Position numbers and translations under genes: made by a program
Notes under the pieces: model-generated
What the model was told of the DNA's origin: nothing
Databases searched by the model: none
Seen by the model: only the letters and a program-made list of their open reading frames with translations
Shown here: piece after piece, positions 1 through 64,000 of the stretch
Layout of the letters: each line of letters begins with the position of its first letter
Numbering within the stretch: the stretch's first letter is position 1
Assembly (NCBI GenBank): GCA_009698815.1
Contig: WLPJ01000006.1
Span: 55,081 to 119,080, forward strand
Reading direction: 5' to 3'
Length of the DNA stretch: 64,000 nt
From: Actinomycetota bacterium
Lineage (GTDB): Bacteria > Actinomycetota > Actinomycetes > Nanopelagicales > Nanopelagicaceae

Positions 1-1
1 A

Positions 2-340
2 ATAGTTATCTACGATGGTCAATGTCAGTTATGCAAAAATTCCATTTCATGGGTTTCTAAGAAACTTGAGATTAGTGCTATTGATTTTCACACTGCAGAT
101 CTTGCGCAATTTGGATTAAGTGCAGAACAATGCTCACGTGAAGTCTTTGTAATCACCGAGCAGCACCGTTTTAGCGGCGCTCAAGCGGCAGCCTTCCTGC
201 TAATTCGTAGGGGTAACAGAGTTCTGTCAGTGCTAATCACCCTTTCGGGCCCGCTGGGACGCGTTGTCTATCGTTGGATTGCTAGCCACCGAAACTCATG
301 GCCGGTAAAAATTCTCTCGCGACTTCTTAAACCTAGATAA
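2..340 (+). CDS. DCC1-like thiol-disulfide oxidoreductase family protein (DUF393), 5'-truncated by the window edge
   Basis: Translated by hand (absent from the ORF track): IVIYDGQCQLCKNSISWV...YRWIASHR, stop TAA 338-340. The YDGxCxLC motif is typical of DUF393. Confidence 0.8.
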   Translation: MVIYDGQCQLCKNSISWVSKKLEISAIDFHTADLAQFGLSAEQCSREVFVITEQHRFSGAQAAAFLLIRRGNRVLSVLITLSGPLGRVVYRWIASHRNSWPVKILSRLLKPR

Positions 341-1805
341 TTCCTTGCTCTAAACCTTTTAGTACCTCTTGCGCGCGCACCTTTAACTCGGGCAGATCAC
401 TCAAGCGATTTAGCCCAAATACTTGTTGGCTCATTCGATGATTTTTAGCAAATGTTTCTCTATGGCGATCTAGAAAATCCCAGTACAAAGTTGTAAAAGG
501 ACAAGCATCTGCGCCAACGCGCAGCTTGGGGTTGTAGGCACAAGGTTTGCAATAGTCAGACATCCGCGAGATGTAGGCACCACCTGCGGCATATGGTTTA
601 GTCATCATCGCTCCACCGTCGGCGTGAACACCCATGCCAATAACATTTGGAACCATTACCCATTCCGTGGCATCGATAAATACTTCGCGCATCCAATCTA
701 GAAATTCTTGCGGATTGGTGCCAGTTACTAAAGCCAAATTAGAGAGCACCATTAACCGGGGGATGTGATGCACCCAAGCCCGGTTTTGGATATCTGTTCC
801 TATCTCTTTCATGCAATTCATCTTGGTGGCGCCAGGATCTGAAAATAACGGAAACAGTTTGCGGTTGGCACCTAATTGATTATTGCTTCGATACTCAGGT
901 CCCAGAAACCAATACATTCCGTTTACATATTCACGCCAACCAATTACCTGACGGACAAATCCTTCGGCAGATTCAATTGGAATTTTGCCGGTTTCAAATG
1001 CCTTCATTGCCGCATCAATTACCTCACTAGGATGCAAAAGACCATTGTTTAAATAGGGAGAAAGCAGTGAATGGTGCAGCGCCCAGTTCTGGGTTGTCAT
1101 GGCATCTTCTAGTGGCCCAAACTCGGCAAAATGGTTATCAATAAAATTCTTCAACTGCGCAAGTGCGCCTTTGCGCGTTGTTGCCCAAGTATTAGTGGGA
1201 ACGTGCGAGAGCTCATTTGCTACTTCTTTATCAATCTCATCTCGCTTATGTTCCAGGTATGCCGGGCCTTCATATTTTTTCGGCGGTGGCACACGATTTT
1301 CTTTATCAAAGTTCCAAGACCCACCTATTGGATCTTTTCCGGCCATCAATACATTTAGGCGCAGCCGTTGTTTTCGATAGAAATTTTCCATGAGATAAGA
1401 TTTTTGCTCATCTGCCCAAAGTTTAAAGAGAGAGCGAGAAGTTAGAAAGAAATCATTTTCAACGAAAGTCACCTTATGTTTTTTAAGTGACTCATATTGG
1501 CGAAAGGAACTTGGCTCTGCGCAAACGATCGGCAGCGCCCCGTGCTTCTTGGTGATTTCCTTTAGCCCATCAATTGTTGTGGCAGCTTTTAGGTATTCAA
1601 CTTTAAAGCCTTCGTCTTCTAGCGACTTCGCAAAATGGCGGGCGCTAGAAATTAGAAAGAACAACCGCTCCTTGTGCCAGTTGCGCCCAGTGGTCATGCG
1701 CGCACTTTCCACAAATACAATCAGATCTGATTTGGGATCAGCGCCCTTAAGTGCACCGTGCTTGCGATGTAGGTGATCAAAGGGGATATAAATAACGTGC
1801 TTCAT
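333..1805 (-). CDS. Fe-S bacterial cryptochrome/photolyase (FeS-BCP, CryB/PhrB-like)
   Basis: N-terminal DPRP-like region (IPFDHL...WHKERL). Four Cys in NCMKE and YCKPC...ACPF match the Fe-S ligands of the class; HHIPRLMV and [15 protein letters not shown] motifs present. Confidence 0.9.
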
Positions 1806-1945
1806 TTATTCTCACGGCACCGATCACTGCAGTACTTCACATCTGCCCAATTCTTGGCCCACTTCTTACGCCATTCAAATTCCAGGCCACAGCGCAAACA
1901 GACTTTTGGAACAAAACCATTCTTGACCTTTGCTACCCGCGACAT
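1802..1945 (-). CDS. DUF2256 family small Cys-rich protein
   Basis: [31 protein letters not shown]. Start reassigned to ATG 1945, 6 nt after a TACCAT -10 (leaderless). Overlaps the photolyase start. Confidence 0.85.
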
Positions 1946-2084
1946 TGAGCAATGGTAATCCAACACCGAGCGTGCGCCAGTCGAGTATTTAAAGATTTCC
2001 AATCGAGCCCTTTTATAACTCTCATAACAGGTCTACCTTGACTAAACGAAGAAATATTCACTGCTATTTACGAGGGAGCACAAG

Positions 2085-2456
2085 TTGAGCAAAGATTTGG
2101 ATGAAGTAACAGCTCTGATTAATCTATATATCGAAGGTGCCGGTAAAGGTAATGCGGAAAAATTAAATAAAGCTTTCCATACAAGCGCGAGATGGTTTGG
2201 CACTATGGGTGGAACTGACTACGACATGGATAAAACTGGCTTTGTCGAGTTAATGGTTGGCTCACCGGGCGATGCCGGACAACTCGTAGCAAAGATAACT
2301 GATATTCAAATCGATGGAACCGCGGCAACGGCAACTGTTAAGGAGGAAGGTTTCTGGGGTACCCTTTCATTCACTGATTACTTCACATTATCTGTCCTTG
2401 ACGGTCGCTGGCAGATAACTTGCAAGACATTCGCACACACTGGAGGAGAGCACTAG
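2085..2456 (+). CDS. NTF2/SnoaL-like (putative lumazine-binding) protein
   Basis: YIEGAGKGNAEKLNKAFH...FTDYFTLSVLDGRWQITCKTF pattern; GAGGGAG RBS before the TTG start. Confidence 0.75.
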   Translation: MSKDLDEVTALINLYIEGAGKGNAEKLNKAFHTSARWFGTMGGTDYDMDKTGFVELMVGSPGDAGQLVAKITDIQIDGTAATATVKEEGFWGTLSFTDYFTLSVLDGRWQITCKTFAHTGGEH

Positions 2457-3187
2457 TGCCTAAGAAGAACATTGCACTTGTTACTGGAGCTGGCGGCGGC
2501 ATCGGTGCTGGAATCGCTAAGACTTTAGCCGGTGATGGATTCACGGTGATCTGCGTTGATAAAGATGCAAATAAAGTAGAGCAGATATCTAAATCAATCC
2601 CCGGATCACATTGGTTTGCACTAGATGTGACGAAGGAGAGCGAGATAGTTGCGCTGCGAGATTCGCTAGCGAAAAGTATTGGTAACCCAACGCACCTAGT
2701 TAACTCAGCGGGCATTTTCTTTGAGCACAACCTTCTTACCTTCACAGAAGAAGAATTTGATTTGATGATGAATGTAAATATCAAGGGAATGTTCTTTATG
2801 TGTAAAGCATTTATCCCAGCGATGGTCACAACCGGCAAAGGAAATGTAATAAATATTGCATCAACTGCTGGATTACGTGGTGGTCGCAATAGACCTATTT
2901 ATTCCGCATCAAAAGGTGCCGTAGTCTTGTTTACTCGTTCTATCGCAATTGATTTTGGCCCGAAAGGTGTTCGTGCAAATACCGTGGCACCTGGCCTAAT
3001 CGATACGCCTATGGCCTCTTGGTTAAGCGATGATAAGGAAGCGCTAGCCAAATGGGAGAAAACCATTGCTGCCCAAAGAATTGGTACACCCGATGATATT
3101 GGCAAGGCAGTTAGCTACCTAGCATCCGATGCTTCATCCTTTGTCTTTGGTGAAACCCTAGTAGTCGATGGCGGGGGAATGGCGTAA
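2456..3187 (+). CDS. SDR family oxidoreductase
   Basis: TGAGGGIG, NSAG, YSASKG, VAPG motifs. Likely GTG start at 2456 overlapping the upstream stop. Confidence 0.9.
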   Translation: MPKKNIALVTGAGGGIGAGIAKTLAGDGFTVICVDKDANKVEQISKSIPGSHWFALDVTKESEIVALRDSLAKSIGNPTHLVNSAGIFFEHNLLTFTEEEFDLMMNVNIKGMFFMCKAFIPAMVTTGKGNVINIASTAGLRGGRNRPIYSASKGAVVLFTRSIAIDFGPKGVRANTVAPGLIDTPMASWLSDDKEALAKWEKTIAAQRIGTPDDIGKAVSYLASDASSFVFGETLVVDGGGMA

Positions 3188-3286
3188 CAAAGGCGCCATT
3201 TGCGGTTCAGCGATAACTTTCAAGGAACCTTTTCTCTCTGGGTCCTATAAGATTTGGGCTTATCCAATACAGAAAAGAGAGATGTC

Positions 3287-3436
3287 ATGGGCGCTTGCGT
3301 TTGCACTTACACCAGAGATGAAGAGAAGAACTGCGATGGAACACATAAGGTCGTTAAGGCTGTAAAGGCTGAATTGGCCGAAAAGCTTGAAGCCAATGGT
3401 TTTCCACACGCTTCCGAATACGTAAAGAACAACTAA
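3287..3436 (+). CDS. CDGSH-type iron-sulfur domain protein
   Basis: CVCTYTRDEEKNCDGTH resembles the CDGSH motif; ATG 3287 follows an AGAGAG RBS-like stretch. Confidence 0.65.
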   Translation: MGACVCTYTRDEEKNCDGTHKVVKAVKAELAEKLEANGFPHASEYVKNN

Positions 3437-3506
3437 GCCCTTTCTCGCATTTAGCGCCAGATTTCGGCGCCCTCGCCCGCCGCTGCGCGCTCAAAAGGTG
3501 TGACTC

Positions 3507-3573
3507 AGGCGACACGCCAAAGGAATAAGTGCCGCATAGGTTATTGCTTTCTGCCTGATTCACCCTTTAGTAT
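3507..3573 (+). promoter_or_regulatory. Promoter of the PTS operon with upstream AGGCGACACGCC box
   Basis: AGGCGACACGCC 3507-3518, TTGCTT 3544-3549, 18-nt spacer, TAGTAT 3568-3573; same geometry as 57528-57594. Confidence 0.55.
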
Positions 3574-3641
3574 TTGCAAAACGGGCAATATCGGGCATTC
3601 CTCCCTGATATCCCACGATGCTTGCTCGGGGGGATCCTTAA

Positions 3642-4400
3642 TTGTTGACTGAAGAACGTCGCCTGGCGATCGTCGAATTGGCTCAGAAAGATGGCCGCGT
3701 CGATGTCGTTAACGCCGCCAACGCGTTTTCTGTAGCCGTTGAAACCATTCGGCGGGATTTGGATGTTTTGCAACGGCGCGGGTTGATGCGCCGGGTTCAT
3801 GGTGGGGCGATCGCCTTAGACCGTTTCTCACGAGAATATTCAGTAGCAGAGCGGCGCTCGCTTAATAACGAAGTTAAACAAAAGATCGCAGCAGTGGCAG
3901 TTCAATATTTGCCGCTATCTGGAACCATCTTTGTCGATGCCGGCACCACTACAGAATTTTTATTTCCATTTTTACGCGATAAGAAAGAGCTTACCGTTGT
4001 CACCAATAGCTTGCTTTTGGCAACCGATATCGGTGATTCAACAACGAATGTAATTTTACTAAGTGGCCGTATTCGCCCAATTACTCTAAGCGCGGTGGGA
4101 GATTTAGCCCTAAATGCGATGGAGAATTTTCATGCCGATATCGCATTCCTTGGTACAAATGGGGTCGATATAAATATTGGTTTCACAACTCCCGATTCTG
4201 ATGAATCTGCCGTGAAACGCAAAATGATCGCTCACGCTCGCGAAACCATAGTGATGGTCGATAGCAGCAAATTTGGAAAATCTTTTGCAACTCGATTTGC
4301 GAAATTGAATGAAATTGATCGTGTTGTTACCGATATAGGGGCTGATAACGCTGCAGTTCAAGAGATGGAAAAAGCAGGGATTGAAGTGGTGCTGGCATGA
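3642..4400 (+). CDS. DeoR/GlpR family transcriptional regulator
   Basis: VAVETIRRDLDVL...RRVHGGA HTH; DAGTTT and DSSKFG sensor-domain motifs. Confidence 0.92.
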   Translation: MLTEERRLAIVELAQKDGRVDVVNAANAFSVAVETIRRDLDVLQRRGLMRRVHGGAIALDRFSREYSVAERRSLNNEVKQKIAAVAVQYLPLSGTIFVDAGTTTEFLFPFLRDKKELTVVTNSLLLATDIGDSTTNVILLSGRIRPITLSAVGDLALNAMENFHADIAFLGTNGVDINIGFTTPDSDESAVKRKMIAHARETIVMVDSSKFGKSFATRFAKLNEIDRVVTDIGADNAAVQEMEKAGIEVVLA

Positions 4401-5344
4401 TCACTACTTTGACTCCCAGCCCATCAATTGATTTTGATTATGGACTTTCAACTTTGAAGTTAGGTGGAGTCAATCGCGCGCTTAGTTTTGGGCTACACGC
4501 AGGCGGTAAAGGTGTAAATGTTTCAAGAGTTTTAACTTTGATGAAAGTTAATAACATTGCCCTTGTTCCTATGGCGAAAGTAAATGGTGATTTTTTCTTA
4601 AATGCAGCAGAGTCAGAGAATTTACGTTTAGAGATATTGCCCATCGGGTCACCTCTTCGTTTCAACGTCTCTTTAGTGCACGAGGGGTTAACTACAAAAG
4701 TCAATGCAGAATCTTCTTCGTGGACTTCGACTGAAGCAAAGAGAATTGCTGGGCGTTTTAAATTGCGAGCCCGCCGCAGCGAATTTGGAGTCATTGGTGG
4801 TTCGCTGCCCGCAGGACTTGATCCAGCATGGCTTGCCAAACTTGTTTCTGACAATGTAAATCGTACTAAGGTCGTAGTCGATTGCAGTGGCGACGTATTG
4901 CGCGCTGCAGTTGCTGCCAAACCATTCTTAATCAAGCCAAATCAAGAAGAAGCTGAGAATTTAATTGGTTCTGCAATTTCGACTATGGCAGATGCAGTAA
5001 GCGCTTGTTTTGAGATGGTTGGAATGGGTGCTCAAAATGTACTTCTATCCCTGGGAGAAAAAGGAAGTCTGTTTTGGAACGGTGAAGATTTATTCCGTGC
5101 CAACGCTGAAAAAATAAATGCAACAAATACCGTTGGAGCAGGCGACGCGTTACTCGCTGGATTTATTGGCAGCTTTAAAAGTGGTCCAGTTAAAGCCCTT
5201 GCAACTGGAGTTGCCTGGTCGGCTGCTGCGATTAAATCGCGCGGAACCGGAATTACAACTGCGCCAAACGAAATTTCATTGCAACTTATTTCACAGATAA
5301 ATCCAAAGGAGGCGTCCCTTGGTCAAGATCTACTTCACAGCTGA
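4397..5344 (+). CDS. 1-phosphofructokinase family hexose kinase (PfkB family)
   Basis: GGKGVNVSRVL, GGSLP, IKPNQEEA, SLGEKG, NTVGAGDALLAG. Confidence 0.9.
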   Translation: MITTLTPSPSIDFDYGLSTLKLGGVNRALSFGLHAGGKGVNVSRVLTLMKVNNIALVPMAKVNGDFFLNAAESENLRLEILPIGSPLRFNVSLVHEGLTTKVNAESSSWTSTEAKRIAGRFKLRARRSEFGVIGGSLPAGLDPAWLAKLVSDNVNRTKVVVDCSGDVLRAAVAAKPFLIKPNQEEAENLIGSAISTMADAVSACFEMVGMGAQNVLLSLGEKGSLFWNGEDLFRANAEKINATNTVGAGDALLAGFIGSFKSGPVKALATGVAWSAAAIKSRGTGITTAPNEISLQLISQINPKEASLGQDLLHS

Positions 5345-5386
5345 CGCCACTAAGAATTCAGTTCGGCATACCCCTGCTGTTCTGAT

Positions 5387-5421
5387 TGCCAGAACTCGTC
5401 TGGCATCTCTTGTACAAGAGG
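5387..5421 (+). promoter_or_regulatory. Two abutting inverted repeats in front of the IIC ribosome-binding site
   Basis: TGCCAGA-ACTCG-TCTGGCA (5387-5405) followed directly by the perfect 16-bp palindrome TCTCTTGTACAAGAGA (5406-5421), which overlaps the GAGAGGG RBS. Confidence 0.5.
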
Positions 5422-5434
5422 AGGGCTATAAAGC

Positions 5435-6535
5435 ATGACCAATTACATAGGAAGCGCAGATTCCCATTCGGGTTGGCGCTCACAGCTACAAAAGATCGGT
5501 GGAAACCTCGCAGGAATGGTGATTCCAAACATTGGAGCATTCATCGCTTGGGGACTTCTAACCGCTCTCTTTATTCCAACAGGGTGGATTCCTAATGAGG
5601 AGTACGCCAAGATGGTTGGACCAATGATCGTTAACTTGTTACCAATTCTTATTGGTCTAACAGGTGGTCGAATGGTTCATGGGCAACGTGGTGCCGTTAT
5701 TGGTGCGGTTGCAACTGTTGGCGTTATCTGCGGTACTGATATCCCAATGTTCCTTGGTGCAATGATTATTGGACCAGCAGCAGCTTGGGTATTGAAGAAG
5801 ATCGATGCAGTTCTAGATCCAAAGGTTCCAGTCGGCTTTGAAATGCTTATTAGCAACTTCAGCCTTGGTATCACAGGTCTTGGAATGGCAATGGTTGGCT
5901 TCAAGGCAATCGGACCGGTTGTAAAGAGCATAAGCACTGTACTCGGAAACGGTATTCAGTCACTTGTTGACAACAATCTGCTTCCTATTGCATCAGTCAT
6001 TATTGAACCTGCCAAGGTTCTCTTTCTCAACAACGCCATTAACCATGGTGTGCTCGGACCACTAGGTGTTACACAAGCAAAGGAAACTGGAAAGTCAGTT
6101 CTATTCATGCTTGAAACAAACCCAGGTCCTGGCCTCGGTGTATTGCTTGCATTCTGGTTGGTTGGACCACGTATCGTGCGCGGTTCAGTCCCTGGCGCAA
6201 TCATCATCCACTTCTTTGGTGGAATTCATGAAATTTATTTCCCTTACATTCTCATGAAGCCACGCTTGATCCTCGCAGCTATTGCTGGTGGAGCAGCTGG
6301 CGTTGCAATGAACGTTCTGCTTGATAACGGTCTAACTGCAACACCATCTCCAGGATCAATCTTCGCTTATATGGTTGTTACTCCTAAGGGTGACACCTTC
6401 AAAGTACTACTTGCGATCGCAGTATCTGCGGCCGTTGCATTTGCAGCTGCTTGGTTCTTGCTAAAGACCGATAGCTCAAATAATGACGATCTCGATTCAG
6501 CAAAATCTCGCAAAGATTCATTGAAGAACGGATAA
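5435..6535 (+). CDS. mtlA: PTS mannitol-family transporter subunit IIC
   Basis: MVIPNIGAFIAWG, PMFLGAMI, GFEMLISNFS, EPAKVLFLNNAINHG, FMLETNPGPG, HFFGGIHEIYFP. Confidence 0.92.
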   Translation: MTNYIGSADSHSGWRSQLQKIGGNLAGMVIPNIGAFIAWGLLTALFIPTGWIPNEEYAKMVGPMIVNLLPILIGLTGGRMVHGQRGAVIGAVATVGVICGTDIPMFLGAMIIGPAAAWVLKKIDAVLDPKVPVGFEMLISNFSLGITGLGMAMVGFKAIGPVVKSISTVLGNGIQSLVDNNLLPIASVIIEPAKVLFLNNAINHGVLGPLGVTQAKETGKSVLFMLETNPGPGLGVLLAFWLVGPRIVRGSVPGAIIIHFFGGIHEIYFPYILMKPRLILAAIAGGAAGVAMNVLLDNGLTATPSPGSIFAYMVVTPKGDTFKVLLAIAVSAAVAFAAAWFLLKTDSSNNDDLDSAKSRKDSLKNG

Positions 6536-6538
6536 CCA

Positions 6539-6853
6539 ATGCCAAGCATTTCCGGTTCTGATGTAAAGCTCGTTGTGATCGCTTGTGAAGCAGGAATGGG
6601 ATCTAGCGTGATGGTTGCAAATCAATTGGCTAAGCAGTTAAAGCCACTTGGTATCGCCGTCAAGCACTCACCTGTAAATCAACTTGAATCAATGGGCGCC
6701 GACCTGATCCTCTGCCACCGTGGGCTAGCGGGTAGGGCGCGGCAAGCTGTTCCAGATAAAGTCGTAATTGCATTCGACATGTTTCTGGGGGATCCAGCTA
6801 TTGCATCTGTTGTTAGTGCAATTCAAGGAGGCGGAACAATCTCACATGAGTAA
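6539..6853 (+). CDS. PTS mannitol-family subunit IIB
   Basis: VIACEAGMGSS phosphorylation loop with the catalytic Cys. Confidence 0.88.
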   Translation: MPSISGSDVKLVVIACEAGMGSSVMVANQLAKQLKPLGIAVKHSPVNQLESMGADLILCHRGLAGRARQAVPDKVVIAFDMFLGDPAIASVVSAIQGGGTISHE

Positions 6854-6870
6854 TTTCATGACAGGTTGCG

Positions 6871-7305
6871 ATGCCTAACCTTTTGACGCAAGCCGGAATC
6901 CACTTCGGTGCTACAGCCTCTTCGAAAAAGGAGGCTGTAGCGCTGTGTGGGGCACAATTTGTTGAATTGGGCGCTACTTCACAAGATTATGCCGACGCGA
7001 TGTGGGAGAGAGAACAGATCGCATCTTCATATTTAGGTAATGCCGTTGCAATGCCGCATGGCACAGACGAATCTAGAAAGTATGTAAATTTTGGTCAGAT
7101 TGTTTTTATCCGCTTTGCAACTCCATTTATCTGGGATGACGAGGAAGTCAAACTCTGTATTGGTATCGCCGCGCAAGGCGATGAGCATGTAGAAATTATC
7201 GGCAACTTAGCCGAGGCGCTTCTTGACGATGAGAAGTTTGAAATTTTGCTCAGTACAAAAGATAAATTGCAGGTTTTAGAGATTTTAAATCCAAGTAGTA
7301 TTTAG
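6871..7305 (+). CDS. PTS mannitol/fructose-family subunit IIA
   Basis: REQIASSYLGNAVAMPHG with the phospho-His; DEHVEII. Confidence 0.9.
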   Translation: MPNLLTQAGIHFGATASSKKEAVALCGAQFVELGATSQDYADAMWEREQIASSYLGNAVAMPHGTDESRKYVNFGQIVFIRFATPFIWDDEEVKLCIGIAAQGDEHVEIIGNLAEALLDDEKFEILLSTKDKLQVLEILNPSSI

Positions 7306-7342
7306 CCCATCTAGCTTTGAAGTAACGAAAGAGGAAATTGCC

Positions 7343-8383
7343 ATGAAAGCAGCGCTATATAGCGGCCCCCAAGATTTGAAAGTAGTCGATGTCCCAACGC
7401 CTAAAGAAGGCGCCAAGGAGATTTTGATTAGGGTCCGTAGCTGCGCCACTTGTGGCACGGATGCCAAGATCTACAACCATGGCCATCCACGCTTGAATCC
7501 ACCACAGATTATTGGCCACGAAATTGCAGGTGAAATAGTTTCTGTCGGTAGCAGTGTTAAGGGTTATGCCATTGGCGATCGCGTGCAGGTTATCGCTGCT
7601 ATTCCTTGTGGAACATGTTGGCTCTGCAGCGCGGGCCGAATGACCATTTGTGAAAACCAACTCTCAATGGGCTATCAATTTCCAGGTGGCTTCGCCGAAT
7701 TTATGATTATTCCTGATGAAGTTATCCGCGTTAATGGCGTAAATAAGATTCCAGCAAATGTTTCATACGACGAGGCAGCCGTTACTGAGCCGCTAGCTTG
7801 TGTATTAAATGCGCAACGGATTTTAAATATCCAAAAGGGTGACATCGTTTTGGTGATGGGAGCCGGACCAATCGGTTGCTTGCATGTTCGCGTGGCTCGC
7901 GCACTTGGCGCCTCTAAAGTATTTTTAGCAGATATCAATGGGGGTCGTTTGGAAATGTCGGCGAAGGTAGTTAAGCCAGATGCTTCCTTTGATATGTCGC
8001 AGGTGAAGTTAGAAGATGAAATTCTTAAAGTAACCGACGGACATGGCCCCCGCATCATTATTACTGCAGCCCCGGCCGCCAAGGCGCAAGAACAAGCGAT
8101 TTCTATGGTGGCACCTGGTGGAAAGGTTTCATTCTTTGGAGGACTGCCCAAGGATGCACCCTTTATAAATTGTGATGCCAATATCGTGCACTACAAAGAG
8201 GTAACACTCTTCGGCGCCAATGGATCAAGCCCGCAACAGAATTTAGATGCGCTAAATATGATCGCATCAGGTGAGGTAAAAGTCTTGGATTTAATTACTC
8301 ATAAAGTTAAACTTGATGATGTGCAAAGCGCCATAGATGCGGTACTAAGTGGAAATGCCATAAAAGTGGTTATCAATCCATGA
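7343..8383 (+). CDS. Zn-dependent medium-chain dehydrogenase (polyol/polyol-phosphate dehydrogenase-like)
   Basis: CATCGTD, GHEIAG, CGTCWLCSAGRMTIC structural Zn lobe, GAGPIG. Confidence 0.88.
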   Translation: MKAALYSGPQDLKVVDVPTPKEGAKEILIRVRSCATCGTDAKIYNHGHPRLNPPQIIGHEIAGEIVSVGSSVKGYAIGDRVQVIAAIPCGTCWLCSAGRMTICENQLSMGYQFPGGFAEFMIIPDEVIRVNGVNKIPANVSYDEAAVTEPLACVLNAQRILNIQKGDIVLVMGAGPIGCLHVRVARALGASKVFLADINGGRLEMSAKVVKPDASFDMSQVKLEDEILKVTDGHGPRIIITAAPAAKAQEQAISMVAPGGKVSFFGGLPKDAPFINCDANIVHYKEVTLFGANGSSPQQNLDALNMIASGEVKVLDLITHKVKLDDVQSAIDAVLSGNAIKVVINP

Positions 8384-8643
8384 TCATCAAAGAGTGCGTG
8401 ATCACGGTAAAGGTTGGCCTACATGCCCGCCCAGCAAATGAATTTTCGGCTATTGCAAAGGCAGCGCCATTTGAAATCACCGTTGGCAAGCCAGGCGCGC
8501 CATTAGTTAAAGCCAATAGCCCACTTCGCCTTTTAACTTTGAAGGCGCACGAAGGGGATACCTTAACAATCGCCTTTGCTACTGACGATGAGGGCGCTGC
8601 AAATGAGCTATTTGAAAAACTCGTAGCCACAATTAGCGAGTAG
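8380..8643 (+). CDS. ptsH: Phosphocarrier protein HPr
   Basis: GLHARPA (His15) and KANSPLRLL (Ser46 region). Confidence 0.9.
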   Translation: MIIKECVITVKVGLHARPANEFSAIAKAAPFEITVGKPGAPLVKANSPLRLLTLKAHEGDTLTIAFATDDEGAANELFEKLVATISE

Positions 8644-8652
8644 CGTCTGCAT

Positions 8653-10293
8653 ATGGAATCTGTGCGCACCCTAGAAGGCATTGGCGTAGGCAATCGCGCA
8701 GTGCGCGCTGAAGTGCTGCGTTGGTCAGCACGCAAATCACTTCCTGCAATGGCAAAGAGTTCACTGGGTGTTGAAGTTGAAGTTAATGCGTTAAGCATGG
8801 CAATTGCTAATTTAGAAAATCAATACGCGGCCAAGATTAAAGCTGCAGACAATCGAGAACTACAGGAGATTTTAGAAGCCCAATGTGCTTTTGCAACCGA
8901 TCCTGAGCTTGCGGATATGGCAAAAGATTTCTGCGAGCAAGGTTGGGATGCGTCATCTGGGCTGCAACTTGCGATGAGTGAATTTAAATCACTGCTCGAA
9001 GGCGCCGGTGGCGAATTTAGCGAAAGAGTTGCCGATCTTGATGAGATTGTCTATCGCTTAATTCAATGGATGAGTGGCGAAAGTGATGAAACGGTATTAC
9101 CGACGAGCGGCAAGTTTATTATCGTCGCCGATGATTTAACTCCGATGGACACTATTGCCTTTAACGATGTAGTTGTCGGAGTAGTTACCAAAGGTGGGGG
9201 ACCAACTTCTCACACCGCAATAGTCTGCAGATCTCGCGGCATTCCTGCAGTTGTCGCATGTGCCGGAGCTGACGAGTTAGTAAATGGGCAAATGGTGGTT
9301 ATTGACCCAGATGCATCACAGGTAATTATTAATGGTGTGCTGGAAGACTCCACTGGTGATTGGTGGGCGGGTCGTTCAAGCCATGGTGCGCCGGTTATTC
9401 AAGTAATGGCCAATGTCGGTTCTGTTGCAGATGCTACGAAAGTTCAAGGTGCAGATGGCGTTGGTTTGTTAAGAACTGAATTATTTTTCTTAGATCATAA
9501 AATTGCCCCGACGCGTGCGCAACAAGTGAAGATATACGAACAAGTATTAGCCGCTGGCCCTGATGGCGAAATAATTGTCCGAACTTTGGATGCCGGAAGT
9601 GATAAGCCGATTGCATTCTTAGGTCTTGGCCGTGAAGAAAATCCGGCACTCGGTGTGCGCGGACAGCGCGTGGCAGCGATTTCTCCACAGTTTTTTGAGG
9701 ATCAGTTGCATGCAATTAAGGCAGCCGCTGACTCCGTCCGAGCAACTGGTAAGAAGATTGAAGTTTCAGTGATGGCGCCAATGATTGCCACAGTTGAAGA
9801 AGCGGAGCAATTTTCTAAAGCGGCCCGCGCAGCGGGCTTTACGCGAGTTGGCATCATGATTGAAATTCCGGCAATAACTCAAGTAATTGCACAGCTAAAG
9901 GGCGTTGTTGATTTCTTGAGCATTGGAACAAATGATCTTTCGCAGTATCTATTCGCAGCAGATCGCGTTAACTCAGGGGTCGCCGCGCTTTTAAACCCTT
10001 GGCAACCAGCACTACTTTCACTGTTGCAATCAATTGCAATCGATAGCGCAAAAGTTGGCATTAAAGTTGGAGTCTGCGGCGAAGCGGCATCTGATCCTTT
10101 GTTGGCAGTTGTCATGGCAGGCCTTGGGATTAATTCTGTAAGCGCATCGCCTAGTTCGGTGGCTGCGGTCCTAGATCTGTTATCGCGCGTCGATGCATCG
10201 GCTGCACGGGAAGCAGCCAATAGTGCGCGTAGTGCGAACACTCCCCGAGATGCAAAAGCGGCAGCGAAGGCTGCTCTAATTGAATTCCTCTAG
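8653..10293 (+). CDS. ptsI: PTS enzyme I (PEP-protein phosphotransferase)
   Basis: GGPTSHTAI active site; GVGLLRTE, RTLDAGSDK, NPALGVRG, IMIEIP, SIGTNDLSQY, GVCGE. Confidence 0.93.
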   Translation: MESVRTLEGIGVGNRAVRAEVLRWSARKSLPAMAKSSLGVEVEVNALSMAIANLENQYAAKIKAADNRELQEILEAQCAFATDPELADMAKDFCEQGWDASSGLQLAMSEFKSLLEGAGGEFSERVADLDEIVYRLIQWMSGESDETVLPTSGKFIIVADDLTPMDTIAFNDVVVGVVTKGGGPTSHTAIVCRSRGIPAVVACAGADELVNGQMVVIDPDASQVIINGVLEDSTGDWWAGRSSHGAPVIQVMANVGSVADATKVQGADGVGLLRTELFFLDHKIAPTRAQQVKIYEQVLAAGPDGEIIVRTLDAGSDKPIAFLGLGREENPALGVRGQRVAAISPQFFEDQLHAIKAAADSVRATGKKIEVSVMAPMIATVEEAEQFSKAARAAGFTRVGIMIEIPAITQVIAQLKGVVDFLSIGTNDLSQYLFAADRVNSGVAALLNPWQPALLSLLQSIAIDSAKVGIKVGVCGEAASDPLLAVVMAGLGINSVSASPSSVAAVLDLLSRVDASAAREAANSARSANTPRDAKAAAKAALIEFL

Positions 10294-10339
10294 AAAAGTT
10301 AACCAATCAATTTGAGAGCGGAGTCGTATCATGGGTCCT

Positions 10340-10645
10340 ATGCCTAACTTTATTCAATCGCCGATAAACACTTTGGGTCGCTACTTTGATTACAAAGGCA
10401 AAGCAACTCGCTCCGAGTTCTGGCTCTTCATTCTCTTCACCTGGCTAACTTCGTTTGGCGTGGGACTAATTGATGCGCTAATACCGGGTGATTACTTAGG
10501 CTCGATCTGGAATCTCTTGCTTTTCATTCCAACTATTACCTGCGCAATTCGGCGCATGCACGATGTAGACCACCGCGGTTGGTACTTATTAATTCCAATC
10601 TATAACATTATTATGTTGATTTTTCCGTCCCGCCCCGCCAAATAA
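10340..10645 (+). CDS. DUF805 family membrane protein
   Basis: YFDYKGKATRSEFW...RRMHDVDHRGW. Start probably ATG 10340, 7 nt after TATCAT (the track gives 10331). Confidence 0.9.
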   Translation: MPNFIQSPINTLGRYFDYKGKATRSEFWLFILFTWLTSFGVGLIDALIPGDYLGSIWNLLLFIPTITCAIRRMHDVDHRGWYLLIPIYNIIMLIFPSRPAK

Positions 10646-10780
10646 AACCAAAAGCAAGAAAATTACGCTCAGAGACCGGAGGCTATATATCTAATGTTTC
10701 TAGATTGGACATGCAAAGTTCAGGGTTCAGGCTTAGCATTTAGCAACTCGTAAGAAATCCACAGACCAAGTGGAGCAATC

Positions 10781-11155
10781 ATGGATGAAAAAGGTTTATT
10801 AGAGCTTTGGAACACAAAGCGCACACAGATTATCAATGCTCAAATCGCACCAACACTGTTGCTAATTGGCGTTTTTGTATTGGCAGCTTATGGAAAATTT
10901 GAGAGCGCATCAGATGGCGCCAAGTACCTAACTGTTGGCGTTGCCGCAGCCACCGGAATCCTGGCGATTATTTCTCAATACGCAGCCGTTCGTGAGGCTG
11001 AAGCCCTGCTTGTAGATCTGAAGAAAATTGAGAAGCCTTCGGCGCTTGCAACTAAAATTGCAGATTCACGGGGACTTCTATCATTGTCAGCAATTGCAAT
11101 GGTTGGACTAGGAACCGGCGTATTCGCACTAGTTGTATGGGCAGTACTCGGTTAA
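10781..11155 (+). CDS. Hypothetical membrane protein (about 3 TM)
   Basis: 124-aa ORF with a GGAG RBS and hydrophobic segments. Confidence 0.7.
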   Translation: MDEKGLLELWNTKRTQIINAQIAPTLLLIGVFVLAAYGKFESASDGAKYLTVGVAAATGILAIISQYAAVREAEALLVDLKKIEKPSALATKIADSRGLLSLSAIAMVGLGTGVFALVVWAVLG

Positions 11156-11159
11156 TTCG

Positions 11160-11282
11160 TTGGATAAATTTCTGATTCTGGCAGCCTTCATCGTCATTCT
11201 TTCGGTGGCGTTGATTGTCTACGACCGCCCGGCTAAAAAGAAACAGAAAATTACTGGACGCGGCGGAGACTTCGAGTCCTAA
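11160..11282 (+). CDS. Small single-TM protein (40 aa)
   Basis: Read by hand: MDKFLILAAFIVILSVALIVYDRPAKKKQKITGRGGDFES, TTG start; fills the gap between co-oriented genes. Confidence 0.55.
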   Translation: MDKFLILAAFIVILSVALIVYDRPAKKKQKITGRGGDFES

Positions 11283-11305
11283 CCAATCAACGTTGTAATT
11301 AACTT

Positions 11306-11695
11306 ATGCGCTATCTAAAAAATGCCACGCAACTTCTCTTAGGTGCTGCCCTTGTCTATGCCGGTATCGGCCATTTGACGACAAACCGTTTGGAATTTCG
11401 GGCACAAGTTCCAACCTCGCTTAAAGATTATGCCGACTTCGTTGTCATCGCATCTGGCATTGTCGAAATCGCACTGGGCTTATCTCTTGCTCTGCTTTGG
11501 AAATATCGCACCCAAGTTGGCTGGCTTACCGCCGCATTCTTCATCGCAATTTTTCCCGGCAACATCTCGCAATATGTAAACCACATCGATGCTTTCGGCC
11601 TGGACAGCGATCGAGCCCGCGCAATTCGCCTGCTCTTTCAACCGCTCTTAGTTATCTGGGTGCTCTGGTCGACCGGTGCTTGGAAAAGGCGATGA
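11306..11695 (+). CDS. DoxX-like membrane protein
   Basis: AGIGHL, SGIVEIALG, AIFPGNISQY, RLLFQPLLVIW. Confidence 0.8.
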   Translation: MRYLKNATQLLLGAALVYAGIGHLTTNRLEFRAQVPTSLKDYADFVVIASGIVEIALGLSLALLWKYRTQVGWLTAAFFIAIFPGNISQYVNHIDAFGLDSDRARAIRLLFQPLLVIWVLWSTGAWKRR

Positions 11696-13093
11696 CTATT
11701 TGGGTTGGAATTCTTTTCGTTTAATAGATTCTGCAATTAGTTTTCGTCCTTCTTCAAGGTTTGCAATCCAGCCAGCGCTGATCATCTGAATAATTAGATT
11801 ACCCATCACGGTTGCCTCAGCTGGTCCAGCAATCACGGGAAGACCTGTTACATCCGCAGTTAATTGATTTAGAAGATCATTTGACGATCCACCGCCAATA
11901 ATGTTTATTTCTTTTACTTTAACGTTAGCGGCATCTTCTAGTTCGCGAAGTGATTGCGCATAAGCGTCGGACAAACTGTCAAAGATACAGCGAGCAAATT
12001 CGGCGGGTGTATCAGGAACTTTTTGGTTAGTTTCTCGGCAATACGCAGCGATACGTTCCGGCATCGCACCAGGCTTGGCAAAGCGTGGATCGTTTGTGTT
12101 TATGATTTGTTCACGAGGAAGCTGGCGAGCGTCTTGGGTCAAATCTGCAGCGGTCAAAGTAAGACCTTGAGAGTTCCAATAGCGAAGAGATTCTTCGAGC
12201 AACCACATCCCTGATACATTTTTAATGAACCGGATGCGATCTGCCACGCCCGCTTCGTTGGTGATGTTGTATGAAAGCGCTTTCGCGTTAGTGATTGGCT
12301 TATCAAGCTCAAGACCAATTAGCGACCAAGTACCACTTGAAATATAGGCCGAATCTTTCGAAGAGAGAAGCGGTACTCCAGCAACTGCAGATGCTGTGTC
12401 ATGAGAACCAACTGCAACGACAGAGAGGCCATCTAGTTTGCCATGGCCTTTGATGTTGCCAATTTTTATCCCCGGCTTATGCAATGCAGGGAAGATAGAC
12501 CTGGGTATCTCAAGTTTGTCGATGAGTTCCCAATCCCATTCTTGCGAGTGAGCATTTAAGAGTTGTGTAGATGATGCGTTGGTAATGTCGTTGCTCTGCA
12601 CTCCAGAGAGAGCGTAGTTAAGTAAATCTGGGAGCATTAAGAAAGTAGCCGCGCCTTTGAGCGCCGCCGTATTTCGCGCAGCGTGCAGTTGGTAGGCGGT
12701 ATTAAAGAAGATAAATTGAATTCCGGTTCTCTGATAAATCCACTCTGCACCAAGTGAGTCTGAGATTGATTGCATCAAACCATCGGTTCGTGAATCTCGA
12801 TAGCAATAAGGTTCTTCGATTAGATTTCCCTGAGCGTCCAGTAATCCGTAGTCAACTGCCCAGGTATCAATACCGATAGAGATGATTTCACCAAACTCTT
12901 GCGCCTTTAATAAACCGGTCTTAACCTCATCGACAATCTTGGCCCATTCCCAGCGCAGCCCGCCATCTTCAGAAGCTTTCGCTTCGTGTTTAAAGCGATG
13001 GACTTCTTGAATCACGAGAGATCCTGAATCAAGAGACCCCACAGCTATGCGTCCGCTGGAGGCGCCAAGATCTATCGCTGCACAGAACTTCAT
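11696..13093 (-). CDS. rhaB: Rhamnulokinase
   Basis: AIDLGASSGR, GIDTWAVDYGLLD, CYRDSRT, SHDTASAV, SSGTWSL, GGGSSN, GPAEAT; lies in the rha cluster. Confidence 0.92.
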   Translation of the reverse strand: MKFCAAIDLGASSGRIAVGSLDSGSLVIQEVHRFKHEAKASEDGGLRWEWAKIVDEVKTGLLKAQEFGEIISIGIDTWAVDYGLLDAQGNLIEEPYCYRDSRTDGLMQSISDSLGAEWIYQRTGIQFIFFNTAYQLHAARNTAALKGAATFLMLPDLLNYALSGVQSNDITNASSTQLLNAHSQEWDWELIDKLEIPRSIFPALHKPGIKIGNIKGHGKLDGLSVVAVGSHDTASAVAGVPLLSSKDSAYISSGTWSLIGLELDKPITNAKALSYNITNEAGVADRIRFIKNVSGMWLLEESLRYWNSQGLTLTAADLTQDARQLPREQIINTNDPRFAKPGAMPERIAAYCRETNQKVPDTPAEFARCIFDSLSDAYAQSLRELEDAANVKVKEINIIGGGSSNDLLNQLTADVTGLPVIAGPAEATVMGNLIIQMISAGWIANLEEGRKLIAESIKRKEFQPK

Positions 13094-13099
13094 AATGGT

Positions 13100-15139
13100 T
13101 TATCGCAAGAAGGCTGCAGATACTCCACCATCGACAGGTATATGTAGTCCAGTTGTGAGAGATAGTTCTCCGCTAAGCAGAACAAATACTGCCGCTGCGA
13201 TATGTTCTGGCAAAACTTCCTTTTTTAAAATTGTTCGTTGGGCGTAGAACTCACCGAGTTTAGATTCCTCAACGCCATAGACGGCAGCGCGATTTGCTCC
13301 CCATCCCGATGAGAAGATTCCTGAACCCTTTACAACGCCATCAGGATTAATGCCATTAACGCGGATTCCATGTTCTCCAAGTTCTGCCGCTAATAGCCGA
13401 ACTTGATGCGCCTGATCCGCTTTCGTTGATCCATAACCAATGTTATTTGGACCGGCAAATACGGAATTCTTAGAGGAAATATAGACAATATCTCCACCTA
13501 AATGTTGTGCGATCATAACCTTGGTCGCTTCACGCGATACTAAGAAAGATCCGCGGGCCATGATGTCGTGTTGCAAATCCCAATCTTGGACAGTTGTCTC
13601 GACTAAAGATTTACTGATTGATATACCAGCGTTATTGATAACGATATCCACGCCACCGAAAGCTAAGTTGGTAGCTTTAATTGCCTCGGCAATCGCACCT
13701 TCATCAGTGACATCCATTGCGATACCAATCGCTTTATCCGAATTGCCAATTTCGATTGCAACAGCAACAGCTCCATCTTTATCGCGGTCTGCAACGACAA
13801 CACACGCACCCTCTGCTGCTAGGCGCAGGGCAGTTGCCTTACCAAGACCCGAAGCAGCGCCTGTGATAAGTGCAATTCGACTAGCAAGTGGCTTGGGTTT
13901 AGGTGCGCGCTTTAGCTTGGCATCTTCTAAATCCCAATACTCAATGCGGAATTTTTCAGACTCGACAATAGGTGCATAAGTTGAGAGAGCTTCGGCTCCG
14001 CGCATAACGTTAATGGCGTTGATATAGAACTCGCTAGAAACGCGAGCGGTCTGCTTATCTTTTCCAAATGAAAACATTCCGATTCCGGGCACGAGAATAA
14101 TTGTTGGGTCAGCCCCACGCATTGCGGGGGAGTCCTTTGATGCATGACGTGCGTAGTAAGCGGCGTAATTTTCGCGATACTTGTCATGAAGTTCGGCAAC
14201 ACGTTTGAGAACTTCTTCAAGTGGCGCATCAGGTGCTGTATCTAGAACCATTGGAGAAATCTTCGTGCGCAAAAAGTGATCTGGACAAGAAGTACCAAGG
14301 GTGGCTAACCGAAAGAGTTCAGCGCCCTGCGTGAAATCAAGAACTACATCTGAGTCTGTAAAGTGGCCGACCATACGCAAATCACGTGAAGCCACAGCGC
14401 GCAGATGAGGGGCAAGTTCAGCGGCGCGCAAGATACGTGATGCCGAATCCAGCGGCTTGTATTTTTCAACAACCGATCCAAACGGGTTTTTCTTACCCTT
14501 TGACTTAATAAATTCTTCAGCTTTGGTGATCGCTGCAATAGAGCGCTCTTCACACTCTTTACTTGTTGCACCCCATGTTGTGAGGCCATGTCCTCCTAGA
14601 ACGCAACCCTTTGCCTTTGGGTTTTCGGAGGCAATCTTTTCCATATCTAGTCCAAGTTGAAATCCCGGACGGCGCCAATTAACCCAGAGAATCTCATCGC
14701 CAAAACATTCACGTGTTAATTTCTCACCATCTGCAGAAGTTGCAAGTGCGATTATCGAATCTGGGTGCAGATGATCTACATGATCAAATGGAATGAGCGC
14801 ATGCACTGTTGTATCGATACTAGGAGCTGCTTTGGATGTGCCGAATAGACAGTAATCGAAAAGCGCGACCATCTCATCTTCATGCTCGACACCGCGATAA
14901 ACGCTCTTAAGTGCTTTAAATTTCTCTAGCTCTAGAGCAGCTAAGCCAGATTCAGTCATTGTGCCGAGATCGCCACCAGAACCCTTAACCCAGAGCACTG
15001 TTGTCTCTTCACCTGTTGCGGGATTGGTAATGAAACCCTTCGCTGACGTATTACCGCCGGCGTAATTAGTAAATTTTGGGTTTGAACCTAGAAAGTTACT
15101 GCGTTCGAGAAGTTCTTTTACAACTTTGGGTACTGTCAT
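13100..15139 (-). CDS. Bifunctional rhamnulose-1-phosphate aldolase / short-chain dehydrogenase (RhaEW type)
   Basis: NYAGGNTSAK, WVKGSGGDL, APSIDT, HLHPD, GTSCPDHFLRTK aldolase half plus TGAASGLG/YGSTKA SDR half. ATG 15139 overlaps the rhaI stop. Confidence 0.93.
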   Translation of the reverse strand: MTVPKVVKELLERSNFLGSNPKFTNYAGGNTSAKGFITNPATGEETTVLWVKGSGGDLGTMTESGLAALELEKFKALKSVYRGVEHEDEMVALFDYCLFGTSKAAPSIDTTVHALIPFDHVDHLHPDSIIALATSADGEKLTRECFGDEILWVNWRRPGFQLGLDMEKIASENPKAKGCVLGGHGLTTWGATSKECEERSIAAITKAEEFIKSKGKKNPFGSVVEKYKPLDSASRILRAAELAPHLRAVASRDLRMVGHFTDSDVVLDFTQGAELFRLATLGTSCPDHFLRTKISPMVLDTAPDAPLEEVLKRVAELHDKYRENYAAYYARHASKDSPAMRGADPTIILVPGIGMFSFGKDKQTARVSSEFYINAINVMRGAEALSTYAPIVESEKFRIEYWDLEDAKLKRAPKPKPLASRIALITGAASGLGKATALRLAAEGACVVVADRDKDGAVAVAIEIGNSDKAIGIAMDVTDEGAIAEAIKATNLAFGGVDIVINNAGISISKSLVETTVQDWDLQHDIMARGSFLVSREATKVMIAQHLGGDIVYISSKNSVFAGPNNIGYGSTKADQAHQVRLLAAELGEHGIRVNGINPDGVVKGSGIFSSGWGANRAAVYGVEESKLGEFYAQRTILKKEVLPEHIAAAVFVLLSGELSLTTGLHIPVDGGVSAAFLR

Positions 15140-16305
15140 TATGCGCCCCATCCCGCCTGAACACCGCCAACTCGTTCCGCTGCAATCTTTTCTGCATATC
15201 CGCTTCGAGCATATGCACTTTTGGGATCTGCTTCGACGCCCATATCGCTACGAAGTTCATCAAGAAGTGGCCGGACATCTGTGTTGTACGCATGCATCAA
15301 GATGTCATTTCCACCAAGTACATCGCCCTCTTGTTGCGCCTTCTTTAGAGCAATATGGTCGACAAGAAGAGCCTTAGCTACAGCTTCTTGCACATTGGTA
15401 ATGGAACGAATCTGTGCAGGAATTTTTGGTTCAATGTTGTGGCATTGATCAAGTACGTAAGAGACGGGAGTTCCCACATCAAAGCCACCGTTTTGATTTA
15501 CCTCGTGCATAATTCGAAAGAGTTGGAATGGATCTGCCGCACCAACAATTAAGTCATCATCGGCGTAGAAACGTGAATTAAAGTCGAATGCGCCAAGGCG
15601 TTTCTTGCGAAGCAGGAAGGCAACTATGTATTCAATGTTGGTACCTGGCGCATGGTGGCCAGTATCAACGCACACCATCGCCTTCTCGCCGAGTTCAAGG
15701 CAGTGCACATATGAAGTTCCCCAATCGGGAACATCAGTTGAATAGAAAGCTGGCTCAAAGAACTTGTATTCCAGAAGCATGCGTTGGTCTGGTCCCAGTC
15801 GGTCATAGCATTTACGAAGGGCTTCAGATAAACGATCCTGACGTGCTGCCAGATTATCCTGTCCTGGATAGTTAGTACCGTCGGCAAACCAGAGCTTTAG
15901 ATCGGTGGAGCCTGTCTTACCCATGATCTCGATGCATTCATAGAGATGGTCCAGCGCCTTCTGGCGAATCTTGGCATCGGGATGGCAGACCGAACCTAAT
16001 TTGTAATCATCATCTTGAAATGTATTTGAGTTAATTGTGCCAAGTCGCACTCCAAGCCCAGATGCGTAATCAGCGAGATGCTTGTAATCATCGACCTTAT
16101 CCCAAGGAATATGAAGAGCTACTGATGGAGCAGCACCGGTGAACTTATGAACTTGCGCCGCATCAGCAATTTTTTCGTATGGATCGCGTGGCACACCTGA
16201 TTGGGCGAATACCTTAAATCTTGTTCCAGAGTTGCCGTAAGCCCAGGATGGAGTTTCAATCCAGAAGCGCTTGAGCACATCCTTTGCCTCTTTTGGTGTT
16301 GCCAC
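15139..16305 (-). CDS. rhaI: L-rhamnose isomerase (Actinobacteria-type)
   Basis: ETPSWAYGNSGTRF, ALHIPWD, NSNTFQD, EYKFFEP, DTGHH, FNSRFYADDD, DQCHN. Confidence 0.93.
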   Translation of the reverse strand: MATPKEAKDVLKRFWIETPSWAYGNSGTRFKVFAQSGVPRDPYEKIADAAQVHKFTGAAPSVALHIPWDKVDDYKHLADYASGLGVRLGTINSNTFQDDDYKLGSVCHPDAKIRQKALDHLYECIEIMGKTGSTDLKLWFADGTNYPGQDNLAARQDRLSEALRKCYDRLGPDQRMLLEYKFFEPAFYSTDVPDWGTSYVHCLELGEKAMVCVDTGHHAPGTNIEYIVAFLLRKKRLGAFDFNSRFYADDDLIVGAADPFQLFRIMHEVNQNGGFDVGTPVSYVLDQCHNIEPKIPAQIRSITNVQEAVAKALLVDHIALKKAQQEGDVLGGNDILMHAYNTDVRPLLDELRSDMGVEADPKSAYARSGYAEKIAAERVGGVQAGWGA

Positions 16306-16341
16306 TATCTGTACTCCTTTACCTGGTTGATGAAAAAAACT

Positions 16342-16665
16342 TCACTGTAAATAAAAAACGCTTTCGAGTGTCTTAAAACCTTCATCGGCTGCCTTGCCAT
16401 CAAGTCCGGTGAAGAAAGGAGCCATATCTGCCTGCCATTTTTCATTTACTTCTAGCGCCGCCATTCCTACCTCTGCTGCTTCTAGATTTGGGGTTTCAAA
16501 GTAGCCAAAGAGTGTTCCGTCGTTGCGATCTAGAAAAAGTGAATAGTTAGTCCAGCCAGTATCGCGAAGTGCCTGCAACATGTCGGGCCAAACTTGTTCA
16601 TGGCGATGAACATATTCATCCATCATCTCTGGACGAACCTGCAAGCGAAAGCCCACTCGTTGCAT
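16342..16665 (-). CDS. rhaM: L-rhamnose mutarotase
   Basis: EYVHRHEQVWPDML...GWTNYSLFL...KWQADMAPFF. Confidence 0.9.
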   Translation of the reverse strand: MQRVGFRLQVRPEMMDEYVHRHEQVWPDMLQALRDTGWTNYSLFLDRNDGTLFGYFETPNLEAAEVGMAALEVNEKWQADMAPFFTGLDGKAADEGFKTLESVFYLQ

Positions 16666-16685
16666 TGCTAGGCACTCTCCTTTAT

Positions 16686-16762
16686 GAATACACCTTTTGT
16701 GTATTCGAGATATTTAGAATTGCTCCAGAATGAAATTGTATTTGATCGCACAGAATTGACAA
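16686..16762 (-). promoter_or_regulatory. rha operon promoter and inverted repeat
   Basis: Minus-strand TTGTCA (16762-16757), 16 nt, TACAAT (16740-16735); perfect IR GAATACAC-N5-GTGTATTC at 16686-16706. Confidence 0.45.
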
Positions 16763-16789
16763 TAGGTAGTTGTCTTTGGTTTAGCAAAA

Positions 16790-18028
16790 TCATGTGGGTT
16801 GTGAAATTGAATGAGGAGAATTAAAGAGTTCATCTTGGGCCAAAATACAGGCGCCGAAAAGCGCCGCATCTGTATCTAGGGCAGATGTACCTATTGAGAA
16901 AGAAGTAATATCTTTATTTTTTCTCTCCAAGTGATGCTTCAGCCTCGGTATGAGCAAGTCGGTGATACGCACTGCATATCCTCCTAAAATCACCATATCT
17001 GGGTCTAAAATGGGAATTAAGATTGAAAGAGTTGTCGCTAAAGATTGCGCAATAAGATCAATGCCTTTAAATACAACTTCATCGCCATTTTTTGCCCTCG
17101 TGATGATCTCACTTAGGTAGAACTCACTGTCCTTGCTCCAGTCTTTAACTAGATCAGGACAAGTGTTTTCAATCAGGACTTTAAAGCCAATTTCAGTCTC
17201 TGTGCACCCAATTTTTCCGCACTTGCACAATTTGCCATGCTCGTTAATTGAAATGTGGGCAATATTTCCCATAGATAAGTTTGCACCTAATTGTATTTCA
17301 CCATTTTGCACAACAGCGATGCCTGGAGTGATTCCCAATTCGAGATGCATCAGTAGCTTGGATGATTTATTTTCTTTTAAAAGATATTCGTATTCAGCAA
17401 ATGCGGCGAGTTTTGCGACAGTGTTTATCTCTATTGGGATACTTGGCGGCACTACATTTTTTACGTACTGCATCAACTCTAACTTTTCCCAATTAAGCGA
17501 TGAAGAAGAAACTTTCAATTCTGCATCAATAATTCCAGGAAAAACGACAATTAATTTGGCGATGCGCGATGTCTGGCGGGCGGCTGATTGAATTGCGCGT
17601 TCCAGCAATGGCGCAACTTCTATGGTGCGCTTTTCGGGTGTGAGGTTGTAGGAAGTAGTAGTTCGCTCGCGATAGAACTCTTGGCCGAGCAAATCAAATG
17701 TGATTATTGATGTATAAAAGGCGCGCAGCTCAATGACGATGATCGAAGTGGCTTTTGCATTAATTGAGAGCAGAACGCCAGGGCGACCCCGCTCTGGCTT
17801 TGACTCTTCTACGCCTTGAGTAAGAAGTCCTCGCTCGAGCAGCTCGTCAACGATGTTATTTACCCCGGGCTTGGTCATTCCAGTTGCATTGGCCAATTGC
17901 GCCCGCGAAAGTGGCCCCGAATCTCGCAAAGCTCTGAAGATGATCCCCAAGTTATGTCGGCGCAGCCCCGACTGTTCTAGGATTTGCCCATTTTTAGGGT
18001 TATTCGAGGGTGATTTGACCGCTTGCAT
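16790..18028 (-). CDS. ROK family transcriptional regulator
   Basis: LSRAQLANATGMTKPGVNNIV HTH; GNIAHISINEHGKLCKCGKIGCTET ROK Zn motif. Start likely MQAVK at 18028. Confidence 0.9.
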   Translation of the reverse strand: MQAVKSPSNNPKNGQILEQSGLRRHNLGIIFRALRDSGPLSRAQLANATGMTKPGVNNIVDELLERGLLTQGVEESKPERGRPGVLLSINAKATSIIVIELRAFYTSIITFDLLGQEFYRERTTTSYNLTPEKRTIEVAPLLERAIQSAARQTSRIAKLIVVFPGIIDAELKVSSSSLNWEKLELMQYVKNVVPPSIPIEINTVAKLAAFAEYEYLLKENKSSKLLMHLELGITPGIAVVQNGEIQLGANLSMGNIAHISINEHGKLCKCGKIGCTETEIGFKVLIENTCPDLVKDWSKDSEFYLSEIITRAKNGDEVVFKGIDLIAQSLATTLSILIPILDPDMVILGGYAVRITDLLIPRLKHHLERKNKDITSFSIGTSALDTDAALFGACILAQDELFNSPHSISQPT

Positions 18029-18094
18029 GGTCAACCTCGTTTCCTCTGGCGATCCAACTGCTGGACTTAAAAAATAGCCGCACCCTTGTGAGTC

Positions 18095-18123
18095 TTGACA
18101 CATCATTTGAGGATGGTTAGTTT
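18095..18123 (+). promoter_or_regulatory. Sigma-A type promoter of the FGE/sulfatase operon
   Basis: TTGACA 18095-18100, 17-nt spacer, TAGTTT 18118-18123. Confidence 0.55.
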
Positions 18124-18229
18124 TAGTATAGAGGCTTAACTATATAAAAGTACATGGGGGGTAACTTCCTGGATTAAGCCCCAGATATGTACGTGAATTT
18201 AGTTAACTGAGATTATCTAAGGAGGGCTC

Positions 18230-19174
18230 GTGGGGAGTGGATGCTGTAGTCCAGCTGGGACCTTGACTGTGGAAAATCGCAGCGCAGGTATATCCCTACT
18301 CACAGCCCCAAAAACTGCAATACGAGATTACTCAAAAATGGTGCGGATTCCAGCGGGCCCATTTTTAATGGGAACTAACAATGCAATGGCTTATCCGGCA
18401 GATGCGGAAGGACCGCAAAGATCTGTCGAACTCGATGAATATTGGATCGATGAGACTGCAGTTACAAACTTAGATTTCTCAAAATTTGTTGAAGCAACCG
18501 ATTACAAGACCGAGGCAGAACTATTGGGCTGGTCATTTGTTCCCGCCAATTTAATTTCCGAACTCGATGAGCAACATTTAATTGGCAAGTCTTCAAATAC
18601 GCCATGGTGGGTTGGGGTAAATGGCGCAGATTGGCGCCACCCGCAAGGACCTAGTTCATCAATTACAAAAATTCTTGATCACCCCGTAGTCCACATCTCT
18701 TGGGATGATGCCAATGCATTTGCGCAATGGAACGGAAAGAGACTTCCAACGGAAGCCGAATGGGAAAAGGCTGCTCGGGGAGGTCGCGAAGGTTCTCTTT
18801 ATTCTTGGGGAGATGAACTAACACCTAATAATGAATTTCGCTGCAATATTTGGCAGGGAGAATTTCCTGATTTTAATTCTGGCGAAGATGGGTATCTCGC
18901 CACGGCTCCAGTTTATTCATTTGCCGCAAATGGATACGGGCTCTATAACGTCTGCGGAAATGTCTGGGAATGGTGCTCGGACTGGTGGAGTGATAATTCA
19001 CAACTATCAGGTGAGAGCAAAGTGATTAAGGGTGGCTCTTACTTATGCCATGACTCATATTGCAATCGATATCGCCTTTCTGCCCGAACATCTCAACCAA
19101 AAAATGGTTTCACTGCGCACATCGGATTTCGTTGCGTAGCGGATAAAAACACAGAATTGCTAGGTTCACTGTGA
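18230..19174 (+). CDS. Formylglycine-generating enzyme (sulfatase-modifying factor)
   Basis: HPVVHISWDDA, RLPTEAEWEKAARGG, GNVWEW, GGSYLCHDSYCNRYR with both catalytic Cys; sits beside Cys-type sulfatases. Confidence 0.9.
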   Translation: MGSGCCSPAGTLTVENRSAGISLLTAPKTAIRDYSKMVRIPAGPFLMGTNNAMAYPADAEGPQRSVELDEYWIDETAVTNLDFSKFVEATDYKTEAELLGWSFVPANLISELDEQHLIGKSSNTPWWVGVNGADWRHPQGPSSSITKILDHPVVHISWDDANAFAQWNGKRLPTEAEWEKAARGGREGSLYSWGDELTPNNEFRCNIWQGEFPDFNSGEDGYLATAPVYSFAANGYGLYNVCGNVWEWCSDWWSDNSQLSGESKVIKGGSYLCHDSYCNRYRLSARTSQPKNGFTAHIGFRCVADKNTELLGSL

Positions 19175-19208
19175 ACCCAGCAAAGAAGCAAATGAGAGAA
19201 GGTAAGCA

Positions 19209-20639
19209 ATGATAAAAGCAAGAAAATGGCGGAAGGTGGCCGTTGCCGGAACTGCGTTATTTGCAATTCTCGCTACATCGCTACCTATGTCAATTGCTCA
19301 GGCTGAAGTTAAGAAGTTGACGATTAACGTCAATCAGTCTCCATGGCTGAATGCGTATAAGAAGTTAGTTCTTGATTACACCAAGGAAACAGGCATCGAA
19401 GTCGATGTTCGCGTATTTCCATACGCAGAAATGCGTCCAACACTGGTCACAGATATTCAGGCCAGCAACCGAACCTATGATGTTTATCAATACGATGAAC
19501 TCTTCACCCACGAATTCCCAAATAACAAATGGGTTAAGCCATTTAAGTCAGTTGATCCTAACTTCAAGGTTGATCCAAATATTGGCTCATACGGAAACTT
19601 CATCTATTGGAATCCAACAAAGAGGTTTAGCGATCCAAAGGGCGATGTGATGAGCATGCCTTTGAACGGAAATACAAACGTATTTCTATATCGCAAAGAT
19701 ATCTACGAACAACTAAAACTCACAGTTCCAACAACTTGGGATGAAGTTTTGGCTAACGCTGCAAAAATTAAGGCAGCAAAAGTTGTGAAGTATCCATACA
19801 TCATTCGTACACAGGCAACAACCAGCGGTGCGAGTGTTACCTATGACTACATCCACATCCTTGCCTCATACGGTGGAAGATTCTTCAATAAGCAGGGCGA
19901 AGACTGGCTTCCAATTATTAACTCTACAGAAGGCAGAGCAGCAGCAACGACCTTACGTGCTCTGGCTAAATATGGTCCGCCAGCAACTAACACAATTGGT
20001 CAGAACCAGGTAATTGCTGCAATGCAAGCTGGAGATGCGGCACAAGGTCAGGTCGTATTCGCAGCTGCAAATGCGATGAATGATCCGGTTGCATCAAAAG
20101 TTGCCGGCAAGATCGGCTTTGCAGTTATGCCAAAGGGTTGCCCTACTTGTAATCCTGGTGTCGTCTCTGGAACATGGGCGATGGCTATTCCAACTGGACT
20201 CACATCAGAGCGTGAGAAGGCTGCTTTGAGTTACATCAACTGGGTACTCTCAAAGAAAGCCCAAACGAAATTCGCTGAATACGGCGGAATTCCAACTCGT
20301 ACAGATGTCATTGCAGATGCGAATTTGACTGCAACTCAACGTGACTACCTTGCGGTCTATCAAAAGGGAATGGAGTTTGTTTCAGAGAACATCCGTCAGA
20401 CCTTTGCTGCTCCTATGTTGACTGCAACAGAGACACGCCTAGCTGCAATTGCCGCTGGAACTGTTACGCCTCTTGCTGGAATCAACGCGCTAAACGCTGA
20501 TCTGGTAAAAGTTGTGAAGGCAACAACATTTGCGGTCAATGAAAAAACGACCATCACATGTGTTAAGGGCGATCGACAAATATCTGTGACCAGAATGGGC
20601 GCAGATATTAAATGTCCTCCTGGCTACACCAAGAAATAA
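19209..20639 (+). CDS. Carbohydrate ABC transporter substrate-binding protein (family 1) with C-terminal TITCVKG...KCPPGY tail
   Basis: Sec signal ending AQA with no lipobox; FLYRKDIY, VPTTWDEV, GTWAMAIP; followed by two CUT1 permeases. Confidence 0.88.
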   Translation: MIKARKWRKVAVAGTALFAILATSLPMSIAQAEVKKLTINVNQSPWLNAYKKLVLDYTKETGIEVDVRVFPYAEMRPTLVTDIQASNRTYDVYQYDELFTHEFPNNKWVKPFKSVDPNFKVDPNIGSYGNFIYWNPTKRFSDPKGDVMSMPLNGNTNVFLYRKDIYEQLKLTVPTTWDEVLANAAKIKAAKVVKYPYIIRTQATTSGASVTYDYIHILASYGGRFFNKQGEDWLPIINSTEGRAAATTLRALAKYGPPATNTIGQNQVIAAMQAGDAAQGQVVFAAANAMNDPVASKVAGKIGFAVMPKGCPTCNPGVVSGTWAMAIPTGLTSEREKAALSYINWVLSKKAQTKFAEYGGIPTRTDVIADANLTATQRDYLAVYQKGMEFVSENIRQTFAAPMLTATETRLAAIAAGTVTPLAGINALNADLVKVVKATTFAVNEKTTITCVKGDRQISVTRMGADIKCPPGYTKK

Positions 20640-20679
20640 ATAACAGGTAACTAATTACGAAATGAGAGGGAATTCAAGT

Positions 20680-21597
20680 ATGAAGAACGCCGCAGTTAGT
20701 GGTCGTACTAGAGGCTCGTTCTCCCTTTCAGGTAGAAGGGCGACATCAGTTGTCGCCCTTCTACCATTCGTAGTTTTCCTTGCCATATTTGCGGTTTATC
20801 CGCTCTATGAATTAGTTAGATTGTCATTTCAGGAAACTGAGGTTTTAGATGGTGAGTTCTTCTCTGCCTTCAACGGACTAGATAACTTTAAGAAAATTCC
20901 AAATGATCCCTTGGCCGTTAATTCGATCAAGGTCACCTTGCTCTTTTCAACTCTATGTGTGATTTTGACCCTTGTCGCAGGAACTGCCGGGGCGATGATG
21001 GTCAATAGCTCAAGAATTTTTAAGAGCGCGGCTCGAAATATATTTGTCTGGCCGGCCGTGGTTGCTCCAGTTGTGGTCAGCGTTATGTGGCTGCTAATTC
21101 TTGATCCAACAATGGGGCTAGTAAATAAAATTTTAGAATCTCTAGGTCGAGAGCCACAAATTTGGCTAAATAGTAAGGCTGGCGCATTCATCTCGGTGGT
21201 CGTAGTCGATGTTTGGCACTGGACCCCGGTTGTCTTTCTCTTCATTTATGCGGGCCTAAATGGAATAAATCAAGAGATTTTGGAAGCAGGAAGAGTTGAC
21301 GGGGCCAATGAAGGCCAATTGATTAGAAGAATTATTCTGCCGATTTTATTACCGACGATCGCAGTAATCGCAGTTCTTAGAACAATCATGAGTATCAAGG
21401 CCTTTGATGAAATGTACTTGTTGACCAAGGGTGGGCCAGAGGGCGCCACTTCTCTTATCAGCTTGCACATCCGCGAGATATTTGTTGATGTCCTTGATTT
21501 TGGCTATGCCAGTGCGCTCAGTCTCTGCATCGTTGCGATTTTGGGGCTGATTGTTGGAATTGCTTATTCACTGAGAAGAAAGAATAGGTCTCGCTAA
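20680..21597 (+). CDS. Carbohydrate ABC transporter permease (CUT1)
   Basis: VVDVWHWTP, EAGRVDGA EAA loop, FDEMYLLTKGGP. Confidence 0.9.
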   Translation: MKNAAVSGRTRGSFSLSGRRATSVVALLPFVVFLAIFAVYPLYELVRLSFQETEVLDGEFFSAFNGLDNFKKIPNDPLAVNSIKVTLLFSTLCVILTLVAGTAGAMMVNSSRIFKSAARNIFVWPAVVAPVVVSVMWLLILDPTMGLVNKILESLGREPQIWLNSKAGAFISVVVVDVWHWTPVVFLFIYAGLNGINQEILEAGRVDGANEGQLIRRIILPILLPTIAVIAVLRTIMSIKAFDEMYLLTKGGPEGATSLISLHIREIFVDVLDFGYASALSLCIVAILGLIVGIAYSLRRKNRSR

Positions 21598-22442
21598 TGA
21601 CTATGGAAAAGAGAGTTCAAAAATCTAAAGTTAATGTCACTTTAGAGTTAGCTATTTTTGTGACGATCGTTATAACTCTAATTCCAATCATTTGGATTGC
21701 AATTCTTGCTTTTCTACCCAATAAGTCAATTATCGGTACTAGTTTTGATTTCTCATTTTGGTTAGGCAATTTCCGAACCTTAGCTGACCCGGGACAGAAC
21801 TTTCTGAGACAGATTTTTAACAGCCTAACGATAACTTTTGGCACAGTGATTCTGACTTTGGTTATTGGATCCGGATCCGGATACTCGCTTTCAAAGCTAA
21901 AGCCACCGAAGTGGGCTACTACTCCAGTATTTATCCTCGCTTCCTTTCTTCCTATCGTTCCTCCAATTACTCTTGTTCCCGGTATCTATGTAACCCTGAC
22001 AAACTTGAACTTGTTAGGTTCTGTTACAGGACTTGTTCTAGTAAATACCGTCTTTAATCTGCCCTTTGCGATTTTGATGATTAAGTCTTACTTTGATCAA
22101 ATTCCTGACGAGCTGCGCGAGGCCGCGATAGTAGACGGTGCCTCTGAGAGACGAGTCTTTTTCTCAGTACTTCTTCCACTTGCAAAACCTGGTTTAGGCG
22201 CCGTAGCAATCTATGTTGCGATCATGGCCTGGAATGAGTTCTTAATGGGCTTGATTATGACAACTGGCGGCGGAGCGGCTCCGCTGACTGTAGGAATTGC
22301 CTCGCTAGTACAAGATTATGAAATTACCTTTGGTCAGATGTCTGCTTCTGGTTTTGTGGCGGCGATTCCAATTATTATCTTGACCGCCGTTGCAAGTCGT
22401 CAGATTGTTTCTGGACTCACCGCTGGCGCCGTGAAGTCATGA
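21597..22442 (+). CDS. Carbohydrate ABC transporter permease (CUT1)
   Basis: IPDELREAAIVDGA, WNEFLMGL. Confidence 0.9.
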   Translation: MTMEKRVQKSKVNVTLELAIFVTIVITLIPIIWIAILAFLPNKSIIGTSFDFSFWLGNFRTLADPGQNFLRQIFNSLTITFGTVILTLVIGSGSGYSLSKLKPPKWATTPVFILASFLPIVPPITLVPGIYVTLTNLNLLGSVTGLVLVNTVFNLPFAILMIKSYFDQIPDELREAAIVDGASERRVFFSVLLPLAKPGLGAVAIYVAIMAWNEFLMGLIMTTGGGAAPLTVGIASLVQDYEITFGQMSASGFVAAIPIIILTAVASRQIVSGLTAGAVKS

Positions 22443-24049
22443 CAAATGTAGTTATATTCCTTGCCGATGATCTGGGTTACTCAGATTTGGGATGCTATGG
22501 CGGTGAGATAAAGACTCCAAATATCGATGCACTGGCTGCAAACGGTGTTCGGATGAGCAACTTTCACAATACGCCACGTTGTAGCCCAAGCCGGGCATCA
22601 CTTCTTACCGGTTTACATCCCCACCAAGCAGGTATGGGAATTCTTGCTAAGGATGATTCAGCCGATGGTGGTTACACCGGCAAGTTAAATGATCGCTGCA
22701 TCACTCTTGCCGAAGTTCTAAAGCAAGAAGGATTTACTACTGCAATCCGCGGCAAGTGGCATTTAACTCCGAGCAATCACATCCCTGATGATGCCTGGCC
22801 AACTGCTCGCGGCTTCGACACGTTCTGGGGAACCATGACTGGATGCGGAAGCTTCTATCAACCAGGAACGCTAACGCGTGGCACAGAAAATATTGATCAC
22901 GAAGCAGAGCGCAAAGATTTCTTCTATACCGATGTGATTGCAGATGAATCTGTTGCATTTTTAAAAAATCATAAATCAGAAAGCGCCGAGAAGCCATATT
23001 TTCTCTATGTTCCATTTACGGCGCCACATTGGCCGCTGCATGCTCGAGAAAAAACCATCAAAGAGTATGACGGCGTCTACGACGTGGGCTGGGATGAGTT
23101 GCGCAAAAGTCGGCTAAAGCGCCAACAAGATTTAGGGCTTCTGCCTTCATACCTAGAGTTAAGCCCACGAGATGAAGGCGTTCCTAGCTGGGAAGATGCG
23201 GCGAACCACCAATGGCAAGCTCGTCGCATGCAAGTTTATGCAGCGATGGTCACCGAGATGGATCAAGCAATCGGTCGAGTACTTGATCAGATTAAAGCAA
23301 ATGGTGATTGGGAAGACACTGTTGTTCTGTTCTTGGCAGATAACGGGGCATCAGCTGATCCAATGCCTTTTGGCGAGCTTTCAGATTTTAGAGAGCGCAG
23401 TGACATCGTGCGCAAGAAAACTAAAGATGGCCGAGACGTTCGAATCGGAAATGATCCACTTCTTATGCCGGGTGGAGAAGAGACCTATCAAAGTTATGGT
23501 CGCGGCTGGGCCAACTTATCCAATACCCCATTTAAATTATTCAAATTATGGGCACATGAAGGCGGAGTTGCTTCCCCATTTGTGGCGCACTGGCCAAAGG
23601 GAAAACTTCGCACTGGAGAGATTTTTGAGCAGCCCTTCCAATTAACTGATGTGATGCCAACGCTATTAGAACTACTTGGTGCTAAATATCCAAGTGAGCG
23701 TGCCGGCGTGAAGCTGCCCCCACTTGTCGGACAGAGCATGTTCGGTGCGTGGAAAGGAGCAGATGTTTCCAATCCAACTTTATGGTGGGAGCACTGCGGC
23801 AATGCCGCTCTGCGAAGTGGCAAGTGGAAACTAGTTCGTCAATATGACTTCCCTTGGGAACTCTATGACATTGATACAGATAGAAGTGAGATAACAGATC
23901 TAAGCGCCAAACACCCTGAAGTTGTTAAAGAACTCACTGCTAAATGGGAAGAAATCGCTAAGACGAACGGAGTAATTCCTTTCCGGCAGATTATGAATAT
24001 TTATGAAAATAAGAACATGGTAATGAATGCCTATCTGGCTATTCAGTAG
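22439..24049 (+). CDS. Cys-type arylsulfatase-family sulfatase, no signal peptide
   Basis: LADDLGYSDLG, CSPSRASLLTG (CxPxR), GKWHL, FTAPHWPLHA, ADNGA, HEGG. Confidence 0.93.
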   Translation: MTNVVIFLADDLGYSDLGCYGGEIKTPNIDALAANGVRMSNFHNTPRCSPSRASLLTGLHPHQAGMGILAKDDSADGGYTGKLNDRCITLAEVLKQEGFTTAIRGKWHLTPSNHIPDDAWPTARGFDTFWGTMTGCGSFYQPGTLTRGTENIDHEAERKDFFYTDVIADESVAFLKNHKSESAEKPYFLYVPFTAPHWPLHAREKTIKEYDGVYDVGWDELRKSRLKRQQDLGLLPSYLELSPRDEGVPSWEDAANHQWQARRMQVYAAMVTEMDQAIGRVLDQIKANGDWEDTVVLFLADNGASADPMPFGELSDFRERSDIVRKKTKDGRDVRIGNDPLLMPGGEETYQSYGRGWANLSNTPFKLFKLWAHEGGVASPFVAHWPKGKLRTGEIFEQPFQLTDVMPTLLELLGAKYPSERAGVKLPPLVGQSMFGAWKGADVSNPTLWWEHCGNAALRSGKWKLVRQYDFPWELYDIDTDRSEITDLSAKHPEVVKELTAKWEEIAKTNGVIPFRQIMNIYENKNMVMNAYLAIQ

Positions 24050-24070
24050 TTAAAAACAATCGAGAGGGAG

Positions 24071-25693
24071 ATGAATATGCAAAGCAAGGCGACCAATGTA
24101 ATTATTTTCTTAGCTGACGACCTTGGCTTTTCTGACATTGGTGGATACGGCGGGGAGATACGCACCCCTAACCTAGATCGCCTGGCTGGCAGTGGCGTAA
24201 AACTCTCAAATTTTCATAACACCCCACGATGCAGCCCAAGCCGCGCCTCATTACTTACTGGCATTCATCCGCACCAAACCGGAATTGGTATTTTGACTGG
24301 TAGCAATGCCGCAGAAGGTGGATATGCAGGCAACTTAAATACTCGCTGTGCAACTATTGCCGAAGTTTTGAAATCAAATGGTTACATCACCGCAATCACA
24401 GGTAAATGGCACCTCACCAATAGTCCAAATGTGCCAAACGGTGCTTGGCCAACTGATCGAGGCTTTGATAATTTCTTTGGCACGCTAGATGGCTGCGCAA
24501 CATATTTCCGCCCGGGCACACTTACTCGCGGCTTAGAAAATGTTGAATTAGAGGCAGATAAGAACCCTGACTTTTTCTACACAGATGCAATCGCAACTGA
24601 GGCCGCCAAGTTCATTAAAGAGCGACCAAGTGATAAGCCATATTTCCTCTACGTTCCTTTCACCGCTCCGCACTGGCCACTTCACGCAAGAGAAGAGACG
24701 ATCAAGTCATATGCGGGCACCTATGACGCAGGTTGGGATGCCATCAGAGCAAAACGACTAGAGCGACAGAAAGCAATGGGCATCATCCCTAAAGAGACAG
24801 AGTTAAGTCCACGCGATGCGCGAGTTCTGGCTTGGGAAGAAGAGCCAGAGAAGAAGTGGCAAGCACGGCGCATGGAAGTTTATGCAGCGATGGTCACAGA
24901 GATGGACACAGCGATAGGCAAGATTCTTGATCAAGTGGAAAAGAATAACGAATGGGATAACACCATCATTATCTTCCTATCAGATAATGGGGCGTGTGCC
25001 GAGGCCTTGCCACTTGATGATATTTCAGAATTTCGTCGCGCTAAGAACTTAATAAGCACACGCACTCGCGATGGCCGCAAAGTTGTTCTTGGAAATGATC
25101 CAGATGTTATGCCTGGGGGAGAAGACACCTATGCAAGTTACGGTGTTGGCTGGGCAAATGTTTCCAACACACCATTTCGACTTTATAAGCGTTACACACA
25201 TGAAGGCGGCGTTATGTCACCTTTCATCATTCACTGGCCAGAAGGCAAGCTAAACTGTGGCAAAGTAAATACCAGCACTTTCCAGTTAGTAAACGTTGCT
25301 CCAACTCTCTATGACGCACTTGGCGTCACATACCCAGCAAGCCTTAATGGAAATGCGCTAGAACCTCTTGTGGGGGGCAGCATGTTGCCCGCTCTTCAAA
25401 GTTCAGATACCCAGAGTTCACAATTGTGGTGGGAGCACATTGGTAATGGCGCAATTATCAAAGGCAAGTGGAAGTTAGTTCGCCAGTATGACTGGGAATG
25501 GGAACTCTATGATTTAACAACCGATAGAAATGAATTGAAGGATCTTTCGGGTGCCAATCCCCAAATTGTTGCTGAGCTATCTGTTGAGTGGCAGAAGTTA
25601 GCCGATCAGTATGGAGTAATTCCATTTAGAAAGACGCTCGAGATTTATCACAAGCAAGGAATACGCGCCTCCGACTCGAATCACCACATTTAA
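24071..25693 (+). CDS. Cys-type arylsulfatase-family sulfatase, tandem paralog
   Basis: LADDLGFSDIG, CSPSRASLLTG, GKWHL, FTAPHWPLHA, SDNGA, HEGG; colinear with the upstream gene. Confidence 0.93.
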   Translation: MNMQSKATNVIIFLADDLGFSDIGGYGGEIRTPNLDRLAGSGVKLSNFHNTPRCSPSRASLLTGIHPHQTGIGILTGSNAAEGGYAGNLNTRCATIAEVLKSNGYITAITGKWHLTNSPNVPNGAWPTDRGFDNFFGTLDGCATYFRPGTLTRGLENVELEADKNPDFFYTDAIATEAAKFIKERPSDKPYFLYVPFTAPHWPLHAREETIKSYAGTYDAGWDAIRAKRLERQKAMGIIPKETELSPRDARVLAWEEEPEKKWQARRMEVYAAMVTEMDTAIGKILDQVEKNNEWDNTIIIFLSDNGACAEALPLDDISEFRRAKNLISTRTRDGRKVVLGNDPDVMPGGEDTYASYGVGWANVSNTPFRLYKRYTHEGGVMSPFIIHWPEGKLNCGKVNTSTFQLVNVAPTLYDALGVTYPASLNGNALEPLVGGSMLPALQSSDTQSSQLWWEHIGNGAIIKGKWKLVRQYDWEWELYDLTTDRNELKDLSGANPQIVAELSVEWQKLADQYGVIPFRKTLEIYHKQGIRASDSNHHI

Positions 25694-25708
25694 TAGGCAC
25701 TAAAGACA

Positions 25709-26497
25709 ATGCTTGTTTTATCACTTAGCGTATTAATTGGATTAATCATGGGCCTGCTTGGCGCCGGCGGCTCCATCATGACGACTCCGCTGTTTCTCTA
25801 TGTGGAACATATGCCGGCGGTGGAAGCGATAGCTTCCAGCCTTATTGTCGTTGCAGTAGCTACTGCATTCGGTCTTATTGGCCACGCAAAGCGTGGTCAC
25901 ATCCAATGGCGCACTGGATTTATCTTTGGAATCTCAGGAATGCTCAGCGCCTTTGTGGGCGGGCAAGTTGGATCTCATCTACCGAGTGAGATCCTGCTCT
26001 TCACATTTTCATTGATCATGGCAGTAACTGGAATTGCAATGATTCGCCGCCGAAACGATTTGGAAACAGAGACTACACATAGGCCCATTACCCACCGCCT
26101 AATTTTAAATGGCGCACTCGTTGGCTTCATTACTGGCACCGTGGGTGTTGGCGGCGGATTTATGGTTGTCCCTGCCCTAGTTCTCTTTGGCGGCCTAGCC
26201 ATAAAAGATGCCATCGCAACCTCATTTGTCATAGGAATTACCAATTGCCTCGGAGCTTTTTCGGGGTATGTCCTCAGATTTGATAGTGAGTCATTGGTAT
26301 CACTTAATACTGATATCGCTTTTGATTTCAAGATAATTCTGCCCGCACTTATTGGAACATCCTTGGGCGCACTGGTGGGCTCTATATTCTCCCATCGAGT
26401 TAAAGCCCAGAAATTAAAAAGCGCCTTTGGCTGGTTTGTCATATTACTCGCGGTCTTTATCTTCGTTGAAAATATCCTTGGCGTAATGAAGAACTAG
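25709..26497 (+). CDS. TauE/SafE (TSUP) family membrane exporter
   Basis: GLLGAGGSIMTTP and GTVGVGGGFMVVPAL internal repeat motifs; highly hydrophobic. Confidence 0.88.
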   Translation: MLVLSLSVLIGLIMGLLGAGGSIMTTPLFLYVEHMPAVEAIASSLIVVAVATAFGLIGHAKRGHIQWRTGFIFGISGMLSAFVGGQVGSHLPSEILLFTFSLIMAVTGIAMIRRRNDLETETTHRPITHRLILNGALVGFITGTVGVGGGFMVVPALVLFGGLAIKDAIATSFVIGITNCLGAFSGYVLRFDSESLVSLNTDIAFDFKIILPALIGTSLGALVGSIFSHRVKAQKLKSAFGWFVILLAVFIFVENILGVMKN

Positions 26498-26529
26498 TTC
26501 TTCCGCCCCAAATTACTTGTCCTAGTCCA

Positions 26530-26554
26530 CGCTATAGCTCTATTAGCTATAGCG
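26530..26554. terminator. Hairpin between convergent genes
   Basis: CGCTATAGCT-N5-AGCTATAGCG, a perfect 10-bp stem. Confidence 0.5.
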
Positions 26555-27406
26555 AGCCTTCATGTATTTCAGGGCATGGGCCGACAAGTCATCTGAATCT
26601 TCCCAAAGGTTGCGCCAGATACAGAGCGCGTTAGAAAGTTCAGGATCGACAACTACTGAAGAAAATGACTCAAAGGTAATTGGACCTTTGTAATTTATCT
26701 TCTTTAGCGCGCCAAAGAATGTATCAAAATCAACATTTCCCGCGCCAAGATAACCTCGGTGGCTTTCACCGATATGGACATAACCAAGTGCATCCCCGGC
26801 TTCTAACACCGCTGCTGACATTCCATCTTCTTCGATATTCATATGATAGGTATCAAGGTGTAGATAGGCATTTGGGCGATTGACGGACTCAAGAAACTTA
26901 AGCCCTTCCTTTGCCGTATTCATAATATTTGTTTCATATCGGTTTACAACTTCAAGGCTTATGTTAATTCCTTTATCAGCGGCGTAATCAGCAAGTCTTT
27001 GCATGGCAGCAATTGAGTTAGCCCGATTTTCAGGTGAGGCAGGGCCCGGATATTTGCCCAAATTGCTGTAGATAACACCACAAAGTTCAGCAGATCCCAG
27101 GGCGTGAAGTTTATCTACAGCTTTTCTAAGTAGTTCATCCCCTTTTTTCACAATTGACGGATCTGTACTTGTTACATCAGTTGCAGGAGAAAGACCAAGA
27201 GATGCGGTAGCAAATAATCCATGTTCGGCTAGAACATCTTTTGTCATAGCCACATCAATAGAGTCTGGATCAATCATCAACATTTCGATGTAGTCATAGC
27301 CAGCACGCTGAGCACTTGCTGCAGCGCTGCGAGCACTTGCTTCAGTCCAATCCCCAGCCCAAACGAGCGCGTGACCACCAAAAGATAATGATTTGTTGTT
27401 AGGCAT
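26543..27406 (-). CDS. Ketose 3-epimerase (D-allulose/D-tagatose/L-ribulose 3-epimerase family)
   Basis: LEVVNRYE, HLDTYHMNIEE, HIGESHRGYLG, FESF, LCIWRNLW metal and catalytic motifs. Confidence 0.9.
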   Translation of the reverse strand: MPNNKSLSFGGHALVWAGDWTEASARSAAASAQRAGYDYIEMLMIDPDSIDVAMTKDVLAEHGLFATASLGLSPATDVTSTDPSIVKKGDELLRKAVDKLHALGSAELCGVIYSNLGKYPGPASPENRANSIAAMQRLADYAADKGINISLEVVNRYETNIMNTAKEGLKFLESVNRPNAYLHLDTYHMNIEEDGMSAAVLEAGDALGYVHIGESHRGYLGAGNVDFDTFFGALKKINYKGPITFESFSSVVVDPELSNALCIWRNLWEDSDDLSAHALKYMKARYS

Positions 27407-27441
27407 CTTCTACTCCTTAGGTTGTAAGACTGTTTAAAACT

Positions 27442-28323
27442 TTAAGCGTGGCTATCTAGCCAATCACCAATGATTCGCTTAAAGCGCGCTGGCTCTTCGA
27501 GATGCGGTGTGTGAGATGACTCGGGAAAGAGTTCCCAAGTTGATCCTGGAATCAATGAATGAATCTCGCTAACCATCGCTGGAGTCGCCTCATCAAATTG
27601 TCCCGAAACTAGAAGTGTCGGCACATTGATCTTTGCTAGATCAGCTCGGATGTCCCATGTCTTTAGAGAGCCGATAACATGGAATTCACTTGGGCCATTC
27701 ATCGTGTGATAAACAGTTGGTTCAGCTGCTAATTGAGCAAAACTGTCAATCATGCATTGTGGTTGTGGGATGCGACAGAGATGGCGATCATAGAAAACAG
27801 TTACGGCTGCTTCATATGCTGGATTATCAGTTGTGCCATCTGCTTCATGTTTAAGTAGCGTTGCCTGAACTTCTGGCGGAAGTAGATCTCGCAACTTATT
27901 TGCTTCAGAGACCCAGACGTCCATGCTTGCGGGGGAGTCTGCAACGATTAGAGATGTAAGACCAGCCGGACGTGTGATTGCAAATTGCATTCCCAACATA
28001 CCGCCCCAAGATTGACCGATGATTGCATAGTTATCTGCGATGCCCAGATGTTCGGTTAAGAGAACGAGCTCTTGCATAAATAACTCTGGCGTCCAGAATT
28101 CCTTTGGCGCCTCTGGCAAGTGCGTTGAATTACCGCAACCGATTTGATCGTAGAGAATGCAGGCGCGTCCAGTTTGTGCGATTAACTCAGCGATTGGGAT
28201 GCAGTAGTTATGGCCGGCGCCAGGTCCACCGTGTAAAACCAGCAATGGTGTCTTACCGTTCTTGAGATCGCCAACTACACGATACCAAGTGTTGCCATGC
28301 TCCCATTTCATCATTTCACTCAT
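27442..28323 (-). CDS. Proline iminopeptidase-family / L-amino acid amidase (alpha/beta hydrolase)
   Basis: LHGGPG, YDQIGCGNS, GQSWGG, MNGPSEF, SSHTPHLEEP. Confidence 0.88.
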   Translation of the reverse strand: MSEMMKWEHGNTWYRVVGDLKNGKTPLLVLHGGPGAGHNYCIPIAELIAQTGRACILYDQIGCGNSTHLPEAPKEFWTPELFMQELVLLTEHLGIADNYAIIGQSWGGMLGMQFAITRPAGLTSLIVADSPASMDVWVSEANKLRDLLPPEVQATLLKHEADGTTDNPAYEAAVTVFYDRHLCRIPQPQCMIDSFAQLAAEPTVYHTMNGPSEFHVIGSLKTWDIRADLAKINVPTLLVSGQFDEATPAMVSEIHSLIPGSTWELFPESSHTPHLEEPARFKRIIGDWLDSHA

Positions 28324-29249
28324 AGCAGCACCTTAAATGGTCGGGGATTGGATTTTAACTTTGGAACGCGCACGCGCGCGATCTTGGTGCCAGGAGATGG
28401 ATGGCACGCCTGTGCAACACCGAGATCTGCTTGGACAGAGAGGAAGATAAAGGCATCTTCGATAGTAAATCCCCACTGATCAACGAGAATCTTTGCCGCC
28501 TCTTCGCATGCGATAGTCATCGCCGCATCTAAGTCGCCAGGAGTTGTTCCGTGGGTATAGAACGAGTCGGCATCTTCAGTTACTGGCCAGCCACCTGCTA
28601 CACCTTTTATAACATCTACTGAAATCACAACATCTCCGCCGATTTCAACACCGGTACCGGAGATTTCTCCATCACCCATTGATGCATGCATGTCACCAAT
28701 AGCAAGAAGTGCGCCTTCTTGAAAAACTGGCATGTAAAGCGTTGCACCCTTGCGGTGGAAGTGATCATCCATATTTCCACCGTGGCGGCCTGCTTCAAAG
28801 GTTGCGATGGCACCAGATTCAGGTGCAACACCAATTACTCCAAGCATTGGAACTGCTGGGAACGAAACCTTCTCATTCATGGTCACGATGCCATCGCTTA
28901 CTTTAAAGATTCTAGTTACTGGTGATTTTGATTTGTGAATCAACTGTCCCCATTCAGGGATCACCATGCCAGCACCTTGAGGACCCGGATCAATTGTTTT
29001 TAGAGTGACTGCAAGTGAATCTCCAGGCATCGCACCTTCTACAAATATTGGACCAGTTGCGCTGTTAACGCGATTTAAATCAAGTTTTTCAACTGTATCT
29101 GCTTCGCTCTGAACTTGTCCGGTAAAGCAATCCCAAGTTTCAAGATGAATAGTTGCACCAGCTTTAACGCGAAGCACTGGTTGCATATCTGCGGCGAATG
29201 CCCAGACATGTTGGTCTTTGGTAATGTGGTGATCTGCCTGATACTTCAC
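28320..29249 (-). CDS. Acetamidase/formamidase family protein
   Basis: TGPIFVEGAMPGD, HGGNMD, GDMHASMGDGEISGTGVE. Confidence 0.9.
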   Translation of the reverse strand: MKYQADHHITKDQHVWAFAADMQPVLRVKAGATIHLETWDCFTGQVQSEADTVEKLDLNRVNSATGPIFVEGAMPGDSLAVTLKTIDPGPQGAGMVIPEWGQLIHKSKSPVTRIFKVSDGIVTMNEKVSFPAVPMLGVIGVAPESGAIATFEAGRHGGNMDDHFHRKGATLYMPVFQEGALLAIGDMHASMGDGEISGTGVEIGGDVVISVDVIKGVAGGWPVTEDADSFYTHGTTPGDLDAAMTIACEEAAKILVDQWGFTIEDAFIFLSVQADLGVAQACHPSPGTKIARVRVPKLKSNPRPFKVLL

Positions 29250-29370
29250 TTTTCCTCCTACTTAGATTAAAGCGTTGAAAATTTAGCCTCTGAAACGAAT
29301 GCCGTAATTGTGCATCAATATGTGGCGGTTGCATAGTGATTAAAGTCCTAGAACTCGCTATCTTTCTCAC

Positions 29371-30306
29371 ATGTTGCCAGAGTCATTTAAGAGCGCCAAT
29401 CATTACCTCTCGCGCGATCATCACACCTATAGTTTCGCTAGTACCCATCAGCCGGTGCTTACCGTTGAACCAGGTGAGTTAATACATCTCCAAACCTGGG
29501 ATTGCTTTGCCGGGCAAGTCATCGTTGACGCCGATCTCACAAAAGATATTGATGACTCCAAAGTAAACCCAGCCACTGGGCCGATCTATGTAAAGAGCGC
29601 CGAACCAGGCGATACTTTGGCAGTTACTATTTTGGAAATCATTACCCAAGAACGTGGTGTTGCGCGCTGCTTTGAAGGAGAAGGCCAGCTTTCACACCTT
29701 TTAAAAGGTCCTTACGGCAGATTCTTTAAAGTGGTCGATGGCGTTGTAACGATGAACGAACACGTTTCATTTCCAGCAGCGCCTATGTTGGGTGTAATCG
29801 GGGTTGCACCTGAATCTGGAGAAATAGCCACTATGCCAGCAGGTAAGCACGGTGGAAACTTAGATAACAACATGAATAAAGTTGGTTCAACAATTTATCT
29901 GCCCGTCAAACATTCAGGTGCGCTACTTGGCATTGGAGATATGCATGCAGCCATGGGCGATGGTGAAATCTCCGGTACCGGTGTTGAGATCGGCGGTGAT
30001 GTCTTAATAAAAGTTGAAGTCATCAAAGCGATTACGACAGATTTTCCTGTAACCGAATTAGATGGCTGCTGGATTACACATGGGGTTGCAGTACAAGATA
30101 TCGAAGCGGCGATGCGGATTGCCTGCGAACAAGCAGCCGGATTATTGGTAGACCATTGGGGATTTACGATTGAAGATGCCTTTATCTTTCTATCTGTTGC
30201 TTGCGATCTGGGCATTGCACAGAACGTTCATCCCAGCACAGGAACAGTAATTGCCAAATTGCGAGTTCCAAAGCTTGCTGCTTGTCCGCGTCCCTTTAAT
30301 CTTTAA
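29371..30306 (+). CDS. Acetamidase/formamidase family protein, divergent paralog
   Basis: NPATGPIYV, HGGNLD, GDMHAAMGDGEISGTGVE; ATG 6 nt after TATCTT (leaderless). Confidence 0.9.
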   Translation: MLPESFKSANHYLSRDHHTYSFASTHQPVLTVEPGELIHLQTWDCFAGQVIVDADLTKDIDDSKVNPATGPIYVKSAEPGDTLAVTILEIITQERGVARCFEGEGQLSHLLKGPYGRFFKVVDGVVTMNEHVSFPAAPMLGVIGVAPESGEIATMPAGKHGGNLDNNMNKVGSTIYLPVKHSGALLGIGDMHAAMGDGEISGTGVEIGGDVLIKVEVIKAITTDFPVTELDGCWITHGVAVQDIEAAMRIACEQAAGLLVDHWGFTIEDAFIFLSVACDLGIAQNVHPSTGTVIAKLRVPKLAACPRPFNL

Positions 30307-30316
30307 CCATTAACTT

Positions 30317-31276
30317 TTAAGAGATTAAATCGCAGGCCACATCCACGCCACGAATATCACGAAGTGCTGGGCTGTTGATTGCACATTCTGGCTTTGCGAT
30401 CGGACAGCGGGTATGAAATGAGCACCCACTAGGGCGGTTAAGCGGCGATGGAATATCTCCGACAAGAATTTGACGGCTACTTGCACCGTTTTCACCGATA
30501 CGTGGGTTAGCTGACAAAAGTGCTTTGGTATATGGGTGCTTGGGGTCAGAGTAAATCTCTTCGACGCTACCGATCTCAACGATGCGTCCTAAATACATCA
30601 CCGCGATGCGATCTGAAATATGGCGAACTACGCCAAGGTCGTGGGCGATAAATATGTAGGTTAAGCCAAGTTCTTCTTGTAATTCTTTGAAGAGGTTTAA
30701 GACCTGCGCTTGAATCGAGACATCAAGTGCGCTTACTGGCTCATCTGCAATGATCAACTCTGGTTTAAGAGTAAGGGCACGGGCTATAACCACGCGCTGG
30801 CGCTGACCACCTGAAAACTCATGCGGATACTTTTCGTAAGAACCTTTATCTAGCCCAACTCGCTCTAACAGAGCCTGTGCTTGCGATCTGCGCTCTTCTT
30901 TGGAGACACCATTGATGCGCAGCGGCTCTTCAACTATTGCGCCAATCTGGCGACGTGGATTTAGGGATGCATAAGGATCTTGAAAAATAAACTGAATCGA
31001 TTTACGCAGTGGACGCATCGCCGATAGTGACTTACCAGCAATATTTTCACCTTTATAAATAATCTCACCAGCAGAGGGTGTATCAAGCCTTGAAATCACT
31101 CGACCTAGCGTTGATTTTCCACATCCGGATTCGCCAACAATTCCTAAAGTTTGGCCTTGTGAAACTGAAAATGAAACGTCTTCCAGAGCTGAGACTGAGC
31201 TCTTTCGCACAGAAAGAGAACCTCCTGCAGTCTTATAAATTTTAGAGAGGTTTTTTATCTGAAGTAGCTCTGACAT
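30317..31276 (-). CDS. Oligopeptide/dipeptide ABC ATPase (OppF/DppF-like)
   Basis: GESGCGKS, FSGGQRQR, ADEPVSALD, C-terminal CSFHTRCP. Confidence 0.93.
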   Translation of the reverse strand: MSELLQIKNLSKIYKTAGGSLSVRKSSVSALEDVSFSVSQGQTLGIVGESGCGKSTLGRVISRLDTPSAGEIIYKGENIAGKSLSAMRPLRKSIQFIFQDPYASLNPRRQIGAIVEEPLRINGVSKEERRSQAQALLERVGLDKGSYEKYPHEFSGGQRQRVVIARALTLKPELIIADEPVSALDVSIQAQVLNLFKELQEELGLTYIFIAHDLGVVRHISDRIAVMYLGRIVEIGSVEEIYSDPKHPYTKALLSANPRIGENGASSRQILVGDIPSPLNRPSGCSFHTRCPIAKPECAINSPALRDIRGVDVACDLIS

Positions 31277-32251
31277 TTAACGGACACCCTCTTCTAGCAG
31301 AATGCACGCTGCACCAAAACCTTGGCTATCTGCAATAAAAGGTGGGACGCTAGAACAAGCTGGCTTTACCTGCGGGCAACGTGCTTGAAATGCGCAGCCG
31401 ACTGGAAGATTTAAAAGCGATGCTGGTTGACCAGAAATTGTTTCTAGTCGCGATGTACGTGCACGGTCGATGCGCGGAACTGAGTTCATTAGACCTTTTG
31501 TATACGGATGTTGCGGAGATTTAAAGAGCGAATCTTTACTCGAACGCTCAACTGCGCGGCCGGCATACATAACCAATACCTGTGAAGCAATCTCAGAGAC
31601 AACACCCATATCGTGAGTGATTACGATAATTGAAGAGTTATGAGTCTTGCGAAGGCGCTCAAGTAGATCAAGGATCTGCGCTTGGATAGTTACATCTAGC
31701 GCAGTTGTTGGTTCATCTGCAATCAGAAGTGCTGGATTTAGCGATAGCGCCATCGCAATAATGGCGCGCTGGCGCATTCCACCAGAGTATTCATGTGGAT
31801 ATTGATCAACTCTCTTTGCTGGATCTGGGATACCAACTTCATCAAGAAGTTCAATCGCGCGCGCCCGCGCTGCCTGCTTTGAGATCGAGCTATGTAGTTG
31901 CAACTGTTCACGGATATGCCAACCAACTGTATAAACCGGGGTAAGGGCCGTCATGGGATCTTGGAAGATCATCGCAATATCTTTACCCCGAACCGCGCGA
32001 AGTTCAGGATCACTCTTCTTTAATAAATCTTCACCTTGAAATAAGACTTCACCAGTAATTTCGGCGTTGTCATCTTTGATCAGTCCCATAACAGCGCCCA
32101 TCGAAACGCTCTTGCCTGAACCAGATTCACCAACGATTCCAAGTACCTCACCGGCGTCAATTGAGAAAGAGAGATTGTTAACCGCGCGCACCAAGCCTTT
32201 GCGAGTACGGAAGGTGACGTTTAAATCTTTTACTTCGAGTAATTTAGCCAC
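31277..32251 (-). CDS. Oligopeptide/dipeptide ABC ATPase (OppD/DppD-like)
   Basis: [29 protein letters not shown]. Confidence 0.93.
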
Positions 32252-33212
32252 GGCGCACCCGTGGATCTAGCCAGGCATAGAGAACATCAACAACCGCGTT
32301 TGCGATAACGATAAAGAAAGCGGCATACATAACAGTTGCCATAATTAGGGGGAGATCAAAATTCTGCAGCGCAGTAAAGGTCAATCGCCCAACGCCCTGG
32401 ATTCCAAATACAACTTCTGTAAGAAGAGCTGATCCGCCAACGAGTGCGCCAAAATCAAGGCCAAAGAGTGAGACCACGGTAATAAGGCTCATTCGGCTGG
32501 AGTGTTTTAAAAGAATCCGTTTTTCACTCGCACCTTTTGCGCGCTCGGTCTTAACGAAATCCTCCTGCATCAAGCCAACAATCTCACCGCGGATAACTCG
32601 GATATATATACCCGCATATAAAAGTGAGAGCGTTAGCCAAGGAAAAAGAAGTGAGAGAAACCATTGACCTGGATTTTCCGTTAGAGGTACATAACCTAAC
32701 GGGGGGACCCAGCGGAAAGCGGTGTCATGAAGCCTTCCTTGCGTTATTAGATTTACAACTTCGCCCAGCCAATAAACTGGTAGCGAGACGCCAATAATTC
32801 CGACAACGCCGATCGCTGGATCTATCCAAGATTTACGCATTCCCGCAGCGGTTACGCCCAGGCCTATTCCCAGTAGCAACCAGATAATTGAAGCGCCAAT
32901 AACTAGCGAGAGAGTTGCTGGGACTGCCTGAATAAGTTGCGGCCAAACTTCTTCACCACGATTTACATATGATGTTAGATCGCGCTGAATAAAGAGGTGA
33001 TCCATCATTGAGAGATAACGCTCGGGAAGTGGTTTATCTAAATCAAAGGTTGCGCGCACTTGAGCCAACGTTTCTTGGCTAGCGTTGCGGCCAGCGATTC
33101 GCGCAGCTGGATCGACGCCAGGTGTTGCAAAGAAGATGAGAAAAACGAGAATGCTGATTGAGGTTAATACAAAGATGGCTGCGCTAAATCGCTTTGCGAT
33201 AAAGGCAATCAC
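32244..33212 (-). CDS. Peptide ABC permease (OppB/DppB-like)
   Basis: DFVKTERAKGASE EAA loop, EVVFGIQGVG, DPRVR. Confidence 0.9.
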   Translation of the reverse strand: MIAFIAKRFSAAIFVLTSISILVFLIFFATPGVDPAARIAGRNASQETLAQVRATFDLDKPLPERYLSMMDHLFIQRDLTSYVNRGEEVWPQLIQAVPATLSLVIGASIIWLLLGIGLGVTAAGMRKSWIDPAIGVVGIIGVSLPVYWLGEVVNLITQGRLHDTAFRWVPPLGYVPLTENPGQWFLSLLFPWLTLSLLYAGIYIRVIRGEIVGLMQEDFVKTERAKGASEKRILLKHSSRMSLITVVSLFGLDFGALVGGSALLTEVVFGIQGVGRLTFTALQNFDLPLIMATVMYAAFFIVIANAVVDVLYAWLDPRVRRG

Positions 33213-34225
33213 ACAGCACCTCGCATACGGGCCTTTGGATCTAGCGCATCGCGAACTGCATCACCAAGTAAATTTAGCGAGACTGCCGTAATTACTATTA
33301 GTAAACCCGGCAAAAGTGCAACAAGTGGGCGGGTGTAGAGCAAGCCGAGTCCATCCTTAATGATTGTTCCCCAAGATGCATCAGGTGGTTGAACGCCTAT
33401 AGATAGGAAAGAGAGCGCAGATTCAGTTAACATGGCAAGGGCGACCATCATTGGAATAAAAACGATAACACTCGGAATAACATTAGGCAGAATTTCACGG
33501 AAGATAATTTGACTACTCTTAGCGCCACTTCCGATAGCAGCCTTAACAAATTCACGCTCGCGTAGCGCAATTACCTGTCCACGAATTGGGCGCGCAACAT
33601 AGGGCACATAGACAAGTCCAATAATAAATATCGGAAGATAGAGCGAACCTGCTTCGAGTGAAATTGGTCCCCATTTAAAACCACTCGTTAATAAAACCAC
33701 CGAGAGCGAGATAGAGAGTAGATAGACCGGAAATGCCCAGATCACATCTAAAATACGAGAGATAAATGAGTCAACAAATTTACCTGAGTACCCGGCGATG
33801 ACTCCTAACAAAGTGCCGATCGTTATCGTTAGAAAACCTGCCGTAAAACCAATGAGCAAGGTATTGGTGCCACCGTATAGAAGTCTGGCTGCAACATCGC
33901 GGCCTTGGTTATCGGCGCCAAGTGCGTAGGAGCCGATGCGCCAGGTTGGTCCGATGGGATTGACACCAATTCTCAGACCTTCTGTTGATTGCTGGAGAAC
34001 TGACACCTCTTGCCCATCAATGACAGTCGTTCCATTAATTGAGGAGACGAAGGGATCGGTCTTTGAAACATAGGTGGCATATAGAGGCGCCGACAAAGTT
34101 AAGACAACTATAAATAAAAGTAGCGCTGAGGCTATCCAAGTACGACGATCGTGAGCCAGCGTTTCTCGTGCAATTCTTCCAGGACTTTCGGAAAGAACTT
34201 GCACTGCTGGCTCACGATCAGTCAT
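33209..34225 (-). CDS. Peptide ABC permease (OppC/DppC-like)
   Basis: LGADNQGRDV, EFVKAAIGSGA, ESALSFLSIG, GDAVRDALDP. Confidence 0.9.
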   Translation of the reverse strand: MTDREPAVQVLSESPGRIARETLAHDRRTWIASALLLFIVVLTLSAPLYATYVSKTDPFVSSINGTTVIDGQEVSVLQQSTEGLRIGVNPIGPTWRIGSYALGADNQGRDVAARLLYGGTNTLLIGFTAGFLTITIGTLLGVIAGYSGKFVDSFISRILDVIWAFPVYLLSISLSVVLLTSGFKWGPISLEAGSLYLPIFIIGLVYVPYVARPIRGQVIALREREFVKAAIGSGAKSSQIIFREILPNVIPSVIVFIPMMVALAMLTESALSFLSIGVQPPDASWGTIIKDGLGLLYTRPLVALLPGLLIVITAVSLNLLGDAVRDALDPKARMRGAV

Positions 34226-34284
34226 ACACCCACTCTACCTAGGACTTGCTTACTTTTTCTTCTTGTTAATTAGCGAGCGACTGG

Positions 34285-36012
34285 TTATTTAACCTGTAGC
34301 TGGCTTACCAACATGTAGAACTGCTTCGAGAAGTTGTAGTTCTTTACACGCTTTGACAAGAAGTCAACTTGCTTTGGTGTAAAGGCAACAGCTACAGGAG
34401 CCTCATCCATGATGTCCTTATCAATTACGCCCCACTCTTTGTTAGCAGCAGCCTCATCGGTTACAGCTAAGTCCATGGCAGCGATCATGCGCTTATTTAT
34501 ATCCTTATTGCAGTAACCAGCCATGTTGATTGAGGAATCTGAACCTGGTGTAAATGATTCACAACCAAGCAAGATATATGAGAAGTCCATTGCAGCAGGG
34601 AAATCTTGATACCACTGGGATAGCGAGATTTGAACCTTGTTATTTGTATTTTGGATGTAGGTAAATTGGATATTTGAAGAAATTGGCTTTAACGTCGCCT
34701 TGTATCCAATTTGATTTAATACGCTCTGGACATATTCACCCATCTGCTTATTAACTTCATCATCTGAGACCACAACGCCGACTTTCTGGCCGAGAGTTCC
34801 AGATTCCTTTACTAAAGCCTTTGCCTTTTCTAGATCTGGCTCAACCCATTCCTTGGCAGGTGACGCTGTATCTGCACCCTTTGTGTACTGACAGAAGTCA
34901 GCGTGCCCTGGGAATCCTGGTGGTAAGAAGGTACAAGCAGGTGATGCTAGTTGTTCTCCACCGAAGATTTTGACCATCGCATTACGATCGAGGGCGTAGT
35001 TAACTGCTTGACGCGCCTTAACGTTATTAAATGGTGCGATGTTGTTATTCATTGGTAAGTACCACATCGCTGTAAGGGTATGGACATTGATCTGGTCAGC
35101 ATTCTCGGTGCCGAGCTCAGATAAACGGTCTGCTGGAATTGGATCGAGCATCCAGTCAGCCTGATCATTTTTGATGGCATTTACTTGCGCTTCGGCCGTT
35201 AAACCAAAGGAGTAAACAATTTCGTCAGGATAACCAGCAGGCTGTGCCTCACGGTTCCACTCAACGAAGTGGGTGTTGCGAACCATCTTTAATTCATTGT
35301 TTGGATCATATGAAGCAAATGCATAGGCGCCAGTTCCTGGAATTGGATCTGAGCCAGCATCTTTGCTTGGCGCATCAGCAGGCAGTACCACAGCGTGTGG
35401 AAGTGCCAACTTGTATTTAATTGTTGCATCAGCACCAGTTAGATTAATTACAATCTTATTTGTTGCTGCATCTACAACGACTCCCTTATCTAAATTACAG
35501 GTAGCTGGAGTTGCTAGACACTTATCTGCTCCAACTATTCCGTTATAGAAACCACCAGCTGTTGGTGATGAGACTTTGAAGATACGCTCAAATGATGCTT
35601 TAACATCTGCCACAGTGACATCGCGGCCGTCTGAGAATTTAATTCCAGAGCGAAGAGTAAATGTGAGAGTCTTTCCATCAGCACTTACTTCAGGAAGAGC
35701 TTCTGCTAAGTCAGGAACAATTTCAAATGACTTTGGACCATCAACTTTGCGGAATGCAAGAAGACCGTCGTATGTAGCCTGATAGAGCTGCCAGAATTGC
35801 AGCGTGTAGTTAATGTGTGGATCTAGAGTTCCGGCTGCTCCCTTTGCTACTAAGCGAAGTGTTCCACCAGCTTTTGATTCATCGTAAGCAGCGAGTGCGC
35901 CTTCTTGCGCTTGGGCACCTGAACCGGCTTCATCTTCGGCACCTGAACTACAAGCGCTGAGAATAAATGCCAGTGACAGCAGCGCTGCCACAGATTTCGA
36001 ACGTCTCATCAT
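34285..36012 (-). CDS. Family 5 (peptide/nickel) ABC substrate-binding lipoprotein
   Basis: LSAC lipobox, TLDPH, FSDG, PFNNVKARQAVNYA. Start at ATG 36012 or 36009 after GGAGG (the track start is too long). Confidence 0.9.
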   Translation of the reverse strand: MMRRSKSVAALLSLAFILSACSSGAEDEAGSGAQAQEGALAAYDESKAGGTLRLVAKGAAGTLDPHINYTLQFWQLYQATYDGLLAFRKVDGPKSFEIVPDLAEALPEVSADGKTLTFTLRSGIKFSDGRDVTVADVKASFERIFKVSSPTAGGFYNGIVGADKCLATPATCNLDKGVVVDAATNKIVINLTGADATIKYKLALPHAVVLPADAPSKDAGSDPIPGTGAYAFASYDPNNELKMVRNTHFVEWNREAQPAGYPDEIVYSFGLTAEAQVNAIKNDQADWMLDPIPADRLSELGTENADQINVHTLTAMWYLPMNNNIAPFNNVKARQAVNYALDRNAMVKIFGGEQLASPACTFLPPGFPGHADFCQYTKGADTASPAKEWVEPDLEKAKALVKESGTLGQKVGVVVSDDEVNKQMGEYVQSVLNQIGYKATLKPISSNIQFTYIQNTNNKVQISLSQWYQDFPAAMDFSYILLGCESFTPGSDSSINMAGYCNKDINKRMIAAMDLAVTDEAAANKEWGVIDKDIMDEAPVAVAFTPKQVDFLSKRVKNYNFSKQFYMLVSQLQVK

Positions 36013-36198
36013 TCCTCCTAGGAATTCAACGGGGCAGGGATCGCCCCTTGCGGTGGGGAAAGCATTCCATTTAACCTGCAAAAAGGCGCTACCAATTTCA
36101 AACTATTTTCGAAAGCATTGCTCTTAGATCCCATCATCCAAGATGGCTATGGCCCCAGATCTACTTTTGAGAGCCAGTAAAGGCCAACGCCGAGTCCA

Positions 36199-36624
36199 TT
36201 AAGAGCGCAACATCAAGTGATTCCTGGATCGGCAGTACCCAAACGTCCTGCCCACTAATTTAACAATCAGGCCAACCAGAATAAAGAGCAGACCTAAGGG
36301 CAGGCTGGCCATTAAAAACCAGAGATAACCACCGCCACCTGAGCCCTCATCAAACATCGACCCACCCTTGATAACCGAATATAAGAAAGCACAAATAATC
36401 GGAAATACTGCAATGAGCAGACCGGCTCGAATGAATGAGAATCTCTTCACGTAATAAATGATAAACAGGCCACCATTCAATAACCCCAAAAATAGGATGA
36501 AAAACACGGCCATAAATCCGTTAGCGCTTCTGTTACCCGTTGTGACCATGTTGGAGAAGTAGGTGTAGATACAGATTGCGTTAATAAAGAGGGCGATCAG
36601 TAAGACAATCCTTTTGAAAGACAT
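36199..36624 (-). CDS. Hypothetical 4-TM membrane protein
   Basis: 141-aa hydrophobic ORF; ATG 6 nt after TACCCT (leaderless). Confidence 0.65.
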   Translation of the reverse strand: MSFKRIVLLIALFINAICIYTYFSNMVTTGNRSANGFMAVFFILFLGLLNGGLFIIYYVKRFSFIRAGLLIAVFPIICAFLYSVIKGGSMFDEGSGGGGYLWFLMASLPLGLLFILVGLIVKLVGRTFGYCRSRNHLMLRS

Positions 36625-36753
36625 ATCGTAAGGGTAGGGCTAAAGATGAAAGATAAAGGGTTTTTTGAATCGGCCCCGGTGATTAAAAGATATCCACACG
36701 AAAAGAAAAAAACTAAATCAGTTTTCGTAACTGACTTAGGTTCAGCCTTGCGT

Positions 36754-36827
36754 ACCGCTGTAGCTCATTTGATAGAGCACCCCACCAACTATGGGAAGTG
36801 TAGCGGGTTCGATTCCCGCCAGTGGTA
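36754..36827 (+). tRNA. Degenerate tRNA-like gene (apparent anticodon AAC)
   Basis: Acceptor ACCGCTG/CAGTGGT; TA; D arm GCTC-ATTTGATA-GAGC; anticodon arm CCCCA-CCAACTA-TGGGA; T arm GCGGG-TTCGATT-CCCGC. Non-canonical C33, T37, GA in the D loop and a 6-nt variable region. Confidence 0.6.
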
Positions 36828-36837
36828 CGCACACCAA

Positions 36838-36873
36838 GTGGCCTCACGCTAGTTACGTGGGGCCACTTTGCAT
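36838..36873 (+). terminator. Intrinsic terminator after the tRNA-like gene
   Basis: GTGGCCTCACG-N7-CGTGGGGCCAC, an 11-bp stem followed by TTTGCATTT. Confidence 0.6.
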
Positions 36874-36888
36874 TTGTGACTCTGCGTA

Positions 36889-37093
36889 ACTACCCGCAAT
36901 TAATATTGTGAATATCGGCAAACATATCCGCCTCTCTCCCGGGGCGCTCCAGCACATAATCACCACACACCTGACAGAAGGCATGAAAGTAATAAACCCC
37001 AAGCTCTTCCATCCATTTGTAGTCATAGATAAATGAGACAACAACGGCGCCAAAATCTGGCAGTGACCGATGCCCGCGCGCACGATGGGCCGC
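36889..37093. repeat. 205-bp direct repeat, left copy
   Basis: Matches 50869-51073 with 5 mismatches counted by eye (36900, 36904, 36905, 36966, 37076). Confidence 0.95.
36890..37093 (-). pseudogene. Duplicated 3' fragment of the hypothetical gene 50870-51436
   Basis: Encodes ...AHRARGHRSLPDFG...FCQVCGDY...HNINCG-stop; no start and no 5' part. Confidence 0.85.
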
Positions 37094-37152
37094 GCTTTGT
37101 GGAGCTGACGAATTTACAGGAAACGGTGCATTACGCCCTAAACAAACATCTG

Positions 37153-38343
37153 CTATTTCACTCCAAGAAGATGTTCAAGTGCTAACTGATTTAATCTGAC
37201 AAAAGCAAAACCTTTACCGTTGAAATATTCATCCGTGTTAAATTCTTCAAATGAACTTTGGTCCGCAATTAGTTCATTGTAATTTTCACCTGGGTTTAAT
37301 GTAGGTATACTAATTTCAGATACTCTTGAATTCCGTAACGCTTGCTGAACTGCTGGATCCGCACGGAATACTTTGGAGCGCTCCTTGAAAATCAGATAGT
37401 TCCTCATATTTGCACGTGCAGAATCCCAAACTCCTTCGTAATCTTCGGTACGACTTGGCTTGTAATCGAAATGTCGAGGACCGTCATAAGCTGGAGTTCC
37501 ATTAGGACCAGAATTTTCCAGAAGATCAATAAGCGTGAAAGCATTCATAAGATCGCCGTGTCCAAATACTAAATCCTGATCATATTTGATTCCCCGTTGC
37601 CCGTTTAGATCTATATGAAATAACTTCTTATGTTCGATGGCCTGGGCAATTCCTGCTGTGAAGTTTAATCCTGCCATTTGCTCGTGCCCGACTTCAGGAT
37701 TTACCCCAAAAAGCTCAGGTCGATCTAGCGTGTTAATAAAAGCTATTGCATGACCTAGCGTCGGCAATAATATGTCGCCCCGTGGCTCGTTTGGCTTTGG
37801 CTCAATTGCAAATCTAATGTCATATTTTTTGTCTGTTACATATTCACCAAAGATGTTTAGCGCTTCTCTATATCTTTCAATGGCACCCGAAACATTCTTA
37901 GCATGGTCGTATTCCGCACCTTCACGGCCACCCCACATTACAAATGTCTTTGCGCCTAATTCAGCGCCGAGGTCTAGCTGTCGAAATGCTTTCCGCAATG
38001 AAAAGCGGCGCACCCCGCGGTCATTGGAAGTAAATGCACCATCTTTAAAGACGGGAGCGCTAAAGAGGTTAGTGGTGACCATCGGTATCTCTATCCCGGT
38101 CTCTGCCAGGATTTTCTTTAGCCGTTGGATCATGGTCTCTCGCTGCTGATTTGATGAGCCAAACGGGAATAAATCATCATCGTGGAAGGTCAGGCCATAC
38201 GCCCCAATTTCGGCCAATTTGGTCACGACATCCTCTATTTCAAGCCCTTTTCGAGTCGGCCCCCCAAAAGGGTCGGTGCCGTTATACCCCACGGTCCATA
38301 GCCCAAAGGAAAACTTGTCAGCCTTGGTCGGTGTCAGATACAT
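37153..38343 (-). CDS. xylA: Xylose isomerase (Actinobacteria-type)
   Basis: [53 protein letters not shown]. Start ATG 38343 with a GAGG RBS. Confidence 0.95.
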
Positions 38344-38587
38344 CTTGGACCTCAATCCTTTTTCAATAATTTGTTGATTAAAACTACAAACTAGCATAAG
38401 GGGAAGAAATATGGAATTTACCGGATGCCGCCACAATTGAACATGAGCGTCGATTGCCCAAATTACCTTGAAATCAAGCCCCATAGGATGAGATTTGTCG
38501 TATTTTGCCTTATATAGGTAAATAGCGCCACTCAGGATTATTTAAGTTTTTGGCGAAACTTGCGATAAATACTTGCCAATCTCTTGC

Positions 38588-38609
38588 ATATGTTGTTGCT
38601 TCAACATAT
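38588..38609. promoter_or_regulatory. Candidate operator in the xylA/ABC divergent region
   Basis: Perfect inverted repeat ATATGTTG-N6-CAACATAT. Confidence 0.5.
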
Positions 38610-38689
38610 TGTTTGCTCAAATGAATCGAGAGGTCTCCCGGCTTCCAGGTCAAACTGAAGAAATTAGATAGAAAGGGATAGGTGCCAAA

Positions 38690-40297
38690 ATGAGTTTTCC
38701 CACTGCTTTATCGACTACTCGGTCGGCCCCGATCATCCTTGATATTCGCCAAATTAGTAAGAGTTACCAGGGAGTGGCTGCACTTGAAAACGCGAGTCTT
38801 CAGGTTCGAAAAGGTGAAATCCATGCCGTCTTGGGCGGCAATGGAGCTGGCAAATCTACTTTGATTGGAATCCTCTCCGGAGTTACGCAACCAGATTCTG
38901 GAGAGTTTCTTCTAGAAGGCTCTGCACTAGCACCTCGAAATCCAAGGGACGCGATTAAGTCAGGTATTACCACTATCTACCAAGAGCTCTCTTTGGTACC
39001 CGCACTTACGACACTTGAAAATATCTTTCTAGGCCGGGAATTAATTATTGAGCGAGCAGGCATGAAGGTATTGCTAGATCGCAAAAAAATGAAAAATGAA
39101 GTTATTGAACTTGCCCAAATATTTGGAATATCAAAGGATGAGCTTGATATCCCGATTAGCGAATTTGGAGCTTTGAAAAAGAAAGTCATCGAGATTGTTA
39201 AAGCTTTGACTTTTGATGCTCGGATCTTAATTCTAGACGAACCAACGTCTGGCTTGGAAGAAGAAGAACGCCTTCACTTATTTGATCATATGCGTAATTT
39301 GCGTAGCAGAGGTGTCGGTCTCATTTGGGTAACCCATCATTTAGATGAACTTCATGGCCTTGCAGACGTTGCCACCATTTTCCGTGACGGCAGAACGCTT
39401 GAATCTCTAAATTTAGAAAATTCCACAGTAGGAGAAATTACAAACTTAATGTTTGGAATCCAATCAAATGAAGCAGGCTTGAGAACCAAAAATGATCGTT
39501 TACAAAAAGATGATAAGTCCAATAGACCTGAGGTTCTAAGTCTGCATGCAGTAAGTCGAGCAGGCGTGCTTCGAGATATCTCTTTTAGCTTGCATGCTGG
39601 TGAAGTTATAGGGATATCTGGATTGGCGGGCGCCGGCAGAACAGAGTTAGCAAGAGTGATCATGGGAATTGATACCCGAACTTCTGGTCAGATTTTTTTA
39701 AAGGGCAAGGAAGTTAATTTCAAATCATCTGCTTTTGCCTACAAAGCGGGTATCGCAATGCTCCCGGAAGATCGGAAGCAACTAGGAATTATTTCTGGCT
39801 TATCGGTTGCAGAAAACATTTCAATTTCTAATTTGTCAAGTGTCAGCAGGTTCGGATTTATCATAAGCCGGAAAAAAGAACGCGAATTAGCGACCAAGTA
39901 TAAAGAGATACTTTCAATTCGAACTCCAAGCGTAAATCAAAAGATAAACAATCTCAGTGGCGGAAGCCAGCAAAAAGCAATTGTCGCAAGATGTCTAAAT
40001 TCCAAGCCATCAGTTTTAATCATTGATGAGCCAACACAAGGTGTTGATGTTGCAGCAAAAACCGAAGTCCACGAACTTATTCGAGATTTTACCTCGAAAG
40101 GTGGGGCTGCAATAGTGATTGCATCTGAAATCCAAGAACTTCTAGAACTTTCTCACGAGATTTTAGTGCTCAGAAATGGCTCCATAGTAGGAAGAATTGA
40201 AAATGTTCAGAACTCTATAGAAAAGTCCCGAGTAGTAGAAATCAAAGCGGAAGTACTTGCTTTATCTGCCGGAAAAAGGTTAAAAAATGAAATTTAA
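38690..40297 (+). CDS. Monosaccharide ABC ATP-binding protein (CUT2, RbsA-like)
   Basis: Two NBDs: GGNGAGKS, LDEPT, LSGGSQQK, DEPTQGVD. Confidence 0.93.
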   Translation: MSFPTALSTTRSAPIILDIRQISKSYQGVAALENASLQVRKGEIHAVLGGNGAGKSTLIGILSGVTQPDSGEFLLEGSALAPRNPRDAIKSGITTIYQELSLVPALTTLENIFLGRELIIERAGMKVLLDRKKMKNEVIELAQIFGISKDELDIPISEFGALKKKVIEIVKALTFDARILILDEPTSGLEEEERLHLFDHMRNLRSRGVGLIWVTHHLDELHGLADVATIFRDGRTLESLNLENSTVGEITNLMFGIQSNEAGLRTKNDRLQKDDKSNRPEVLSLHAVSRAGVLRDISFSLHAGEVIGISGLAGAGRTELARVIMGIDTRTSGQIFLKGKEVNFKSSAFAYKAGIAMLPEDRKQLGIISGLSVAENISISNLSSVSRFGFIISRKKERELATKYKEILSIRTPSVNQKINNLSGGSQQKAIVARCLNSKPSVLIIDEPTQGVDVAAKTEVHELIRDFTSKGGAAIVIASEIQELLELSHEILVLRNGSIVGRIENVQNSIEKSRVVEIKAEVLALSAGKRLKNEI

Positions 40298-41300
40298 GAA
40301 TTTCTTTTTTCGAAGTGTCTCCATAACTGGAGTTCCAATTTTCGGTCTCCTAATCTTAATCGTGGCACTTTTTCAATTTGTTGTACCAATTTTTAATGCA
40401 ACAGTTGGCGACTACATCACAAATCTTGTTCCTGTTCTTTTACTCACCGTGGGTGCCGCAATTGTGATAATTGGTGGATCTATCGATCTATCAATCGGTA
40501 CAGTTTGTGGATTAAGTGCGGGAATAACAATGTGGACATTGGCGTCTGGTCTTCCAACCGCTTTATCAATTTTACTAGGCGTAGCGACAGGTACATTTTT
40601 TGGACTTCTCAATGGATTTCTTATTACAAAATTTGGAATAAATGACTTCATCGCGACATTAGCGACACTCAATATTTCCGGGGGATTACTCATCGTGTTG
40701 AGCCAGGCTACAGAGCTCTACGGAGCAGAATCTGAGTTTTTTACCTCTTTGGTATACGGCAGTTTCTTTGGTATCCCCACCTCATTTTTCATCGCGGGAG
40801 CAATCATTCTCTTGATGCAATTTTTGTTGCTCAAAACAATCTTGGGCAGAAGAATTTTTGCAATGGGAAATAGTGGAGCCGCTGCAAATGTCGCGGGAAT
40901 CAATGTTCGCAATGTAAAACTAGCGACCTTCGTATTATCAGGGACTCTGGCTGGTTGTGCTGGCGTGCTTTTGGCTTCAAGACTTGGTGGAGTTCAAGCC
41001 TTTCTGGGTCTTGGCTACGAATTTACGGCAATCGCAGGTGCGGTCGTAGGTGGCGTAAGTCTGGCAGGTGGACGAGGTTCGGCGGCGGCTGCCCTGGCTG
41101 GTGGTCTCTTCATCGGAACATTGGCACAAGGATTGCAACTTATAGGTGTCGAGCCAATCTTTTTCGGAATTGTGAGTGGTTTAGCACTGATTATCGGCGT
41201 CATCTTTGACCAAAAAATTCAGGATATTGGTCAATTGCGTTCGAGATTTGATAGCCGTGTTTTAGCACAACCTCCTCGAAAGGAGGGAGATCATGGCTAA
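40287..41300 (+). CDS. Monosaccharide ABC permease (CUT2)
   Basis: GSIDLSIG, FIATLA, GNSGAAANVAGI, YEFTAIAGAVVGG. Confidence 0.9.
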   Translation: MKFKNFFFRSVSITGVPIFGLLILIVALFQFVVPIFNATVGDYITNLVPVLLLTVGAAIVIIGGSIDLSIGTVCGLSAGITMWTLASGLPTALSILLGVATGTFFGLLNGFLITKFGINDFIATLATLNISGGLLIVLSQATELYGAESEFFTSLVYGSFFGIPTSFFIAGAIILLMQFLLLKTILGRRIFAMGNSGAAANVAGINVRNVKLATFVLSGTLAGCAGVLLASRLGGVQAFLGLGYEFTAIAGAVVGGVSLAGGRGSAAAALAGGLFIGTLAQGLQLIGVEPIFFGIVSGLALIIGVIFDQKIQDIGQLRSRFDSRVLAQPPRKEGDHG

Positions 41301-42294
41301 TCAAAGGTTTAACATTTCGATGAAAAAATTTTTGTCGGATCCTATTTTAGGTGTAATTATATTATTACTTCTCGTTGGTGGAGTTGCCTCATTTACTGTT
41401 GAAGTTTTCTTTACCTTACAAAACTTTACAAATTTCTTGAGTGGCAGCTATTTTGTGATGTTGTTAGCGATGGGAATGACCGTAGTTCTTATATCCGGCG
41501 GTATTGATTTATCTATTGGCGCCGTCATGGCCCTCTGTGCAGGAATTGTTGCAAAATTGGCCTTGCAAGGAATGTCGGTACCCTTAGTAATAGTTTGCGC
41601 ACTAGCAGTCGGCGCTTTCGTTGGTTGTCTCAATGGACTTCTTGTCACAGTTGTTGGCTTACCTGACTTCATAGCAACATTGGCAATGTCGGCTTTTGCC
41701 ACTGGAATTCTATTCATCTGGACTAAAGGCACCCCGATCGTGGGCTATATGGATGAGACTTACAAGCAAATCGGTGGGCTAGCTCCGATTTATCGCGAAG
41801 TGACAGTTCCTATGGTGATAGCAATAGTCGTTGCATTCGCTTTGGGAGCGATGTTGAAAAAAACCAAATTTGGAGTTCATCTTTTTTCAGTAGGAAGTAA
41901 CAGATTAGCGACGCGACAATCTGGAATAAATGTTACAAACATACGAATCTTGGCTTACGTGATTTCTGGAGTTTGTGCTGCTCTCAGTGGCATCATCATG
42001 GCTGGTCGAAATACCACGGTGCCACCAGATCTAGGGGGCGGTTATGAGGTTCTTGCAATAGCCGCCGCACTCATCGGAGGCGCAAGTCTGATGGGTGGTC
42101 GCGGACGAATACTGGGAGCAATACTGGGTGAAGTAGTACTTGCCATGACGATAAATATCATCAACCTTTTAGGTGTTCCGTCAAGCTATCAGAAAATTTT
42201 TATTGGTGGAATTTTGCTACTGGCAGTTTTAGTGAACCAGCTTGTCATCTCCTCGCGAACGAAAATATTGATGCGAAGTACAAATAAAAAATAA
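41293..42294 (+). CDS. Monosaccharide ABC permease (CUT2), second
   Basis: GGIDLSIG, PDFIATLA, GSNRLATRQSGI, YEVLAIAAALIGG. Confidence 0.9.
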   Translation: MANQRFNISMKKFLSDPILGVIILLLLVGGVASFTVEVFFTLQNFTNFLSGSYFVMLLAMGMTVVLISGGIDLSIGAVMALCAGIVAKLALQGMSVPLVIVCALAVGAFVGCLNGLLVTVVGLPDFIATLAMSAFATGILFIWTKGTPIVGYMDETYKQIGGLAPIYREVTVPMVIAIVVAFALGAMLKKTKFGVHLFSVGSNRLATRQSGINVTNIRILAYVISGVCAALSGIIMAGRNTTVPPDLGGGYEVLAIAAALIGGASLMGGRGRILGAILGEVVLAMTINIINLLGVPSSYQKIFIGGILLLAVLVNQLVISSRTKILMRSTNKK

Positions 42295-42365
42295 TAGATT
42301 TCTTCTACGTCGGGTAGAAGAATGCACTACAAGGATCATGAAAATGATCGAATGAAAGGATCGGA

Positions 42366-43514
42366 ATGAAAAGTACTATAAAAACAAAGACTTTGGTATT
42401 AGCTGTTATTGCCTCATTGGTGACCTTAACAATGACCGGAAGTGCCGCAAATGCCATAGGAACATTAAAACAAGACGCTCTAACAGGCACTTCGGCGACA
42501 GTTGACACTGCAGCTACAGATGCGGCAATCCGTAAATTGGTAAACGGTCGGACAATTAAGCTCGGCTTTGCTCCTCCGATCCTTTCTGAGGCTTACACCA
42601 TTGCACAACAGGGTGCATGGAACCAGATGAAAGATTACGAGACTCGGTACGGAGTAAAGTGGGTCTGGACAGAGGAAGCACCGCTGAATAATGCCCACTC
42701 CGGTGTGGAAACAACGGGCTTCATTCAGAACTATGTTGCCAAGAAGTATGACGCAGTGTTCGTATGCTCTGCTGCTCCGGCTGCAGTCATGCAACAGCTT
42801 TATAAGCAAGGTTCTGCGAAGGGTGTTGAGTTCTACCAGTTTAACTCAACGGAGCAGTTGAATCAGAAATCTCAAGCAACTGATGCAACAGCTGGCTTAT
42901 CTAGCGTGTCAAACATCAGTTATGACAATCGTTGGCAGTCCGGTGCTTTAGCAGCGCAATACATCGCTAAGGAACTTAAAGGAAAAGGCGAAATTATTAT
43001 GATCCTTGGGCCAGCAGGATCTGACTGGACAAAACTTCGCGAGCAGGGATTTAGAGCTGTCATTAAGAAGTTCCCTGGTCTTAAGATTGTTGGAGCCGCT
43101 GACGGTGGATACGTTCGCGATAAAGGCTTGACTGCTGCGGCAGACTTGTTGACCAAGTATCCAAAAATTAACGCTATCTACGGCGAAAATGAAGATATGG
43201 CACTTGGAGCATCAGCAGCAATCGACGCCGCGCGCTTGAAGCACTGGGATGGCAAGTCAGGAATCATCACTATCGGTGCTGATGGACTTGTTTCCGGTAT
43301 GGACGAAATCCGTAAAGGCAATCTGACTGCAACAGTAAATGTTGGTTATGCCGATATGGGTCGCACCATGATTCGTACCATGTTCGCACACAAAGTACTC
43401 GGCATGGATGTCGCTAAATTCATTCGAGTTCCAACAGTGATCGTCGACAAGAGCAATGTCGATATCTTCCAATCACAAATCAAGGCTGAGTTAGCCACAA
43501 AGGTTAAGTACTAG
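42366..43514 (+). CDS. Monosaccharide ABC substrate-binding protein (RbsB-like)
   Basis: Signal ending ANA; DNRWQSG, REQGF, AIYGENEDMALGA, IGADG. Confidence 0.88.
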   Translation: MKSTIKTKTLVLAVIASLVTLTMTGSAANAIGTLKQDALTGTSATVDTAATDAAIRKLVNGRTIKLGFAPPILSEAYTIAQQGAWNQMKDYETRYGVKWVWTEEAPLNNAHSGVETTGFIQNYVAKKYDAVFVCSAAPAAVMQQLYKQGSAKGVEFYQFNSTEQLNQKSQATDATAGLSSVSNISYDNRWQSGALAAQYIAKELKGKGEIIMILGPAGSDWTKLREQGFRAVIKKFPGLKIVGAADGGYVRDKGLTAAADLLTKYPKINAIYGENEDMALGASAAIDAARLKHWDGKSGIITIGADGLVSGMDEIRKGNLTATVNVGYADMGRTMIRTMFAHKVLGMDVAKFIRVPTVIVDKSNVDIFQSQIKAELATKVKY

Positions 43515-43520
43515 CCAGTA

Positions 43521-43563
43521 GTAGACGCCTGGCGCCGTAGTAATTACGACGCCAGGCATCTAC
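43521..43563. terminator. Long stem-loop after the binding-protein gene
   Basis: 19-bp stem with two C-A mismatches and a 5-nt loop. Confidence 0.55.
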
Positions 43564-43599
43564 ACCCTCAATAAAAAAGGAGTTAGAAGGGGAAATGAA

Positions 43600-45297
43600 A
43601 TGAACAAGTCGGGCACGTTAGATGCGGTTGATGTAGTCATTGTTGGATTAGGTGCTGGTGGTGGTCCCGCGGCAAAGGTATTGAGCGAGGCGGGTTACAC
43701 GGTTATTGGATTTGATAAAGGACCATGGTTGCGTCACGAAGAACACTATTCCGGAGACGAACTTAAGTTCCAAAACCGTAGCTACTTATGGCCAGATGTA
43801 AAACTTATGCCCCGCACTGTTCGCAGCGATGTAAATTCCAAAGCTAGAATTTTCAATTTCTCGCCTGTTCCCTCAAATGTTGGCGGCGGAACTAGCCACA
43901 TGGCTGGATGGACGCCAAGACCTAGACCGTCGGATTTTATTTTTAGAAGTCTCCATGGTGATTTACACGGCGCAAGTTTGGCTGATTGGCCATACCGATA
44001 CGAACATTTGGAACCATATCTCACCAAAGTTGAATGGGAGTATGGAATTTCAGGCTTAACCGGTGCTGAGAAAGGGGCAGGTTTTAGAAGCAAGCCTTAT
44101 CCAAGTGCTCCACTTCCTCCAACTCGATTTGGAAAAGCTTTCTATGACGCTTGCAAAAAACTTGATATTAACGCGTTCCCATTGCCGATGTCTCACATCA
44201 CCAAAGACAATGCATTGGGGCGAGAAGCAATAAATCGCACAAGTTTCTGGAATCAATATGGAGATCCTACGGCGACTCGATCAAGCGTAGCCACGACATT
44301 CATACCTGACGCGATCAAAACAGGAAATTTCGAAGTAAGGGCAAATTCCTTTGTAAAAGAAGTAATTGTTGATGATCAAGGGGTCGCAAAAGGCGTTATC
44401 TATGTAGATGAAGATGGCATAGAATTTCGACAAGAAGCGCGCGTCGTAATTCTTTCATTAGGCTCCATTGAATCTGCAAGATTGATGTTACTTTCTAAAT
44501 CTCGCAGATTCCCAGATGGGTTGGCTAATGATTCAGGACTAGTTGGAAAGAATGCGACATTCCACGAATACATTTTTGCAGTAGGACTTTTTGATAAAGA
44601 CTTTACTGATCCACTCTATGGATTTACCGGAAATTATCAAAGCGGTGGGTCAATGGAATTCTATGAAACAGATGAGAATCGTGGCCATATCGGTGGTGGC
44701 ATTATTGCAACCACACAAATTGGTCAACCAATTAACATGATTATGCCAGGCAAGCCTAGTTGGGGTCAGGCTGCAAAAGATTCGGATCGAGATTTCTTCA
44801 ATTACTCAATGAAAATAGGTTTCATCCTTCAGGATATGCCTCAGGAAAGTAATCGAGTTGATTTGGATCCTGATGTGAAAGATATGTGGGGGCTTCCCGT
44901 TGCACGAATTACAAATAAGCCTCACATAAACGACACGGCGATGAGCCGCTGGCAGATCAACAAAAATGTCGAAATCCTTGAGGCAGCCGGCGCTATTCGC
45001 ACTATGCCGGTTTATCTGGGCGATGAATTCACTGGAAATTCCTGCCATCAGCAAGGTTCTGTGCGTATGGGAGTAGATCCTAGAAAGTCTGTACTAAATG
45101 AATGGGGTCAAGCTCATTCTGCTGAGAACGTTTTTGTATTAGATGGTGCAGGTTTTCCAACCGCAATGGGAGTAAATCCAACTCTAACAATCATGGCTCA
45201 CTCTTGGCGCTGTGCTGATTACATCGCCAAAGTTTATCTAAAGGGCAGAACTGAGAAAACTGTTCTTGAACCGCTTAAAAATTTAGGGAGGAAATAA
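43600..45297 (+). CDS. GMC family flavoprotein oxidoreductase (gluconate 2-dehydrogenase alpha-like)
   Basis: VGLGAGG, GGGTSHMAG, HQQGSVRMG, NPTLTI (His/Asn catalytic pair). Confidence 0.9.
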   Translation: MNKSGTLDAVDVVIVGLGAGGGPAAKVLSEAGYTVIGFDKGPWLRHEEHYSGDELKFQNRSYLWPDVKLMPRTVRSDVNSKARIFNFSPVPSNVGGGTSHMAGWTPRPRPSDFIFRSLHGDLHGASLADWPYRYEHLEPYLTKVEWEYGISGLTGAEKGAGFRSKPYPSAPLPPTRFGKAFYDACKKLDINAFPLPMSHITKDNALGREAINRTSFWNQYGDPTATRSSVATTFIPDAIKTGNFEVRANSFVKEVIVDDQGVAKGVIYVDEDGIEFRQEARVVILSLGSIESARLMLLSKSRRFPDGLANDSGLVGKNATFHEYIFAVGLFDKDFTDPLYGFTGNYQSGGSMEFYETDENRGHIGGGIIATTQIGQPINMIMPGKPSWGQAAKDSDRDFFNYSMKIGFILQDMPQESNRVDLDPDVKDMWGLPVARITNKPHINDTAMSRWQINKNVEILEAAGAIRTMPVYLGDEFTGNSCHQQGSVRMGVDPRKSVLNEWGQAHSAENVFVLDGAGFPTAMGVNPTLTIMAHSWRCADYIAKVYLKGRTEKTVLEPLKNLGRK

Positions 45298-45300
45298 AAT

Positions 45301-46062
45301 ATGATCTCGAAATCTGAGTGGGAAATTGTTCCCCTAACTATCGATCCGGACTCAAGTAAAAAGCTTTTCTTTACTGATCATGAGTGGGAAACTATTGAAG
45401 CCGCAGCCGCACGAATCATTCCAACTGATCATGATCCTGGAGCAAAAGAAGCACGAGTAATCGTCTTCATCGATCGTTACCTATCAGGAATTGACTACGT
45501 GTATGCCGCGGCAGATGGAAGTGGTTTTTTGCGAATGTCTGGACGAGATGCGACTGCCGCTAGAGTCAGTAATGAAATATTTAAGGCTATGTACCGTGAA
45601 GGAGTCAAAGACTTAGATCACTTAGCGGGTGAATTTGGATCCAAAAATTTTAAGGAGAGTCCTGCAGAGACTCAAGATAGAATTTTGGAGAAGTTAAGTG
45701 GTAGGCCGAAACCAGAACCTATTCGTTTTGATATCCACGAAGTTTATTACTCTCGCCTTCAAGGAAATACCGATCAAGATAAAACTTTCTTCGACACTCT
45801 TTGTTTGCATGTTCGCCAAGGTTTTTATTCTGATCCGGTATATGGCGGTAACAAAGATCAAATTGGCTGGAAAGTCATCGGCTTCCCTGGTCCAAAGTCC
45901 CTCAAAGACACAATTGATGGTACCTACACAACTGACCCGTACTTCGTCCATGACGTGAGTTGGCCAGAACTCCTGTTGGACTTCAAGGGCGTTGCAGTAT
46001 GCAAAGTTTCGTGTGCCACCGAAGGAGGTGTCTGCTGCGGGAAATTAGAGATAGAGAGTTAG
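45301..46062 (+). CDS. Gluconate 2-dehydrogenase subunit 3 (gamma)-like protein
   Basis: AAAARIIPTD..PGAKEARV..FIDRYL, GFYSDPVYGGN, GWKVIGFPG; no twin-Arg signal. Confidence 0.88.
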   Translation: MISKSEWEIVPLTIDPDSSKKLFFTDHEWETIEAAAARIIPTDHDPGAKEARVIVFIDRYLSGIDYVYAAADGSGFLRMSGRDATAARVSNEIFKAMYREGVKDLDHLAGEFGSKNFKESPAETQDRILEKLSGRPKPEPIRFDIHEVYYSRLQGNTDQDKTFFDTLCLHVRQGFYSDPVYGGNKDQIGWKVIGFPGPKSLKDTIDGTYTTDPYFVHDVSWPELLLDFKGVAVCKVSCATEGGVCCGKLEIES

Positions 46063-46116
46063 CACCGGGGATAAAAAAGAAAATAAATTAATTTCAAACT
46101 AACGAAAGGGCATAAA

Positions 46117-46845
46117 ATGTCAACGCATCAAGAGAAACTGGATAAGTATGTGGATCGTTCCAACAGAATTATCCCAAACAAGATTGATCTAAAGCGAACT
46201 GTTGTTCACTGCTTGGATATTCAAAATCTTTGCCTATCCAAGAAAGGCTCTGACTACGTAGAAAGCGTGGGAGGAGCGCCTTCAGGAGAAGAAACGTTAG
46301 TTCAAGCAAAAAAGGTTTTGGATTTAGCGAGAGAAAAAGGAATCACTGTCAATTGGTCTATGTGGGGTATGGACCCAAATGGCTATGACATCGGAATTTG
46401 GGGATTGAAGTATCCATCTTGGCGTAAGCCAGATTCACCTTTTAATCACGGAACATTCGATGGTGCCCTCTGTGACGGGTTTGTACCGGCTAAAGGTGAG
46501 GCTCTATTGAAAAAACATCGTAATAGCAGCTTCTTTGAAACTGCATTTAATTCATGGCTACTCGAGGCAAAATGTGAATATTTAGTTATCAATGGATCAT
46601 CTACTGGTAATTGCGTACCCACAACTGCACGCGATGGTTTTGAATTGGGATATAAAGTCATCGTACTTGCCGACTCTGGAACTGCGATTCCTCTAAATCG
46701 TGGAGGTCGCAATCCAGCTTATGACAAAGATACTCCAGAAGGTTACGGTCAATACTGGGAAGGCTTGCGCAACATGCAAGCTCAATACGCTGATGTCATG
46801 TCAACAGCAGAGTTTATTGATCTTGTAAATAATTCATCAAATTGA
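46117..46845 (+). CDS. Isochorismatase/cysteine hydrolase family protein
   Basis: LDIQN, KHRNSSF, STGNCVPTTARDG: Asp-Lys-Cys triad pattern. Confidence 0.85.
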   Translation: MSTHQEKLDKYVDRSNRIIPNKIDLKRTVVHCLDIQNLCLSKKGSDYVESVGGAPSGEETLVQAKKVLDLAREKGITVNWSMWGMDPNGYDIGIWGLKYPSWRKPDSPFNHGTFDGALCDGFVPAKGEALLKKHRNSSFFETAFNSWLLEAKCEYLVINGSSTGNCVPTTARDGFELGYKVIVLADSGTAIPLNRGGRNPAYDKDTPEGYGQYWEGLRNMQAQYADVMSTAEFIDLVNNSSN

Positions 46846-46860
46846 TGGTGGGGGAGGTGA

Positions 46861-46894
46861 GCTACCTCGAAGTTGTTTACAACTTCGAGGTAGC
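46861..46894. terminator. Perfect 16-bp inverted repeat between the hydrolase and AKR genes
   Basis: GCTACCTCGAAGTTGT-TT-ACAACTTCGAGGTAGC. Confidence 0.6.
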
Positions 46895-46928
46895 AAACTT
46901 TCAGTGAATTGGAAGGAGGTGTTTGCGT

Positions 46929-47927
46929 ATGTCTAAAATTTCAGTAAGAGCGAAATTTGGTGGACAGAACTGGGATTCAACGATCTTGGGTTTTGGAACC
47001 GTGCCTCTAGGTAATTTTGGCAAGCCTATGGATTCTTCCACTGCTCATAATTTGATTGAAAGAGCCTGGGATGACGGAGTGCGTTTTTTCGATACTGCCC
47101 CTATGTATGGACACGGGCTAGCGGAATATCGTTTAATGGATTTTCTACTCAACAAGAAAAGGGAAGATTATCAATTAGTAACAAAGGTAGGGAGAACGTT
47201 ACTTCCAGCAAAACCTGGAACTTTCGATTCTGCTCCTTGGGTTGATACACCCCCATTTAAAATTGAATTTGATTACTCTTATGACGGCGTTATGCGTCAA
47301 GTTGAAGATAGCCTGCAGAGATTAGGCACATACTATTTAGATGTCGTATTGATTCACGACACAGATAGATGGACTCATGGAGATGATTACCAAGCAAGAT
47401 TCGATGAAGCGGTTGCTGGGGCAGCTAAAGCGCTTGTCAAATTGAGAGATGAAAAAGTAGTAAAGGCTATAGGGTTTGGAGTAAATGAAGTTGATGTTTG
47501 TTTGAGCGCTTTAGATCAAGTAGATGTCAATGCATTTTTAATCGCTGGCACTTACACATTGTTAAATCAAAGTGCTGGCCGGGAATTGTTACCAAGGTGC
47601 CATGCTCGCGGAGTAGGCATTATCAACGGTCGAGTCTTCGGTTCTGGGATTCTAGCAACCGGTTCAGCAGAGGGTGCCAAATTTGATTATGCGGTTGCTC
47701 CTCGGGAGATTGTCGCAAAAGTGCAAAAATTTGAAGAAGTTTGTAAATCATATGAAATCTCATTAGGTGCTGCAGCAATTCAATTTGCAGCAAGGGGACC
47801 TGCGATAGCAAACGTTTGTATAGGATCGCGAACCATTGAACAACAAACTGAGAGCTATGCCTGGTTTGAACAATCAATACCAGATGAATTTTGGGCAGAG
47901 TTAAAGAAAAAGCAATTGATCGAATAG
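46929..47927 (+). CDS. Aldo/keto reductase (AKR15-like: L-fucose/D-threo-aldose/pyridoxal dehydrogenase group)
   Basis: LGFGTVPLGN, FDTAPMYGHG, TKVGR, FDYSYDG, IHD. ATG 46929 fits the GGAGG spacing. Confidence 0.88.
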   Translation: MSKISVRAKFGGQNWDSTILGFGTVPLGNFGKPMDSSTAHNLIERAWDDGVRFFDTAPMYGHGLAEYRLMDFLLNKKREDYQLVTKVGRTLLPAKPGTFDSAPWVDTPPFKIEFDYSYDGVMRQVEDSLQRLGTYYLDVVLIHDTDRWTHGDDYQARFDEAVAGAAKALVKLRDEKVVKAIGFGVNEVDVCLSALDQVDVNAFLIAGTYTLLNQSAGRELLPRCHARGVGIINGRVFGSGILATGSAEGAKFDYAVAPREIVAKVQKFEEVCKSYEISLGAAAIQFAARGPAIANVCIGSRTIEQQTESYAWFEQSIPDEFWAELKKKQLIE

Positions 47928-47968
47928 CAGCACCACTAATACCAATAACAATGGAGAGGAACTAGAAA

Positions 47969-48367
47969 ATGTTTACGGAGTTAAAACATATTGCGCAGTT
48001 AGCGGAAGAGACTGCTAGTAAAATGGGGCTTGGAGTCGTAGTTAGTATCGTGGATGTCCATGGAAATGCGGCGTTGCTTCATCGGATGGATAAGGCACCT
48101 ATGCATTCACTAGAGATGGCTTTTAGAAAAGCCTATACCGCGGCTACTTTCAACGTTGTCACCGAAGACCTAACTGAAAAAGTTCAGCCGAATGCACCAC
48201 TATTTGGGCTTGCTGTTAATTCCGGAAGCAAATTGATTGCATTCGGTGGCGGTGCTCCATTTATAGTTTCAACAGGTGAACGTTACGGAATTGGAATTTC
48301 AGGTGGTACGACTGAAGAAGATATTGACATAATGCGCGCTGCAGTATCTGCCTTTAATAAACGTTAA
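47969..48367 (+). CDS. GlcG/HbpS family heme-binding protein
   Basis: VSIVDVHGN, RKAYTA, FGGGAP, GIGISGGT...D. Confidence 0.88.
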   Translation: MFTELKHIAQLAEETASKMGLGVVVSIVDVHGNAALLHRMDKAPMHSLEMAFRKAYTAATFNVVTEDLTEKVQPNAPLFGLAVNSGSKLIAFGGGAPFIVSTGERYGIGISGGTTEEDIDIMRAAVSAFNKR

Positions 48368-48368
48368 A

Positions 48369-49394
48369 TTATTCTGCGGAGAATTTATGAATCGTTTTGT
48401 GAAAATATTCCTGATCCGGTTTTAAGACTATCGATTGTAAGTCTGGCAAGACCTGGTTATCTATCACTCGCTGTGTTTCGATGCAGATCGAATTGCCTTG
48501 ACCATATTTAATTCCGTGCCTACCCTTCAAATCTCCCAAACGATTTGCTGAGTAAACTTGCAAGGAAGGTTCAGTGGTTGTTATTGTCATTTTTCGGCCA
48601 CTGGTTGGGTCATAAAGTATTGCTGACTCTGTTAATTCGCCAGTCGTTTTATTCGAAAGAACGAAAGTATTATCAATACCTGGCCAAGGTTCAGTTGGAT
48701 TCGTAGGTAGTGAATGAGCAATTTTGGTAAGCTTTTTAAAATCCATCCCAGATTCGGCACAAGATAAGTACCCACCTGCAGGTAGCAATTGAGCATCCAT
48801 CTTGATTATTTTGTCCGCATTAATCTGCAATTCGTGATCTAGAACGCTAGTTGCACCTGCATCATGAAGGTTCCAATAGATGTGATTTGTTATATTTACA
48901 GGAGTATCTAACGAGGCTTTGGCTGAATATTCGAAAATCAATTCATTTATATTTGTGAGAGAACAAGTAAGCGCAACGGACAAATCTCCCGGATATCCGC
49001 CTTCTCCAGATTTACTCTCATATGAGAACTGCACTGCTTGAGATCCTGCAACTTCACATAATTCGCTCGACCAGAAAACTCTATCAAGTGATTTCTCTTT
49101 ACCTCCGTGTAAGTGGTTTCCCCCTTCATTGACCATCAATTGAAATCTAAGGCGGCCTCCATTGAAAACACCCTTGGAAATTCTTCCCGCAACCCGCCCA
49201 AGAGTGGCACCAAAATAGTTTCCAACATTTATTACATACTCTTCATGAGTATTAAATCCAAGCACAACATTAGAACAATTACCGATCCTGTCTGGGACCA
49301 TTAACTCAATAAGTCGCGCTCCAAAATTGGAAAAAGTGGCCTTCATTCCATTGGAGTTCTCAATTACAAATTCTTTGTTCAGAATCCGAACCAC
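48369..49394 (-). CDS. galM: Aldose 1-epimerase (mutarotase)
   Basis: GRVAGRI, NHLHGG, GYPG, NITNHIYWNL, CIETQ. Confidence 0.9.
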   Translation of the reverse strand: MVRILNKEFVIENSNGMKATFSNFGARLIELMVPDRIGNCSNVVLGFNTHEEYVINVGNYFGATLGRVAGRISKGVFNGGRLRFQLMVNEGGNHLHGGKEKSLDRVFWSSELCEVAGSQAVQFSYESKSGEGGYPGDLSVALTCSLTNINELIFEYSAKASLDTPVNITNHIYWNLHDAGATSVLDHELQINADKIIKMDAQLLPAGGYLSCAESGMDFKKLTKIAHSLPTNPTEPWPGIDNTFVLSNKTTGELTESAILYDPTSGRKMTITTTEPSLQVYSANRLGDLKGRHGIKYGQGNSICIETQRVIDNQVLPDLQSIVLKPDQEYFHKTIHKFSAE

Positions 49395-49406
49395 CTTTTC
49401 TATGGC

Positions 49407-50618
49407 TTAATTAATCTTACTCTTAGTAAATTCTGGACCCGCAGGGTCATATAAAAAATTCATGAATACCAGTTCTGCCGCCCCAAGGACGACTTGGTTT
49501 ACGCCAAGTGCTGCGCGACTGATTCGGACAGACTCGTAACTTGGTTTTAAAGTGTTTATTGCAACAATTTTTTGAACTTTCTTGGTGTCCATACTGTAAA
49601 TAGTTCCCAAAAATCCACCAAGAATAATCAATTCGGGATTTAGCAAGTTAATAAAGTTTGAAATCGCCAATGCCAGATACTCCAACTGTCTTCCGACTTC
49701 ACTTAATACTGCATGAGACTTGGAGGTGCGTAGGGCATAATCAAATTGATCATAATCTGCAATTTTTAAATTTAGTAGAGATAGAAGCTTCTCTCTCGAG
49801 ACCTCTGCTTCCACCGTGCCCACCACATTGGCAGAATCCACACCACCAGTTAATGCAACTCTGGTATGGCCCATCTCGCCTGCATAACCTTTATGACCTC
49901 TCATTAATTGCCCACCGGAAACGATTCCGCCAGCAATACCGCTAGAACCGCCATTGATAAAGACCATATCTTTTATGCCAACACCAGAGCCAAATACCTG
50001 CTCAGCTAAAGTACTTAAGAACGCTTCATTTCCCGCCGAGGTTTTAAACCCTGTGGAGCTTTCAATAAGCTGAATTATAGATACTTCTTTCCATTCCAGG
50101 TGGTGCGAAGATCCAATTAATCCATCTTCTTTCCGAATTAACTCCGGTATAGCAAGACCGATTCCAATAATTTGGAAATTTTCTTTGGAAACACTAGTTA
50201 GACCATCAATGATTGCATTTGTAATTTTTATTGTTTCAGCAATAGTAGGAGCACCAGTTGTTTCAAATCTTGATTGTTTGTGAACATAACCTCCAAGCCC
50301 AATTACCCCAATATTAACTGCATCACTTTCTGGGTTCACAGCTATCGCTATTGCATTTTGATTTGCCACCACCACCGTACTTGGTCGTCCAACTCTTTTG
50401 TTTTTCTTATCCGAAATTTCATTTACTAAACCCTGTGAAGTCAATTCTCCGATTAGTGCAGAGATTGTTGATCGATTAAGCCCAGTTCTTATGGAAAGAT
50501 CTGATCTGGATATAGAGCGTTCATGATGGACGATCTTTAGAACTGTTGAAATATTGAACCGTCTTAAGTCGTCGAGATTATTACCTGCGGACAAATTTCC
50601 CGGTGGCGTAAGCTTCAA
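49407..50618 (-). CDS. ROK family transcriptional regulator (XylR-like)
   Basis: SRSDLSIRTGLNRSTIS HTH, GRPS, GYAGEMGH; the CxCG Zn motif is absent (GGVDSANVVGTVE). Confidence 0.9.
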   Translation of the reverse strand: MKLTPPGNLSAGNNLDDLRRFNISTVLKIVHHERSISRSDLSIRTGLNRSTISALIGELTSQGLVNEISDKKNKRVGRPSTVVVANQNAIAIAVNPESDAVNIGVIGLGGYVHKQSRFETTGAPTIAETIKITNAIIDGLTSVSKENFQIIGIGLAIPELIRKEDGLIGSSHHLEWKEVSIIQLIESSTGFKTSAGNEAFLSTLAEQVFGSGVGIKDMVFINGGSSGIAGGIVSGGQLMRGHKGYAGEMGHTRVALTGGVDSANVVGTVEAEVSREKLLSLLNLKIADYDQFDYALRTSKSHAVLSEVGRQLEYLALAISNFINLLNPELIILGGFLGTIYSMDTKKVQKIVAINTLKPSYESVRISRAALGVNQVVLGAAELVFMNFLYDPAGPEFTKSKIN

Positions 50619-50868
50619 ATTTCCTCCGGTTAATTGCCGTAGATTTTGAACAATAGAATCTTTTAAAAAGTCTGTTAAAGCATCAATAATAGCATGGGCT
50701 GGATCTCGAAACTAGTCAATGTAGACCAGATTATTGGGACTACACGGGCAATTTATCGGGACTCGCATATGATTTTTTGACACTTATAGTTTCGAACACT
50801 TGATACAAATTTTTAATGATCCGAAAGTATCGACAGTTCGCATTAGTGTTTATTTAAAGTTAACGGAG

Positions 50869-51073
50869 ACTACCCGCAACTAACGTTGTGAATATCGGCA
50901 AACATATCCGCCTCTCTCCCGGGGCGCTCCAGCACATAATCACCATACACCTGACAGAAGGCATGAAAGTAATAAACCCCAAGCTCTTCCATCCATTTGT
51001 AGTCATAGATAAATGAGACAACAACGGCGCCAAAATCTGGCAGTGACCGATGCCCACGCGCACGATGGGCCGC
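50869..51073. repeat. 205-bp direct repeat, right copy
   Basis: Begins 1 nt beyond the stop codon of 50870-51436 and matches 36889-37093. Confidence 0.95.
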
Positions 51074-51436
51074 ATCTAGCTCAAGCCCCGCAAGCCCACC
51101 AACTTCGGCCACTGCATCCATCTCCACGACCAACCCACACGTGCAGTGCCATTGCTTACCCGCATAGTTAACGTAACCCCAATGCCATTTCTGGTGCTGC
51201 CACGAATTCAAATTCGCATAATGCAGCCACGCCTTATAGCGCCCGTACTTACGCATTCCGGATTTGCCATCCATCTTGCTGTGCAGTTCCTCTAGCTTTT
51301 CATTTGAAATTGAGACATCGACATAACTCTTCTTATTTCGCTTAGACATAACAAACCAGCCCTTAATGGACCTCATATAGAGACCCGCTCTTCTGGCGGT
51401 GTCTGTCATCGCCAGCAGGTCTTCCTTTAGAACCAC
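50870..51436 (-). CDS. Hypothetical phage-like protein with Cys/His (putative Zn) motifs
   Basis: HCTCG...HRARGH and FCQVYG...HNVSCG; start uncertain (MTDT, MRSI or MSKR). Confidence 0.7.
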   Translation of the reverse strand: MVLKEDLLAMTDTARRAGLYMRSIKGWFVMSKRNKKSYVDVSISNEKLEELHSKMDGKSGMRKYGRYKAWLHYANLNSWQHQKWHWGYVNYAGKQWHCTCGLVVEMDAVAEVGGLAGLELDAAHRARGHRSLPDFGAVVVSFIYDYKWMEELGVYYFHAFCQVYGDYVLERPGREADMFADIHNVSCG

Positions 51437-51520
51437 CGTGCGCGGTTGGCGCGGTTGGTACTAAGCAGCTAAAGGCTTAACGCTTAGTTCTTGACCTACT
51501 TTGAGTATAGACCTAGTGAC

Positions 51521-51542
51521 TGTCAGTTCTCGGTTGTATCTT
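51521..51542 (+). promoter_or_regulatory. PafBC/RecA-NDp-type promoter
   Basis: TGTCAG-N10-TATCTT, ATG 6 nt later. Confidence 0.7.
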
Positions 51543-51548
51543 TGAACT

Positions 51549-51689
51549 ATGAAAGAGAAACCAGAGCAAAAGCAGGGCGATGGTCCTTTCTTTATAGAGG
51601 TTCCCAAGCCAGTAAATCAAATGACACAGGCAGAGAAAGACGCCTTTGTGGATGAGATTCTCAATGCTATTGATGGGGAACATAATTGA
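51549..51689 (+). CDS. Small leaderless protein (46 aa)
   Basis: MKEKPEQKQGDGPFFIEVPKPVNQMTQAEKDAFVDEILNAIDGEHN; its stop overlaps the next start (TTGA). Confidence 0.7.
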   Translation: MKEKPEQKQGDGPFFIEVPKPVNQMTQAEKDAFVDEILNAIDGEHN

Positions 51690-52621
51690 AAAGCTGCCCA
51701 TTGTGTAAATCTAAAACAAGCTTACGAAAAATCGTTTACGGGTACCCAGATGGACCAATAGATGAGAAGAAGTATGCGATAGGTGGCTGTTGTATTTCAG
51801 ATAATGACCCAACGGTTAAATGTATTGAATGTGGATGGGAAGGTGAATTTGTGAACCATATAGGACCTAGACCGATGATTCCAGAATCACCTCAACGAAT
51901 AGATACATCCGTTCTTGAAAGAATTTCAGTAGAAGTCTTATCGGGTATTTCTAAAGAGCAAAGCAAGTTTGCGCCGCTAACTGCTGAGTTAGACGCTACA
52001 TGGGAGAAAATTGCCAAGGAGGCAAAAGAAATAATGGCTATGGGCTACACCGTAGATATTGTTTCTGAAATCCCAGAGATTGAAATCCCTTACCACCCTT
52101 ACCGTGTGATATTTGAAGGATCATCACTTCTGGGTGAATCAAATGGACTTGAGAATTTTATGTTGGCACACGGGAAGCTTTCTGAATTAAGGGATAAGGG
52201 TCGCGCTAAGTGCTATACCCGATGGTGCAAAGCCTGCACTCTTTATCGTTTGCCACTTCAAAATGACGTGACTGGCCATGTTTTAAAAATCTCTTTTCCA
52301 AATGTTATTTCACTTGCCAGTAATATCAACATCGATTGGCGCTGGGAGCGCCCGGATAGTGAATGGGCCAATCAACAGGGTGACCCAGTGAAGGAATATA
52401 AGTCTTTGGTGGAACGTAAGTCCAAGCCTGTCTTTTACGTGCGGCTGGAGTCAGAAGAATACATAAACATGCTGTTGGGAGGGCAAAGCGAAAGAAGTAA
52501 TAGTCGTTTTGTATGGGATTCCCCTGAGGGTATAAGTGTTAAATGTGCTGACTGTGAAAAATGGTTTGCACTCAGCGAAGGCAGGAAATCGCACGATTGC
52601 ACAACTATAACTAGACCATAG
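51686..52621 (+). CDS. Hypothetical protein with terminal Zn-ribbon-like motifs
   Basis: CPLC...IVYGYP...GGCCI...CIEC at the N-terminus; CADC...HDC at the C-terminus. Confidence 0.75.
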   Translation: MKSCPLCKSKTSLRKIVYGYPDGPIDEKKYAIGGCCISDNDPTVKCIECGWEGEFVNHIGPRPMIPESPQRIDTSVLERISVEVLSGISKEQSKFAPLTAELDATWEKIAKEAKEIMAMGYTVDIVSEIPEIEIPYHPYRVIFEGSSLLGESNGLENFMLAHGKLSELRDKGRAKCYTRWCKACTLYRLPLQNDVTGHVLKISFPNVISLASNINIDWRWERPDSEWANQQGDPVKEYKSLVERKSKPVFYVRLESEEYINMLLGGQSERSNSRFVWDSPEGISVKCADCEKWFALSEGRKSHDCTTITRP

Positions 52622-52679
52622 GAAAGCAACACTCATGCTTAAGAGTTGTAGGACATCTATCTAAAAAGCCCTACCAAAG

Positions 52680-53144
52680 TTATCCCCATCCCAGAAGGTG
52701 GTTCTCAAACTCCTTATTGCTTAATGCATGGTGGCTTCTCTTCTTGCGGATGAGAGCGATGGCTTCTTTGGCGCTCATCCCATCTTGCATCAGGATAAGT
52801 CCGATCACGAGACCAGAACGGTTGAGGCCGGCTTCACATCGCACCAACACACGGCGTCCTTTCTTCCACTCTAAATACGCCCACTCTGCAACGTGTTCAA
52901 TTTCTTCGATTATCTCTGGTGCTAGTGGCCCATCTGCAAAACCGAATCGAAGTTCCTTCACCAACCAGCCAACTGGCAGTGCATATGAATTCAGGCTAAC
53001 CACCACATCAAATGGCTTTGGGTCATTCATCGCAGGCAATCGTTTCTGCCCTTGATAAGTAGTCTCGTATTGACCTGTGCCACCCTGCCACAGATTCAAA
53101 GTTATCTCTGAGTAAAGATCAATGTCATCGTCCTCTTGTCCCAT
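52680..53144 (-). CDS. PTP/dual-specificity phosphatase family protein
   Basis: VRCEAGLNRSG (CX5R), FGFADG acid loop, ALSNKEF. Confidence 0.88.
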   Translation of the reverse strand: MGQEDDDIDLYSEITLNLWQGGTGQYETTYQGQKRLPAMNDPKPFDVVVSLNSYALPVGWLVKELRFGFADGPLAPEIIEEIEHVAEWAYLEWKKGRRVLVRCEAGLNRSGLVIGLILMQDGMSAKEAIALIRKKRSHHALSNKEFENHLLGWG

Positions 53145-53150
53145 TAGATA

Positions 53151-53172
53151 AGCCTAGTTGCGGGTGCTGACA
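53151..53172 (-). promoter_or_regulatory. PafBC/RecA-NDp-type promoter
   Basis: Minus strand TGTCAG-N10-TAGGCT, ATG (53144) 6 nt later. Confidence 0.7.
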
Positions 53173-53208
53173 ATGCTGCTGATGAATTGCTCGGATAAAC
53201 CATTAGGT

Positions 53209-53230
53209 TGTCAGTGCCCACACGTAATAT
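53209..53230 (+). promoter_or_regulatory. PafBC/RecA-NDp-type promoter
   Basis: TGTCAGTG-N8-TAATAT, ATG (53238) 7 nt later. Confidence 0.75.
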
Positions 53231-53237
53231 CCCTTGA

Positions 53238-53435
53238 ATGCTGAACCTTTACCCGACTAGTTCTCAACTTGATACCCACGTCTGGCGACTTGATATTGAT
53301 CGAAAAAGAAACTTTATATATCAAGCCTGTTCATGCGGATGGAAAACAAAGGTCCGAGATTTCTATGGAGCCGCTTGCACATATGACACGGCATATCAAT
53401 GGATGAACCACTTTGACTTCAAATCCGGTGATTAA
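53238..53435 (+). CDS. Small phage-like protein with a CxC...H motif
   Basis: QACSCGW...WMNHF; leaderless start behind the promoter above. Confidence 0.65.
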   Translation: MLNLYPTSSQLDTHVWRLDIDRKRNFIYQACSCGWKTKVRDFYGAACTYDTAYQWMNHFDFKSGD

Positions 53436-53575
53436 GAGTTAACGGAAGTAAGGACTTACGCACTACTAATCACGCACACTACCGCATGTAATAAGCCTAG
53501 TAAACGCTCAATTATCGAATTAGGCATCCAAACGACTATCCGCGTTACTACCTCGTTGCTACCTCGAGATTCAAA

Positions 53576-54076
53576 GTGCACACTAGGGAGGTGAAAAGAC
53601 TCATTTTCCTTCTGACTTTAGTTTTAGCCATGGGCGTGATTCCTTCGGCACATGCAGAAGAGATCACCATTGATGGGTACGTCACAATCAATTACCCAGC
53701 CACGGTGAAGCTAAACCAGACAGGGTGTCAAAACATTGCCTTCAAATACGTAACAGATGAAAATTTGCCACGTGAAAATTCTGTCTTTTTAGTCTCAATA
53801 ACACCAAATGACAGTAAGCGGGTTTATGGTTATGCGGCATGGATGTCGACTCTAACTTATATGGGAGATCAGGCACTTCCACCTATGGCTCGTATTGGAG
53901 TTTTACAGGTTAAAATTTGCAGAAAAGCTTTTATGTATTCCTCGAAATCAACTAAGTTGACACTTGCAAGCAAGCCAGGCACCTACACGATTTATTTTAA
54001 CGCAGGAACTTACGATGAAAATGGCTCATTGACCGGGGAAAAGATTGAATTCAAGCGAAAGATTAAGTTCTACTAG
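53576..54076 (+). CDS. Hypothetical secreted protein
   Basis: Signal peptide ending AHA; two Cys; beta-rich appearance. Confidence 0.7.
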   Translation: MHTREVKRLIFLLTLVLAMGVIPSAHAEEITIDGYVTINYPATVKLNQTGCQNIAFKYVTDENLPRENSVFLVSITPNDSKRVYGYAAWMSTLTYMGDQALPPMARIGVLQVKICRKAFMYSSKSTKLTLASKPGTYTIYFNAGTYDENGSLTGEKIEFKRKIKFY

Positions 54077-54094
54077 CCTTTATTTACTCGCATA

Positions 54095-56245
54095 CTAACC
54101 ACTGCCGTACATCTTAAAACACCATCCATCAGCAGTTGTTTTTGCTCTTTCCATGTCCTTATCCATTAGAGAAGAATCATAGGTTCCTTTTTCCTTTGCA
54201 CGGTTCCCTAGTTCGAGCAGCTTGGCGTTGTATGTGCACGATTCCTTATCTTTCCCTAGCATAAAAAGCAGGGCCGAATAAAAGGCAGTTCCGGAGAAAT
54301 CATTGCGCGCTGCCAATTTTTCATACCATTTTGCCGCCTCTTCCAAGTTTTTCTCATCCAGGCGATAAATTGTTCCAAGCTTGCGAATCGCATCGGTATT
54401 TCCTTTATTGGCAGCCTTTAGTAGTAACTGTTTGCCCTCTTCCTTTTGACCTGAGTCATAAGTAACCGCACCAAGTACGTATGTGGAGAGAAGATCTCCA
54501 AAACTCATGCCTTGTGTTGCCCATTTCTTGGCCGCAGCAAAATCTTTGTCGTAAAAATAGGTTATGGCGAGAACGCCCATATTCACCTGGTTACCACTAT
54601 TCGCTGAGACTAATAGCCATTTTCGAGTTAGCTCTTTGTCGCCGATCTGGTCGGCATAACCAATTAAGGCATTTATTCCTGTCGTACTTCCCAATTCGGC
54701 CGCCTTCGTAAGCCATTTGAGGGCATTAGCTTTGTCTTCGAGGTCTCTGTAGTGAATTCCTAGCCAAGCCGCCGCGTCGCTATTGCCATAATCAGCGGCA
54801 TCGCTGAGATACATAATTGCTTCTTTAGTAGCTCCAGCACGAGTGAGAATGAAACCCTGCATCATCTTGCAGTAAGCGACGTCCTTTAAAGGAGCCGTAT
54901 CAGTTTGTGCGTAACTCGTATCTGCACACGTCTTCGTCCAACGATCACGCTCTGTTGTGTTAGATAACTGAGTGTAAGTATCAATTAAATAGCGCATACT
55001 ATTTAGATCATTCTTTTTAGCACCTTTTAAAAACCATTTTTCGGCATCCTTAAAATTTGAGTTTGCAAAGTATTCACGCCCAACGTAGAAAATAGAGGTA
55101 AGGTCTCCCGCATTTGCCGAAGGTAAACATTTCTTTACGACATTGCGTCCTTTATTTTCATATTCAGTTTCACATTCCCGAGAACTGGATGTTTTACCAA
55201 TTTGAGGGCTTAGTGGGTCCTTGGTCACAGTGGGTGTCGTAGAAGGTGTGTCAAGTGGTTTAGGTGAAGCTGAAATTGTGGGAACTTTCGTAGGAATAGT
55301 CGAGTTTCTGTCATAAAGCAGTGATGAGAAAACCGAAATTACTAAAATAAGCGAAACTGAAACAAGAGTCTTCCTAGAAGAAATTACCTTCATGGTTCGT
55401 CGTCGAGATTTCAATGGACGAGGCTGCTTCGTCCTCCCAAGAAGAAACTCAATGTAGCCCAATGCGCTTTGATGGGCTTCAAGAGCGGTTGGGCGGTCGG
55501 ATGGATTTTTCTCCAGGAGGGGGAAAATGAATTTTTCTTGATTCTCGGAAAGACCCTCAAGATTTGGTGAATCTTCATTGATACTTCTCATTAGCTGAAG
55601 GTCATTGTCGCCTTTCCAGATACTTCCACCTTTTGCAGCATAGGCGAGAGTTGCGGCTGCACTAAAGACGTCCATTTTAGGATTTGGCCTAATTGTGAAA
55701 TGTTCCGGCGAGCTGAAGGGGGTTGAGCCTTCGCGGTCACCAAAGATCGCGGTTCTTGTTTGCCCTGAAATATGGGCGATGCCAAAATCAATTAACTTGT
55801 TGCCTGTTTCGCCTAGAATAATATTGCTAGGCTTTATATCTTTATGAATAATGCCAATTTCATTTGCAGTAACGATTGCATGGAAAATATTTGCGGCAAG
55901 GTTGAACCATGCTATTTCTTCGAGAGGGCCTTCGTACTTGACTTTGTCATCAAGAGTAGGTCCGTTAATGAATTCTGTAGCGATCCACGGGAATTCTCCA
56001 CTTAAGTCAGATTCAAGAATTTTTCCGATAGATGGATCCGAAAGTTTTGAAAGAACTTCAGCTTCCGTAGCCAGCCGATTACGTGCTTCATCTGCTTCAA
56101 CAAATTCTTTTCTAATTACTTTGATGGCTGCCTTCTGCGCACCCTTCTCAGCTAAGAAGACTGTTCCAAAGCCGCCTTCTCCCAGACGGCCATTGATGCG
56201 CCAGCCCCCTAACTCATCGGGGTCGTTTGCCTTTTTTGGCTCCAC
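54095..56245 (-). CDS. Membrane Hanks-type Ser/Thr kinase with extracellular Sel1-like repeats
   Basis: LGEGGFG, AAIK, HKDIKPSN, DFG, SPE; one TM; P/T linker; repeated A..W..KAA..G...A units; AAGGAGG RBS. Confidence 0.9.
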   Translation of the reverse strand: MEPKKANDPDELGGWRINGRLGEGGFGTVFLAEKGAQKAAIKVIRKEFVEADEARNRLATEAEVLSKLSDPSIGKILESDLSGEFPWIATEFINGPTLDDKVKYEGPLEEIAWFNLAANIFHAIVTANEIGIIHKDIKPSNIILGETGNKLIDFGIAHISGQTRTAIFGDREGSTPFSSPEHFTIRPNPKMDVFSAAATLAYAAKGGSIWKGDNDLQLMRSINEDSPNLEGLSENQEKFIFPLLEKNPSDRPTALEAHQSALGYIEFLLGRTKQPRPLKSRRRTMKVISSRKTLVSVSLILVISVFSSLLYDRNSTIPTKVPTISASPKPLDTPSTTPTVTKDPLSPQIGKTSSSRECETEYENKGRNVVKKCLPSANAGDLTSIFYVGREYFANSNFKDAEKWFLKGAKKNDLNSMRYLIDTYTQLSNTTERDRWTKTCADTSYAQTDTAPLKDVAYCKMMQGFILTRAGATKEAIMYLSDAADYGNSDAAAWLGIHYRDLEDKANALKWLTKAAELGSTTGINALIGYADQIGDKELTRKWLLVSANSGNQVNMGVLAITYFYDKDFAAAKKWATQGMSFGDLLSTYVLGAVTYDSGQKEEGKQLLLKAANKGNTDAIRKLGTIYRLDEKNLEEAAKWYEKLAARNDFSGTAFYSALLFMLGKDKESCTYNAKLLELGNRAKEKGTYDSSLMDKDMERAKTTADGWCFKMYGSG

Positions 56246-56321
56246 AGCGCACCTCCTTTAGTCGAATTATGTAGTGGATACCGGGTTATTCCTAGCTAAT
56301 CCTTGGTCAATTCTCCTGGAG

Positions 56322-57422
56322 CTAGATCAATTGCAGCAGGATCTCTTCAACTTTCTTAAGGTCTTGCTTGGTTGCTGTTGAAAGTGAAATTGTCACAACA
56401 GATTTTCCGCTTTGCAGTGAAACGTTTAGCAAGCCCTTTCCCGTATAAACAAGGAACTGGGCCTTCATCGCCTTCACAAATAAGGAGATAGCCTCTTCAG
56501 TGACTCCTGAAGATAACTGAATTTTTAATGGTCTCCCATTCAATTCGAGGTCATAGTTATCTAAGTTGTGGAGAACAGCACTTATCGTGGCTTTTTCAGT
56601 TACTGCTGTTGCGCGCTTTTGAAATACTGAAGATGTCTTTGCCTCAGTAATATCTCCTAGCATTGTGGTCCATGTTCTGGATGCCCCATCTTCAAGATTA
56701 TTGAGTCTAGCGGTTAGGGGACTTGCGTCATCTTCTCTCACTTCGATAGAGAAGCTTGGGCCTAATTTTTCGTTGGCAAATAGTTCCCATTGCTTGAAGT
56801 AAGTGTTGATTGCCTTCCTGCTAATGAGGCCCTTCTTACTTGCACCTTCAACAAAATCATCTTCACCATCATCGGCTTGCTCGCCATCGCTAATATCGGA
56901 GAGCAGCTCGTGTGAATCTTTTATCCATTTAGAAAAATCTACTGCGGTAGAAACACTGACTTTTAAGAGGTTATTGGAGCGCACCACCACCTTCTTGAGA
57001 GCATCAGGGTTTAGAAAAGGGGAGTAGACCTGGGGAAGAGATCTCTCCGGATCTAAAATATTGAGATGTGCATTTACGCAGCTGGCACGATTTCGGCTCA
57101 GGTTGAGAGTTTTCTGATGCTCGAGTACCAGTGCACTAATCTCGATAACCACCTCTGTTAAATCAACGCTCTTGGGATTAGTGGCAGGAAGCTTATTAAT
57201 CATGTCACTTAGCTTCTGGCGACCCGCGAGTCCAGAAACTAGGCCAGCCTTTGCGAGCGCAGAATATGTTTTTTCATCAAGCTTGCCTAAGCCTTTACGC
57301 TCCCAGTAGGTAGCGATCTCCGAACTGGCCGCTGCCTCGGTAAGTAAACGGGCACGGTTAGCCTCAAAGCCAAGGTCGCGCTCTAGGCGCTCCTTAATTT
57401 GCTTGCCTGTCATAGATGCCAT
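56322..57422 (-). CDS. Hypothetical cytoplasmic protein (366 aa)
   Basis: Long ORF with a GGAGG RBS; no family recognised. Confidence 0.75.
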   Translation of the reverse strand: MASMTGKQIKERLERDLGFEANRARLLTEAAASSEIATYWERKGLGKLDEKTYSALAKAGLVSGLAGRQKLSDMINKLPATNPKSVDLTEVVIEISALVLEHQKTLNLSRNRASCVNAHLNILDPERSLPQVYSPFLNPDALKKVVVRSNNLLKVSVSTAVDFSKWIKDSHELLSDISDGEQADDGEDDFVEGASKKGLISRKAINTYFKQWELFANEKLGPSFSIEVREDDASPLTARLNNLEDGASRTWTTMLGDITEAKTSSVFQKRATAVTEKATISAVLHNLDNYDLELNGRPLKIQLSSGVTEEAISLFVKAMKAQFLVYTGKGLLNVSLQSGKSVVTISLSTATKQDLKKVEEILLQLI

Positions 57423-57434
57423 TGTGCCTCCATA

Positions 57435-57605
57435 TTGTTTCTATAAGAACTATATCAATATCTATAAGAAATGGCTACATGCGCCACCGAGCCCTATCGG
57501 ATCTATTTTGCGCTCAATTCACGCTTGAGGCGACACGCCGCAGCAAATATTTTGGCCAGGGGGCTTGACTTCTCTTGTTTCTATAATCTACTATAAAGTT
57601 TATAG
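57435..57605. promoter_or_regulatory. Divergent promoter region with CTATAA boxes and a GACAC-type promoter
   Basis: TCTATAAGAA at 57440 and 57461; TTGTTTCTATAA at 57435 and 57575; palindrome CTATAAA-G-TTTATAG 57591-57605; AGGCGACACGCC 57528; TTGACT 57565; TACTAT 57589. Confidence 0.65.
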
Positions 57606-57635
57606 AGGTGATAGACACCTCAGTAGGAGGAAGAA

Positions 57636-58655
57636 ATGTTAAGCAAGAATTCAGTAAAAGCAGTAAGAAACAATGCTTTTAGAGCTTTGGTCGTTGGTTT
57701 AAGTGGAGCGGCACTGGTCATGTCGCTCTCAGCTTGCTCTCCTGTGAGCTCACTCAAATCAGCATATGAGGGTCAGCCTTTCCCTCAGATGCCAGCTCCC
57801 GAGGTAGCTACATACGTCCTGGACTTGTCGGGGTCCACTTATCCAACCGCTCAGTTGGAAGCGTTGGGATCAGGAATTACTGATTTCATCGCAGGACAGT
57901 CACTGGGTAATCCATTCGCCCAGTCTCCTGTAGCTCCTCGGGGGTTAAGCATTCAGTTCGTAACCAAGAACTCGGCCCAAGCTCCTCGAATTCTTCTCGT
58001 TTCAACAAAAACAAGCCAGAGCCTTTATGAGTACATAAAGGAGAAGACGCCGAACCTAGAGGGCGCACTTCAACTCTGGGATGGCTTCGTTAATGCACGA
58101 ACACAGATTTGGCAGGACTCAGCACTTGAAGCCAATCAGGCTGATTGTGTGATCAAGATCGTGGGGATGTTGGGTCGCCAACAACTTCTCCCTGATGCTC
58201 TGAAGTTCCCCGCAGGCATCATCTGCCAAGACGCAAAACAAACGGCAATATCCCTCAAGCGCCTTCAAGACTTTGTGGCTAACCCAGGAATTGAAATGGG
58301 TTCTGACGTTAAAGGTGCAGTTGAAGCTAGTTTAAGGAACTTAGCTACAGCAAAAGCAGAAAATCCATCAGCACGACTCACTCTTGTAATCGCCTCTGAC
58401 TTAGTCGATGAGGTCTCACTCACTCTTCCTCGTCGATTGAAGGGAATTGATTCTAATGGCGTGTGTGAAATGGCAGTTCAAGATGCAGGGAATGTTGCCA
58501 ATGATTACTCATCTGTGAATGTGGTGATTGTTGGCGCTCGCAATTCGAAAGTAAATGTAAAAACTCTGGATCAAGTTCAGGCCTACTGGACTTGCTACTT
58601 AAATCAAATCGGAATAACAAACGTAACAGAGCAGTCTGATCTCTCAGGCTTCTAA
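57636..58655 (+). CDS. Lipoprotein with a VWA-like (MIDAS) domain
   Basis: LSAC lipobox; VLDLSGS (DxSxS), GSDV, VIASDL. Confidence 0.75.
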   Translation: MLSKNSVKAVRNNAFRALVVGLSGAALVMSLSACSPVSSLKSAYEGQPFPQMPAPEVATYVLDLSGSTYPTAQLEALGSGITDFIAGQSLGNPFAQSPVAPRGLSIQFVTKNSAQAPRILLVSTKTSQSLYEYIKEKTPNLEGALQLWDGFVNARTQIWQDSALEANQADCVIKIVGMLGRQQLLPDALKFPAGIICQDAKQTAISLKRLQDFVANPGIEMGSDVKGAVEASLRNLATAKAENPSARLTLVIASDLVDEVSLTLPRRLKGIDSNGVCEMAVQDAGNVANDYSSVNVVIVGARNSKVNVKTLDQVQAYWTCYLNQIGITNVTEQSDLSGF

Positions 58656-58686
58656 TAATCCAAACAAAGAAAATAGGAGTAATAAA

Positions 58687-59817
58687 ATGAAAAGCAAGTC
58701 AAAATCATCAGCACCAAAGGAAGTAATCAAGGACGCCCGTAAGCACGGTCGACGCGATGGCAAGAATCAAATTCCTCGCCAAGAATGGGAATACAACAGC
58801 ATTCCCTATTTAATGCAGCTACAGCGTCAATATGCAGCATTTGGCAGAGAGCTAGATCTTCAGCTTGAAGAGAAGAAACTAGCTAAGGAAAATCAGAAGG
58901 TTAATGCGTTAAGAAATGAAATCCAAGAAAAGGGAAAGTCACAAGCCCTTGCGGACAATCTGGCTCTTGCACAAGCAGAGTTAGCATCCGTCCAGGCAAA
59001 GCTAGATGGCGGAGCAGAGGAAGTTCCTATGGCGAAATTCGCGCGAATTCGCCAAATTGGGAATATCTTCTATCTTCCATTCTTGTTCCTACTCTTCATC
59101 GGTGAGTTCACAATTACTGCACCTGCATTTCGAGTTTTACTTGGTGAAAAAGTGGGAACTTCGCTGATTGTTACCTTAGCGGTAAGCGGGCTCTCTGTAG
59201 GGGCAGCTCACATACTTGGCATTTACTTCAAATCTCTATTTGATCGTAATCGGCCAAAGTCCGGCATATATCATGTGATGTTTGGCGTTGCTGGAGCTTT
59301 ACTAGTTGGAACCATCACCTTCTTATCTAATATCCGAGCACGCAATGGCGTCCTTACTTCAGGCAATCTAACAGGTATGACAGAAGACGAAAAGATTGTC
59401 TACCTATGGATCTTCTACACACTGTTGCAACTTACATTCATTGGAGTTGGAATCCTGATTTCATTTATGCACTATTCAGAAATTGAAAGTGCTGTCGCTC
59501 GCGCTAAACGCAAAGTTTGGTTCCTGCGTAATCTTCAGAATCGTCGTAATAGCAAAAAGCTAAAGTCAGGTGCGTCTGTAGAAGAGTCAGAGATCGATAC
59601 ATCAAAGATGTTTGATCGCGAACTTGAAGTACTTGAAAGTAAGAAGATACTTCTTCGTGCACAGTACGAGGAATCTGTAGCAGTTTACCGCGATGCAAAT
59701 ATTCAATCTCGTCGTGATGAGATGAGCGGTGCGCATGCATCTCTGCAAGCATCGGAGCTGGATTTTCGTACTTCGGGACTTGAATTCAGCACAGCGGAGC
59801 TAGTTGGCTCCCGATGA
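58687..59817 (+). CDS. Hypothetical 4-TM protein with N- and C-terminal coiled coils
   Basis: Charged helical N-terminus, four hydrophobic segments, charged helical C-terminus; AGGAG RBS. Confidence 0.75.
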   Translation: MKSKSKSSAPKEVIKDARKHGRRDGKNQIPRQEWEYNSIPYLMQLQRQYAAFGRELDLQLEEKKLAKENQKVNALRNEIQEKGKSQALADNLALAQAELASVQAKLDGGAEEVPMAKFARIRQIGNIFYLPFLFLLFIGEFTITAPAFRVLLGEKVGTSLIVTLAVSGLSVGAAHILGIYFKSLFDRNRPKSGIYHVMFGVAGALLVGTITFLSNIRARNGVLTSGNLTGMTEDEKIVYLWIFYTLLQLTFIGVGILISFMHYSEIESAVARAKRKVWFLRNLQNRRNSKKLKSGASVEESEIDTSKMFDRELEVLESKKILLRAQYEESVAVYRDANIQSRRDEMSGAHASLQASELDFRTSGLEFSTAELVGSR

Positions 59818-60515
59818 ATTCGCAAATGATTGCATCAGGTGTGTTACTTGCGATCGGATTATCGATCTTGAGTACCGCTACGGGGACAGCAGCTCCGACA
59901 GTTATCAAGGTATATGACGGTGACACAATAACTCTGAGCACTGGTGAAAAAGTCAGGCTATTACAGATCGATACCCCGGAACTCGCCTCGGGTGAGTGCT
60001 ACAGCGAAGAAGCCAGACGCGCGTTAATCTCGTTATTGAAATTGCCTGGTCAAATTACATTAAGGGCTGACCCGAAGCTAGATCAAGTAGATCGTTATGG
60101 CCGTCTACTTCGGTACGTATTTAAAGGAAATTCAAACATTAATCTAAAAATGGTAGAGATCGGTGCGGCAGCCCCGTATTTCTACCAAGGCCAAAAAGGG
60201 AAGCACTCATCTCAGATTCTTAAAGCGGCGGAGAATGCAAAATCTAAGTCGCTTGGTTTATGGAAAACCTGTCCAAGTGCAAAGCTGACGCCGAACAACG
60301 CCATAAAGACAGTGGCAGGCAACATCTCCCACGTATCGGCCACCCCACCAGCCGGCGCGAATTGCGACCCAAACTATGCGGGTTGCATTCCCATCTTCCC
60401 GGCTGATATCGATTGCACGGACATTAAACGTCTTGGCCTTGCACCCGTGAAAGTAGTTGGCACAGACATACACAAGCTAGATCGTGACGGCGACGGCCTT
60501 GGGTGCGATAAATGA
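59814..60515 (+). CDS. Secreted thermonuclease (SNase family) with an Excalibur-like Ca-binding tail
   Basis: VYDGDT, VRLLQIDTPE, DRYGRLLRYV, GLW; C-terminal CDPNY...DC...LDRDGDGLGC; ATGA overlap with the upstream gene. Confidence 0.9.
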   Translation: MNSQMIASGVLLAIGLSILSTATGTAAPTVIKVYDGDTITLSTGEKVRLLQIDTPELASGECYSEEARRALISLLKLPGQITLRADPKLDQVDRYGRLLRYVFKGNSNINLKMVEIGAAAPYFYQGQKGKHSSQILKAAENAKSKSLGLWKTCPSAKLTPNNAIKTVAGNISHVSATPPAGANCDPNYAGCIPIFPADIDCTDIKRLGLAPVKVVGTDIHKLDRDGDGLGCDK

Positions 60516-60648
60516 TTGCAATCTCCTATTTTGGCGAAGACACCAGAATTTACTGTCCGGCTACACGGTGCCTTCGAAAAATGAATTTCTCCGAAATATG
60601 TGACTATGCATCCCAGCTTTCTGACTACGTCATTCTGAGATCAGAGAC

Positions 60649-60670
60649 TGTCAGTGGCCACTGATAACTT
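60649..60670 (+). promoter_or_regulatory. PafBC/RecA-NDp-type promoter
   Basis: TGTCAGTG-N8-TAACTT, ATG (60678) 7 nt later. Confidence 0.75.
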
Positions 60671-60677
60671 CTTGAGT

Positions 60678-60830
60678 ATGGAAAACTTACAAGGTTTTGA
60701 GGGCTTATCTGCCCTGGAGGAGTCTGCCGTCCGGCTCCATGAAATCTACAAATCCCTTATGACTGGGGGATTTACCGAAGATGAAGCGCTCTCACTGATA
60801 GCCAAGATGACTAAGCCAAACTCAGAGTGA
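60678..60830 (+). CDS. Small leaderless phage-like protein (50 aa)
   Basis: MENLQGFEGLSALEESAVRLHEIYKSLMTGGFTEDEALSLIAKMTKPNSE, read by hand. Confidence 0.7.
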   Translation: MENLQGFEGLSALEESAVRLHEIYKSLMTGGFTEDEALSLIAKMTKPNSE

Positions 60831-60893
60831 TCCCCTTACTAGAGATCAACGCGAGCTAAAACTCAAGGTTCAGTTTTAAGGGAGGTAGAACAA

Positions 60894-61205
60894 ATGTCAC
60901 AGATTTCAATCATAGGAGATGAAGGCACGCCAGTTCTTTATGCATCGCTGGCTTTAGAAGGCAAACTCTTTTTTGAGTTTGAGTATTACGGCCTTCATGA
61001 AAATGAGGGCGATTACGAATTTAACCACACTGTAGAGCCTGAAGAGTTTCCACAAATTGCCAATAGATTCGGCTTAAACCCCACAGATCCCATCTTGATC
61101 ATTGTTCAACAGATAACAGATATGGGCAAAGGACAAGAATTAGAGCGGGCACTAACTAAGAAGGAGATCAAAAATGAACTATGGACCTGGCTCAATACCC
61201 CTTAA
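60894..61205 (+). CDS. Hypothetical protein (103 aa)
   Basis: GGAGG RBS; acidic ORF; no family recognised. Confidence 0.7.
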   Translation: MSQISIIGDEGTPVLYASLALEGKLFFEFEYYGLHENEGDYEFNHTVEPEEFPQIANRFGLNPTDPILIIVQQITDMGKGQELERALTKKEIKNELWTWLNTP

Positions 61206-62240
61206 TTAGCCCTTGGCAACTCGTGAGCACATTCCAAGCAATGCTTTCGAAACACTTAGATCATTAACTCGTGCCACATCAATCTTTGGCTTAGCCCCAT
61301 AGTCATTGGAGCGTATTGCTTCAATATTGATTCCTTCAATGTTCTCAAAAAATGTAACTAACTCATCAACGAATTGTTCTTTTTTGTAATCAACGAATCT
61401 AGCTTCAACTGTGGCTTTGCCAAAGGTATGGAATACAAGTGGATACCTAAAACCTCTTGCTGTTTTGACACATATGGCGCCAGAGGGAGTTTCAGATTTT
61501 GTGCCGCCCCATTTATGGCCATCGGATTCGAGCAAGGCCATGAGTGATTCGAATTTCGGGAGAGAGGATGGCTCGTTTGAAAGTAACCAAGCAGCAAACT
61601 CATCTTTAGTCCAAGGATTTCTTTGCTCATAGGCATCAACTTGAGGCTTTAGAGCCTCATAACCAAATGTTTGGGGGATCACGATTTCTGTATCACCGGT
61701 CGAATGGCGAGCCAATTCAATCAGAGCAACACGAAAAGTCGCATCAGTTTTCTTGTTTACAAGAATCACCATATCTTTAAGTGGCTCATTAATTTCATCA
61801 ACCGCCAGTAGTAATGTGAACCTTGCACCTTCAAGATTTGTTGTGACTCCTAGCGATAAGGGTCCTTTTGTAGTCTCTACCGAAGTTAGATCTGCGCCAC
61901 CACGATCTTGCCAACGCTGGTGGAACTCTTCAAATGAGAGCTTGCTGATGCTTGCTGCGTAATCAATTATCTGACCAATTATCTTCCTGCGAACCTCAGG
62001 ATTTCTCGCAAGCTTGCATTCAACCAAAGTGATTGAACCATCTTTGGAATTGATGATCACATTATCAATTGGCCCAGAGTCTGTGTTGAATTCTCTACAT
62101 ACAAATGAATCAGAGCTCACACCAGGTAATAACTCTGGGAATTCTGAAATCATCGCCTGCAGTTGATCTTCGCTCGCATATCCTGAATCAGTTGGTGAGA
62201 TCCACGCGCCGTTACCCCTTCGGTAAAGAATTCCACTCAT
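61206..62240 (-). CDS. NucS/DUF91-like PD-(D/E)xK nuclease domain protein
   Basis: EDQLQ...REF...GPID...TLVECKL...RRKIIGQIIDYAA. Confidence 0.78.
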   Translation of the reverse strand: MSGILYRRGNGAWISPTDSGYASEDQLQAMISEFPELLPGVSSDSFVCREFNTDSGPIDNVIINSKDGSITLVECKLARNPEVRRKIIGQIIDYAASISKLSFEEFHQRWQDRGGADLTSVETTKGPLSLGVTTNLEGARFTLLLAVDEINEPLKDMVILVNKKTDATFRVALIELARHSTGDTEIVIPQTFGYEALKPQVDAYEQRNPWTKDEFAAWLLSNEPSSLPKFESLMALLESDGHKWGGTKSETPSGAICVKTARGFRYPLVFHTFGKATVEARFVDYKKEQFVDELVTFFENIEGINIEAIRSNDYGAKPKIDVARVNDLSVSKALLGMCSRVAKG

Positions 62241-62956
62241 AGTCGTGCCAATAACTTCTTAAAATCCGGTTTTCCCAGATTGCCTTCAGTTAGATAGATG
62301 CTTCTTGTGCTTTTAAATTCCACTCTGTTTTTATGGTCAAACAACTCAGGCACGGCAGTGAACCATCCCAACATATTCCTGCTCATAATGATTAACGCAT
62401 CTCGCTTAATCGCCTCACTCACCAGGTTAAAGGAGTAGTGCTGGGTCGGGAATGTGAAGGGAATAGGATGCCAAGACTTTGAATGGTAGGCATGGAAATT
62501 AAGCAGGAATAAACCTCGAGTCACTCTCTCTACTGAAGTCTTTGCCACAAGCTCTCGGACTCTTGGTTTAAACCAAGCACTCTCCATTTCAGGTTTATTG
62601 GGTGAGTCAATTCTTGACCTAAAGGATTCTAAATCTACGTGCCTTAAGTTCCTTGTATTCTGCTCTAGTTTATTTGCGTTCATTCTAAATTTTGGGTTCT
62701 TCTCTTTTTCATTAACTCCCGGATTGGCCATAAGCACAAAGATATTCGCCTTGGGGTTCCCGAGATAAGGATGAGGTTCTAAGTGTTCAGCCAAAAGGTA
62801 ATTCTCTTTATCTTTACTTTCCCTAGAACCCATTCCCTTATTAAACCCCTGAAAATAAGGTAGATCTGTCAGATGAACTTTGGGCTCATTCTTTTGAGGA
62901 TTAAAAGTCAGCCAAGGATTTTCAATCACTCTCATAAGGTAGTGCGCTCGTAACAC
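62237..62956 (-). CDS. Uracil-DNA-glycosylase-superfamily-like protein
   Basis: PHPYLGNPKANIFVLMANPG resembles UDG motif A; NFHAYHS; its stop overlaps the nuclease start. Confidence 0.55.
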   Translation of the reverse strand: MLRAHYLMRVIENPWLTFNPQKNEPKVHLTDLPYFQGFNKGMGSRESKDKENYLLAEHLEPHPYLGNPKANIFVLMANPGVNEKEKNPKFRMNANKLEQNTRNLRHVDLESFRSRIDSPNKPEMESAWFKPRVRELVAKTSVERVTRGLFLLNFHAYHSKSWHPIPFTFPTQHYSFNLVSEAIKRDALIIMSRNMLGWFTAVPELFDHKNRVEFKSTRSIYLTEGNLGKPDFKKLLARL

Positions 62957-63032
62957 CTTGTAAACACTTATTTACGAGATCTCTAACTGTCTCTAATGGC
63001 CAAACGACGTAAGAAAAACTAAGCCTTTCTGT

Positions 63033-63998
63033 TCAAGCCGTTGGAAGGGTGAATCGATAATCAATCGGACTTAGAGAATCTTCATCTGGATTCCAATCCC
63101 ACCAAAACCTTTCGCGACCACCTGAAGTCTTGTATTCATCCCCATCTTTGGTGCAAACAATCTGGTCCACGACATAGAGAAGAGAACGGAATTCTTCACC
63201 TGCAATTTGGGCATACTCAACTTCAGCAGTTGTGACGGCAACCTCTATTCGAGACATAATGCTTGCTTTAACTTCAACTCCGACTACCTCATCTCCCTTA
63301 ACGGCTCTTAAGTCATACCCAAGTCGCTTTTGGGAACTTACGTCCTCAACGGCATAGCCCAACTTCTCTAGATAATTGGTAGCGAGCGCCATTCCTCGTA
63401 ACTCTGTGGCCTTCTTCTTTTTTTCATCAGTTTGTATTCCGTATGAAGATTCAGCTGGTGGTTTTGGACTCGTAGGTTTGTATGTTGCCAACCTTGATGT
63501 AATCGGTGACTTAATGTGCGAAATCTCGGGTGCAATATCCACTCCAAGTTGTTGAACAGCAGTAGGGAATAAATCAACTAACGCCTTAGGCATTTTGCTC
63601 AGATAGGCACCTTGTGCAGGCTGTATGACTTTTTCTTTCGGAATTTGAAATGGGAAGTAGATAGATTTTCCATCGTATTTTTTATCCAAAGCAGACTTGA
63701 TAGTTCGTATCGAGCCCTGCTTATCCTGAATTTCTTTTAACGTAATTGGTTCATCAAGTTCCGTGTAATTGATTAGGTCGATTTTATAGGCAGGGCTAAT
63801 CTCTGACTTCTTTCGGTCTGGCCATCGGATCTCACCAATTTTCGGGAATCCTCTTGCAACCGAGAACGCAACAATCGATTTTGTTGGTTGGTAGTAATGG
63901 AAGACAACATCTCCATCCTCCACGAAAGCGACCAGCTTCTGACCTGCATGAGTACTAATAGGCGCGAGAAGGTTTCTACCGATATCTGTTCTATCCGT
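63033..63998 (-). CDS. EVE/PUA-like reader fused to a DUF3883-type PD-(D/E)xK nuclease, 5'-truncated by the window edge
   Basis: The frame stays open to the edge (TDRTDIGRNLLAP...VEDGDVVFHY); C-terminal EDVS...GYDL...EVKAS. Confidence 0.75.
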   Translation of the reverse strand, partial: TDRTDIGRNLLAPISTHAGQKLVAFVEDGDVVFHYYQPTKSIVAFSVARGFPKIGEIRWPDRKKSEISPAYKIDLINYTELDEPITLKEIQDKQGSIRTIKSALDKKYDGKSIYFPFQIPKEKVIQPAQGAYLSKMPKALVDLFPTAVQQLGVDIAPEISHIKSPITSRLATYKPTSPKPPAESSYGIQTDEKKKKATELRGMALATNYLEKLGYAVEDVSSQKRLGYDLRAVKGDEVVGVEVKASIMSRIEVAVTTAEVEYAQIAGEEFRSLLYVVDQIVCTKDGDEYKTSGGRERFWWDWNPDEDSLSPIDYRFTLPTA

Positions 63999-64000
63999 TG

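What the first reader, a model, noticed from the sequence alone, without database searches (positions are those of the whole stretch)
36749..36873. Complete but rule-breaking tRNA-like gene with an extended stem, displaced CCA and its own terminator
Seen: a full cloverleaf at 36754-36827 with a perfect T arm. The anticodon loop CCAACTA (AAC anticodon, C33, T37), a GA in the D loop, a C-A pair and a 6-nt variable region break decoding rules. The acceptor helix extends five more pairs (TGCGT/ACGCA, 12 bp in total), followed by CACCA and an 11-bp terminator. Known: bacteria generally lack tRNA-Val(AAC), and U33 and purine 37 are near-invariant. Inference: a transcribed tRNA mimic (decoy, regulator or phage-derived RNA) or a decaying tRNA marking the island edge. 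Intact stems alongside broken loop rules hint at structural selection.
Basis: partly seen in the sequence, partly recalled or inferred. Interest (0 to 1): 0.75.

Follow-up and report, generated by a model that had tools for sequence, protein, structure and literature searches.

The report
DnaA-box-driven tRNA-Val mimic gene family
This is an intact member of an apparently undescribed, multi-copy family of tRNA-shaped RNA genes in abundant freshwater Actinobacteria: it keeps the tRNA fold, but its anticodon loop co-evolves with the loop of its own terminator hairpin instead of following decoding rules, and it sits behind a DnaA box at the junctions of genomic islands.

Summary
ARAGORN and Rfam both call a tRNA at 36754-36827, with C33, U37, an AAC anticodon, a 5-bp leader/trailer extension and a 13-bp 3' hairpin.

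It is not a decaying pseudogene. The genome (Candidatus Planktophila, acI) has a paralog 41.8 kb upstream. A covariance model finds over 100 full-length relatives across Nanopelagicaceae, often several per genome, inside additive genomic islands.

Every helix, including the extension, is kept by compensatory changes (94.6% paired; G-U outnumbers A-C 5:1, so selection acts on the + strand RNA). Positions 34 and 37 covary with the terminator loop (AACUA/UAGUU, GACGAA/UUCGUC, GACUAA/UUAGUC, CACGA/UCGUG). A35 and C36 are invariant. U37 occurs in 74% of members.

An oriC-type DnaA box (TTATCCACA) lies at a fixed position upstream in 97 of 116 units. No ordinary tRNA gene of the genome has it. No integrase, Ro60, phage or plasmid link was found. 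The family is missing from about a quarter of complete Planktophila genomes, so it is accessory.

Best reading: an autonomous, probably DnaA-controlled, non-decoding tRNA-Val mimic whose anticodon loop forms a loop-loop contact. The "displaced CCA" is not conserved.

The parts
36690..36698 (+). DnaA box ATATCCACA (one mismatch to TTATCCACA), about 57 nt upstream of the inferred transcription start
   Evidence: TTATCCACA is the 9-mer clustered on both sides of dnaA (oriC) on contig C7. A box with at most 1 mismatch lies at -59/-58 in 97 of 116 family units, against 0.4% of background windows. Of the 37 tRNA calls in the genome, only the 3 rule-breaking ones have it.
36713..36739 (-). Hairpin followed by TTTTTTT on the minus strand (terminator-like for leftward transcripts). 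Its 3' arm overlaps the -10 element of the unit.
   Evidence: Terminator scan. The hairpin AACCTAAGTCAG...CTGACTTAGGTT is conserved in this subgroup of units.
36737..36742 (+). -10-like hexamer TAGGTT, 6 nt upstream of TGCGT
   Evidence: A TAnnTT hexamer sits at a fixed position in the family (T at -11 in 79% and T at -6 in 93% of units). No -35 consensus was found. The sigma-70 consensus scan found nothing, so the promoter is inferred from conservation only.
36749..36753 (+). 5' leader strand TGCGT of the extended acceptor helix; probable 5' end of the primary transcript
   Evidence: It pairs with 36827-36831. Covariation in the family: CG 71 / UA 14 / UG 7 at the middle pair. An outlier genome has TTGGG/CCCAA at the same place. 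Real tRNA genes of this genome lack such pairing.
36754..36827 (+). tRNA-Val-like cloverleaf: acceptor ACCGCTG/CAGTGGT, D arm, anticodon arm with loop CCAACTA (36785-36791), 6-nt variable region, T arm, A73 at 36827
   Evidence: ARAGORN; Rfam tRNA 46.6 bits; covariance model R1 136.5 bits; helix covariation.
36787..36791 (+). AACTA (positions 34-38), complementary to TAGTT in the terminator loop
   Evidence: Pair counts on 117 members: 34 with its partner GC 85 / AU 21 / CG 1; 37 with its partner UA 60 / GC 28. Double switches occur between close relatives. Duplex energies: own loop -4.7, loops of other members -3.6, shuffled loops -1.4 kcal/mol.
36828..36831 (+). 3' trailer strand CGCA, which with A73 closes the 12-bp helix, followed by linker CACC(A) at 36832-36835
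   Evidence: The linker sequence is not conserved as CCA.
36836..36876 (+). 3' hairpin (13-bp stem, loop CTAGTTA at 36849-36855) with T-rich tail TTTGCATTTG; presumed intrinsic terminator and loop-loop partner
   Evidence: RNAfold. All 11 modelled stem pairs show changes on both sides and 99% of cells are paired. The loop covaries with the anticodon loop.

Best explanation
The feature is an intact copy of a conserved, accessory, multi-copy gene family that derives from tRNA-Val. The family is confined almost entirely to Nanopelagicaceae (acI Actinobacteria).

Each unit is its own small transcription unit. It has a DnaA box about 57 nt upstream of the start, an AT-rich spacer, a -10 element, then an RNA of about 120-125 nt ending in a GC-rich hairpin with a U-rich tail.

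Shown: the RNA is under selection, on this strand, to keep a complete tRNA L-shape (all four arms and the T-loop). It also keeps two features that ordinary tRNA genes of the same genome lack. The first is a 5-bp leader/trailer helix that closes the acceptor end. The second is base complementarity between anticodon-loop positions 34-38 and the loop of its own 3' hairpin.

Inferred: the anticodon loop has been released from decoding (U37 in 74% of members, C33 in 17%, 8-nt loops in a subgroup) and instead serves a loop-loop (kissing) contact. In an L-shaped fold the 3' hairpin cannot reach the anticodon of the same molecule. The contact must therefore form between molecules (head-to-tail dimers), or between the tRNA body and a released trailer.

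A35 and C36 are the nucleotides ValRS reads. They are frozen while their neighbours covary freely, which suggests that a valine-tRNA-specific protein still reads the loop and that the kissing contact masks it. The closed acceptor helix argues that the RNA acts as an unprocessed, uncharged tRNA mimic.

The oriC-type DnaA box implies that DnaA controls its synthesis. The units lie at cassette junctions of additive genomic islands and leave partial copies there, so they also act, at least passively, as recombination landmarks.
For: Family and identity: a paralog lies at C19:50017-50090. There are 119 full-length members in Planktophila/Nanopelagicaceae loci. 77 of 151 genomes of the order and 8 of 12 genera carry it, against 1 of about 238 genomes of other families of the class.

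RNA-level selection: 94.6% of cells are paired against 80.6% in shuffles (0 of 500 reach it), and slid controls give 36-46%. 31 of the 43 counted pairs (37 nested, 6 loop-loop) have changes on both sides. G-U 275 against A-C 53 in the nested helices. MFE fold z = -5.6.

Extension helix: covariation, the G497 variant TTGGG/CCCAA, and absence from the real tRNAs of this genome.

Loop-loop pairing: 90.8% paired. Complementary haplotypes include AACTA/TAGTT, AACGA/TCGTT, GACTAA/TTAGTC, GACGAA/TTCGTC, CACGA/TCGTG and GACGG/CCGTC. Independent double switches occur on backbones 88-96% identical. On the tree, position 34 and its partner change 11 and 9 times but the pair state only 13 times.

Non-decoding loop statistics and invariant A35/C36. 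Rfam tRNA scores are 46-58 bits for the family and 62-74 bits for real tRNAs.

DnaA box.

Island context: literature on additive islands flanked by tRNAs in Planktophila (PMC12817590); mosaic synteny; the 205-bp repeat island starts 16 nt downstream.
Against: The promoter, RNA ends, lack of processing and lack of charging are all inferred.

About half of the real tRNA genes here also lack an encoded CCA, and two have ACGC trailers. Maturation by RNase P and RNase Z plus CCA addition is therefore not excluded. A clade of about 15 members has ACCA at positions 73-76.

Loop-loop pairing is weak in this copy (-2.3 kcal/mol as an isolated duplex). It is broken in a subgroup with loop TTTGTC, and 25 of 117 members have a mismatch at the pair formed by position 37.

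The same covariation could in principle arise from a DNA-level requirement. The steric argument against a contact within one molecule rests on textbook tRNA dimensions, not on a model. No partner protein was identified. The family is dispensable: about 20 complete Planktophila genomes lack it.
Confidence: 0.5

Rival explanations
1. It is a genuine accessory tRNA-Val precursor. The leader/trailer helix and the 3' hairpin are processing or termination elements that are removed. CCA is added, ValRS charges the RNA, and it is used in translation (perhaps as a nuclease-resistant or specialised isoacceptor) or by an aminoacyl-tRNA-dependent enzyme.
For: The cloverleaf and elbow are complete. Rfam tRNA scores are above threshold. 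A35, C36 and mostly A73, the known ValRS identity set (established knowledge), are conserved while position 34 varies. Many real tRNA genes in this genome also lack an encoded CCA. One clade carries ACCA at 73-76.
Against: U37 occurs in 74% of members and C33 in 17%, and a subgroup has 8-nt loops; purine 37 and U33 are near-universal in decoding tRNAs. The genome already has normal Val(UAC) and Val(GAC) genes. Covariation keeps the leader/trailer helix, which real tRNA genes here lack. Nothing in this model explains why the terminator loop tracks positions 34 and 37. The discriminator is G or U in 19% of members. FemAB-type transferases are absent from this genome and from most carriers.
Confidence: 0.25
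2. The unit matters mainly as DNA. It is a recombination landmark (attachment site or homology anchor) for cassette gain and loss in additive genomic islands. The loop complementarity reflects two inverted copies of a crossover core, and the tRNA fold is inherited baggage.
For: Units lie in a positionally conserved, mosaic island region and occur in same-strand arrays. Additive islands flanked by tRNAs are described for Planktophila (PMC12817590). Truncated 5' parts break off just after the anticodon arm. 33 of 115 units carry, upstream of the DnaA box, a direct partial copy of their own anticodon arm, against 0.5% for foreign arms. A 13.98-kb island with 205-bp direct repeats starts 16 nt downstream.
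Against: The only tyrosine recombinases in this genome are two, on other contigs and about 310-340 aa long (read from their size as XerC/XerD-type, not checked). Extra integrases in relatives are not consistently near the arrays. rve transposases are absent from 7 of 8 genomes. There are no phage, viral-contig or family-specific plasmid copies that could carry an attP. Compensatory changes in every stem and the 5:1 excess of G-U over A-C show strand-specific selection on RNA, which a DNA site does not need. The island next to this copy was inserted through homology in the neighbouring protein gene, not through the unit.
Confidence: 0.15
3. It is a replication-related module: a DnaA box plus a structured transcript with private kissing loops, as in plasmid origin and copy-control systems. 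It would be either a relic of integrated replicons or a chromosomal site that titrates or regulates DnaA.
For: A perfect oriC-type DnaA box sits at a fixed distance, with two boxes about 30 nt apart in some subgroups. An AT-rich spacer follows. Loop-loop specificity differs between copies in one array (L033: AACGAA, CACGA, AACGA).
Against: There is no Rep, partition or transfer gene nearby and no family-specific plasmid homolog. There is only one box per unit. The partners of the kissing contact lie in the same transcript rather than in an antisense pair.
Confidence: 0.07
4. It is a decaying tRNA pseudogene or an assembly/sequencing artefact.
For: This copy lacks G18/G19, has a C-A mismatch at the top of the anticodon stem, and scores lower than real tRNAs.
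Against: The same rule-breaking features recur in orthologs from independent genomes (C33 in L002, L003, L004 and L063). All helices are kept by compensation across 117 sequences. The covariance-model score of this copy (136.5 bits) is among the highest.
Confidence: 0.02

Closest known systems
Bacterial elongator tRNA-Val and the tRNA genes that flank additive genomic islands
   Same: Cloverleaf, T-loop/elbow nucleotides, A35-C36 and usually A73. Location at island borders, as reported for Planktophila GI2-GI4 (PMC12817590).
   Different: U37/C33 or 8-nt anticodon loops; a conserved leader/trailer helix; a terminator loop complementary to the anticodon loop; a DnaA box upstream; accessory and multi-copy. 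The genome has separate normal Val tRNAs.
Valine-accepting viral tRNA-like structures (TYMV type)
   Same: A non-decoding RNA that keeps a tRNA shape and the valine identity nucleotides in an anticodon-like loop (knowledge of the family, not tested here).
   Different: The viral structures are 3' ends of genomes with a pseudoknotted acceptor and a free CCA. This one is a stand-alone bacterial gene with a closed acceptor end.
Bacterial Y RNA YrlA (tRNA-like domain plus long closing stem, bound by Ro60/Rsr)
   Same: A tRNA-like body whose 5' and 3' ends pair in a stem that extends the acceptor arm.
   Different: No TROVE/Ro60 gene in the genome. No Rfam Y-RNA match. The extension is only 5 bp, and a complete anticodon arm is present.
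T-box leader: specifier codon pairing with a tRNA anticodon
   Same: A hairpin-borne valine-codon-like triplet (GUU/GUC/GUG) pairs with the anticodon, next to a terminator.
   Different: Here the 'codon' is in the loop of the terminator of the tRNA-like gene itself. Pairing extends to positions 37-38. There is no T-box sequence and no Rfam T-box hit.
Kissing-loop RNAs of plasmid copy control (ColE1 RNA I/RNA II) and RNA-only homo-oligomers (OLE, ROOL, GOLLD)
   Same: Specific loop-loop contacts with copy-specific sequences. DnaA boxes lie near ColE1-type origins. RNA I is cloverleaf-like. These comparisons are from memory and serve only as leads.
   Different: No replicon genes are present. 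The partners lie in one sense transcript. The RNA is small and has a tRNA fold.
Non-proteinogenic tRNA-Gly of staphylococci
   Same: Extra tRNA genes with rule-breaking features (for example loss of G18/G19) that are kept out of translation.
   Different: Those are charged and feed FemXAB. FemAB is absent here, and they have no closed acceptor end or loop-loop partner.

Membership tests
Rfam RF00005 tRNA (shape) | Covariance-model score at or above the gathering threshold; four-arm cloverleaf | tested here: met
   46.6 bits against 29. ARAGORN also calls it. Family members score 46-58 bits and real tRNAs 62-74 bits.
Decoding elongator tRNA-Val | U33 and purine 37 in a 7-nt anticodon loop | tested here: not met
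   This copy has C33 and U37. In the family, U37 is at 74% and C33 at 17%, and about 20 members have 8-nt loops.
Decoding elongator tRNA-Val | ValRS identity nucleotides A35, C36 and A73 | tested here: met
   A35 99%, C36 100%, A73 80% (G 12%, U 7%); this copy has all three. Charging itself was not tested.
Decoding elongator tRNA-Val | Elbow nucleotides G18, G19, T54, Psi55, C56 | tested here: inconclusive
   The T loop TTCGATT is canonical. The D loop of this copy, ATTTGATA, has only one G. Most relatives have GG.
Decoding elongator tRNA-Val | Mature 5' end at +1 and a 3' CCA end; aminoacylated in vivo | not testable with these tools
The leader/trailer helix is kept by covariation and is absent from real tRNA genes.
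tmRNA | tRNA-Ala-like domain with G3-U70 plus a tag reading frame | tested here: not met
   ARAGORN finds no tmRNA here. The acceptor has no G3-U70 and a full anticodon arm is present.
Y RNA / YrlA | Ro60 (TROVE) protein gene in the genome and a Ro-binding stem | tested here: not met
   PF05731 is absent from the genome while controls are positive. No Rfam Y-RNA hit at E up to 10.
T-box riboswitch | Stem I with specifier loop, T-box sequence/antiterminator, and a downstream regulated gene | tested here: not met
   No Rfam T-box match. The downstream gene is convergent here, and orientation is mixed in the family (72 same, 37 opposite).
Integrase attachment-site tRNA (attB/attL/attR) | An adjacent tyrosine or serine integrase and a partial tRNA direct repeat at the far end of an element | tested here: inconclusive
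   There is no integrase on this contig and only two in the genome. Association in relatives is inconsistent. Truncated copies and own-arm partial repeats do exist.
Intrinsic terminator | GC-rich hairpin followed directly by a U tract | tested here: inconclusive
   A 13-bp GC-rich stem is strongly supported by covariation. The tail TTTGCATTT is interrupted and the consensus scan did not call it.
DnaA-regulated promoter | A consensus DnaA box near the promoter, bound by DnaA | tested here: inconclusive
   The box matches the genome's oriC boxes and is fixed in position in 97 of 116 units. Binding and regulation were not tested.

The most novel reading that the evidence does not exclude
This is a new class of bacterial tRNA-derived RNA. 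It would be a 'self-addressed' tRNA-Val mimic, made under DnaA control, whose anticodon loop and 3'-hairpin loop form reciprocal intermolecular kissing contacts, giving closed head-to-tail dimers. The contacts would hide or expose the ValRS-recognition nucleotides. Each island cassette would carry its own privately addressed copy.
Probability: 0.2. Interest if true: 0.85.

Novelty: new variant of a known kind. Interest (0 to 1): 0.68.

Why it matters
Nanopelagicaceae (acI) are the most abundant bacteria in freshwater lakes. Their additive genomic islands are described as 'flanked by tRNAs'. This work shows that, at least in the island region examined here, the island-associated tRNA calls are a distinct RNA family with three unexpected, statistically supported features:
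- an acceptor end closed by a leader/trailer helix;
- an anticodon loop that co-evolves with the loop of the gene's own terminator;
- an oriC-type DnaA box at a fixed distance upstream.

The family gives more than 100 natural compensatory variants with which to test a tRNA-based loop-loop interaction. It offers a candidate link between the replication initiator and a tRNA mimic. It also provides a sequence marker for cassette junctions in the flexible genome of a streamlined oligotroph. Finally, it warns that tRNA-Val(AAC/GAC/CAC) calls in these genomes should not be counted as decoding capacity.

Tried and rejected
- Y RNA/YrlA: no TROVE gene and no Rfam hit.
- tmRNA: none found by ARAGORN.
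- Phage or plasmid origin: two pattern scans of IMG/VR found nothing. blastn against 50,697 phage records found nothing. PLSDB gave only one generic tRNA-like 67-nt match.
- Integrase or transposase partner: PF00589 hits only two genes on other contigs. Extra integrases in relatives are not near the arrays, except loosely in G069. rve is absent from 7 of 8 genomes.
- Conserved neighbour gene as partner: the recurrent neighbours are unannotated proteins, two with N-terminal hydrophobic, signal-like starts by eye, and look like island-border genes.
- Leader function for a downstream gene: orientation is mixed.
- Fem-type aminoacyl-tRNA transferase partner: found in only 2 of 17 genomes and not in this one.
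- Antisense pairing with the 5' UTR of a divergent upstream gene through the upstream copy of the unit's own arm: orientation is 15 divergent against 14 same.
- Gene conversion between the anticodon arm and the terminator as the cause of complementarity: the stems are not homologous (by eye).
- A general habit of tRNA genes in this genome: no real tRNA gene has the DnaA box or the contiguous 5-bp Watson-Crick helix seen here, although tRNA-Gln(ctg) shows 5 of 6 pairs when wobbles are counted.
- Literature: no paper was found that describes this RNA.

Full report
OBSERVATION. ARAGORN reports one tRNA in the whole window, tRNA-Val(aac) at 36754-36828. Rfam's tRNA model matches 36754-36827 at 46.6 bits against a gathering score of 29. 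The only other gathering-level hit in the window is a SAM-IV riboswitch. The loop is CCAACTA (C33, AAC, U37). The D loop lacks GG. C27 and A43 are mismatched, and the variable region has 6 nt. TGCGT (36749-36753) pairs with ACGCA (36827-36831), so the acceptor helix has 12 pairs. A 13-bp hairpin (36836-36868, loop CTAGTTA) follows, then TTTGCATTT. RNAfold returns exactly this structure (-61.8 kcal/mol, z = -5.6). The 'CACCA' after the helix is not conserved in relatives and is best treated as chance.

ORGANISM AND FAMILY. The window is contig C19:55081-119080 of a 1.35-Mb, 46-47% GC genome. Titles of matching public contigs identify the lineage as Candidatus Planktophila / Nanopelagicaceae, the acI Actinobacteria.

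The genome has normal tRNA-Val(UAC) and tRNA-Val(GAC) genes. It also has a second 'Val(aac)' gene at C19:50017-50090, 41.8 kb upstream, with the same TGCGT/ACGCA extension and a matching 3' hairpin. blastn found relatives in 24 of 37 genomes of the genus, often several per genome on one strand and a few kb apart.

I aligned 21 copies (A1) and built covariance model R1, which covers the extension, cloverleaf and hairpin. It found 119 full-length members (117 distinct) in the fetched loci (A2). Full-length hits occur in 77 of 151 genomes sampled from the order, in 8 of 12 genera. Outside the family only one genome of about 238 sampled from the class has a hit. About 20 near-complete or complete Planktophila genomes have none, so the gene is accessory. 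No copy was found in IMG/VR viral contigs or phage records. The plasmid database returned only one generic 67-nt tRNA-like match.

RNA-LEVEL SELECTION. On A2, 94.6% of pair cells are standard pairs, against 80.6% in column shuffles (0 of 500 reach the observed value) and 36-46% when partners are slid. 31 of the 43 counted pairs (37 nested plus 6 loop-loop) show changes on both sides. The first three acceptor pairs, the anticodon stem, the T stem and all 11 modelled hairpin pairs covary.

The extension helix covaries as well (CG 71 / UA 14 / UG 7 at its middle pair). The single outlier genome has TTGGG/CCCAA at the same place. G-U pairs outnumber A-C 275 to 53 in the nested helices. This is expected only if the + strand RNA is the selected object. 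Real tRNA genes of the same genome show no contiguous Watson-Crick leader/trailer helix like this one. The feature is therefore not a decaying pseudogene, and the extension is not a general habit of tRNA genes in this genome.

THE ANTICODON LOOP IS NOT A DECODING LOOP. Across 117 members, position 33 is U 81% / C 17%. Position 37 is U 74% / G 25% / A 1%. Position 34 is G 75% / A 21% / C 4%. About 20 members fit an 8-nt loop better than a 7-nt one. A35 (99%) and C36 (100%) are essentially invariant. Rfam tRNA scores are 46-58 bits for the family and 62-74 bits for real tRNAs from relatives.

ANTICODON LOOP AND TERMINATOR LOOP CO-EVOLVE. Positions 34-38 are complementary to the loop of the unit's own 3' hairpin. 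In this copy AACUA pairs with UAGUU. Other members have AACGA(A)/(U)UCGUU, GACUA(A)/(U)UAGUC, GACGAA/UUCGUC, CACGA/UCGUG, GACGG/CCGUC and GGCGUA/UACGUC.
- Position 34 and its partner: GC 85, AU 21, CG 1, GU 2, other 7.
- Position 37 and its partner: UA 60, GC 28, UG 2, other 25.
- The whole pseudo-helix is 90.8% paired.

On a tree built from the rest of the molecule, position 34 and its partner change 11 and 9 times, yet the pair state changes only 13 times. Double switches occur between backbones that are 88-96% identical: L011/L141, L001/L079, L138/L055, L041/L137 and L119/L139. Between this copy (L001) and L079 both loops differ while the roughly 70 nt between them are almost identical. One long conversion tract is therefore unlikely.

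Duplex energies average -4.7 kcal/mol for a unit's own loop, -3.6 for loops of other members and -1.4 for shuffled loops. This copy gives only -2.3. There are exceptions: a subgroup with loop UUUGUC, and GACUA paired with UUCGUC. Copies within one array carry different, self-matching loops (L033).

Inference from textbook tRNA geometry: the hairpin is tied by a 5-6-nt linker to the far end of a 12-bp acceptor helix. It cannot stack on the anticodon loop of the same L-shaped molecule. The contact must therefore be intermolecular, or must follow cleavage of the trailer.

DnaA BOX AND PROMOTER. TTATCCACA occurs only 8 times in the genome. Five of these copies flank a 470-aa ORF on contig C7 that I read, by its C-terminus and neighbours (not by a family search), as dnaA, followed by ORFs read likewise as dnaN and recF. 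These copies are therefore the oriC DnaA boxes of this organism. A box with at most one mismatch lies at -59/-58 from the start of the model in 97 of 116 units, against 0.4% of random windows. In this copy it is ATATCCACA at 36690-36698.

A TAnnTT hexamer (here TAGGTT, 36737-36742) lies 6 nt before TGCGT. This places the likely transcription start at the base of the extended helix. Of the 37 ARAGORN calls in the genome, only three have the box at about -65. They are the two Val(aac) genes and an odd 'Gly(acc)' tRNA-like gene on contig C3, which also has leader/trailer pairing. The consensus promoter scan found nothing, so the promoter is inferred from conservation alone.

ISLAND CONTEXT. The neighbours are ABC transporters and sugar-catabolism genes. 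This matches the additive islands 'flanked by tRNAs' described for Planktophila (PMC12817590). Comparison with two complete genomes shows a conserved left flank, then mosaic and reshuffled blocks with units between them.

Sixteen nt after the hairpin begins a 205-bp direct repeat (36889-37093 and 50869-51073, 98% identical) that brackets a 13.98-kb insertion. In genome G014 the gene whose 3' end was duplicated follows the orthologous unit, about 0.6 kb downstream, with a degenerate second unit in between. That island therefore entered through homology in the protein gene, not through the unit.

Truncated 5' parts end just after the anticodon arm. In addition, 33 of 115 units carry, 70-110 nt upstream and just before the DnaA box, a direct partial copy of their own anticodon arm, against 0.5% for foreign arms. 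None has such a copy downstream. I cannot explain this repeat. Whether the upstream gene is divergent or co-directional does not matter (15 against 14).

No recombinase is associated. This genome has two tyrosine recombinases, both on other contigs and about 310-340 aa long, which I read from their size as XerC/XerD-type without checking. Extra integrases in relatives are not near the arrays, and rve transposases are essentially absent. Recurrent neighbour proteins have no informative Pfam match.

INTERPRETATION. Shown: this is a conserved, strand-specific, structured RNA gene family derived from tRNA-Val. It has a closed acceptor end, a loop-loop complementarity maintained by compensatory change, and a fixed DnaA box. 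It is accessory and lies in genomic islands.

Inferred: it is transcribed from its own promoter under DnaA control. It functions as an unprocessed tRNA mimic rather than a decoder. Its anticodon loop engages the 3'-hairpin loop of another molecule or of a released trailer. The frozen A35-C36, against freely covarying neighbours, suggests that a valine-specific reader (ValRS is the obvious candidate) still recognises the loop, and that the kissing contact would mask it.

The main rival is that these are real accessory tRNA-Val precursors. About half of the real tRNA genes here also lack CCA, and one clade encodes ACCA. That rival does not explain U37, the selected leader/trailer helix or the terminator-loop covariation. 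A purely DNA-level role as a recombination landmark fits the context and the partial copies, but not the RNA-specific covariation or the absence of recombinases. The two roles are not exclusive.

LIMITS. Transcription, RNA ends, processing and charging are therefore untested. The covariance-model alignment leans towards the modelled structure. The family sample is dominated by one genus. The dimer idea rests on geometry, not on a model.

Noticed in passing
window 36889-37093 and 50869-51073: 205-bp direct repeats (98% identical) bracket a 13.98-kb sugar-catabolism insertion. In genome G014 the gene whose 3' end is duplicated lies about 0.6 kb after the orthologous tRNA-like unit, so the insertion is specific to this lineage and entered through homology in the protein gene.
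   Followed up: partly
L025:1565-1638 (G000 contig C19:50017-50090, 5 kb before the window start): A paralogous Val(aac)-like unit with a perfect TTATCCACA box, loop CTAACTA and terminator loop containing TAGTTA (6-bp complementarity). It belongs to a different, separately conserved sublineage of the family.
   Followed up: yes
G000 contig C3:361-435 (outside the window): ARAGORN 'tRNA-Gly(acc)' with a poor D arm, G3-U70 and an encoded CCA. Like the Val-like units, it has a DnaA-type box (TTATACACA) at -66, a TAACTT -10-like hexamer and leader/trailer pairing. It may be a third kind of DnaA-box-associated tRNA-like gene.
   Followed up: partly
L141:2399-2471 and L032:4947-5019: A second, more divergent tRNA-Val-like type (ARAGORN Val(tac)/Val(cac), Rfam 39-42 bits, C37). 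It has a TTTTCCACAG box upstream and the same kind of 3' hairpin, but no complementarity between anticodon loop and hairpin loop.
   Followed up: partly
upstream regions of 33 of 115 family units, e.g. L087, L028, L076, L092 (about -110 to -70 from the unit): A direct partial copy of the unit's own anticodon arm (5' strand plus loop), preceded by a decayed D arm and followed by a TAGCAC-like motif and the DnaA box. Truncated units (L091, L113/L074) are also followed by a DnaA-like box at about 22 nt. The origin is unexplained.
   Followed up: partly
window 36713-36739, minus strand: A hairpin followed by TTTTTTT on the minus strand, just upstream of the unit and overlapping its -10 element. 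It would stop leftward transcripts that cross the unit in antisense. It is conserved in this subgroup only.
   Followed up: no
G000 contig C7:18440-20360 (outside the window): Clusters of TTATCCACA/TGTGGATAA boxes lie on both sides of a 470-aa ORF read as dnaA, followed by ORFs read as dnaN and recF. This looks like the chromosomal origin and defines the DnaA-box consensus of this organism.
   Followed up: partly
window 51382-51496, minus strand: A SAM-IV riboswitch (Rfam RF00634, 54.5 bits).
   Followed up: no
L165:2001-2129 (G497, another family of the class): The only hit outside Nanopelagicaceae: a Val(gac)-like gene with a fully different leader/trailer helix (TTGGG/CCCAA) and a 14-bp 3' hairpin, but no DnaA box and no loop complementarity.
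   Followed up: partly
several downstream flanks, e.g. window 36883-36890, L003, L005, L008, L027: A TGCGTAA(C/T) motif lies about 12-20 nt after the terminator in several copies, and just upstream of the -10 element in other subgroups (L116). It repeats the TTGCGTA that starts the unit. Its meaning is unknown.
   Followed up: no

Follow-up and report, generated by a model that had tools for sequence, protein, structure and literature searches.

The acI/Planktophila bacteria rank among the most abundant in freshwater, and their coexisting strains differ chiefly in a few flexible islands. In Planktophila, GI2 to GI4 have been described as additive, tRNA-flanked islands that may carry sugar transporters and isomerases (PMC12817590). 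How cassettes enter acI genomes, which are nearly free of mobile elements, is poorly documented. A model of homology-facilitated illegitimate recombination, and the orphan fragments that result from it, are set out in PMC5361080, with de Vries & Wackernagel 2002, Prudhomme et al. 2002, and Meier & Wackernagel 2003 cited there as its sources. The locus studied herein lies in a 64-kb window (the whole stretch of DNA that was analyzed) and carries strain-variable cassettes at a fixed site by a tRNA-like gene. It is a further case of the tRNA-flanked additive islands of Planktophila, a kind already described, and it provides a nucleotide-level example of cassette entry (Table 1).

Table 1. Features of the sugar-utilization island, its repeats, and its borders, in window coordinates.
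Feature	Position	Strand	Basis or remark
tRNA-Val(AAC)-like gene, left bound of variable region	36754..36828	+	ARAGORN; Rfam tRNA
"T-type" spacer, terminator-like hairpin	36829..36888	.	Continuous alignment of 36683-37093 to relatives
Left repeat copy, orphan 3' fragment of g188 ("g188 prime")	36889..37093	-	Last 68 codons + stop
59-nt island segment 3' of xylA	37094..37152	.	Shared with 94-96% identical islands L127, L133
xylA, xylose isomerase, 396 aa	37153..38343	-	TIGR02631 xylA_Arthro
Sugar ABC transporter	38690..43514	+	Pfam
ABC transporter ATPase	38690-40297	+	Pfam
Two BPD_transp_2 permeases	40287-41300, 41293-42294	+	Families called on 96-99% identical contigs
Peripla_BP_4 binding protein	42366-43514	+	Pfam; RbsB/allose-type matches below cut-off
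FAD-dependent GMC sugar dehydrogenase large subunit	43600-45297	+	Pfam
Gluconate-2-dehydrogenase-subunit-3-like small subunit	45301-46062	+	Pfam
Isochorismatase-family hydrolase	46117-46845	+	Pfam
Aldo/keto reductase	46923-47927	+	Pfam
HbpS/GlcG-like protein	47969-48367	+	Pfam
Aldose 1-epimerase (mutarotase)	48369-49394	-	Pfam
ROK-family regulator	49407-50618	-	Pfam; NCBIfam ROK, NagC, Mlc matches below cut-off
ROK-side spacer	50619..50868	.	Homology to 96% island L131 stops at 50719
Right repeat copy, 3' end of intact g188	50869..51073	-	Repeat search
Intact g188, Cys/His-rich protein, 159 aa (most likely span)	50870..51349	-	Homolog lengths, riboswitch position
SAM-IV riboswitch (RF00634)	51382..51496	-	Rfam, 54.5 bits vs gathering score 38, full-length

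The island is bounded by a single family of direct repeats (n = 1), whose two 205-nt copies are spaced 13,980 nt start to start, differ at five positions (36900, 36904, 36905, 36966, and 37076), and are the only ones in the 1.35-Mb genome. Such a match (200/205) within 64 kb is far beyond chance. The repeat search confirmed the 205-bp repeats with five mismatches reported by a sequence-only reading of the window, as well as its layout, with the intact gene on the right and an orphan 3' fragment on the left, beside the tRNA-like gene. Between the copies lie 13,775 bp (37094-50868) with 12 sugar genes, and the orphan fragment retains 93% aa identity to g188 residues 120-188. For the minus-strand ORF 50870-51436, the right repeat edge falls 1 nt beyond the stop codon, as that reading had placed it, whereas the start it had accepted for this gene is over-called. 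Specifically, because the SAM-IV riboswitch occupies the region just upstream and g188 homologs are 158-161 aa long, the coding span is most likely 50870-51349 and not 50870-51436, and what looks like an N-terminal extension of the ORF is riboswitch RNA.

The source is a 22-contig metagenome-type assembly and part of the repeat exceeds common k-mer sizes, features that would favor a chimeric joining of strain variants via the repeat. We nonetheless assign such an artifact a vanishingly small probability. Two contigs independently assembled from other samples, k141_3430592 (= L130+L137) and k141_1813875 (= L129+L136), each cover the island and both repeat copies, which are distinguished by 9-15 mismatches, and all four repeat edges are backed by unique Logan unitigs, at equal depth, in four lake metagenomes (three studies). 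In metagenome X1, depths are equal across flank, island, and flank (45, 42.5-40.7, and 40), and the shared repeat core stands at ~2x the flank/island unitig depth. Because single contigs span both copies and the unitig depths match a single-copy island, the integrated form is proven, and the misassembly that the sequence-only reading had allowed for is refuted. At k = 31, the Logan unitigs contain no junction-specific words by which an integrated island would differ from an empty site or a circle. All contigs carrying the exact g188 product also carry the island, with no empty site found among them; within one species, the cassette is fixed in many lakes.

The duplicated gene had been called phage-like, a description that does not hold. 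Its homologs (75 clusters, all unnamed) are restricted to acI relatives and align with invariant Cys and His columns; searches against PHROG, Pfam, and NCBIfam returned 0 matches, and its AlphaFold model (pLDDT 74.5) found no fold match in the PDB. Further, g188 sits behind a SAM-IV riboswitch that lies 33 nt ahead of its ATG (51349) and is ~88% conserved, including beside distant g188 homologs. Together, g188 and the riboswitch (50869-51498) form the sole block conserved in all relatives (72-96% nt identity). A SAM-IV riboswitch before an uncharacterized Cys/His-rich family offers a lead for acI sulfur and methionine physiology. The tRNA-like gene on the left scores 46.6 bits against the Rfam tRNA model (gathering score, 29), and a second copy elsewhere in the genome (C19:50017-50090) is 78% identical, flanking hairpins included.

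The sequence at 37094-50868 is predicted to be a self-contained sugar-utilization cassette with a ribose/allose-type ABC importer, and 12/12 of its ORFs belong to sugar transport, metabolism, or regulation. Its xylA scores 633.4 bits against TIGR02631 (Arthrobacter type, equivalog; curated cut-off, 447), and the 443-aa ORF starting at 38484 is probably over-called, its homologs being 396 aa. The nearest solved relatives of the GMC large subunit are the large subunits of fructose dehydrogenase and FAD-glucose dehydrogenase (E ~1e-32). As the sequence-only reading had stated, neither an integrase nor a transposase is encoded inside the island (12 ORFs; Pfam, NCBIfam). Inverted repeats of >=30 nt are absent from 34000-54000, and no similarity to an integrase remnant was found near the island. 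A composite transposon or IS-mobilized segment was rejected, as the island has neither terminal inverted repeats nor a transposase; an IS3 transposase was seen solely alongside the distant homolog L121.

An intact gene opposite its own 3' fragment, by a tRNA-like gene, is the classic layout of integrative elements, and the locus shares it with tyrosine-integrase islands, ICEs, and prophages (an intact target facing a partial duplicate across the insert, and a tRNA-like neighbor). It could have arisen through a tyrosine or serine integrase with an att site in the 3' end of g188, the enzyme having been lost or acting in trans (e.g., XerC/D). In line with this, breakpoints in many strains cluster immediately past the g188 stop codon. 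In another organism, the homologous cluster (L121; 80% nt identity) adjoins what is left of an integrase N terminus (PF14659, 34.8 bits); an IS3 transposase interrupts this remnant, which neighbors tRNA-Leu. This is a further likeness to such islands. However, the locus differs from them in lacking an integrase, an excisionase, and apparently a short exact core, and PF00589 finds just two Xer-like tyrosine recombinases in the genome, both away from the island's contig (on C20 and C21). Across strains, the repeat is 205-214 nt long with 93-97.6% identity between copies, closely related islands occur without it, and the inner joint lies mid-gene at a random-looking position with 5-nt microhomology only. 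We consider an integrase quite unlikely here. The 3'-end-targeting integrative element proposed from the layout implies a site-specific recombinase, and it sits poorly with a long, imperfect repeat and no evident enzyme; an imperfect repeat of this length and a 5-nt joint would fit better with homologous plus illegitimate recombination.

The comparison with sister genomes bears out the earlier claim that the island was inserted. An empty site, comprising the tRNA-like gene, the spacer, and an uninterrupted g188, occurs in at least five divergent related species and two different contexts (L017/L108, L018/L103, L098, L102, L105, and L116). In these relatives, the T-type spacer directly abuts the intact g188 at its stop codon, and in the close relative L116 the empty site matches the left copy, spacer, and tRNA end at 96.4% identity. 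Relatives share just the tRNA-like gene and g188, with flanks variable on both sides. The cassette GMC gene is absent from 60 congeneric species, and the 12-gene order is conserved in Micrococcales (55-83% aa identity; identical order in Cryobacterium L087). Because the cluster is absent from these congeners and its order is shared with Micrococcales, the island is a horizontally acquired insertion. The GC content of its ORFs (0.40-0.47) lies 1-3 sd below the genome mean (0.468), so that the compositional difference on which the sequence-only reading had suggested a check is present but small. The ancestral site would have read tRNA-like gene, spacer, g188, and SAM-IV riboswitch. Deletion across 205-nt direct repeats is easy and would yield precisely the empty site seen, such that the island and repeat could instead be ancestral, with the empty-site relatives having deleted the island. 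We regard this as very improbable, given the absence of the cluster from the congeners, the GC shift, and the fact that the nearest full-length syntenic relatives are Micrococcales; empty sites this widely spread, and in two contexts, would require many independent losses.

Related islands bear on how the inner joint was made. Two islands, one 96% identical (L127 = L131) and one 94% identical (L133), have other flanks and no orphan fragment; on the left, L127 and L133 show a choice-of-anchor gene, a terminator, and a motif. Their homology to the window ends <=5 nt from the 37093/37094 joint, reaching 5 nt (GCGGC) into the repeat. This GCGGC is common to the L127 flank, which we infer to be the donor-like sequence at the joint, and to the intact g188, with L133 having ACGGC. 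On the other side, ROK and g188 of L131 are separated by an additional CMAS methyltransferase gene, and its g188 allele is only 84% identical. Strains whose islands are 99% identical differ in the flank that lies past the stop codon of the fragment, and near-identical strains vary on either side of the island. The same cassette was found in several different flanks and thus acts, on an evolutionary timescale, as an exchangeable cassette. The "swappable cassette" of the sequence-only reading is accordingly supported in part, by the flank past the fragment, which differs between near-identical strains; no empty site was found within the species.

One potential explanation, which we favor with moderate confidence, is that homology-facilitated illegitimate recombination inserted the cassette without an integrase and that later recombination reshaped the flank and the repeat copies. 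The cassette would have arrived as DNA of a close relative, in which it was already located downstream of g188, presumably by transformation. The homology would have been one-sided, with the conserved g188 and riboswitch module as the anchor on the right, and the nonhomologous xylA end would have been joined within the recipient g188 at the 5-nt GCGGC, 205 nt from the stop codon. With the joint inside g188, the recipient's last 205 nt would persist as the orphan fragment while an intact g188 is restored on the right. Afterwards, the g188 3' sequence would have mediated homologous recombination and gene conversion, by which the outer flank was swapped and the copies partly homogenized. That a 96%-identical island without the fragment meets g188 at GCGGC points to illegitimate recombination over an integrase. 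Further, RecA and ComEC are encoded in the genome. The acI bacteria are not known to be naturally transformable. We infer the direction and order of these events, with polarity assigned by parsimony only, and the L127-type flank could be derived from the window type, reversing that polarity. A 5-nt microhomology can also occur by chance, and no donor of the predicted kind was found (an island with the same g188 allele immediately after it and no fragment at its left). Substitutions common to both repeat copies are missing in L114 and L116, which would require that the donor was very closely related or that gene conversion took place afterwards.

Alternatively, a circle with the cassette and a ~205-nt g188 3' copy may have entered by a single RecA-dependent, Campbell-type crossover, which the repeats would allow to be reversed by excision, as the sequence-only reading had proposed for RecA. 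The direct repeats are long enough, RecA is present, and concerted changes show recombination between the copies (at position 36966/50946, both are C in three metagenomes and both T in a fourth; Logan unitigs). The end product would be identical to that of homology-facilitated illegitimate recombination, and the sequence does not discriminate between them. Nevertheless, such a circle must already hold the illegitimate g188-xylA joint, and thus the first joint would still require another mechanism. Moreover, the island has no replicon or mobility function, is known also without the fragment, and matches its flanks in depth, with no empty site among contigs with the exact g188 product. We therefore view a Campbell-type entry as rather unlikely.

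The last ~18 nt of the ROK-side spacer (50851-50868, with CGTTAACTTTAAAT on the minus strand) agree with the "N-type" sequence that lies downstream of the intact g188 in L114, L115, and L106, with short exact matches only beyond this point. It is conceivable, if decidedly improbable, that the sequence past the g188 stop, including the recurring CCGTTAAC(T)CTTAAT, is a dedicated acI cassette-exchange site served by a host enzyme. If so, operon cassettes would slot in and out without a cassette-borne recombinase (through XerC/D or another host enzyme), an integron-like or pdif-like system in streamlined freshwater Actinobacteria with the g188 module as its landmark.

The locus supports recombination-driven over element-driven cassette turnover in streamlined plankton, an advance that is incremental and unsurprising. 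As in Planktophila GI2 to GI4 and other streamlined plankton, a tRNA or tRNA-like neighbor accompanies strain-variable content at a fixed position. The shared cargo comprises sugar transporters, isomerases, epimerases, oligopeptide ABC transporters, restriction enzymes, and NucS, all classes of which are present in the window. The boundary herein is nucleotide-resolved, with a 205-nt duplication and no integrase, whereas the parts of PMC12817590 considered here give no junction anatomy. A second likeness is to the "displacement" arrays of rhs, CDI, and T6SS effectors, as described in the portions of PMC5361080 drawn on here: in both, a conserved gene provides the homologous anchor on one side, the opposite end has a short GC-rich microhomology, and an orphan piece of the conserved gene is kept beside the incoming module. 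The cargo of those arrays is a toxin-immunity pair, whereas here it is a 13.8-kb metabolic operon set, anchored in the 3' end of g188, a small gene under riboswitch control, with a mechanism read from sequence.

A repeat search across 34-54 kb of the window recovered a single family of direct repeats, two 205-nt copies with a spacing of 13,980 bp, and the alignment of the copies revealed homology that begins and ends abruptly at both edges, with five mismatches (at 36900, 36904, 36905, 36966, and 37076), three of which fall within the 17 nt closest to the stop codon. These are the only two copies in the 1.35-Mb genome (22 contigs). The right copy starts a single nucleotide beyond the stop codon of an ORF on the minus strand, an over-called form of the riboswitch-controlled gene termed g188 here, and the left copy is an orphan coding for residues 120-188 of that ORF. 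The repeats, with this length and mismatch count, and the layout described in the sequence-only reading (intact gene on the right, orphan 3' fragment on the left beside a tRNA-like gene) were thus recovered; its claim that no integrase or transposase lies inside also holds for the ORFs of the 13,775-bp island between the copies.

Coordinates and annotation of features at the island locus, in window positions
Feature	Position	Strand	Annotation
141-aa membrane protein gene	36165-36681		Adjoins the tRNA-like gene
tRNA-Val(AAC)-like gene	36754-36828
Left repeat copy (fragment)	36889-37093		Orphan g188 3' end
Island gene 1 (ORF)	37153-38484		Xylose isomerase (xylA); TIGR02631, above cut-off
Island genes 2-5			ABC ATPase, two BPD_transp_2 permeases, Peripla_BP_4 binding protein
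Island genes 6-7			GMC FAD dehydrogenase, gluconate-2-dehydrogenase-subunit-3-like partner
Island genes 8-10			Isochorismatase-family hydrolase, aldo/keto reductase, HbpS/GlcG-like protein
Island genes 11-12			Aldose 1-epimerase, ROK regulator
Boundary motif	50852-50865	minus
Right repeat copy	50869-51073		3' end of intact g188
Over-called g188 ORF	50870-51436	minus
SAM-IV riboswitch	51382-51496	minus (strand of g188)	Rfam full-length, 54.5 bits (gathering score, 38)
Small conserved ORF	53316-53425
Boundary motif	53431-53444	minus

Comparison with relatives, which the same reading had proposed, revealed empty sites and identified the island as an insertion relative to them. Specifically, the tRNA-like gene, spacer, and intact g188 are continuous in related contigs from different species at 78-84% nucleotide identity (L017/L108, L018/L103, L098, L102, and L105), and also in the closer L116, which matches the left copy plus the spacer and tRNA end at 96.4% identity. 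A second kind of empty site (L114, L115, and L106) has g188 after a choice-of-anchor-I gene, a terminator, and a short motif. The assembly across both junctions, for which a check had likewise been proposed, also proved sound, with misassembly ruled out by spanning contigs from other assemblies and by unitig depths. All four repeat edges have unique words in Logan unitigs from four lake metagenomes (three studies). Depths in one of these, X1, were 45 for the left flank, 42.5 and 40.7 for the island, 41.4 for the 5' part of g188, and 40 for the right flank, while the repeat core common to both copies reached 73-86, about twice the flanks. In unitig depth by itself, an integrated island and a mixture of empty site and circle look alike, but spanning contigs tell them apart. 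Contig k141_3430592 (L130 plus L137) covers a peptide-binding-protein gene, the tRNA-like gene, the fragment, the entire island, the intact g188, and sequence beyond, and k141_1813875 (L129 plus L136) likewise spans fragment, island, and intact g188, with a different left flank; the first has 9 differences between its repeat copies and the second 15, so that an assembler could not have mixed the copies up.

The gene at the duplicated end, g188, represents a Cys/His-rich family with invariant Cys and His residues, comprising 75 clusters, every one unnamed and all from freshwater acI-type sources. Given the overlap with the SAM-IV riboswitch, the first ~29 codons of the called ORF are RNA rather than protein, and gene callers translate the riboswitch into a conserved "N-terminal extension" (EDLLAM..RSIKGWFVMS). 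Translation most likely begins at the ATG at 51349, which would give a product of 159 aa (homologues, 158-161 aa). Entry through a phage-like accessory gene, as had been suggested, was not borne out: profile searches of g188 against PHROGs, Pfam, and NCBIfam returned no match, nor did its AlphaFold model (pLDDT 74.5, moderately confident) match any PDB fold (best E-value 0.4), so that the gene has nothing to mark it as a phage gene. This riboswitch-controlled, acI-restricted family may have a newly recognised role in the metabolism of SAM, methionine, or sulfur.

At the left of the island, the tRNA-Val(AAC)-like gene has a counterpart 41.8 kb away (C19:50017-50090, some 5 kb ahead of the window) that is 78% identical, including the upstream hairpin and downstream terminator. 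The anticodon loop of the tRNA-like gene is variable or irregular in relatives (ARAGORN "tRNA-???"), and the genome elsewhere also has tRNA-Val(GAC) and tRNA-Val(TAC) genes, along with a tRNA-Gly(ACC) call on contig C3. In L135, L137, L139, and L143, which are otherwise 98-99% identical, a DUF4864 gene in the opposite orientation stands where the window has the adjoining membrane protein gene.

The left joint bears on how this structure arose. On the coding strand, L127, a related contig in which the island lacks the fragment, reads ...CCACAAAGC-GCGGC-GCGCGAGC..., intact g188 reads ...GAGCTAGAT-GCGGC-CCATCGTGC..., and the window junction reads ...CCACAAAGC-GCGGC-CCATCGTGC.... Thus, the match of the window's island to L127/L133 carries on precisely into a GC-rich microhomology of 5 nt, after which the sequence is that of g188; as read from these sequences, this is the mark that an illegitimate end-joint would be expected to leave. 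The conserved 630-bp block of g188 plus riboswitch, the only sequence common to all relatives, would be the obvious homologous anchor on the right. For the locus as a whole we favor, at slightly better than even confidence, homology-facilitated illegitimate recombination, a process known from naturally transformable bacteria and also put forward to explain the orphan arrays of T6SS and rhs loci (PMC5361080). The left crossover would have been illegitimate, 205 nt inside the recipient's g188, and the right crossover homologous, further into g188 or the riboswitch, so that the recipient would retain its last 205 nt as an orphan, and next to this would come the incoming cassette and then an entire g188. 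Under the donor configuration that we infer, this double event would yield exactly the observed structure. Genes for RecA and ComEC are present in the genome. A Campbell-type insertion of a circle may also account for the locus, with the same end product as the double event.

Alternatively, a host recombinase may have acted at a site close to the stop codon of g188: breakpoints cluster there, and a 14-17-nt motif recurs. This motif, CCGTTAAC(T)CTTAAT, marks module boundaries in the window and at C11:15083, trails the g188 stop codon in N-type relatives (a second sequence type downstream of that codon), trails the small conserved ORF, which directly adjoins the riboswitch in L114 and L116, and lies at the island's left edge in L127 and L133; the genome has only three good copies of it. 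The integrase search returned none in the island, and the genome has only two tyrosine recombinases, both Xer-like and both on other contigs. The CCGTTAACTCTTAAT motif was considered as a general site, but its three good copies genome-wide are too few for a judgement. For a longer N-type downstream duplication on both sides of the island, the support came down to ~18 nt beside the stop codon plus a single exact match of 12 nt, which leaves it a weak lead.

Metagenome contigs carry the same cassette in a graded series of other contexts. Contigs 99% identical to window 37969-51498 diverge past the riboswitch on the right (L128-L130, L146, and L147) and past the fragment's stop codon on the left, where the flank is either the window's tRNA-like gene (L135, L137, L139, and L143), or TTTCCGTTAA and then an HD_4 gene (L136), or another sequence (L138). 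In L127 (= L131; 96% nucleotide identity) and L133 (94%), which have the island without the fragment, ~25 nt beyond the xylA side are followed by the motif, a terminator, and a choice-of-anchor gene; on the ROK side, homology reaches no further than window 50719, and a gene for a CMAS-type methyltransferase precedes an 84%-identical g188 allele. Right of the riboswitch (window 51500-64000), nothing is common to relatives apart from a homologue of a DSPc phosphatase that some of them have; the genes there differ between near-identical strains (L128 and L146 versus L147), and the window's contig ends about 750 bp past the window.

Identity between the repeat copies is 97.6% in the window, about 96% in L135, L137, and L139, and 93% in L129 and L136, and the islands remain 99% identical among strains whose copies vary. 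At 36966/50946, both copies are C in metagenomes X1, X5, and X8, and both are T in X4; the window's own mismatch there (left C, right T) is absent from every single metagenome. Either gene conversion between the copies or a mixed-strain consensus in the window would explain this pattern. Polarised against relatives, the five mismatches are mixed, as would fit a mosaic or gene-converted left copy. Taken together, the varying copy identity, the 36966/50946 pattern, the clustering of mismatches, and the alternative flanks indicate that homologous exchange and gene conversion continue to act through the 3' sequence of g188, and the earlier notion of a swappable cassette is supported over evolutionary time only. 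Contigs encoding the exact g188 product all also carry the island, and island unitig depth equals flank depth.

The cargo is of foreign origin: the island GMC gene is missing from 60 congeneric species (best match, 35% identical), and the whole cluster order is conserved in Micrococcales (Cryobacterium, Salinibacterium, Microcella, and Pseudarthrobacter) at 55-83% amino acid identity. A recent direct transfer from high-GC Micrococcales is ruled out, given that the GC of island ORFs (0.40-0.47; genome mean, 0.468; SD, 0.021) is slightly below that of the host, not above it. This low GC, together with GC3 values that mostly lie within the lowest fifth, points to a low-GC organism as the immediate donor rather than a Micrococcales genome, probably some other freshwater lineage of low GC. 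Metagenomes contain copies of the island at 80-96% nucleotide identity. A homologous cluster (xylA, ABC transporter, binding protein, and GMC) at 80% nucleotide identity occurs in L121/L122, from a low-GC organism that its flanking genes mark as a different one. Directly past xylA, these contigs have an integrase N-terminal remnant (PF14659, 34.8 bits) interrupted by an IS3-family transposase and followed by tRNA-Leu(TAA) (7892-9343), which looks like a decaying classical integrative island with the same cargo; a counterpart of the remnant was sought at our locus and not found. In L124, xylA (88% amino acid identity) lies within an ordinary xylA-kinase locus. The window's xylA ORF is open for 443 codons, and because homologues have 396 aa, its start is probably 38343. 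A second xylA-like sequence, 65% identical, lies on contig C6 (21167-22107), and a xylulokinase gene is not among the island genes.

A 2025 study of 84 Planktophila genomes described additive, tRNA-flanked genomic islands (GI2-GI4), with a variable cargo of sugar transporters, isomerases/epimerases, oligopeptide and sugar ABC systems, restriction enzymes, and NucS (PMC12817590). The window has the same make-up, and its island thus belongs to an already known kind. In contrast to an integrase-type integrative element, the island has no recombinase and so lacks the defining feature of that class. In the tests available to this analysis, the locus behaved as would be expected both of an additive flexible island and of the outcome of homology-facilitated illegitimate recombination. 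What it adds to the known GI2-GI4 islands is the anatomy of the junctions and a putative integrase-free mechanism, deduced from sequence.

Follow-up and report, generated by a model that had tools for sequence, protein, structure and literature searches.

The FAD-dependent glucose/fructose dehydrogenase complexes, enzymes of the kind used in glucose sensors, combine a GMC-fold subunit bearing a catalytic His/Asn pair with an adjacent Gluconate_2-dh3 (gamma) subunit whose Tat signal serves hitch-hiker export, and further include 3Fe-4S cysteines and a multi-haem cytochrome c beta gene. Oxidize-rearrange-reduce routes, such as those for levoglucosan (LgdA-C), E. coli YcjQRS, 3-keto-glycosides and C-glycosides, consist of an importer, a first oxidation by a Gfo enzyme or a CarA-type GMC, a TIM barrel, an NAD(P) reductase and a sugar-sensing regulator. 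The actinobacterial xylose regulon associates a ROK-type XylR with XylA, XylB and a mutarotase. Finally, sugars can be consumed through the upper Weimberg/Dahms and the semi- or non-phosphorylative Entner-Doudoroff pathways.

The locus described here lies in the window, i.e., the whole 64,000-nt stretch of contig WLPJ01000006.1 (Nanopelagicaceae, assembly GCA_009698815.1) that was analyzed, from a freshwater actinobacterium, and resembles each of these systems in part. Like the dehydrogenase complexes, it encodes a GMC-fold subunit with the His/Asn pair and an adjacent Gluconate_2-dh3 small subunit (about 1e-31 to 3e-32); unlike them, it has a small subunit without Tat signal, replaced 3Fe-4S cysteines and no multi-haem cytochrome c beta gene, and the pair is cytoplasmic, behind an ABC importer. 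It has the components of the oxidize-rearrange-reduce routes, but its oxidase is an alpha/gamma GMC pair, its TIM barrel is a genuine XylA, and it has a cysteine hydrolase and a DUF336 protein in addition. With the xylose regulon it shares ROK, GalM and a XylA above the equivalog cut-off, as well as XylB in the fuller versions of the cluster, whereas xylB and Gfo have been lost from the copy in the window, the transporter is not XylFGH and five extra enzyme genes lie in the operon. In a sister cluster, hereafter type B, the same core is accompanied by an aldonate dehydratase, a KDG-kinase-like PfkB, Eda and DhaKL, as in the Weimberg/Dahms and Entner-Doudoroff pathways; unlike in these pathways, the dehydrogenase is FAD-linked and made of two subunits, the presumed lactonase would come from a family not known for this activity, and the cluster type of the window, type A, has no dehydratase or aldolase. 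No description of the cluster turned up in full-text literature searches for this combination of genes.

A Horizontally Acquired Island beside tRNA-Val

The segment from xylA to the ROK gene (37094-50868) is a discrete insertion of about 14 kb between direct repeats beside tRNA-Val, and the twelve genes named there by the preliminary description (xylA, ABC, GMC pair, hydrolase, AKR, GlcG, GalM, ROK, etc.) are all in place (Table 1). A repeat search of the window gave 98% identity for the repeat pair and a spacing of 13980 nt; the repeats enclose exactly xylA to ROK. The left copy, 60 nt from tRNA-Val, holds a 40-aa remnant ORF (36890-37012) that duplicates the C-terminus of orf188. Three congeners have an empty site, where tRNA-Val is 61 nt from an intact orf188, and on a metagenome contig (L134) the ROK gene is followed by an orf188 homologue. 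A genomic island at a tRNA gene is marked by terminal direct repeats, the bordering tRNA and an empty site in relatives, all of which are seen here; no integrase gene was found inside the segment. The segment is a single horizontally acquired catabolic island, which entered beside tRNA-Val via recombination duplicating 205 nt of the neighboring gene; since the repeats are made of host sequence, homologous (Campbell-type) insertion fits. Within the family, this genome (G000) is the only type A carrier (1/151 genomes).

Table 1. Features of the island and of its borders (positions in the window).
Feature	Position	Strand	Basis or remark
tRNA-Val (anticodon AAC)	36754..36828	+	ARAGORN; landmark of insertion hot spot
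Left 205-nt direct repeat	36889..37093	.	Remnant copy of orf188 3' end
xylA (actinobacterial type)	37153-38484	-	TIGR02631, 632.8 bits vs cut-off 447
Palindrome, perfect 8-6-8, ATATGTTG-N6-CAACATAT	38588..38609	.	Divergent xylA/ABC promoter region; candidate operator
Fused two-domain ABC ATPase (CUT2)	38690-40297	+	ABC_tran matched twice
CUT2 permease 1	40287-41300	+	BPD_transp_2, 1.9e-34
CUT2 permease 2	41293-42294	+	BPD_transp_2, 2.4e-42
Secreted sugar-binding protein	42366-43514	+	Peripla_BP_4
FAD-dependent GMC dehydrogenase large subunit	43600-45297	+	GMC_oxred_N and GMC_oxred_C
Gamma-like small subunit	45301-46062	+	Gluconate_2-dh3, PF13618, 7e-28
Isochorismatase-family cysteine hydrolase	46117-46845	+	PF00857
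Aldo-keto reductase (AKR), aldose-1-dehydrogenase-like branch	46923-47927	+	PF00248
GlcG/HbpS-like (DUF336) protein	47969-48367	+	PF03928, 3e-27
GalM aldose 1-epimerase (mutarotase)	48369-49394	-	PF01263, 3.9e-67
ROK-family regulator, winged-helix N-terminus, XylR-like	49407-50618	-	ROK and MarR-type HTH
Right 205-nt direct repeat	50869..51073	.	Within intact orf188 (50870-51436, -)

Xylose Genes of the Island and of the Genome

The island xylA is an equivalog match spanning positions 2-382 of the 382 of TIGR02631 and, because this match begins at residue 51, its true start is likely the ATG at 38343. It falls in one group (100/100 support) with the xylA genes that accompany type A in Microbacteriaceae and Nocardioides, a group to which the native acI xylA does not belong, and is a xenolog that came with the block. 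The native second xylA (G000:C6:21155-22306) and xylB (G000:C1:27533-28816; 388 bits, cut-off 380) are both solitary among housekeeping genes. The preliminary description had observed that the island encodes no xylulokinase, which holds for 37-51 kb of the window (the FGGY kinase at about 11.7-13.1 kb scores far under the XylB cut-off), and had taken this absence as a clue to an unusual pathway. The clue loses its force with xylB present on contig C1, a native xylA that is likewise solitary, and xylB directly following xylA in the fuller type A loci. The xylulokinase and XylF-type binding protein that together mark a canonical xylose regulon are both missing from the locus, and no XylF-type protein above cut-off was found in the genome. 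Overall, xylA is present in 64/151 family genomes and this ABC system in 1/151.

Among the IlvD/Edd genes on contigs C16, C18 and C21, the C18 copy is the sole one of the pentonate-dehydratase type; the C16 gene, a true IlvD, and the C21 copy, located in the ilv operon, were rejected as xylonate dehydratases. The palindrome between xylA and the ABC genes matches once in the window, as happens in 33 of 100 shuffles, and is therefore not significant by count; upstream of the ROK gene there is no second copy.

A Dedicated Monosaccharide Importer

The ABC ATPase scores under the cut-offs for the AraG, YtfR, XylG and RbsA equivalogs. A vitamin B6 reading, along with the AKR15 (pyridoxal dehydrogenase) label, was rejected, as the ATPase scores 364 bits on the B6 transporter model, whose cut-off is 670, and scores higher on the sugar models. 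The binding protein has a Sec signal ending in AANA and no lipobox. Sequence and fold searches returned generic monosaccharide-binding relatives alone (≤26% identity), and its AF2 model (pLDDT 85) is closest in fold to proteins that bind ribose, allose, galactofuranose and glucose. Free monosaccharides or polyols are the cargo of all its best structural matches, and mycobacterial xylitol- and threitol-binding CUT2 proteins rank 26 and 46. The N- or C-glycoside initially envisaged as substrate is unlikely if bulky, because the modeled binding protein folds like monosaccharide-binding CUT2 proteins. The best four homologues of the binding protein among 401 class genomes all lie beside this GMC (4/4), and the restriction of the family to this neighborhood argues for an importer that would serve a dedicated substrate instead of being a general xylose porter.

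A Cytoplasmic GMC Dehydrogenase Pair

The small-subunit gene starts 3 nt past the stop of the GMC gene. The nearest solved relatives of the GMC protein are the fructose dehydrogenase large subunit (3e-32) and B. cepacia FAD-GDH alpha (5e-31), the latter oxidizing glucose at C1 (PMC6719666). It aligns full-length to 6a2u_B and 7w2j_A, and His483/Asn526 match the catalytic pair as defined for these enzymes (PMC6719666). The stretch aligned to BcGDH Cys212/213/218/222 (3Fe-4S region) reads NRTSFWNQYGDPTATRS, with all four cysteines replaced, and is also Cys-free in type B and rhizobial relatives. The small-subunit N-terminus, MISKSEWEIVPL, has no RR motif and no hydrophobic stretch, as in 60 homologues, and its first residues (MISKSEWEIV) align with all of them. 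No cytochrome domain was found in the 12 island genes, and none is labeled in type A or B loci. A cytoplasmic location is supported by the absence of signal peptides, the FAD fingerprint at the extreme N-terminus of the GMC protein and the small subunits without Tat motif. Judged by these features, the pair is an offshoot of the FAD-glucose/fructose dehydrogenase complexes that resides in the cytoplasm and has lost the Tat signal, the Fe-S cysteines and the cytochrome partner. The Cys-rich C-terminal tail of the small subunit (CKVSC..CCG) is unique to the window copy, and an Fe-S or metal role for it in a conserved mechanism was rejected since the tail is missing in all 60 homologues.

The GMC enzyme had previously been likened to glycoside 3-oxidases. 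Its match to 7qf8, of the glycoside/C-glycoside 3-oxidase type, is limited to C-terminal residues 408-544 (1.6e-10), to be compared with about 1e-32 for the fructose/glucose dehydrogenase complexes. Full-length similarity to the CarA/PsG3Ox-type single-subunit pyranose-oxidase-like GMC clade was not found, and the score on pyranose oxidase TIGR02462 is 43 bits against a cut-off of 545. A closer relative in Mesorhizobium (50% identity) adjoins ROK, a TIM-barrel isomerase/epimerase and a Gfo reductase, exactly the make-up of the oxidize-rearrange-reduce routes.

Partner Enzymes and the Regulator

In types A and B alike, the GMC pair is invariably accompanied by the cysteine hydrolase. Its Asp-Lys-Cys triad (D34/K132/C166), invariant between the copies of both types, places it in the amidase branch; its nearest solved relative is RutB (1e-10), and none of the RutB, BiuH and PncA equivalogs is reached. 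Its exact sequence occurs on 70 public contigs, and its relatives include an isochorismatase group at 53-56%. A vinyl-ether (true isochorismatase) reaction on a glycal or enolpyruvyl sugar was considered unlikely, the amidase-type cysteine being kept. The nearest solved relatives of the AKR are plant L-galactose dehydrogenases (2e-26); its catalytic tetrad (D57/Y62/K88/H145) is invariant in 8 type A copies, and the gene is missing from 5 type A loci. GlcG is 64-79% identical across type A loci and belongs to DUF336, a family that includes the aldehyde sensor EfgA and occurs alongside aldehyde-forming pathways (PMC8153426). GalM scores 268 bits on galM_Leloir, under the cut-off of that model, and ROK is present in every type A locus of sufficient length.

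Type A and Type B Clusters across Bacteria

There are 12 genome loci and 5 metagenome contigs with the type A gene set, which spans at least four actinobacterial families, and because of this recurrence the grouping is not due to chance: the island genes are one conserved functional unit. In the usual arrangement, ABC, GMC, small subunit, isochorismatase, (AKR) and GlcG are followed by GalM-ROK and then by Gfo-xylA-xylB, which in the full form is one co-directional run. AKR, GalM, Gfo and xylA are each absent from some loci, and xylA adjoins the set in at least three different gene orders, so that the middle genes proposed earlier to belong with xylA and the ABC system are indeed conserved with them in several arrangements. 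An NAD(P) oxidoreductase (AKR or Gfo) is kept in 12/13 adequately flanked loci, as well as in the window, the remaining locus (L039) having neither within 10 kb. None of the 17 type A loci contains a dehydratase or aldolase. High-GC type A relatives are soil, cold and marine Actinobacteria, and culturable carriers include Pseudarthrobacter, Microbacterium, Cryobacterium ruanii and Salinibacterium. Type B has a wider range, Alphaproteobacteria and Bacilli; its core is the ABC system, the GMC pair and the isochorismatase-family hydrolase, and the remainder comprises a DJ-1/PfpI protein (glyoxalase-deglycase), an enolase-superfamily aldonate dehydratase, Eda, a KDG-kinase-like PfkB and DhaKL.

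Proposed Pathway and Alternatives

Our preferred, though tentative, reading of these sequences is that a xylose-related monosaccharide may be oxidized to a reactive carbonyl sugar, then hydrolyzed and reduced to feed XylA and XylB. The sugar imported would be of monosaccharide size and belong to the xylose family, perhaps as an epimer or as xylose with a light modification, and would not be a bulky glycoside. The soluble FAD enzyme would oxidize it to a carbonyl sugar, e.g., a keto-aldose or osone, and the cysteine hydrolase may perform an acyl-type hydrolysis of this intermediate or of its substituent. The AKR would then use NAD(P)H to reduce the product to D-xylose or D-xylulose, a step that the Gfo/Idh/MocA enzyme of other hosts may perform in loci without AKR, and the DUF336 protein may bind or sense the aldehyde intermediate. 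GalM would supply the right anomer for isomerization by the island XylA and phosphorylation of xylulose by the chromosomal XylB (contig C1), and the ROK protein would be the local repressor. By analogy, a carbonyl intermediate is suggested by the variable partners, which all handle carbonyls (AKR and DUF336 in type A, DJ-1/PfpI in type B), by the retention of AKR or Gfo in most type A loci, by the layout of the Mesorhizobium relative and by the company that DUF336 proteins keep. The model is weakest in the role that it gives to the cysteine hydrolase, the only partner that is invariant. Moreover, one of the two nearest solved relatives of the GMC protein, that of B. cepacia, oxidizes C1 of glucose, the nearest solved relatives of the AKR are aldose 1-dehydrogenases and not ketoreductases, and an oxidize-reduce route to xylulose looks redundant beside XylA, a redundancy lifted if the substrate is not xylose or if the purpose is a high-affinity, irreversible capture.

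The C1 oxidation of glucose by the B. cepacia relative (PMC6719666) speaks for a rather unlikely competing account, in which the ABC system of a plain D-xylose regulon imports xylose, XylA and XylB take one share of it, and an oxidative branch is added: the GMC pair would be a cytoplasmic xylose 1-dehydrogenase, the cysteine hydrolase a new xylonolactonase, xylonate would go to a pentonate dehydratase encoded elsewhere, such as the one on C18, and AKR and GlcG would handle downstream aldehyde fragments. The coupling of the core to an aldonate-type dehydratase, Eda and KDG kinase implies that its product in type B must be an aldonic acid, for which C1 oxidation and a lactonase are a simpler account than the carbonyl route; ROK, GalM, xylA and xylB are what a classical xylose regulon contains, with no second transporter next to them. 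However, the 17 type A loci without dehydratase or aldolase argue against an oxidative branch, the rare binding-protein family is tied to GMC and not to the far more widespread xylA, and Gfo, which shares an operon with xylA-xylB, would draw on the same xylose as XylA. We also know of no isochorismatase-family lactonase, and the literature search found none.

The model of the preliminary description, a small xyloside or N-linked xylose derivative imported, oxidized at C3 by the GMC pair and cleaved with the cysteine amidohydrolase, which would remove or split the aglycone before the keto-sugar is reduced to xylose, appears less probable still. The amidase-type triad is intact, the presence of AKR and Gfo as partners and the arrangement in Mesorhizobium suit an oxidize-cleave-reduce logic, the alpha/gamma enzyme family also includes glucoside 3-dehydrogenases, and small galactosides are transported by some CUT2 systems; on the other hand, the GMC protein is remote from known glycoside 3-oxidases, the TIM-barrel lyase and DUF1080-type hydrolase of known 3-keto-glycoside routes are lacking, the sole TIM barrel is a true XylA, and the best matches of the binding protein bind free monosaccharides or polyols. 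Overall, the idea of one conserved unit with a dedicated importer stands from that first interpretation; the xylulokinase argument, the GMC type and the bulky glycoside do not. Import of xylitol or another polyol, oxidized by the GMC pair to D-xylose or a pentulose that would proceed through GalM, XylA and XylB, is improbable: it accounts for the GMC-GalM-XylA link and agrees with polyol-binding proteins among the fold matches, but other proteins match better, sugars are the usual signals of ROK regulators, the hydrolase is left without a role, and the aldonate branch of type B would require two further oxidations. The enzyme family does include FAD sorbitol dehydrogenase (PMC6719666). Barely credible, lastly, is a xylose regulon that sits by chance beside an unrelated redox operon with no shared function; the loss of AKR, GalM, Gfo or xylA from some loci would allow it, yet the linkage outlasts at least three rearrangements in four families, the repeats bracket exactly xylA to ROK, and a redundant xylA travelled with the block.

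Significance

The island and type B together may constitute an undescribed cytoplasmic sugar pathway, a possibility held slightly more doubtful than the carbonyl route itself, in which a soluble, Fe-S-free GMC/gamma dehydrogenase, an isochorismatase-family hydrolase whose substrate would be a lactone, amide or ester derived from a sugar, and a DUF336 protein for aldehyde handling would give access to a sugar, for example an epimer or derivative of xylose, that is closed to xylose isomerase and the known oxidative routes. If true, hydrolysis of such a substrate would be a new activity for the isochorismatase family. A cytoplasmic branch of the FAD sugar dehydrogenases with no Fe-S cluster, export or cytochrome also raises the question of its electron acceptor, and culturable carriers make the question of the sugar route testable. 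Because the same block recurs across several actinobacterial families, the island is a real sugar pathway, joining a dedicated importer and an unusual soluble sugar-oxidizing set to its own extra xylose isomerase, and together with its high-GC relatives and type B it points to a sugar route described by no paper found. The acI Actinobacteria rank with the most abundant bacteria of fresh water, and their genomes are very small, so that a 14-kb block kept and exchanged among them likely pays its way.

Insertion and Origin of the Island

The xylA-ROK region is a discrete, acquired island, enclosed exactly by two copies of a direct repeat. The right repeat is the 3′-terminal part of orf188, an intact gene of 188 codons, while the left one is a remnant whose 40-aa ORF duplicates the C-terminus of that gene, 60 nt to the right of a tRNA-Val detected with ARAGORN. 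The empty site is preserved in three congeners, in which the tRNA-Val is followed by 61 nt and then by the intact 188-codon gene. The island contains no integrase gene. The repeat consists of host sequence, which would fit a single-crossover homologous insertion. According to ARAGORN, the tRNA-Val bears the anticodon AAC in the source genome and in the congener G539, and GAC in the congener G549. A34 valine tRNAs are uncommon in bacteria.

The source genome is alone among 151 family genomes in carrying the GMC type of the island. Maximum-likelihood analysis places the island xylA in the clade formed by the xylA genes that are linked to the cluster in Microbacteriaceae and Nocardioides (100/100 support), and the native acI xylA genes, including a second copy on contig C6 of the source genome, lie outside this clade. 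The G+C content of the island (42.8%) is host-like, whereas that of the other carriers ranges from 58 to 69%, and therefore indicates long residence in low-GC genomes. The same island occurs on two low-GC metagenome contigs with 89–100% protein identity, where one copy again adjoins an orf188 homologue, and the exact sequence of its hydrolase is present on 70 public contigs. The metagenome copy on Ga0114967_10003527 (L133) is 94–100% identical over its front part as a whole (ATPase 94%, permeases to hydrolase 97–100%) and just 74–90% identical from the AKR to ROK, a drop that suggests recombination within the island between lineages.

Features of the island and related loci (window coordinates unless a contig or replicon is named)
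Feature	Position	Strand	Description
FGGY kinase	11720-13075		467-aa frame
tRNA-Val	36754-36828		
Left direct repeat	36889-37093		205 nt; 98% identity between copies; spacing 13,980 nt
Island	37094-50868		
xylA	first island gene	-	TIGR02631, 632.8 bits (cut-off 447); probable start ATG 38343
Plus-strand run	after xylA	+	fused ABC ATPase, two BPD_transp_2 permeases, Peripla_BP_4 binding protein, GMC oxidoreductase, Gluconate_2-dh3 small subunit, isochorismatase-family protein, aldo-keto reductase (AKR), GlcG/HbpS-like (DUF336) protein
Cys-rich tail of small subunit	45990-46062		CKVSC...CCG
GalM and ROK regulator	last island genes	-	ROK with winged-helix N-terminus
Right direct repeat	50869-51073		second copy of the 205-nt repeat
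IlvD/Edd-family dehydratase	G000:C18:92491-94218 (L132:5491-7218)	-	pentonate type; NF004784, 840 bits
Three-gene run	G000:C16:9196-12771 (L126:3196-6771)	-	includes glucose 1-dehydrogenase-like SDR and Gfo/IolG-like dehydrogenase
Enolase-superfamily genes	G000:C10:2103-6772		three MR_MLE_C genes inside 5 kb; small contig
Type B cluster, acI relative	L033 (G119:C1:382000-401999)		
Type B cluster, acI relative	L035 (G066:C55)		
Mesorhizobium loti locus	L128 (pML2037, 338065-347925)		GMC 50% identical

Gene Content of the Island

All genes named in the preliminary description were recovered in place by ORF listing and Pfam/NCBIfam scans. Because the TIGR02631 match of xylA begins at residue 51, and an ATG accompanied by a Shine-Dalgarno-like GGAttGAGG is located at 38343, the true start is probably this internal codon. 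Intergenic distances in the plus-strand run range from −11 to 85 nt. Both the Asp-Lys-Cys triad of the isochorismatase-family hydrolase and the Asp-Tyr-Lys-His tetrad of the AKR are intact.

The nearest solved proteins to the GMC oxidoreductase are the large subunits of the Gluconobacter fructose dehydrogenase and of the B. cepacia FAD glucose dehydrogenase. Of the hallmarks of these FAD-dependent complexes, the GMC pair (large alpha subunit and small gamma subunit) retains just the catalytic His/Asn residues and the alpha/gamma pairing itself. The Fe-S region of the GMC reads NRTSFWNQYGDPTATRS, the gamma subunit begins with MISKSEWEIV, and no cytochrome gene accompanies the pair. None of ~60 small-subunit homologues of types A and B (see below) ends in the Cys-rich tail, which is unique to the window copy and may be a lineage-specific trait.

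The importer appears to be dedicated. In a sample of 401 genomes from across the class, homologues of the binding protein (E ≤ 1e-40) occur in only four, in each of which the best match adjoins a GMC gene; xylA, by contrast, is found in 64 of the 151 family genomes. The AlphaFold model of the binding protein (pLDDT 85) resembles the binding proteins for ribose, allose, galactofuranose, glucose/galactose, fructose, arabinose, inositol, and xylitol, none of them more than 26% identical, and these fold matches predict a ligand of monosaccharide size. No XylF-type protein is encoded in the source genome.

Conserved Clusters in Other Bacteria

A GMC scan of a single genome per species, with subsequent tblastn labeling, distinguished two cluster types. 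Type A comprises clusters whose GMC shares at least 78% identity with the window copy; its carriers are Pseudarthrobacter, Microcella, Microbacterium, Salinibacterium, Cryobacterium, Nocardioides, several MAGs, and three high-GC metagenome contigs. In its full form, it consists of the four ABC genes, GMC, small subunit, isochorismatase-family hydrolase, AKR (absent from five loci) and GlcG, then of GalM-ROK on the opposite strand, and finally of Gfo/Idh/MocA-xylA-xylB, the FGGY gene scoring above the XylB cut-off (386 bits). In the window, xylA has been relocated to the opposite end, and Gfo and xylB have been lost. The association of xylA and the ABC system with the middle genes, read at first from the window alone, holds up: they are conserved together, and xylA remains a neighbor in at least three distinct arrangements. 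Either AKR or Gfo is kept in 12 of the 13 type A loci with enough flank, as well as in the window; at locus L039, neither lies within 10 kb. An Alphaproteobacteria-labeled MAG (L089, CAWIKY010000004.1) also has a type A cluster and a xylA, both nested in Microbacteriaceae (99/93 with Microcella), a sign of either mis-binning or recent transfer.

Type B, whose GMC shares 60–69% identity with that of the window, is widely distributed among Actinomycetota, Alphaproteobacteria, and Bacilli, and two acI relatives carry it as well. It retains the ABC system, the GMC pair, and the isochorismatase-family hydrolase, to which are added a GntR/FCD regulator, a DJ-1/PfpI protein, Eda, a KDG-kinase-like PfkB, DhaK/DhaL, and an enolase-superfamily acid-sugar dehydratase, whose nearest model, an archaeal arabinonate dehydratase, is matched below its cut-off. 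In the two acI relatives, DhaKL is followed by ABC (four genes)-GntR-isochorismatase-DJ-1-GMC-small subunit-dehydratase-Eda-PfkB, an order that resembles an Entner-Doudoroff-type route, FAD-linked and semi- or non-phosphorylative.

More distantly, the GMC of Mesorhizobium loti plasmid pML2037 is accompanied by ROK, a TIM-barrel “sugar phosphate isomerase/epimerase,” a CUT2 ABC system, a small subunit, and Gfo, and Sinorhizobium fredii NGR234 pNGR234b (L129) bears two GMC pairs and a GlcG homologue. Type B and the rhizobial relatives agree with the island in their Fe-S region, gamma N-terminus, and lack of a cytochrome gene. GMC/gamma pairs devoid of Fe-S cysteines occur on rhizobial plasmids with other partners, so that the cytoplasmic clade extends beyond types A and B.

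Xylulokinase and Other Sugar Genes in the Source Genome

The absence of xylB from the window had been taken as a clue to the pathway. This was not borne out, as the source assembly (acI/Planktophila-type, 1.35 Mb, 22 contigs) carries xylB on contig C1 (388 bits; curated cut-off 380), solitary between an EamA transporter and a phosphofructokinase. The C6 xylA, 62% identical to the island copy, is likewise solitary, with actinorhodopsin, ArgRS, and lysA as neighbors. Scattered xyl genes are therefore normal in this streamlined genome, and the absence of xylB from the window is uninformative on the pathway. The FGGY kinase of the window scores far under the XylB cut-off and is probably part of a rhamnose operon.

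The IlvD/Edd-family dehydratase of contig C18 of the source genome, divergent from MDR and SDR dehydrogenase genes, reaches 784 bits with the L-arabinonate dehydratase model (cut-off 882), and its substrate could be xylonate or arabinonate. The run on contig C16, one protein of which partially matches D-apionate lactonase (245 bits; cut-off 750), may be a further oxidative sugar module. Three enolase-superfamily genes are also clustered on contig C10.

Candidate Pathways

The model ranked first, held tentatively and at something short of an even chance, is that the GMC pair would produce a reactive keto-aldose, which in type A would undergo reduction to xylose or xylulose and in type B would be turned into an aldonate by DJ-1, without cofactor. 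The variable partners fit this model, as all of them handle carbonyls: type A has AKR and DUF336, and type B has a DJ-1 of the glyoxalase-III/deglycase type. DUF336 proteins go with aldehyde-forming pathways, and one of them is a formaldehyde sensor (PMC8153426). The nearly constant retention of a reductase, the predicted co-transcription of Gfo with xylA-xylB, and the oxidize-rearrange-reduce layout of the Mesorhizobium relative also fit a keto-aldose, rather than the xylose 1-dehydrogenase/lactonase branch that ranks second and appears rather unlikely. Yet the latter would provide the simplest supply of the aldonic acid needed by the type B dehydratase, through C1 oxidation followed by a lactonase, and it is the sole model free of the main gap, namely the role of the cysteine hydrolase, the one partner that never varies.

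Glycoside cleavage, as proposed in the preliminary description, comes third and is improbable; the match of the GMC to the glycoside 3-oxidase 7qf8 is confined to the C-terminus. A pentitol route, in fourth place, is more doubtful still, and chance adjacency of the genes is nearly excluded. What stands of the earlier interpretation is a coherent unit, probably with a dedicated substrate, which is probably not a bulky glycoside; the missing xylB no longer counts among its reasons. No paper describing the cluster was found in the literature searched, and the locus draws on known kinds of systems: a sugar catabolic island, an alpha/gamma FAD dehydrogenase, and a xylose regulon.
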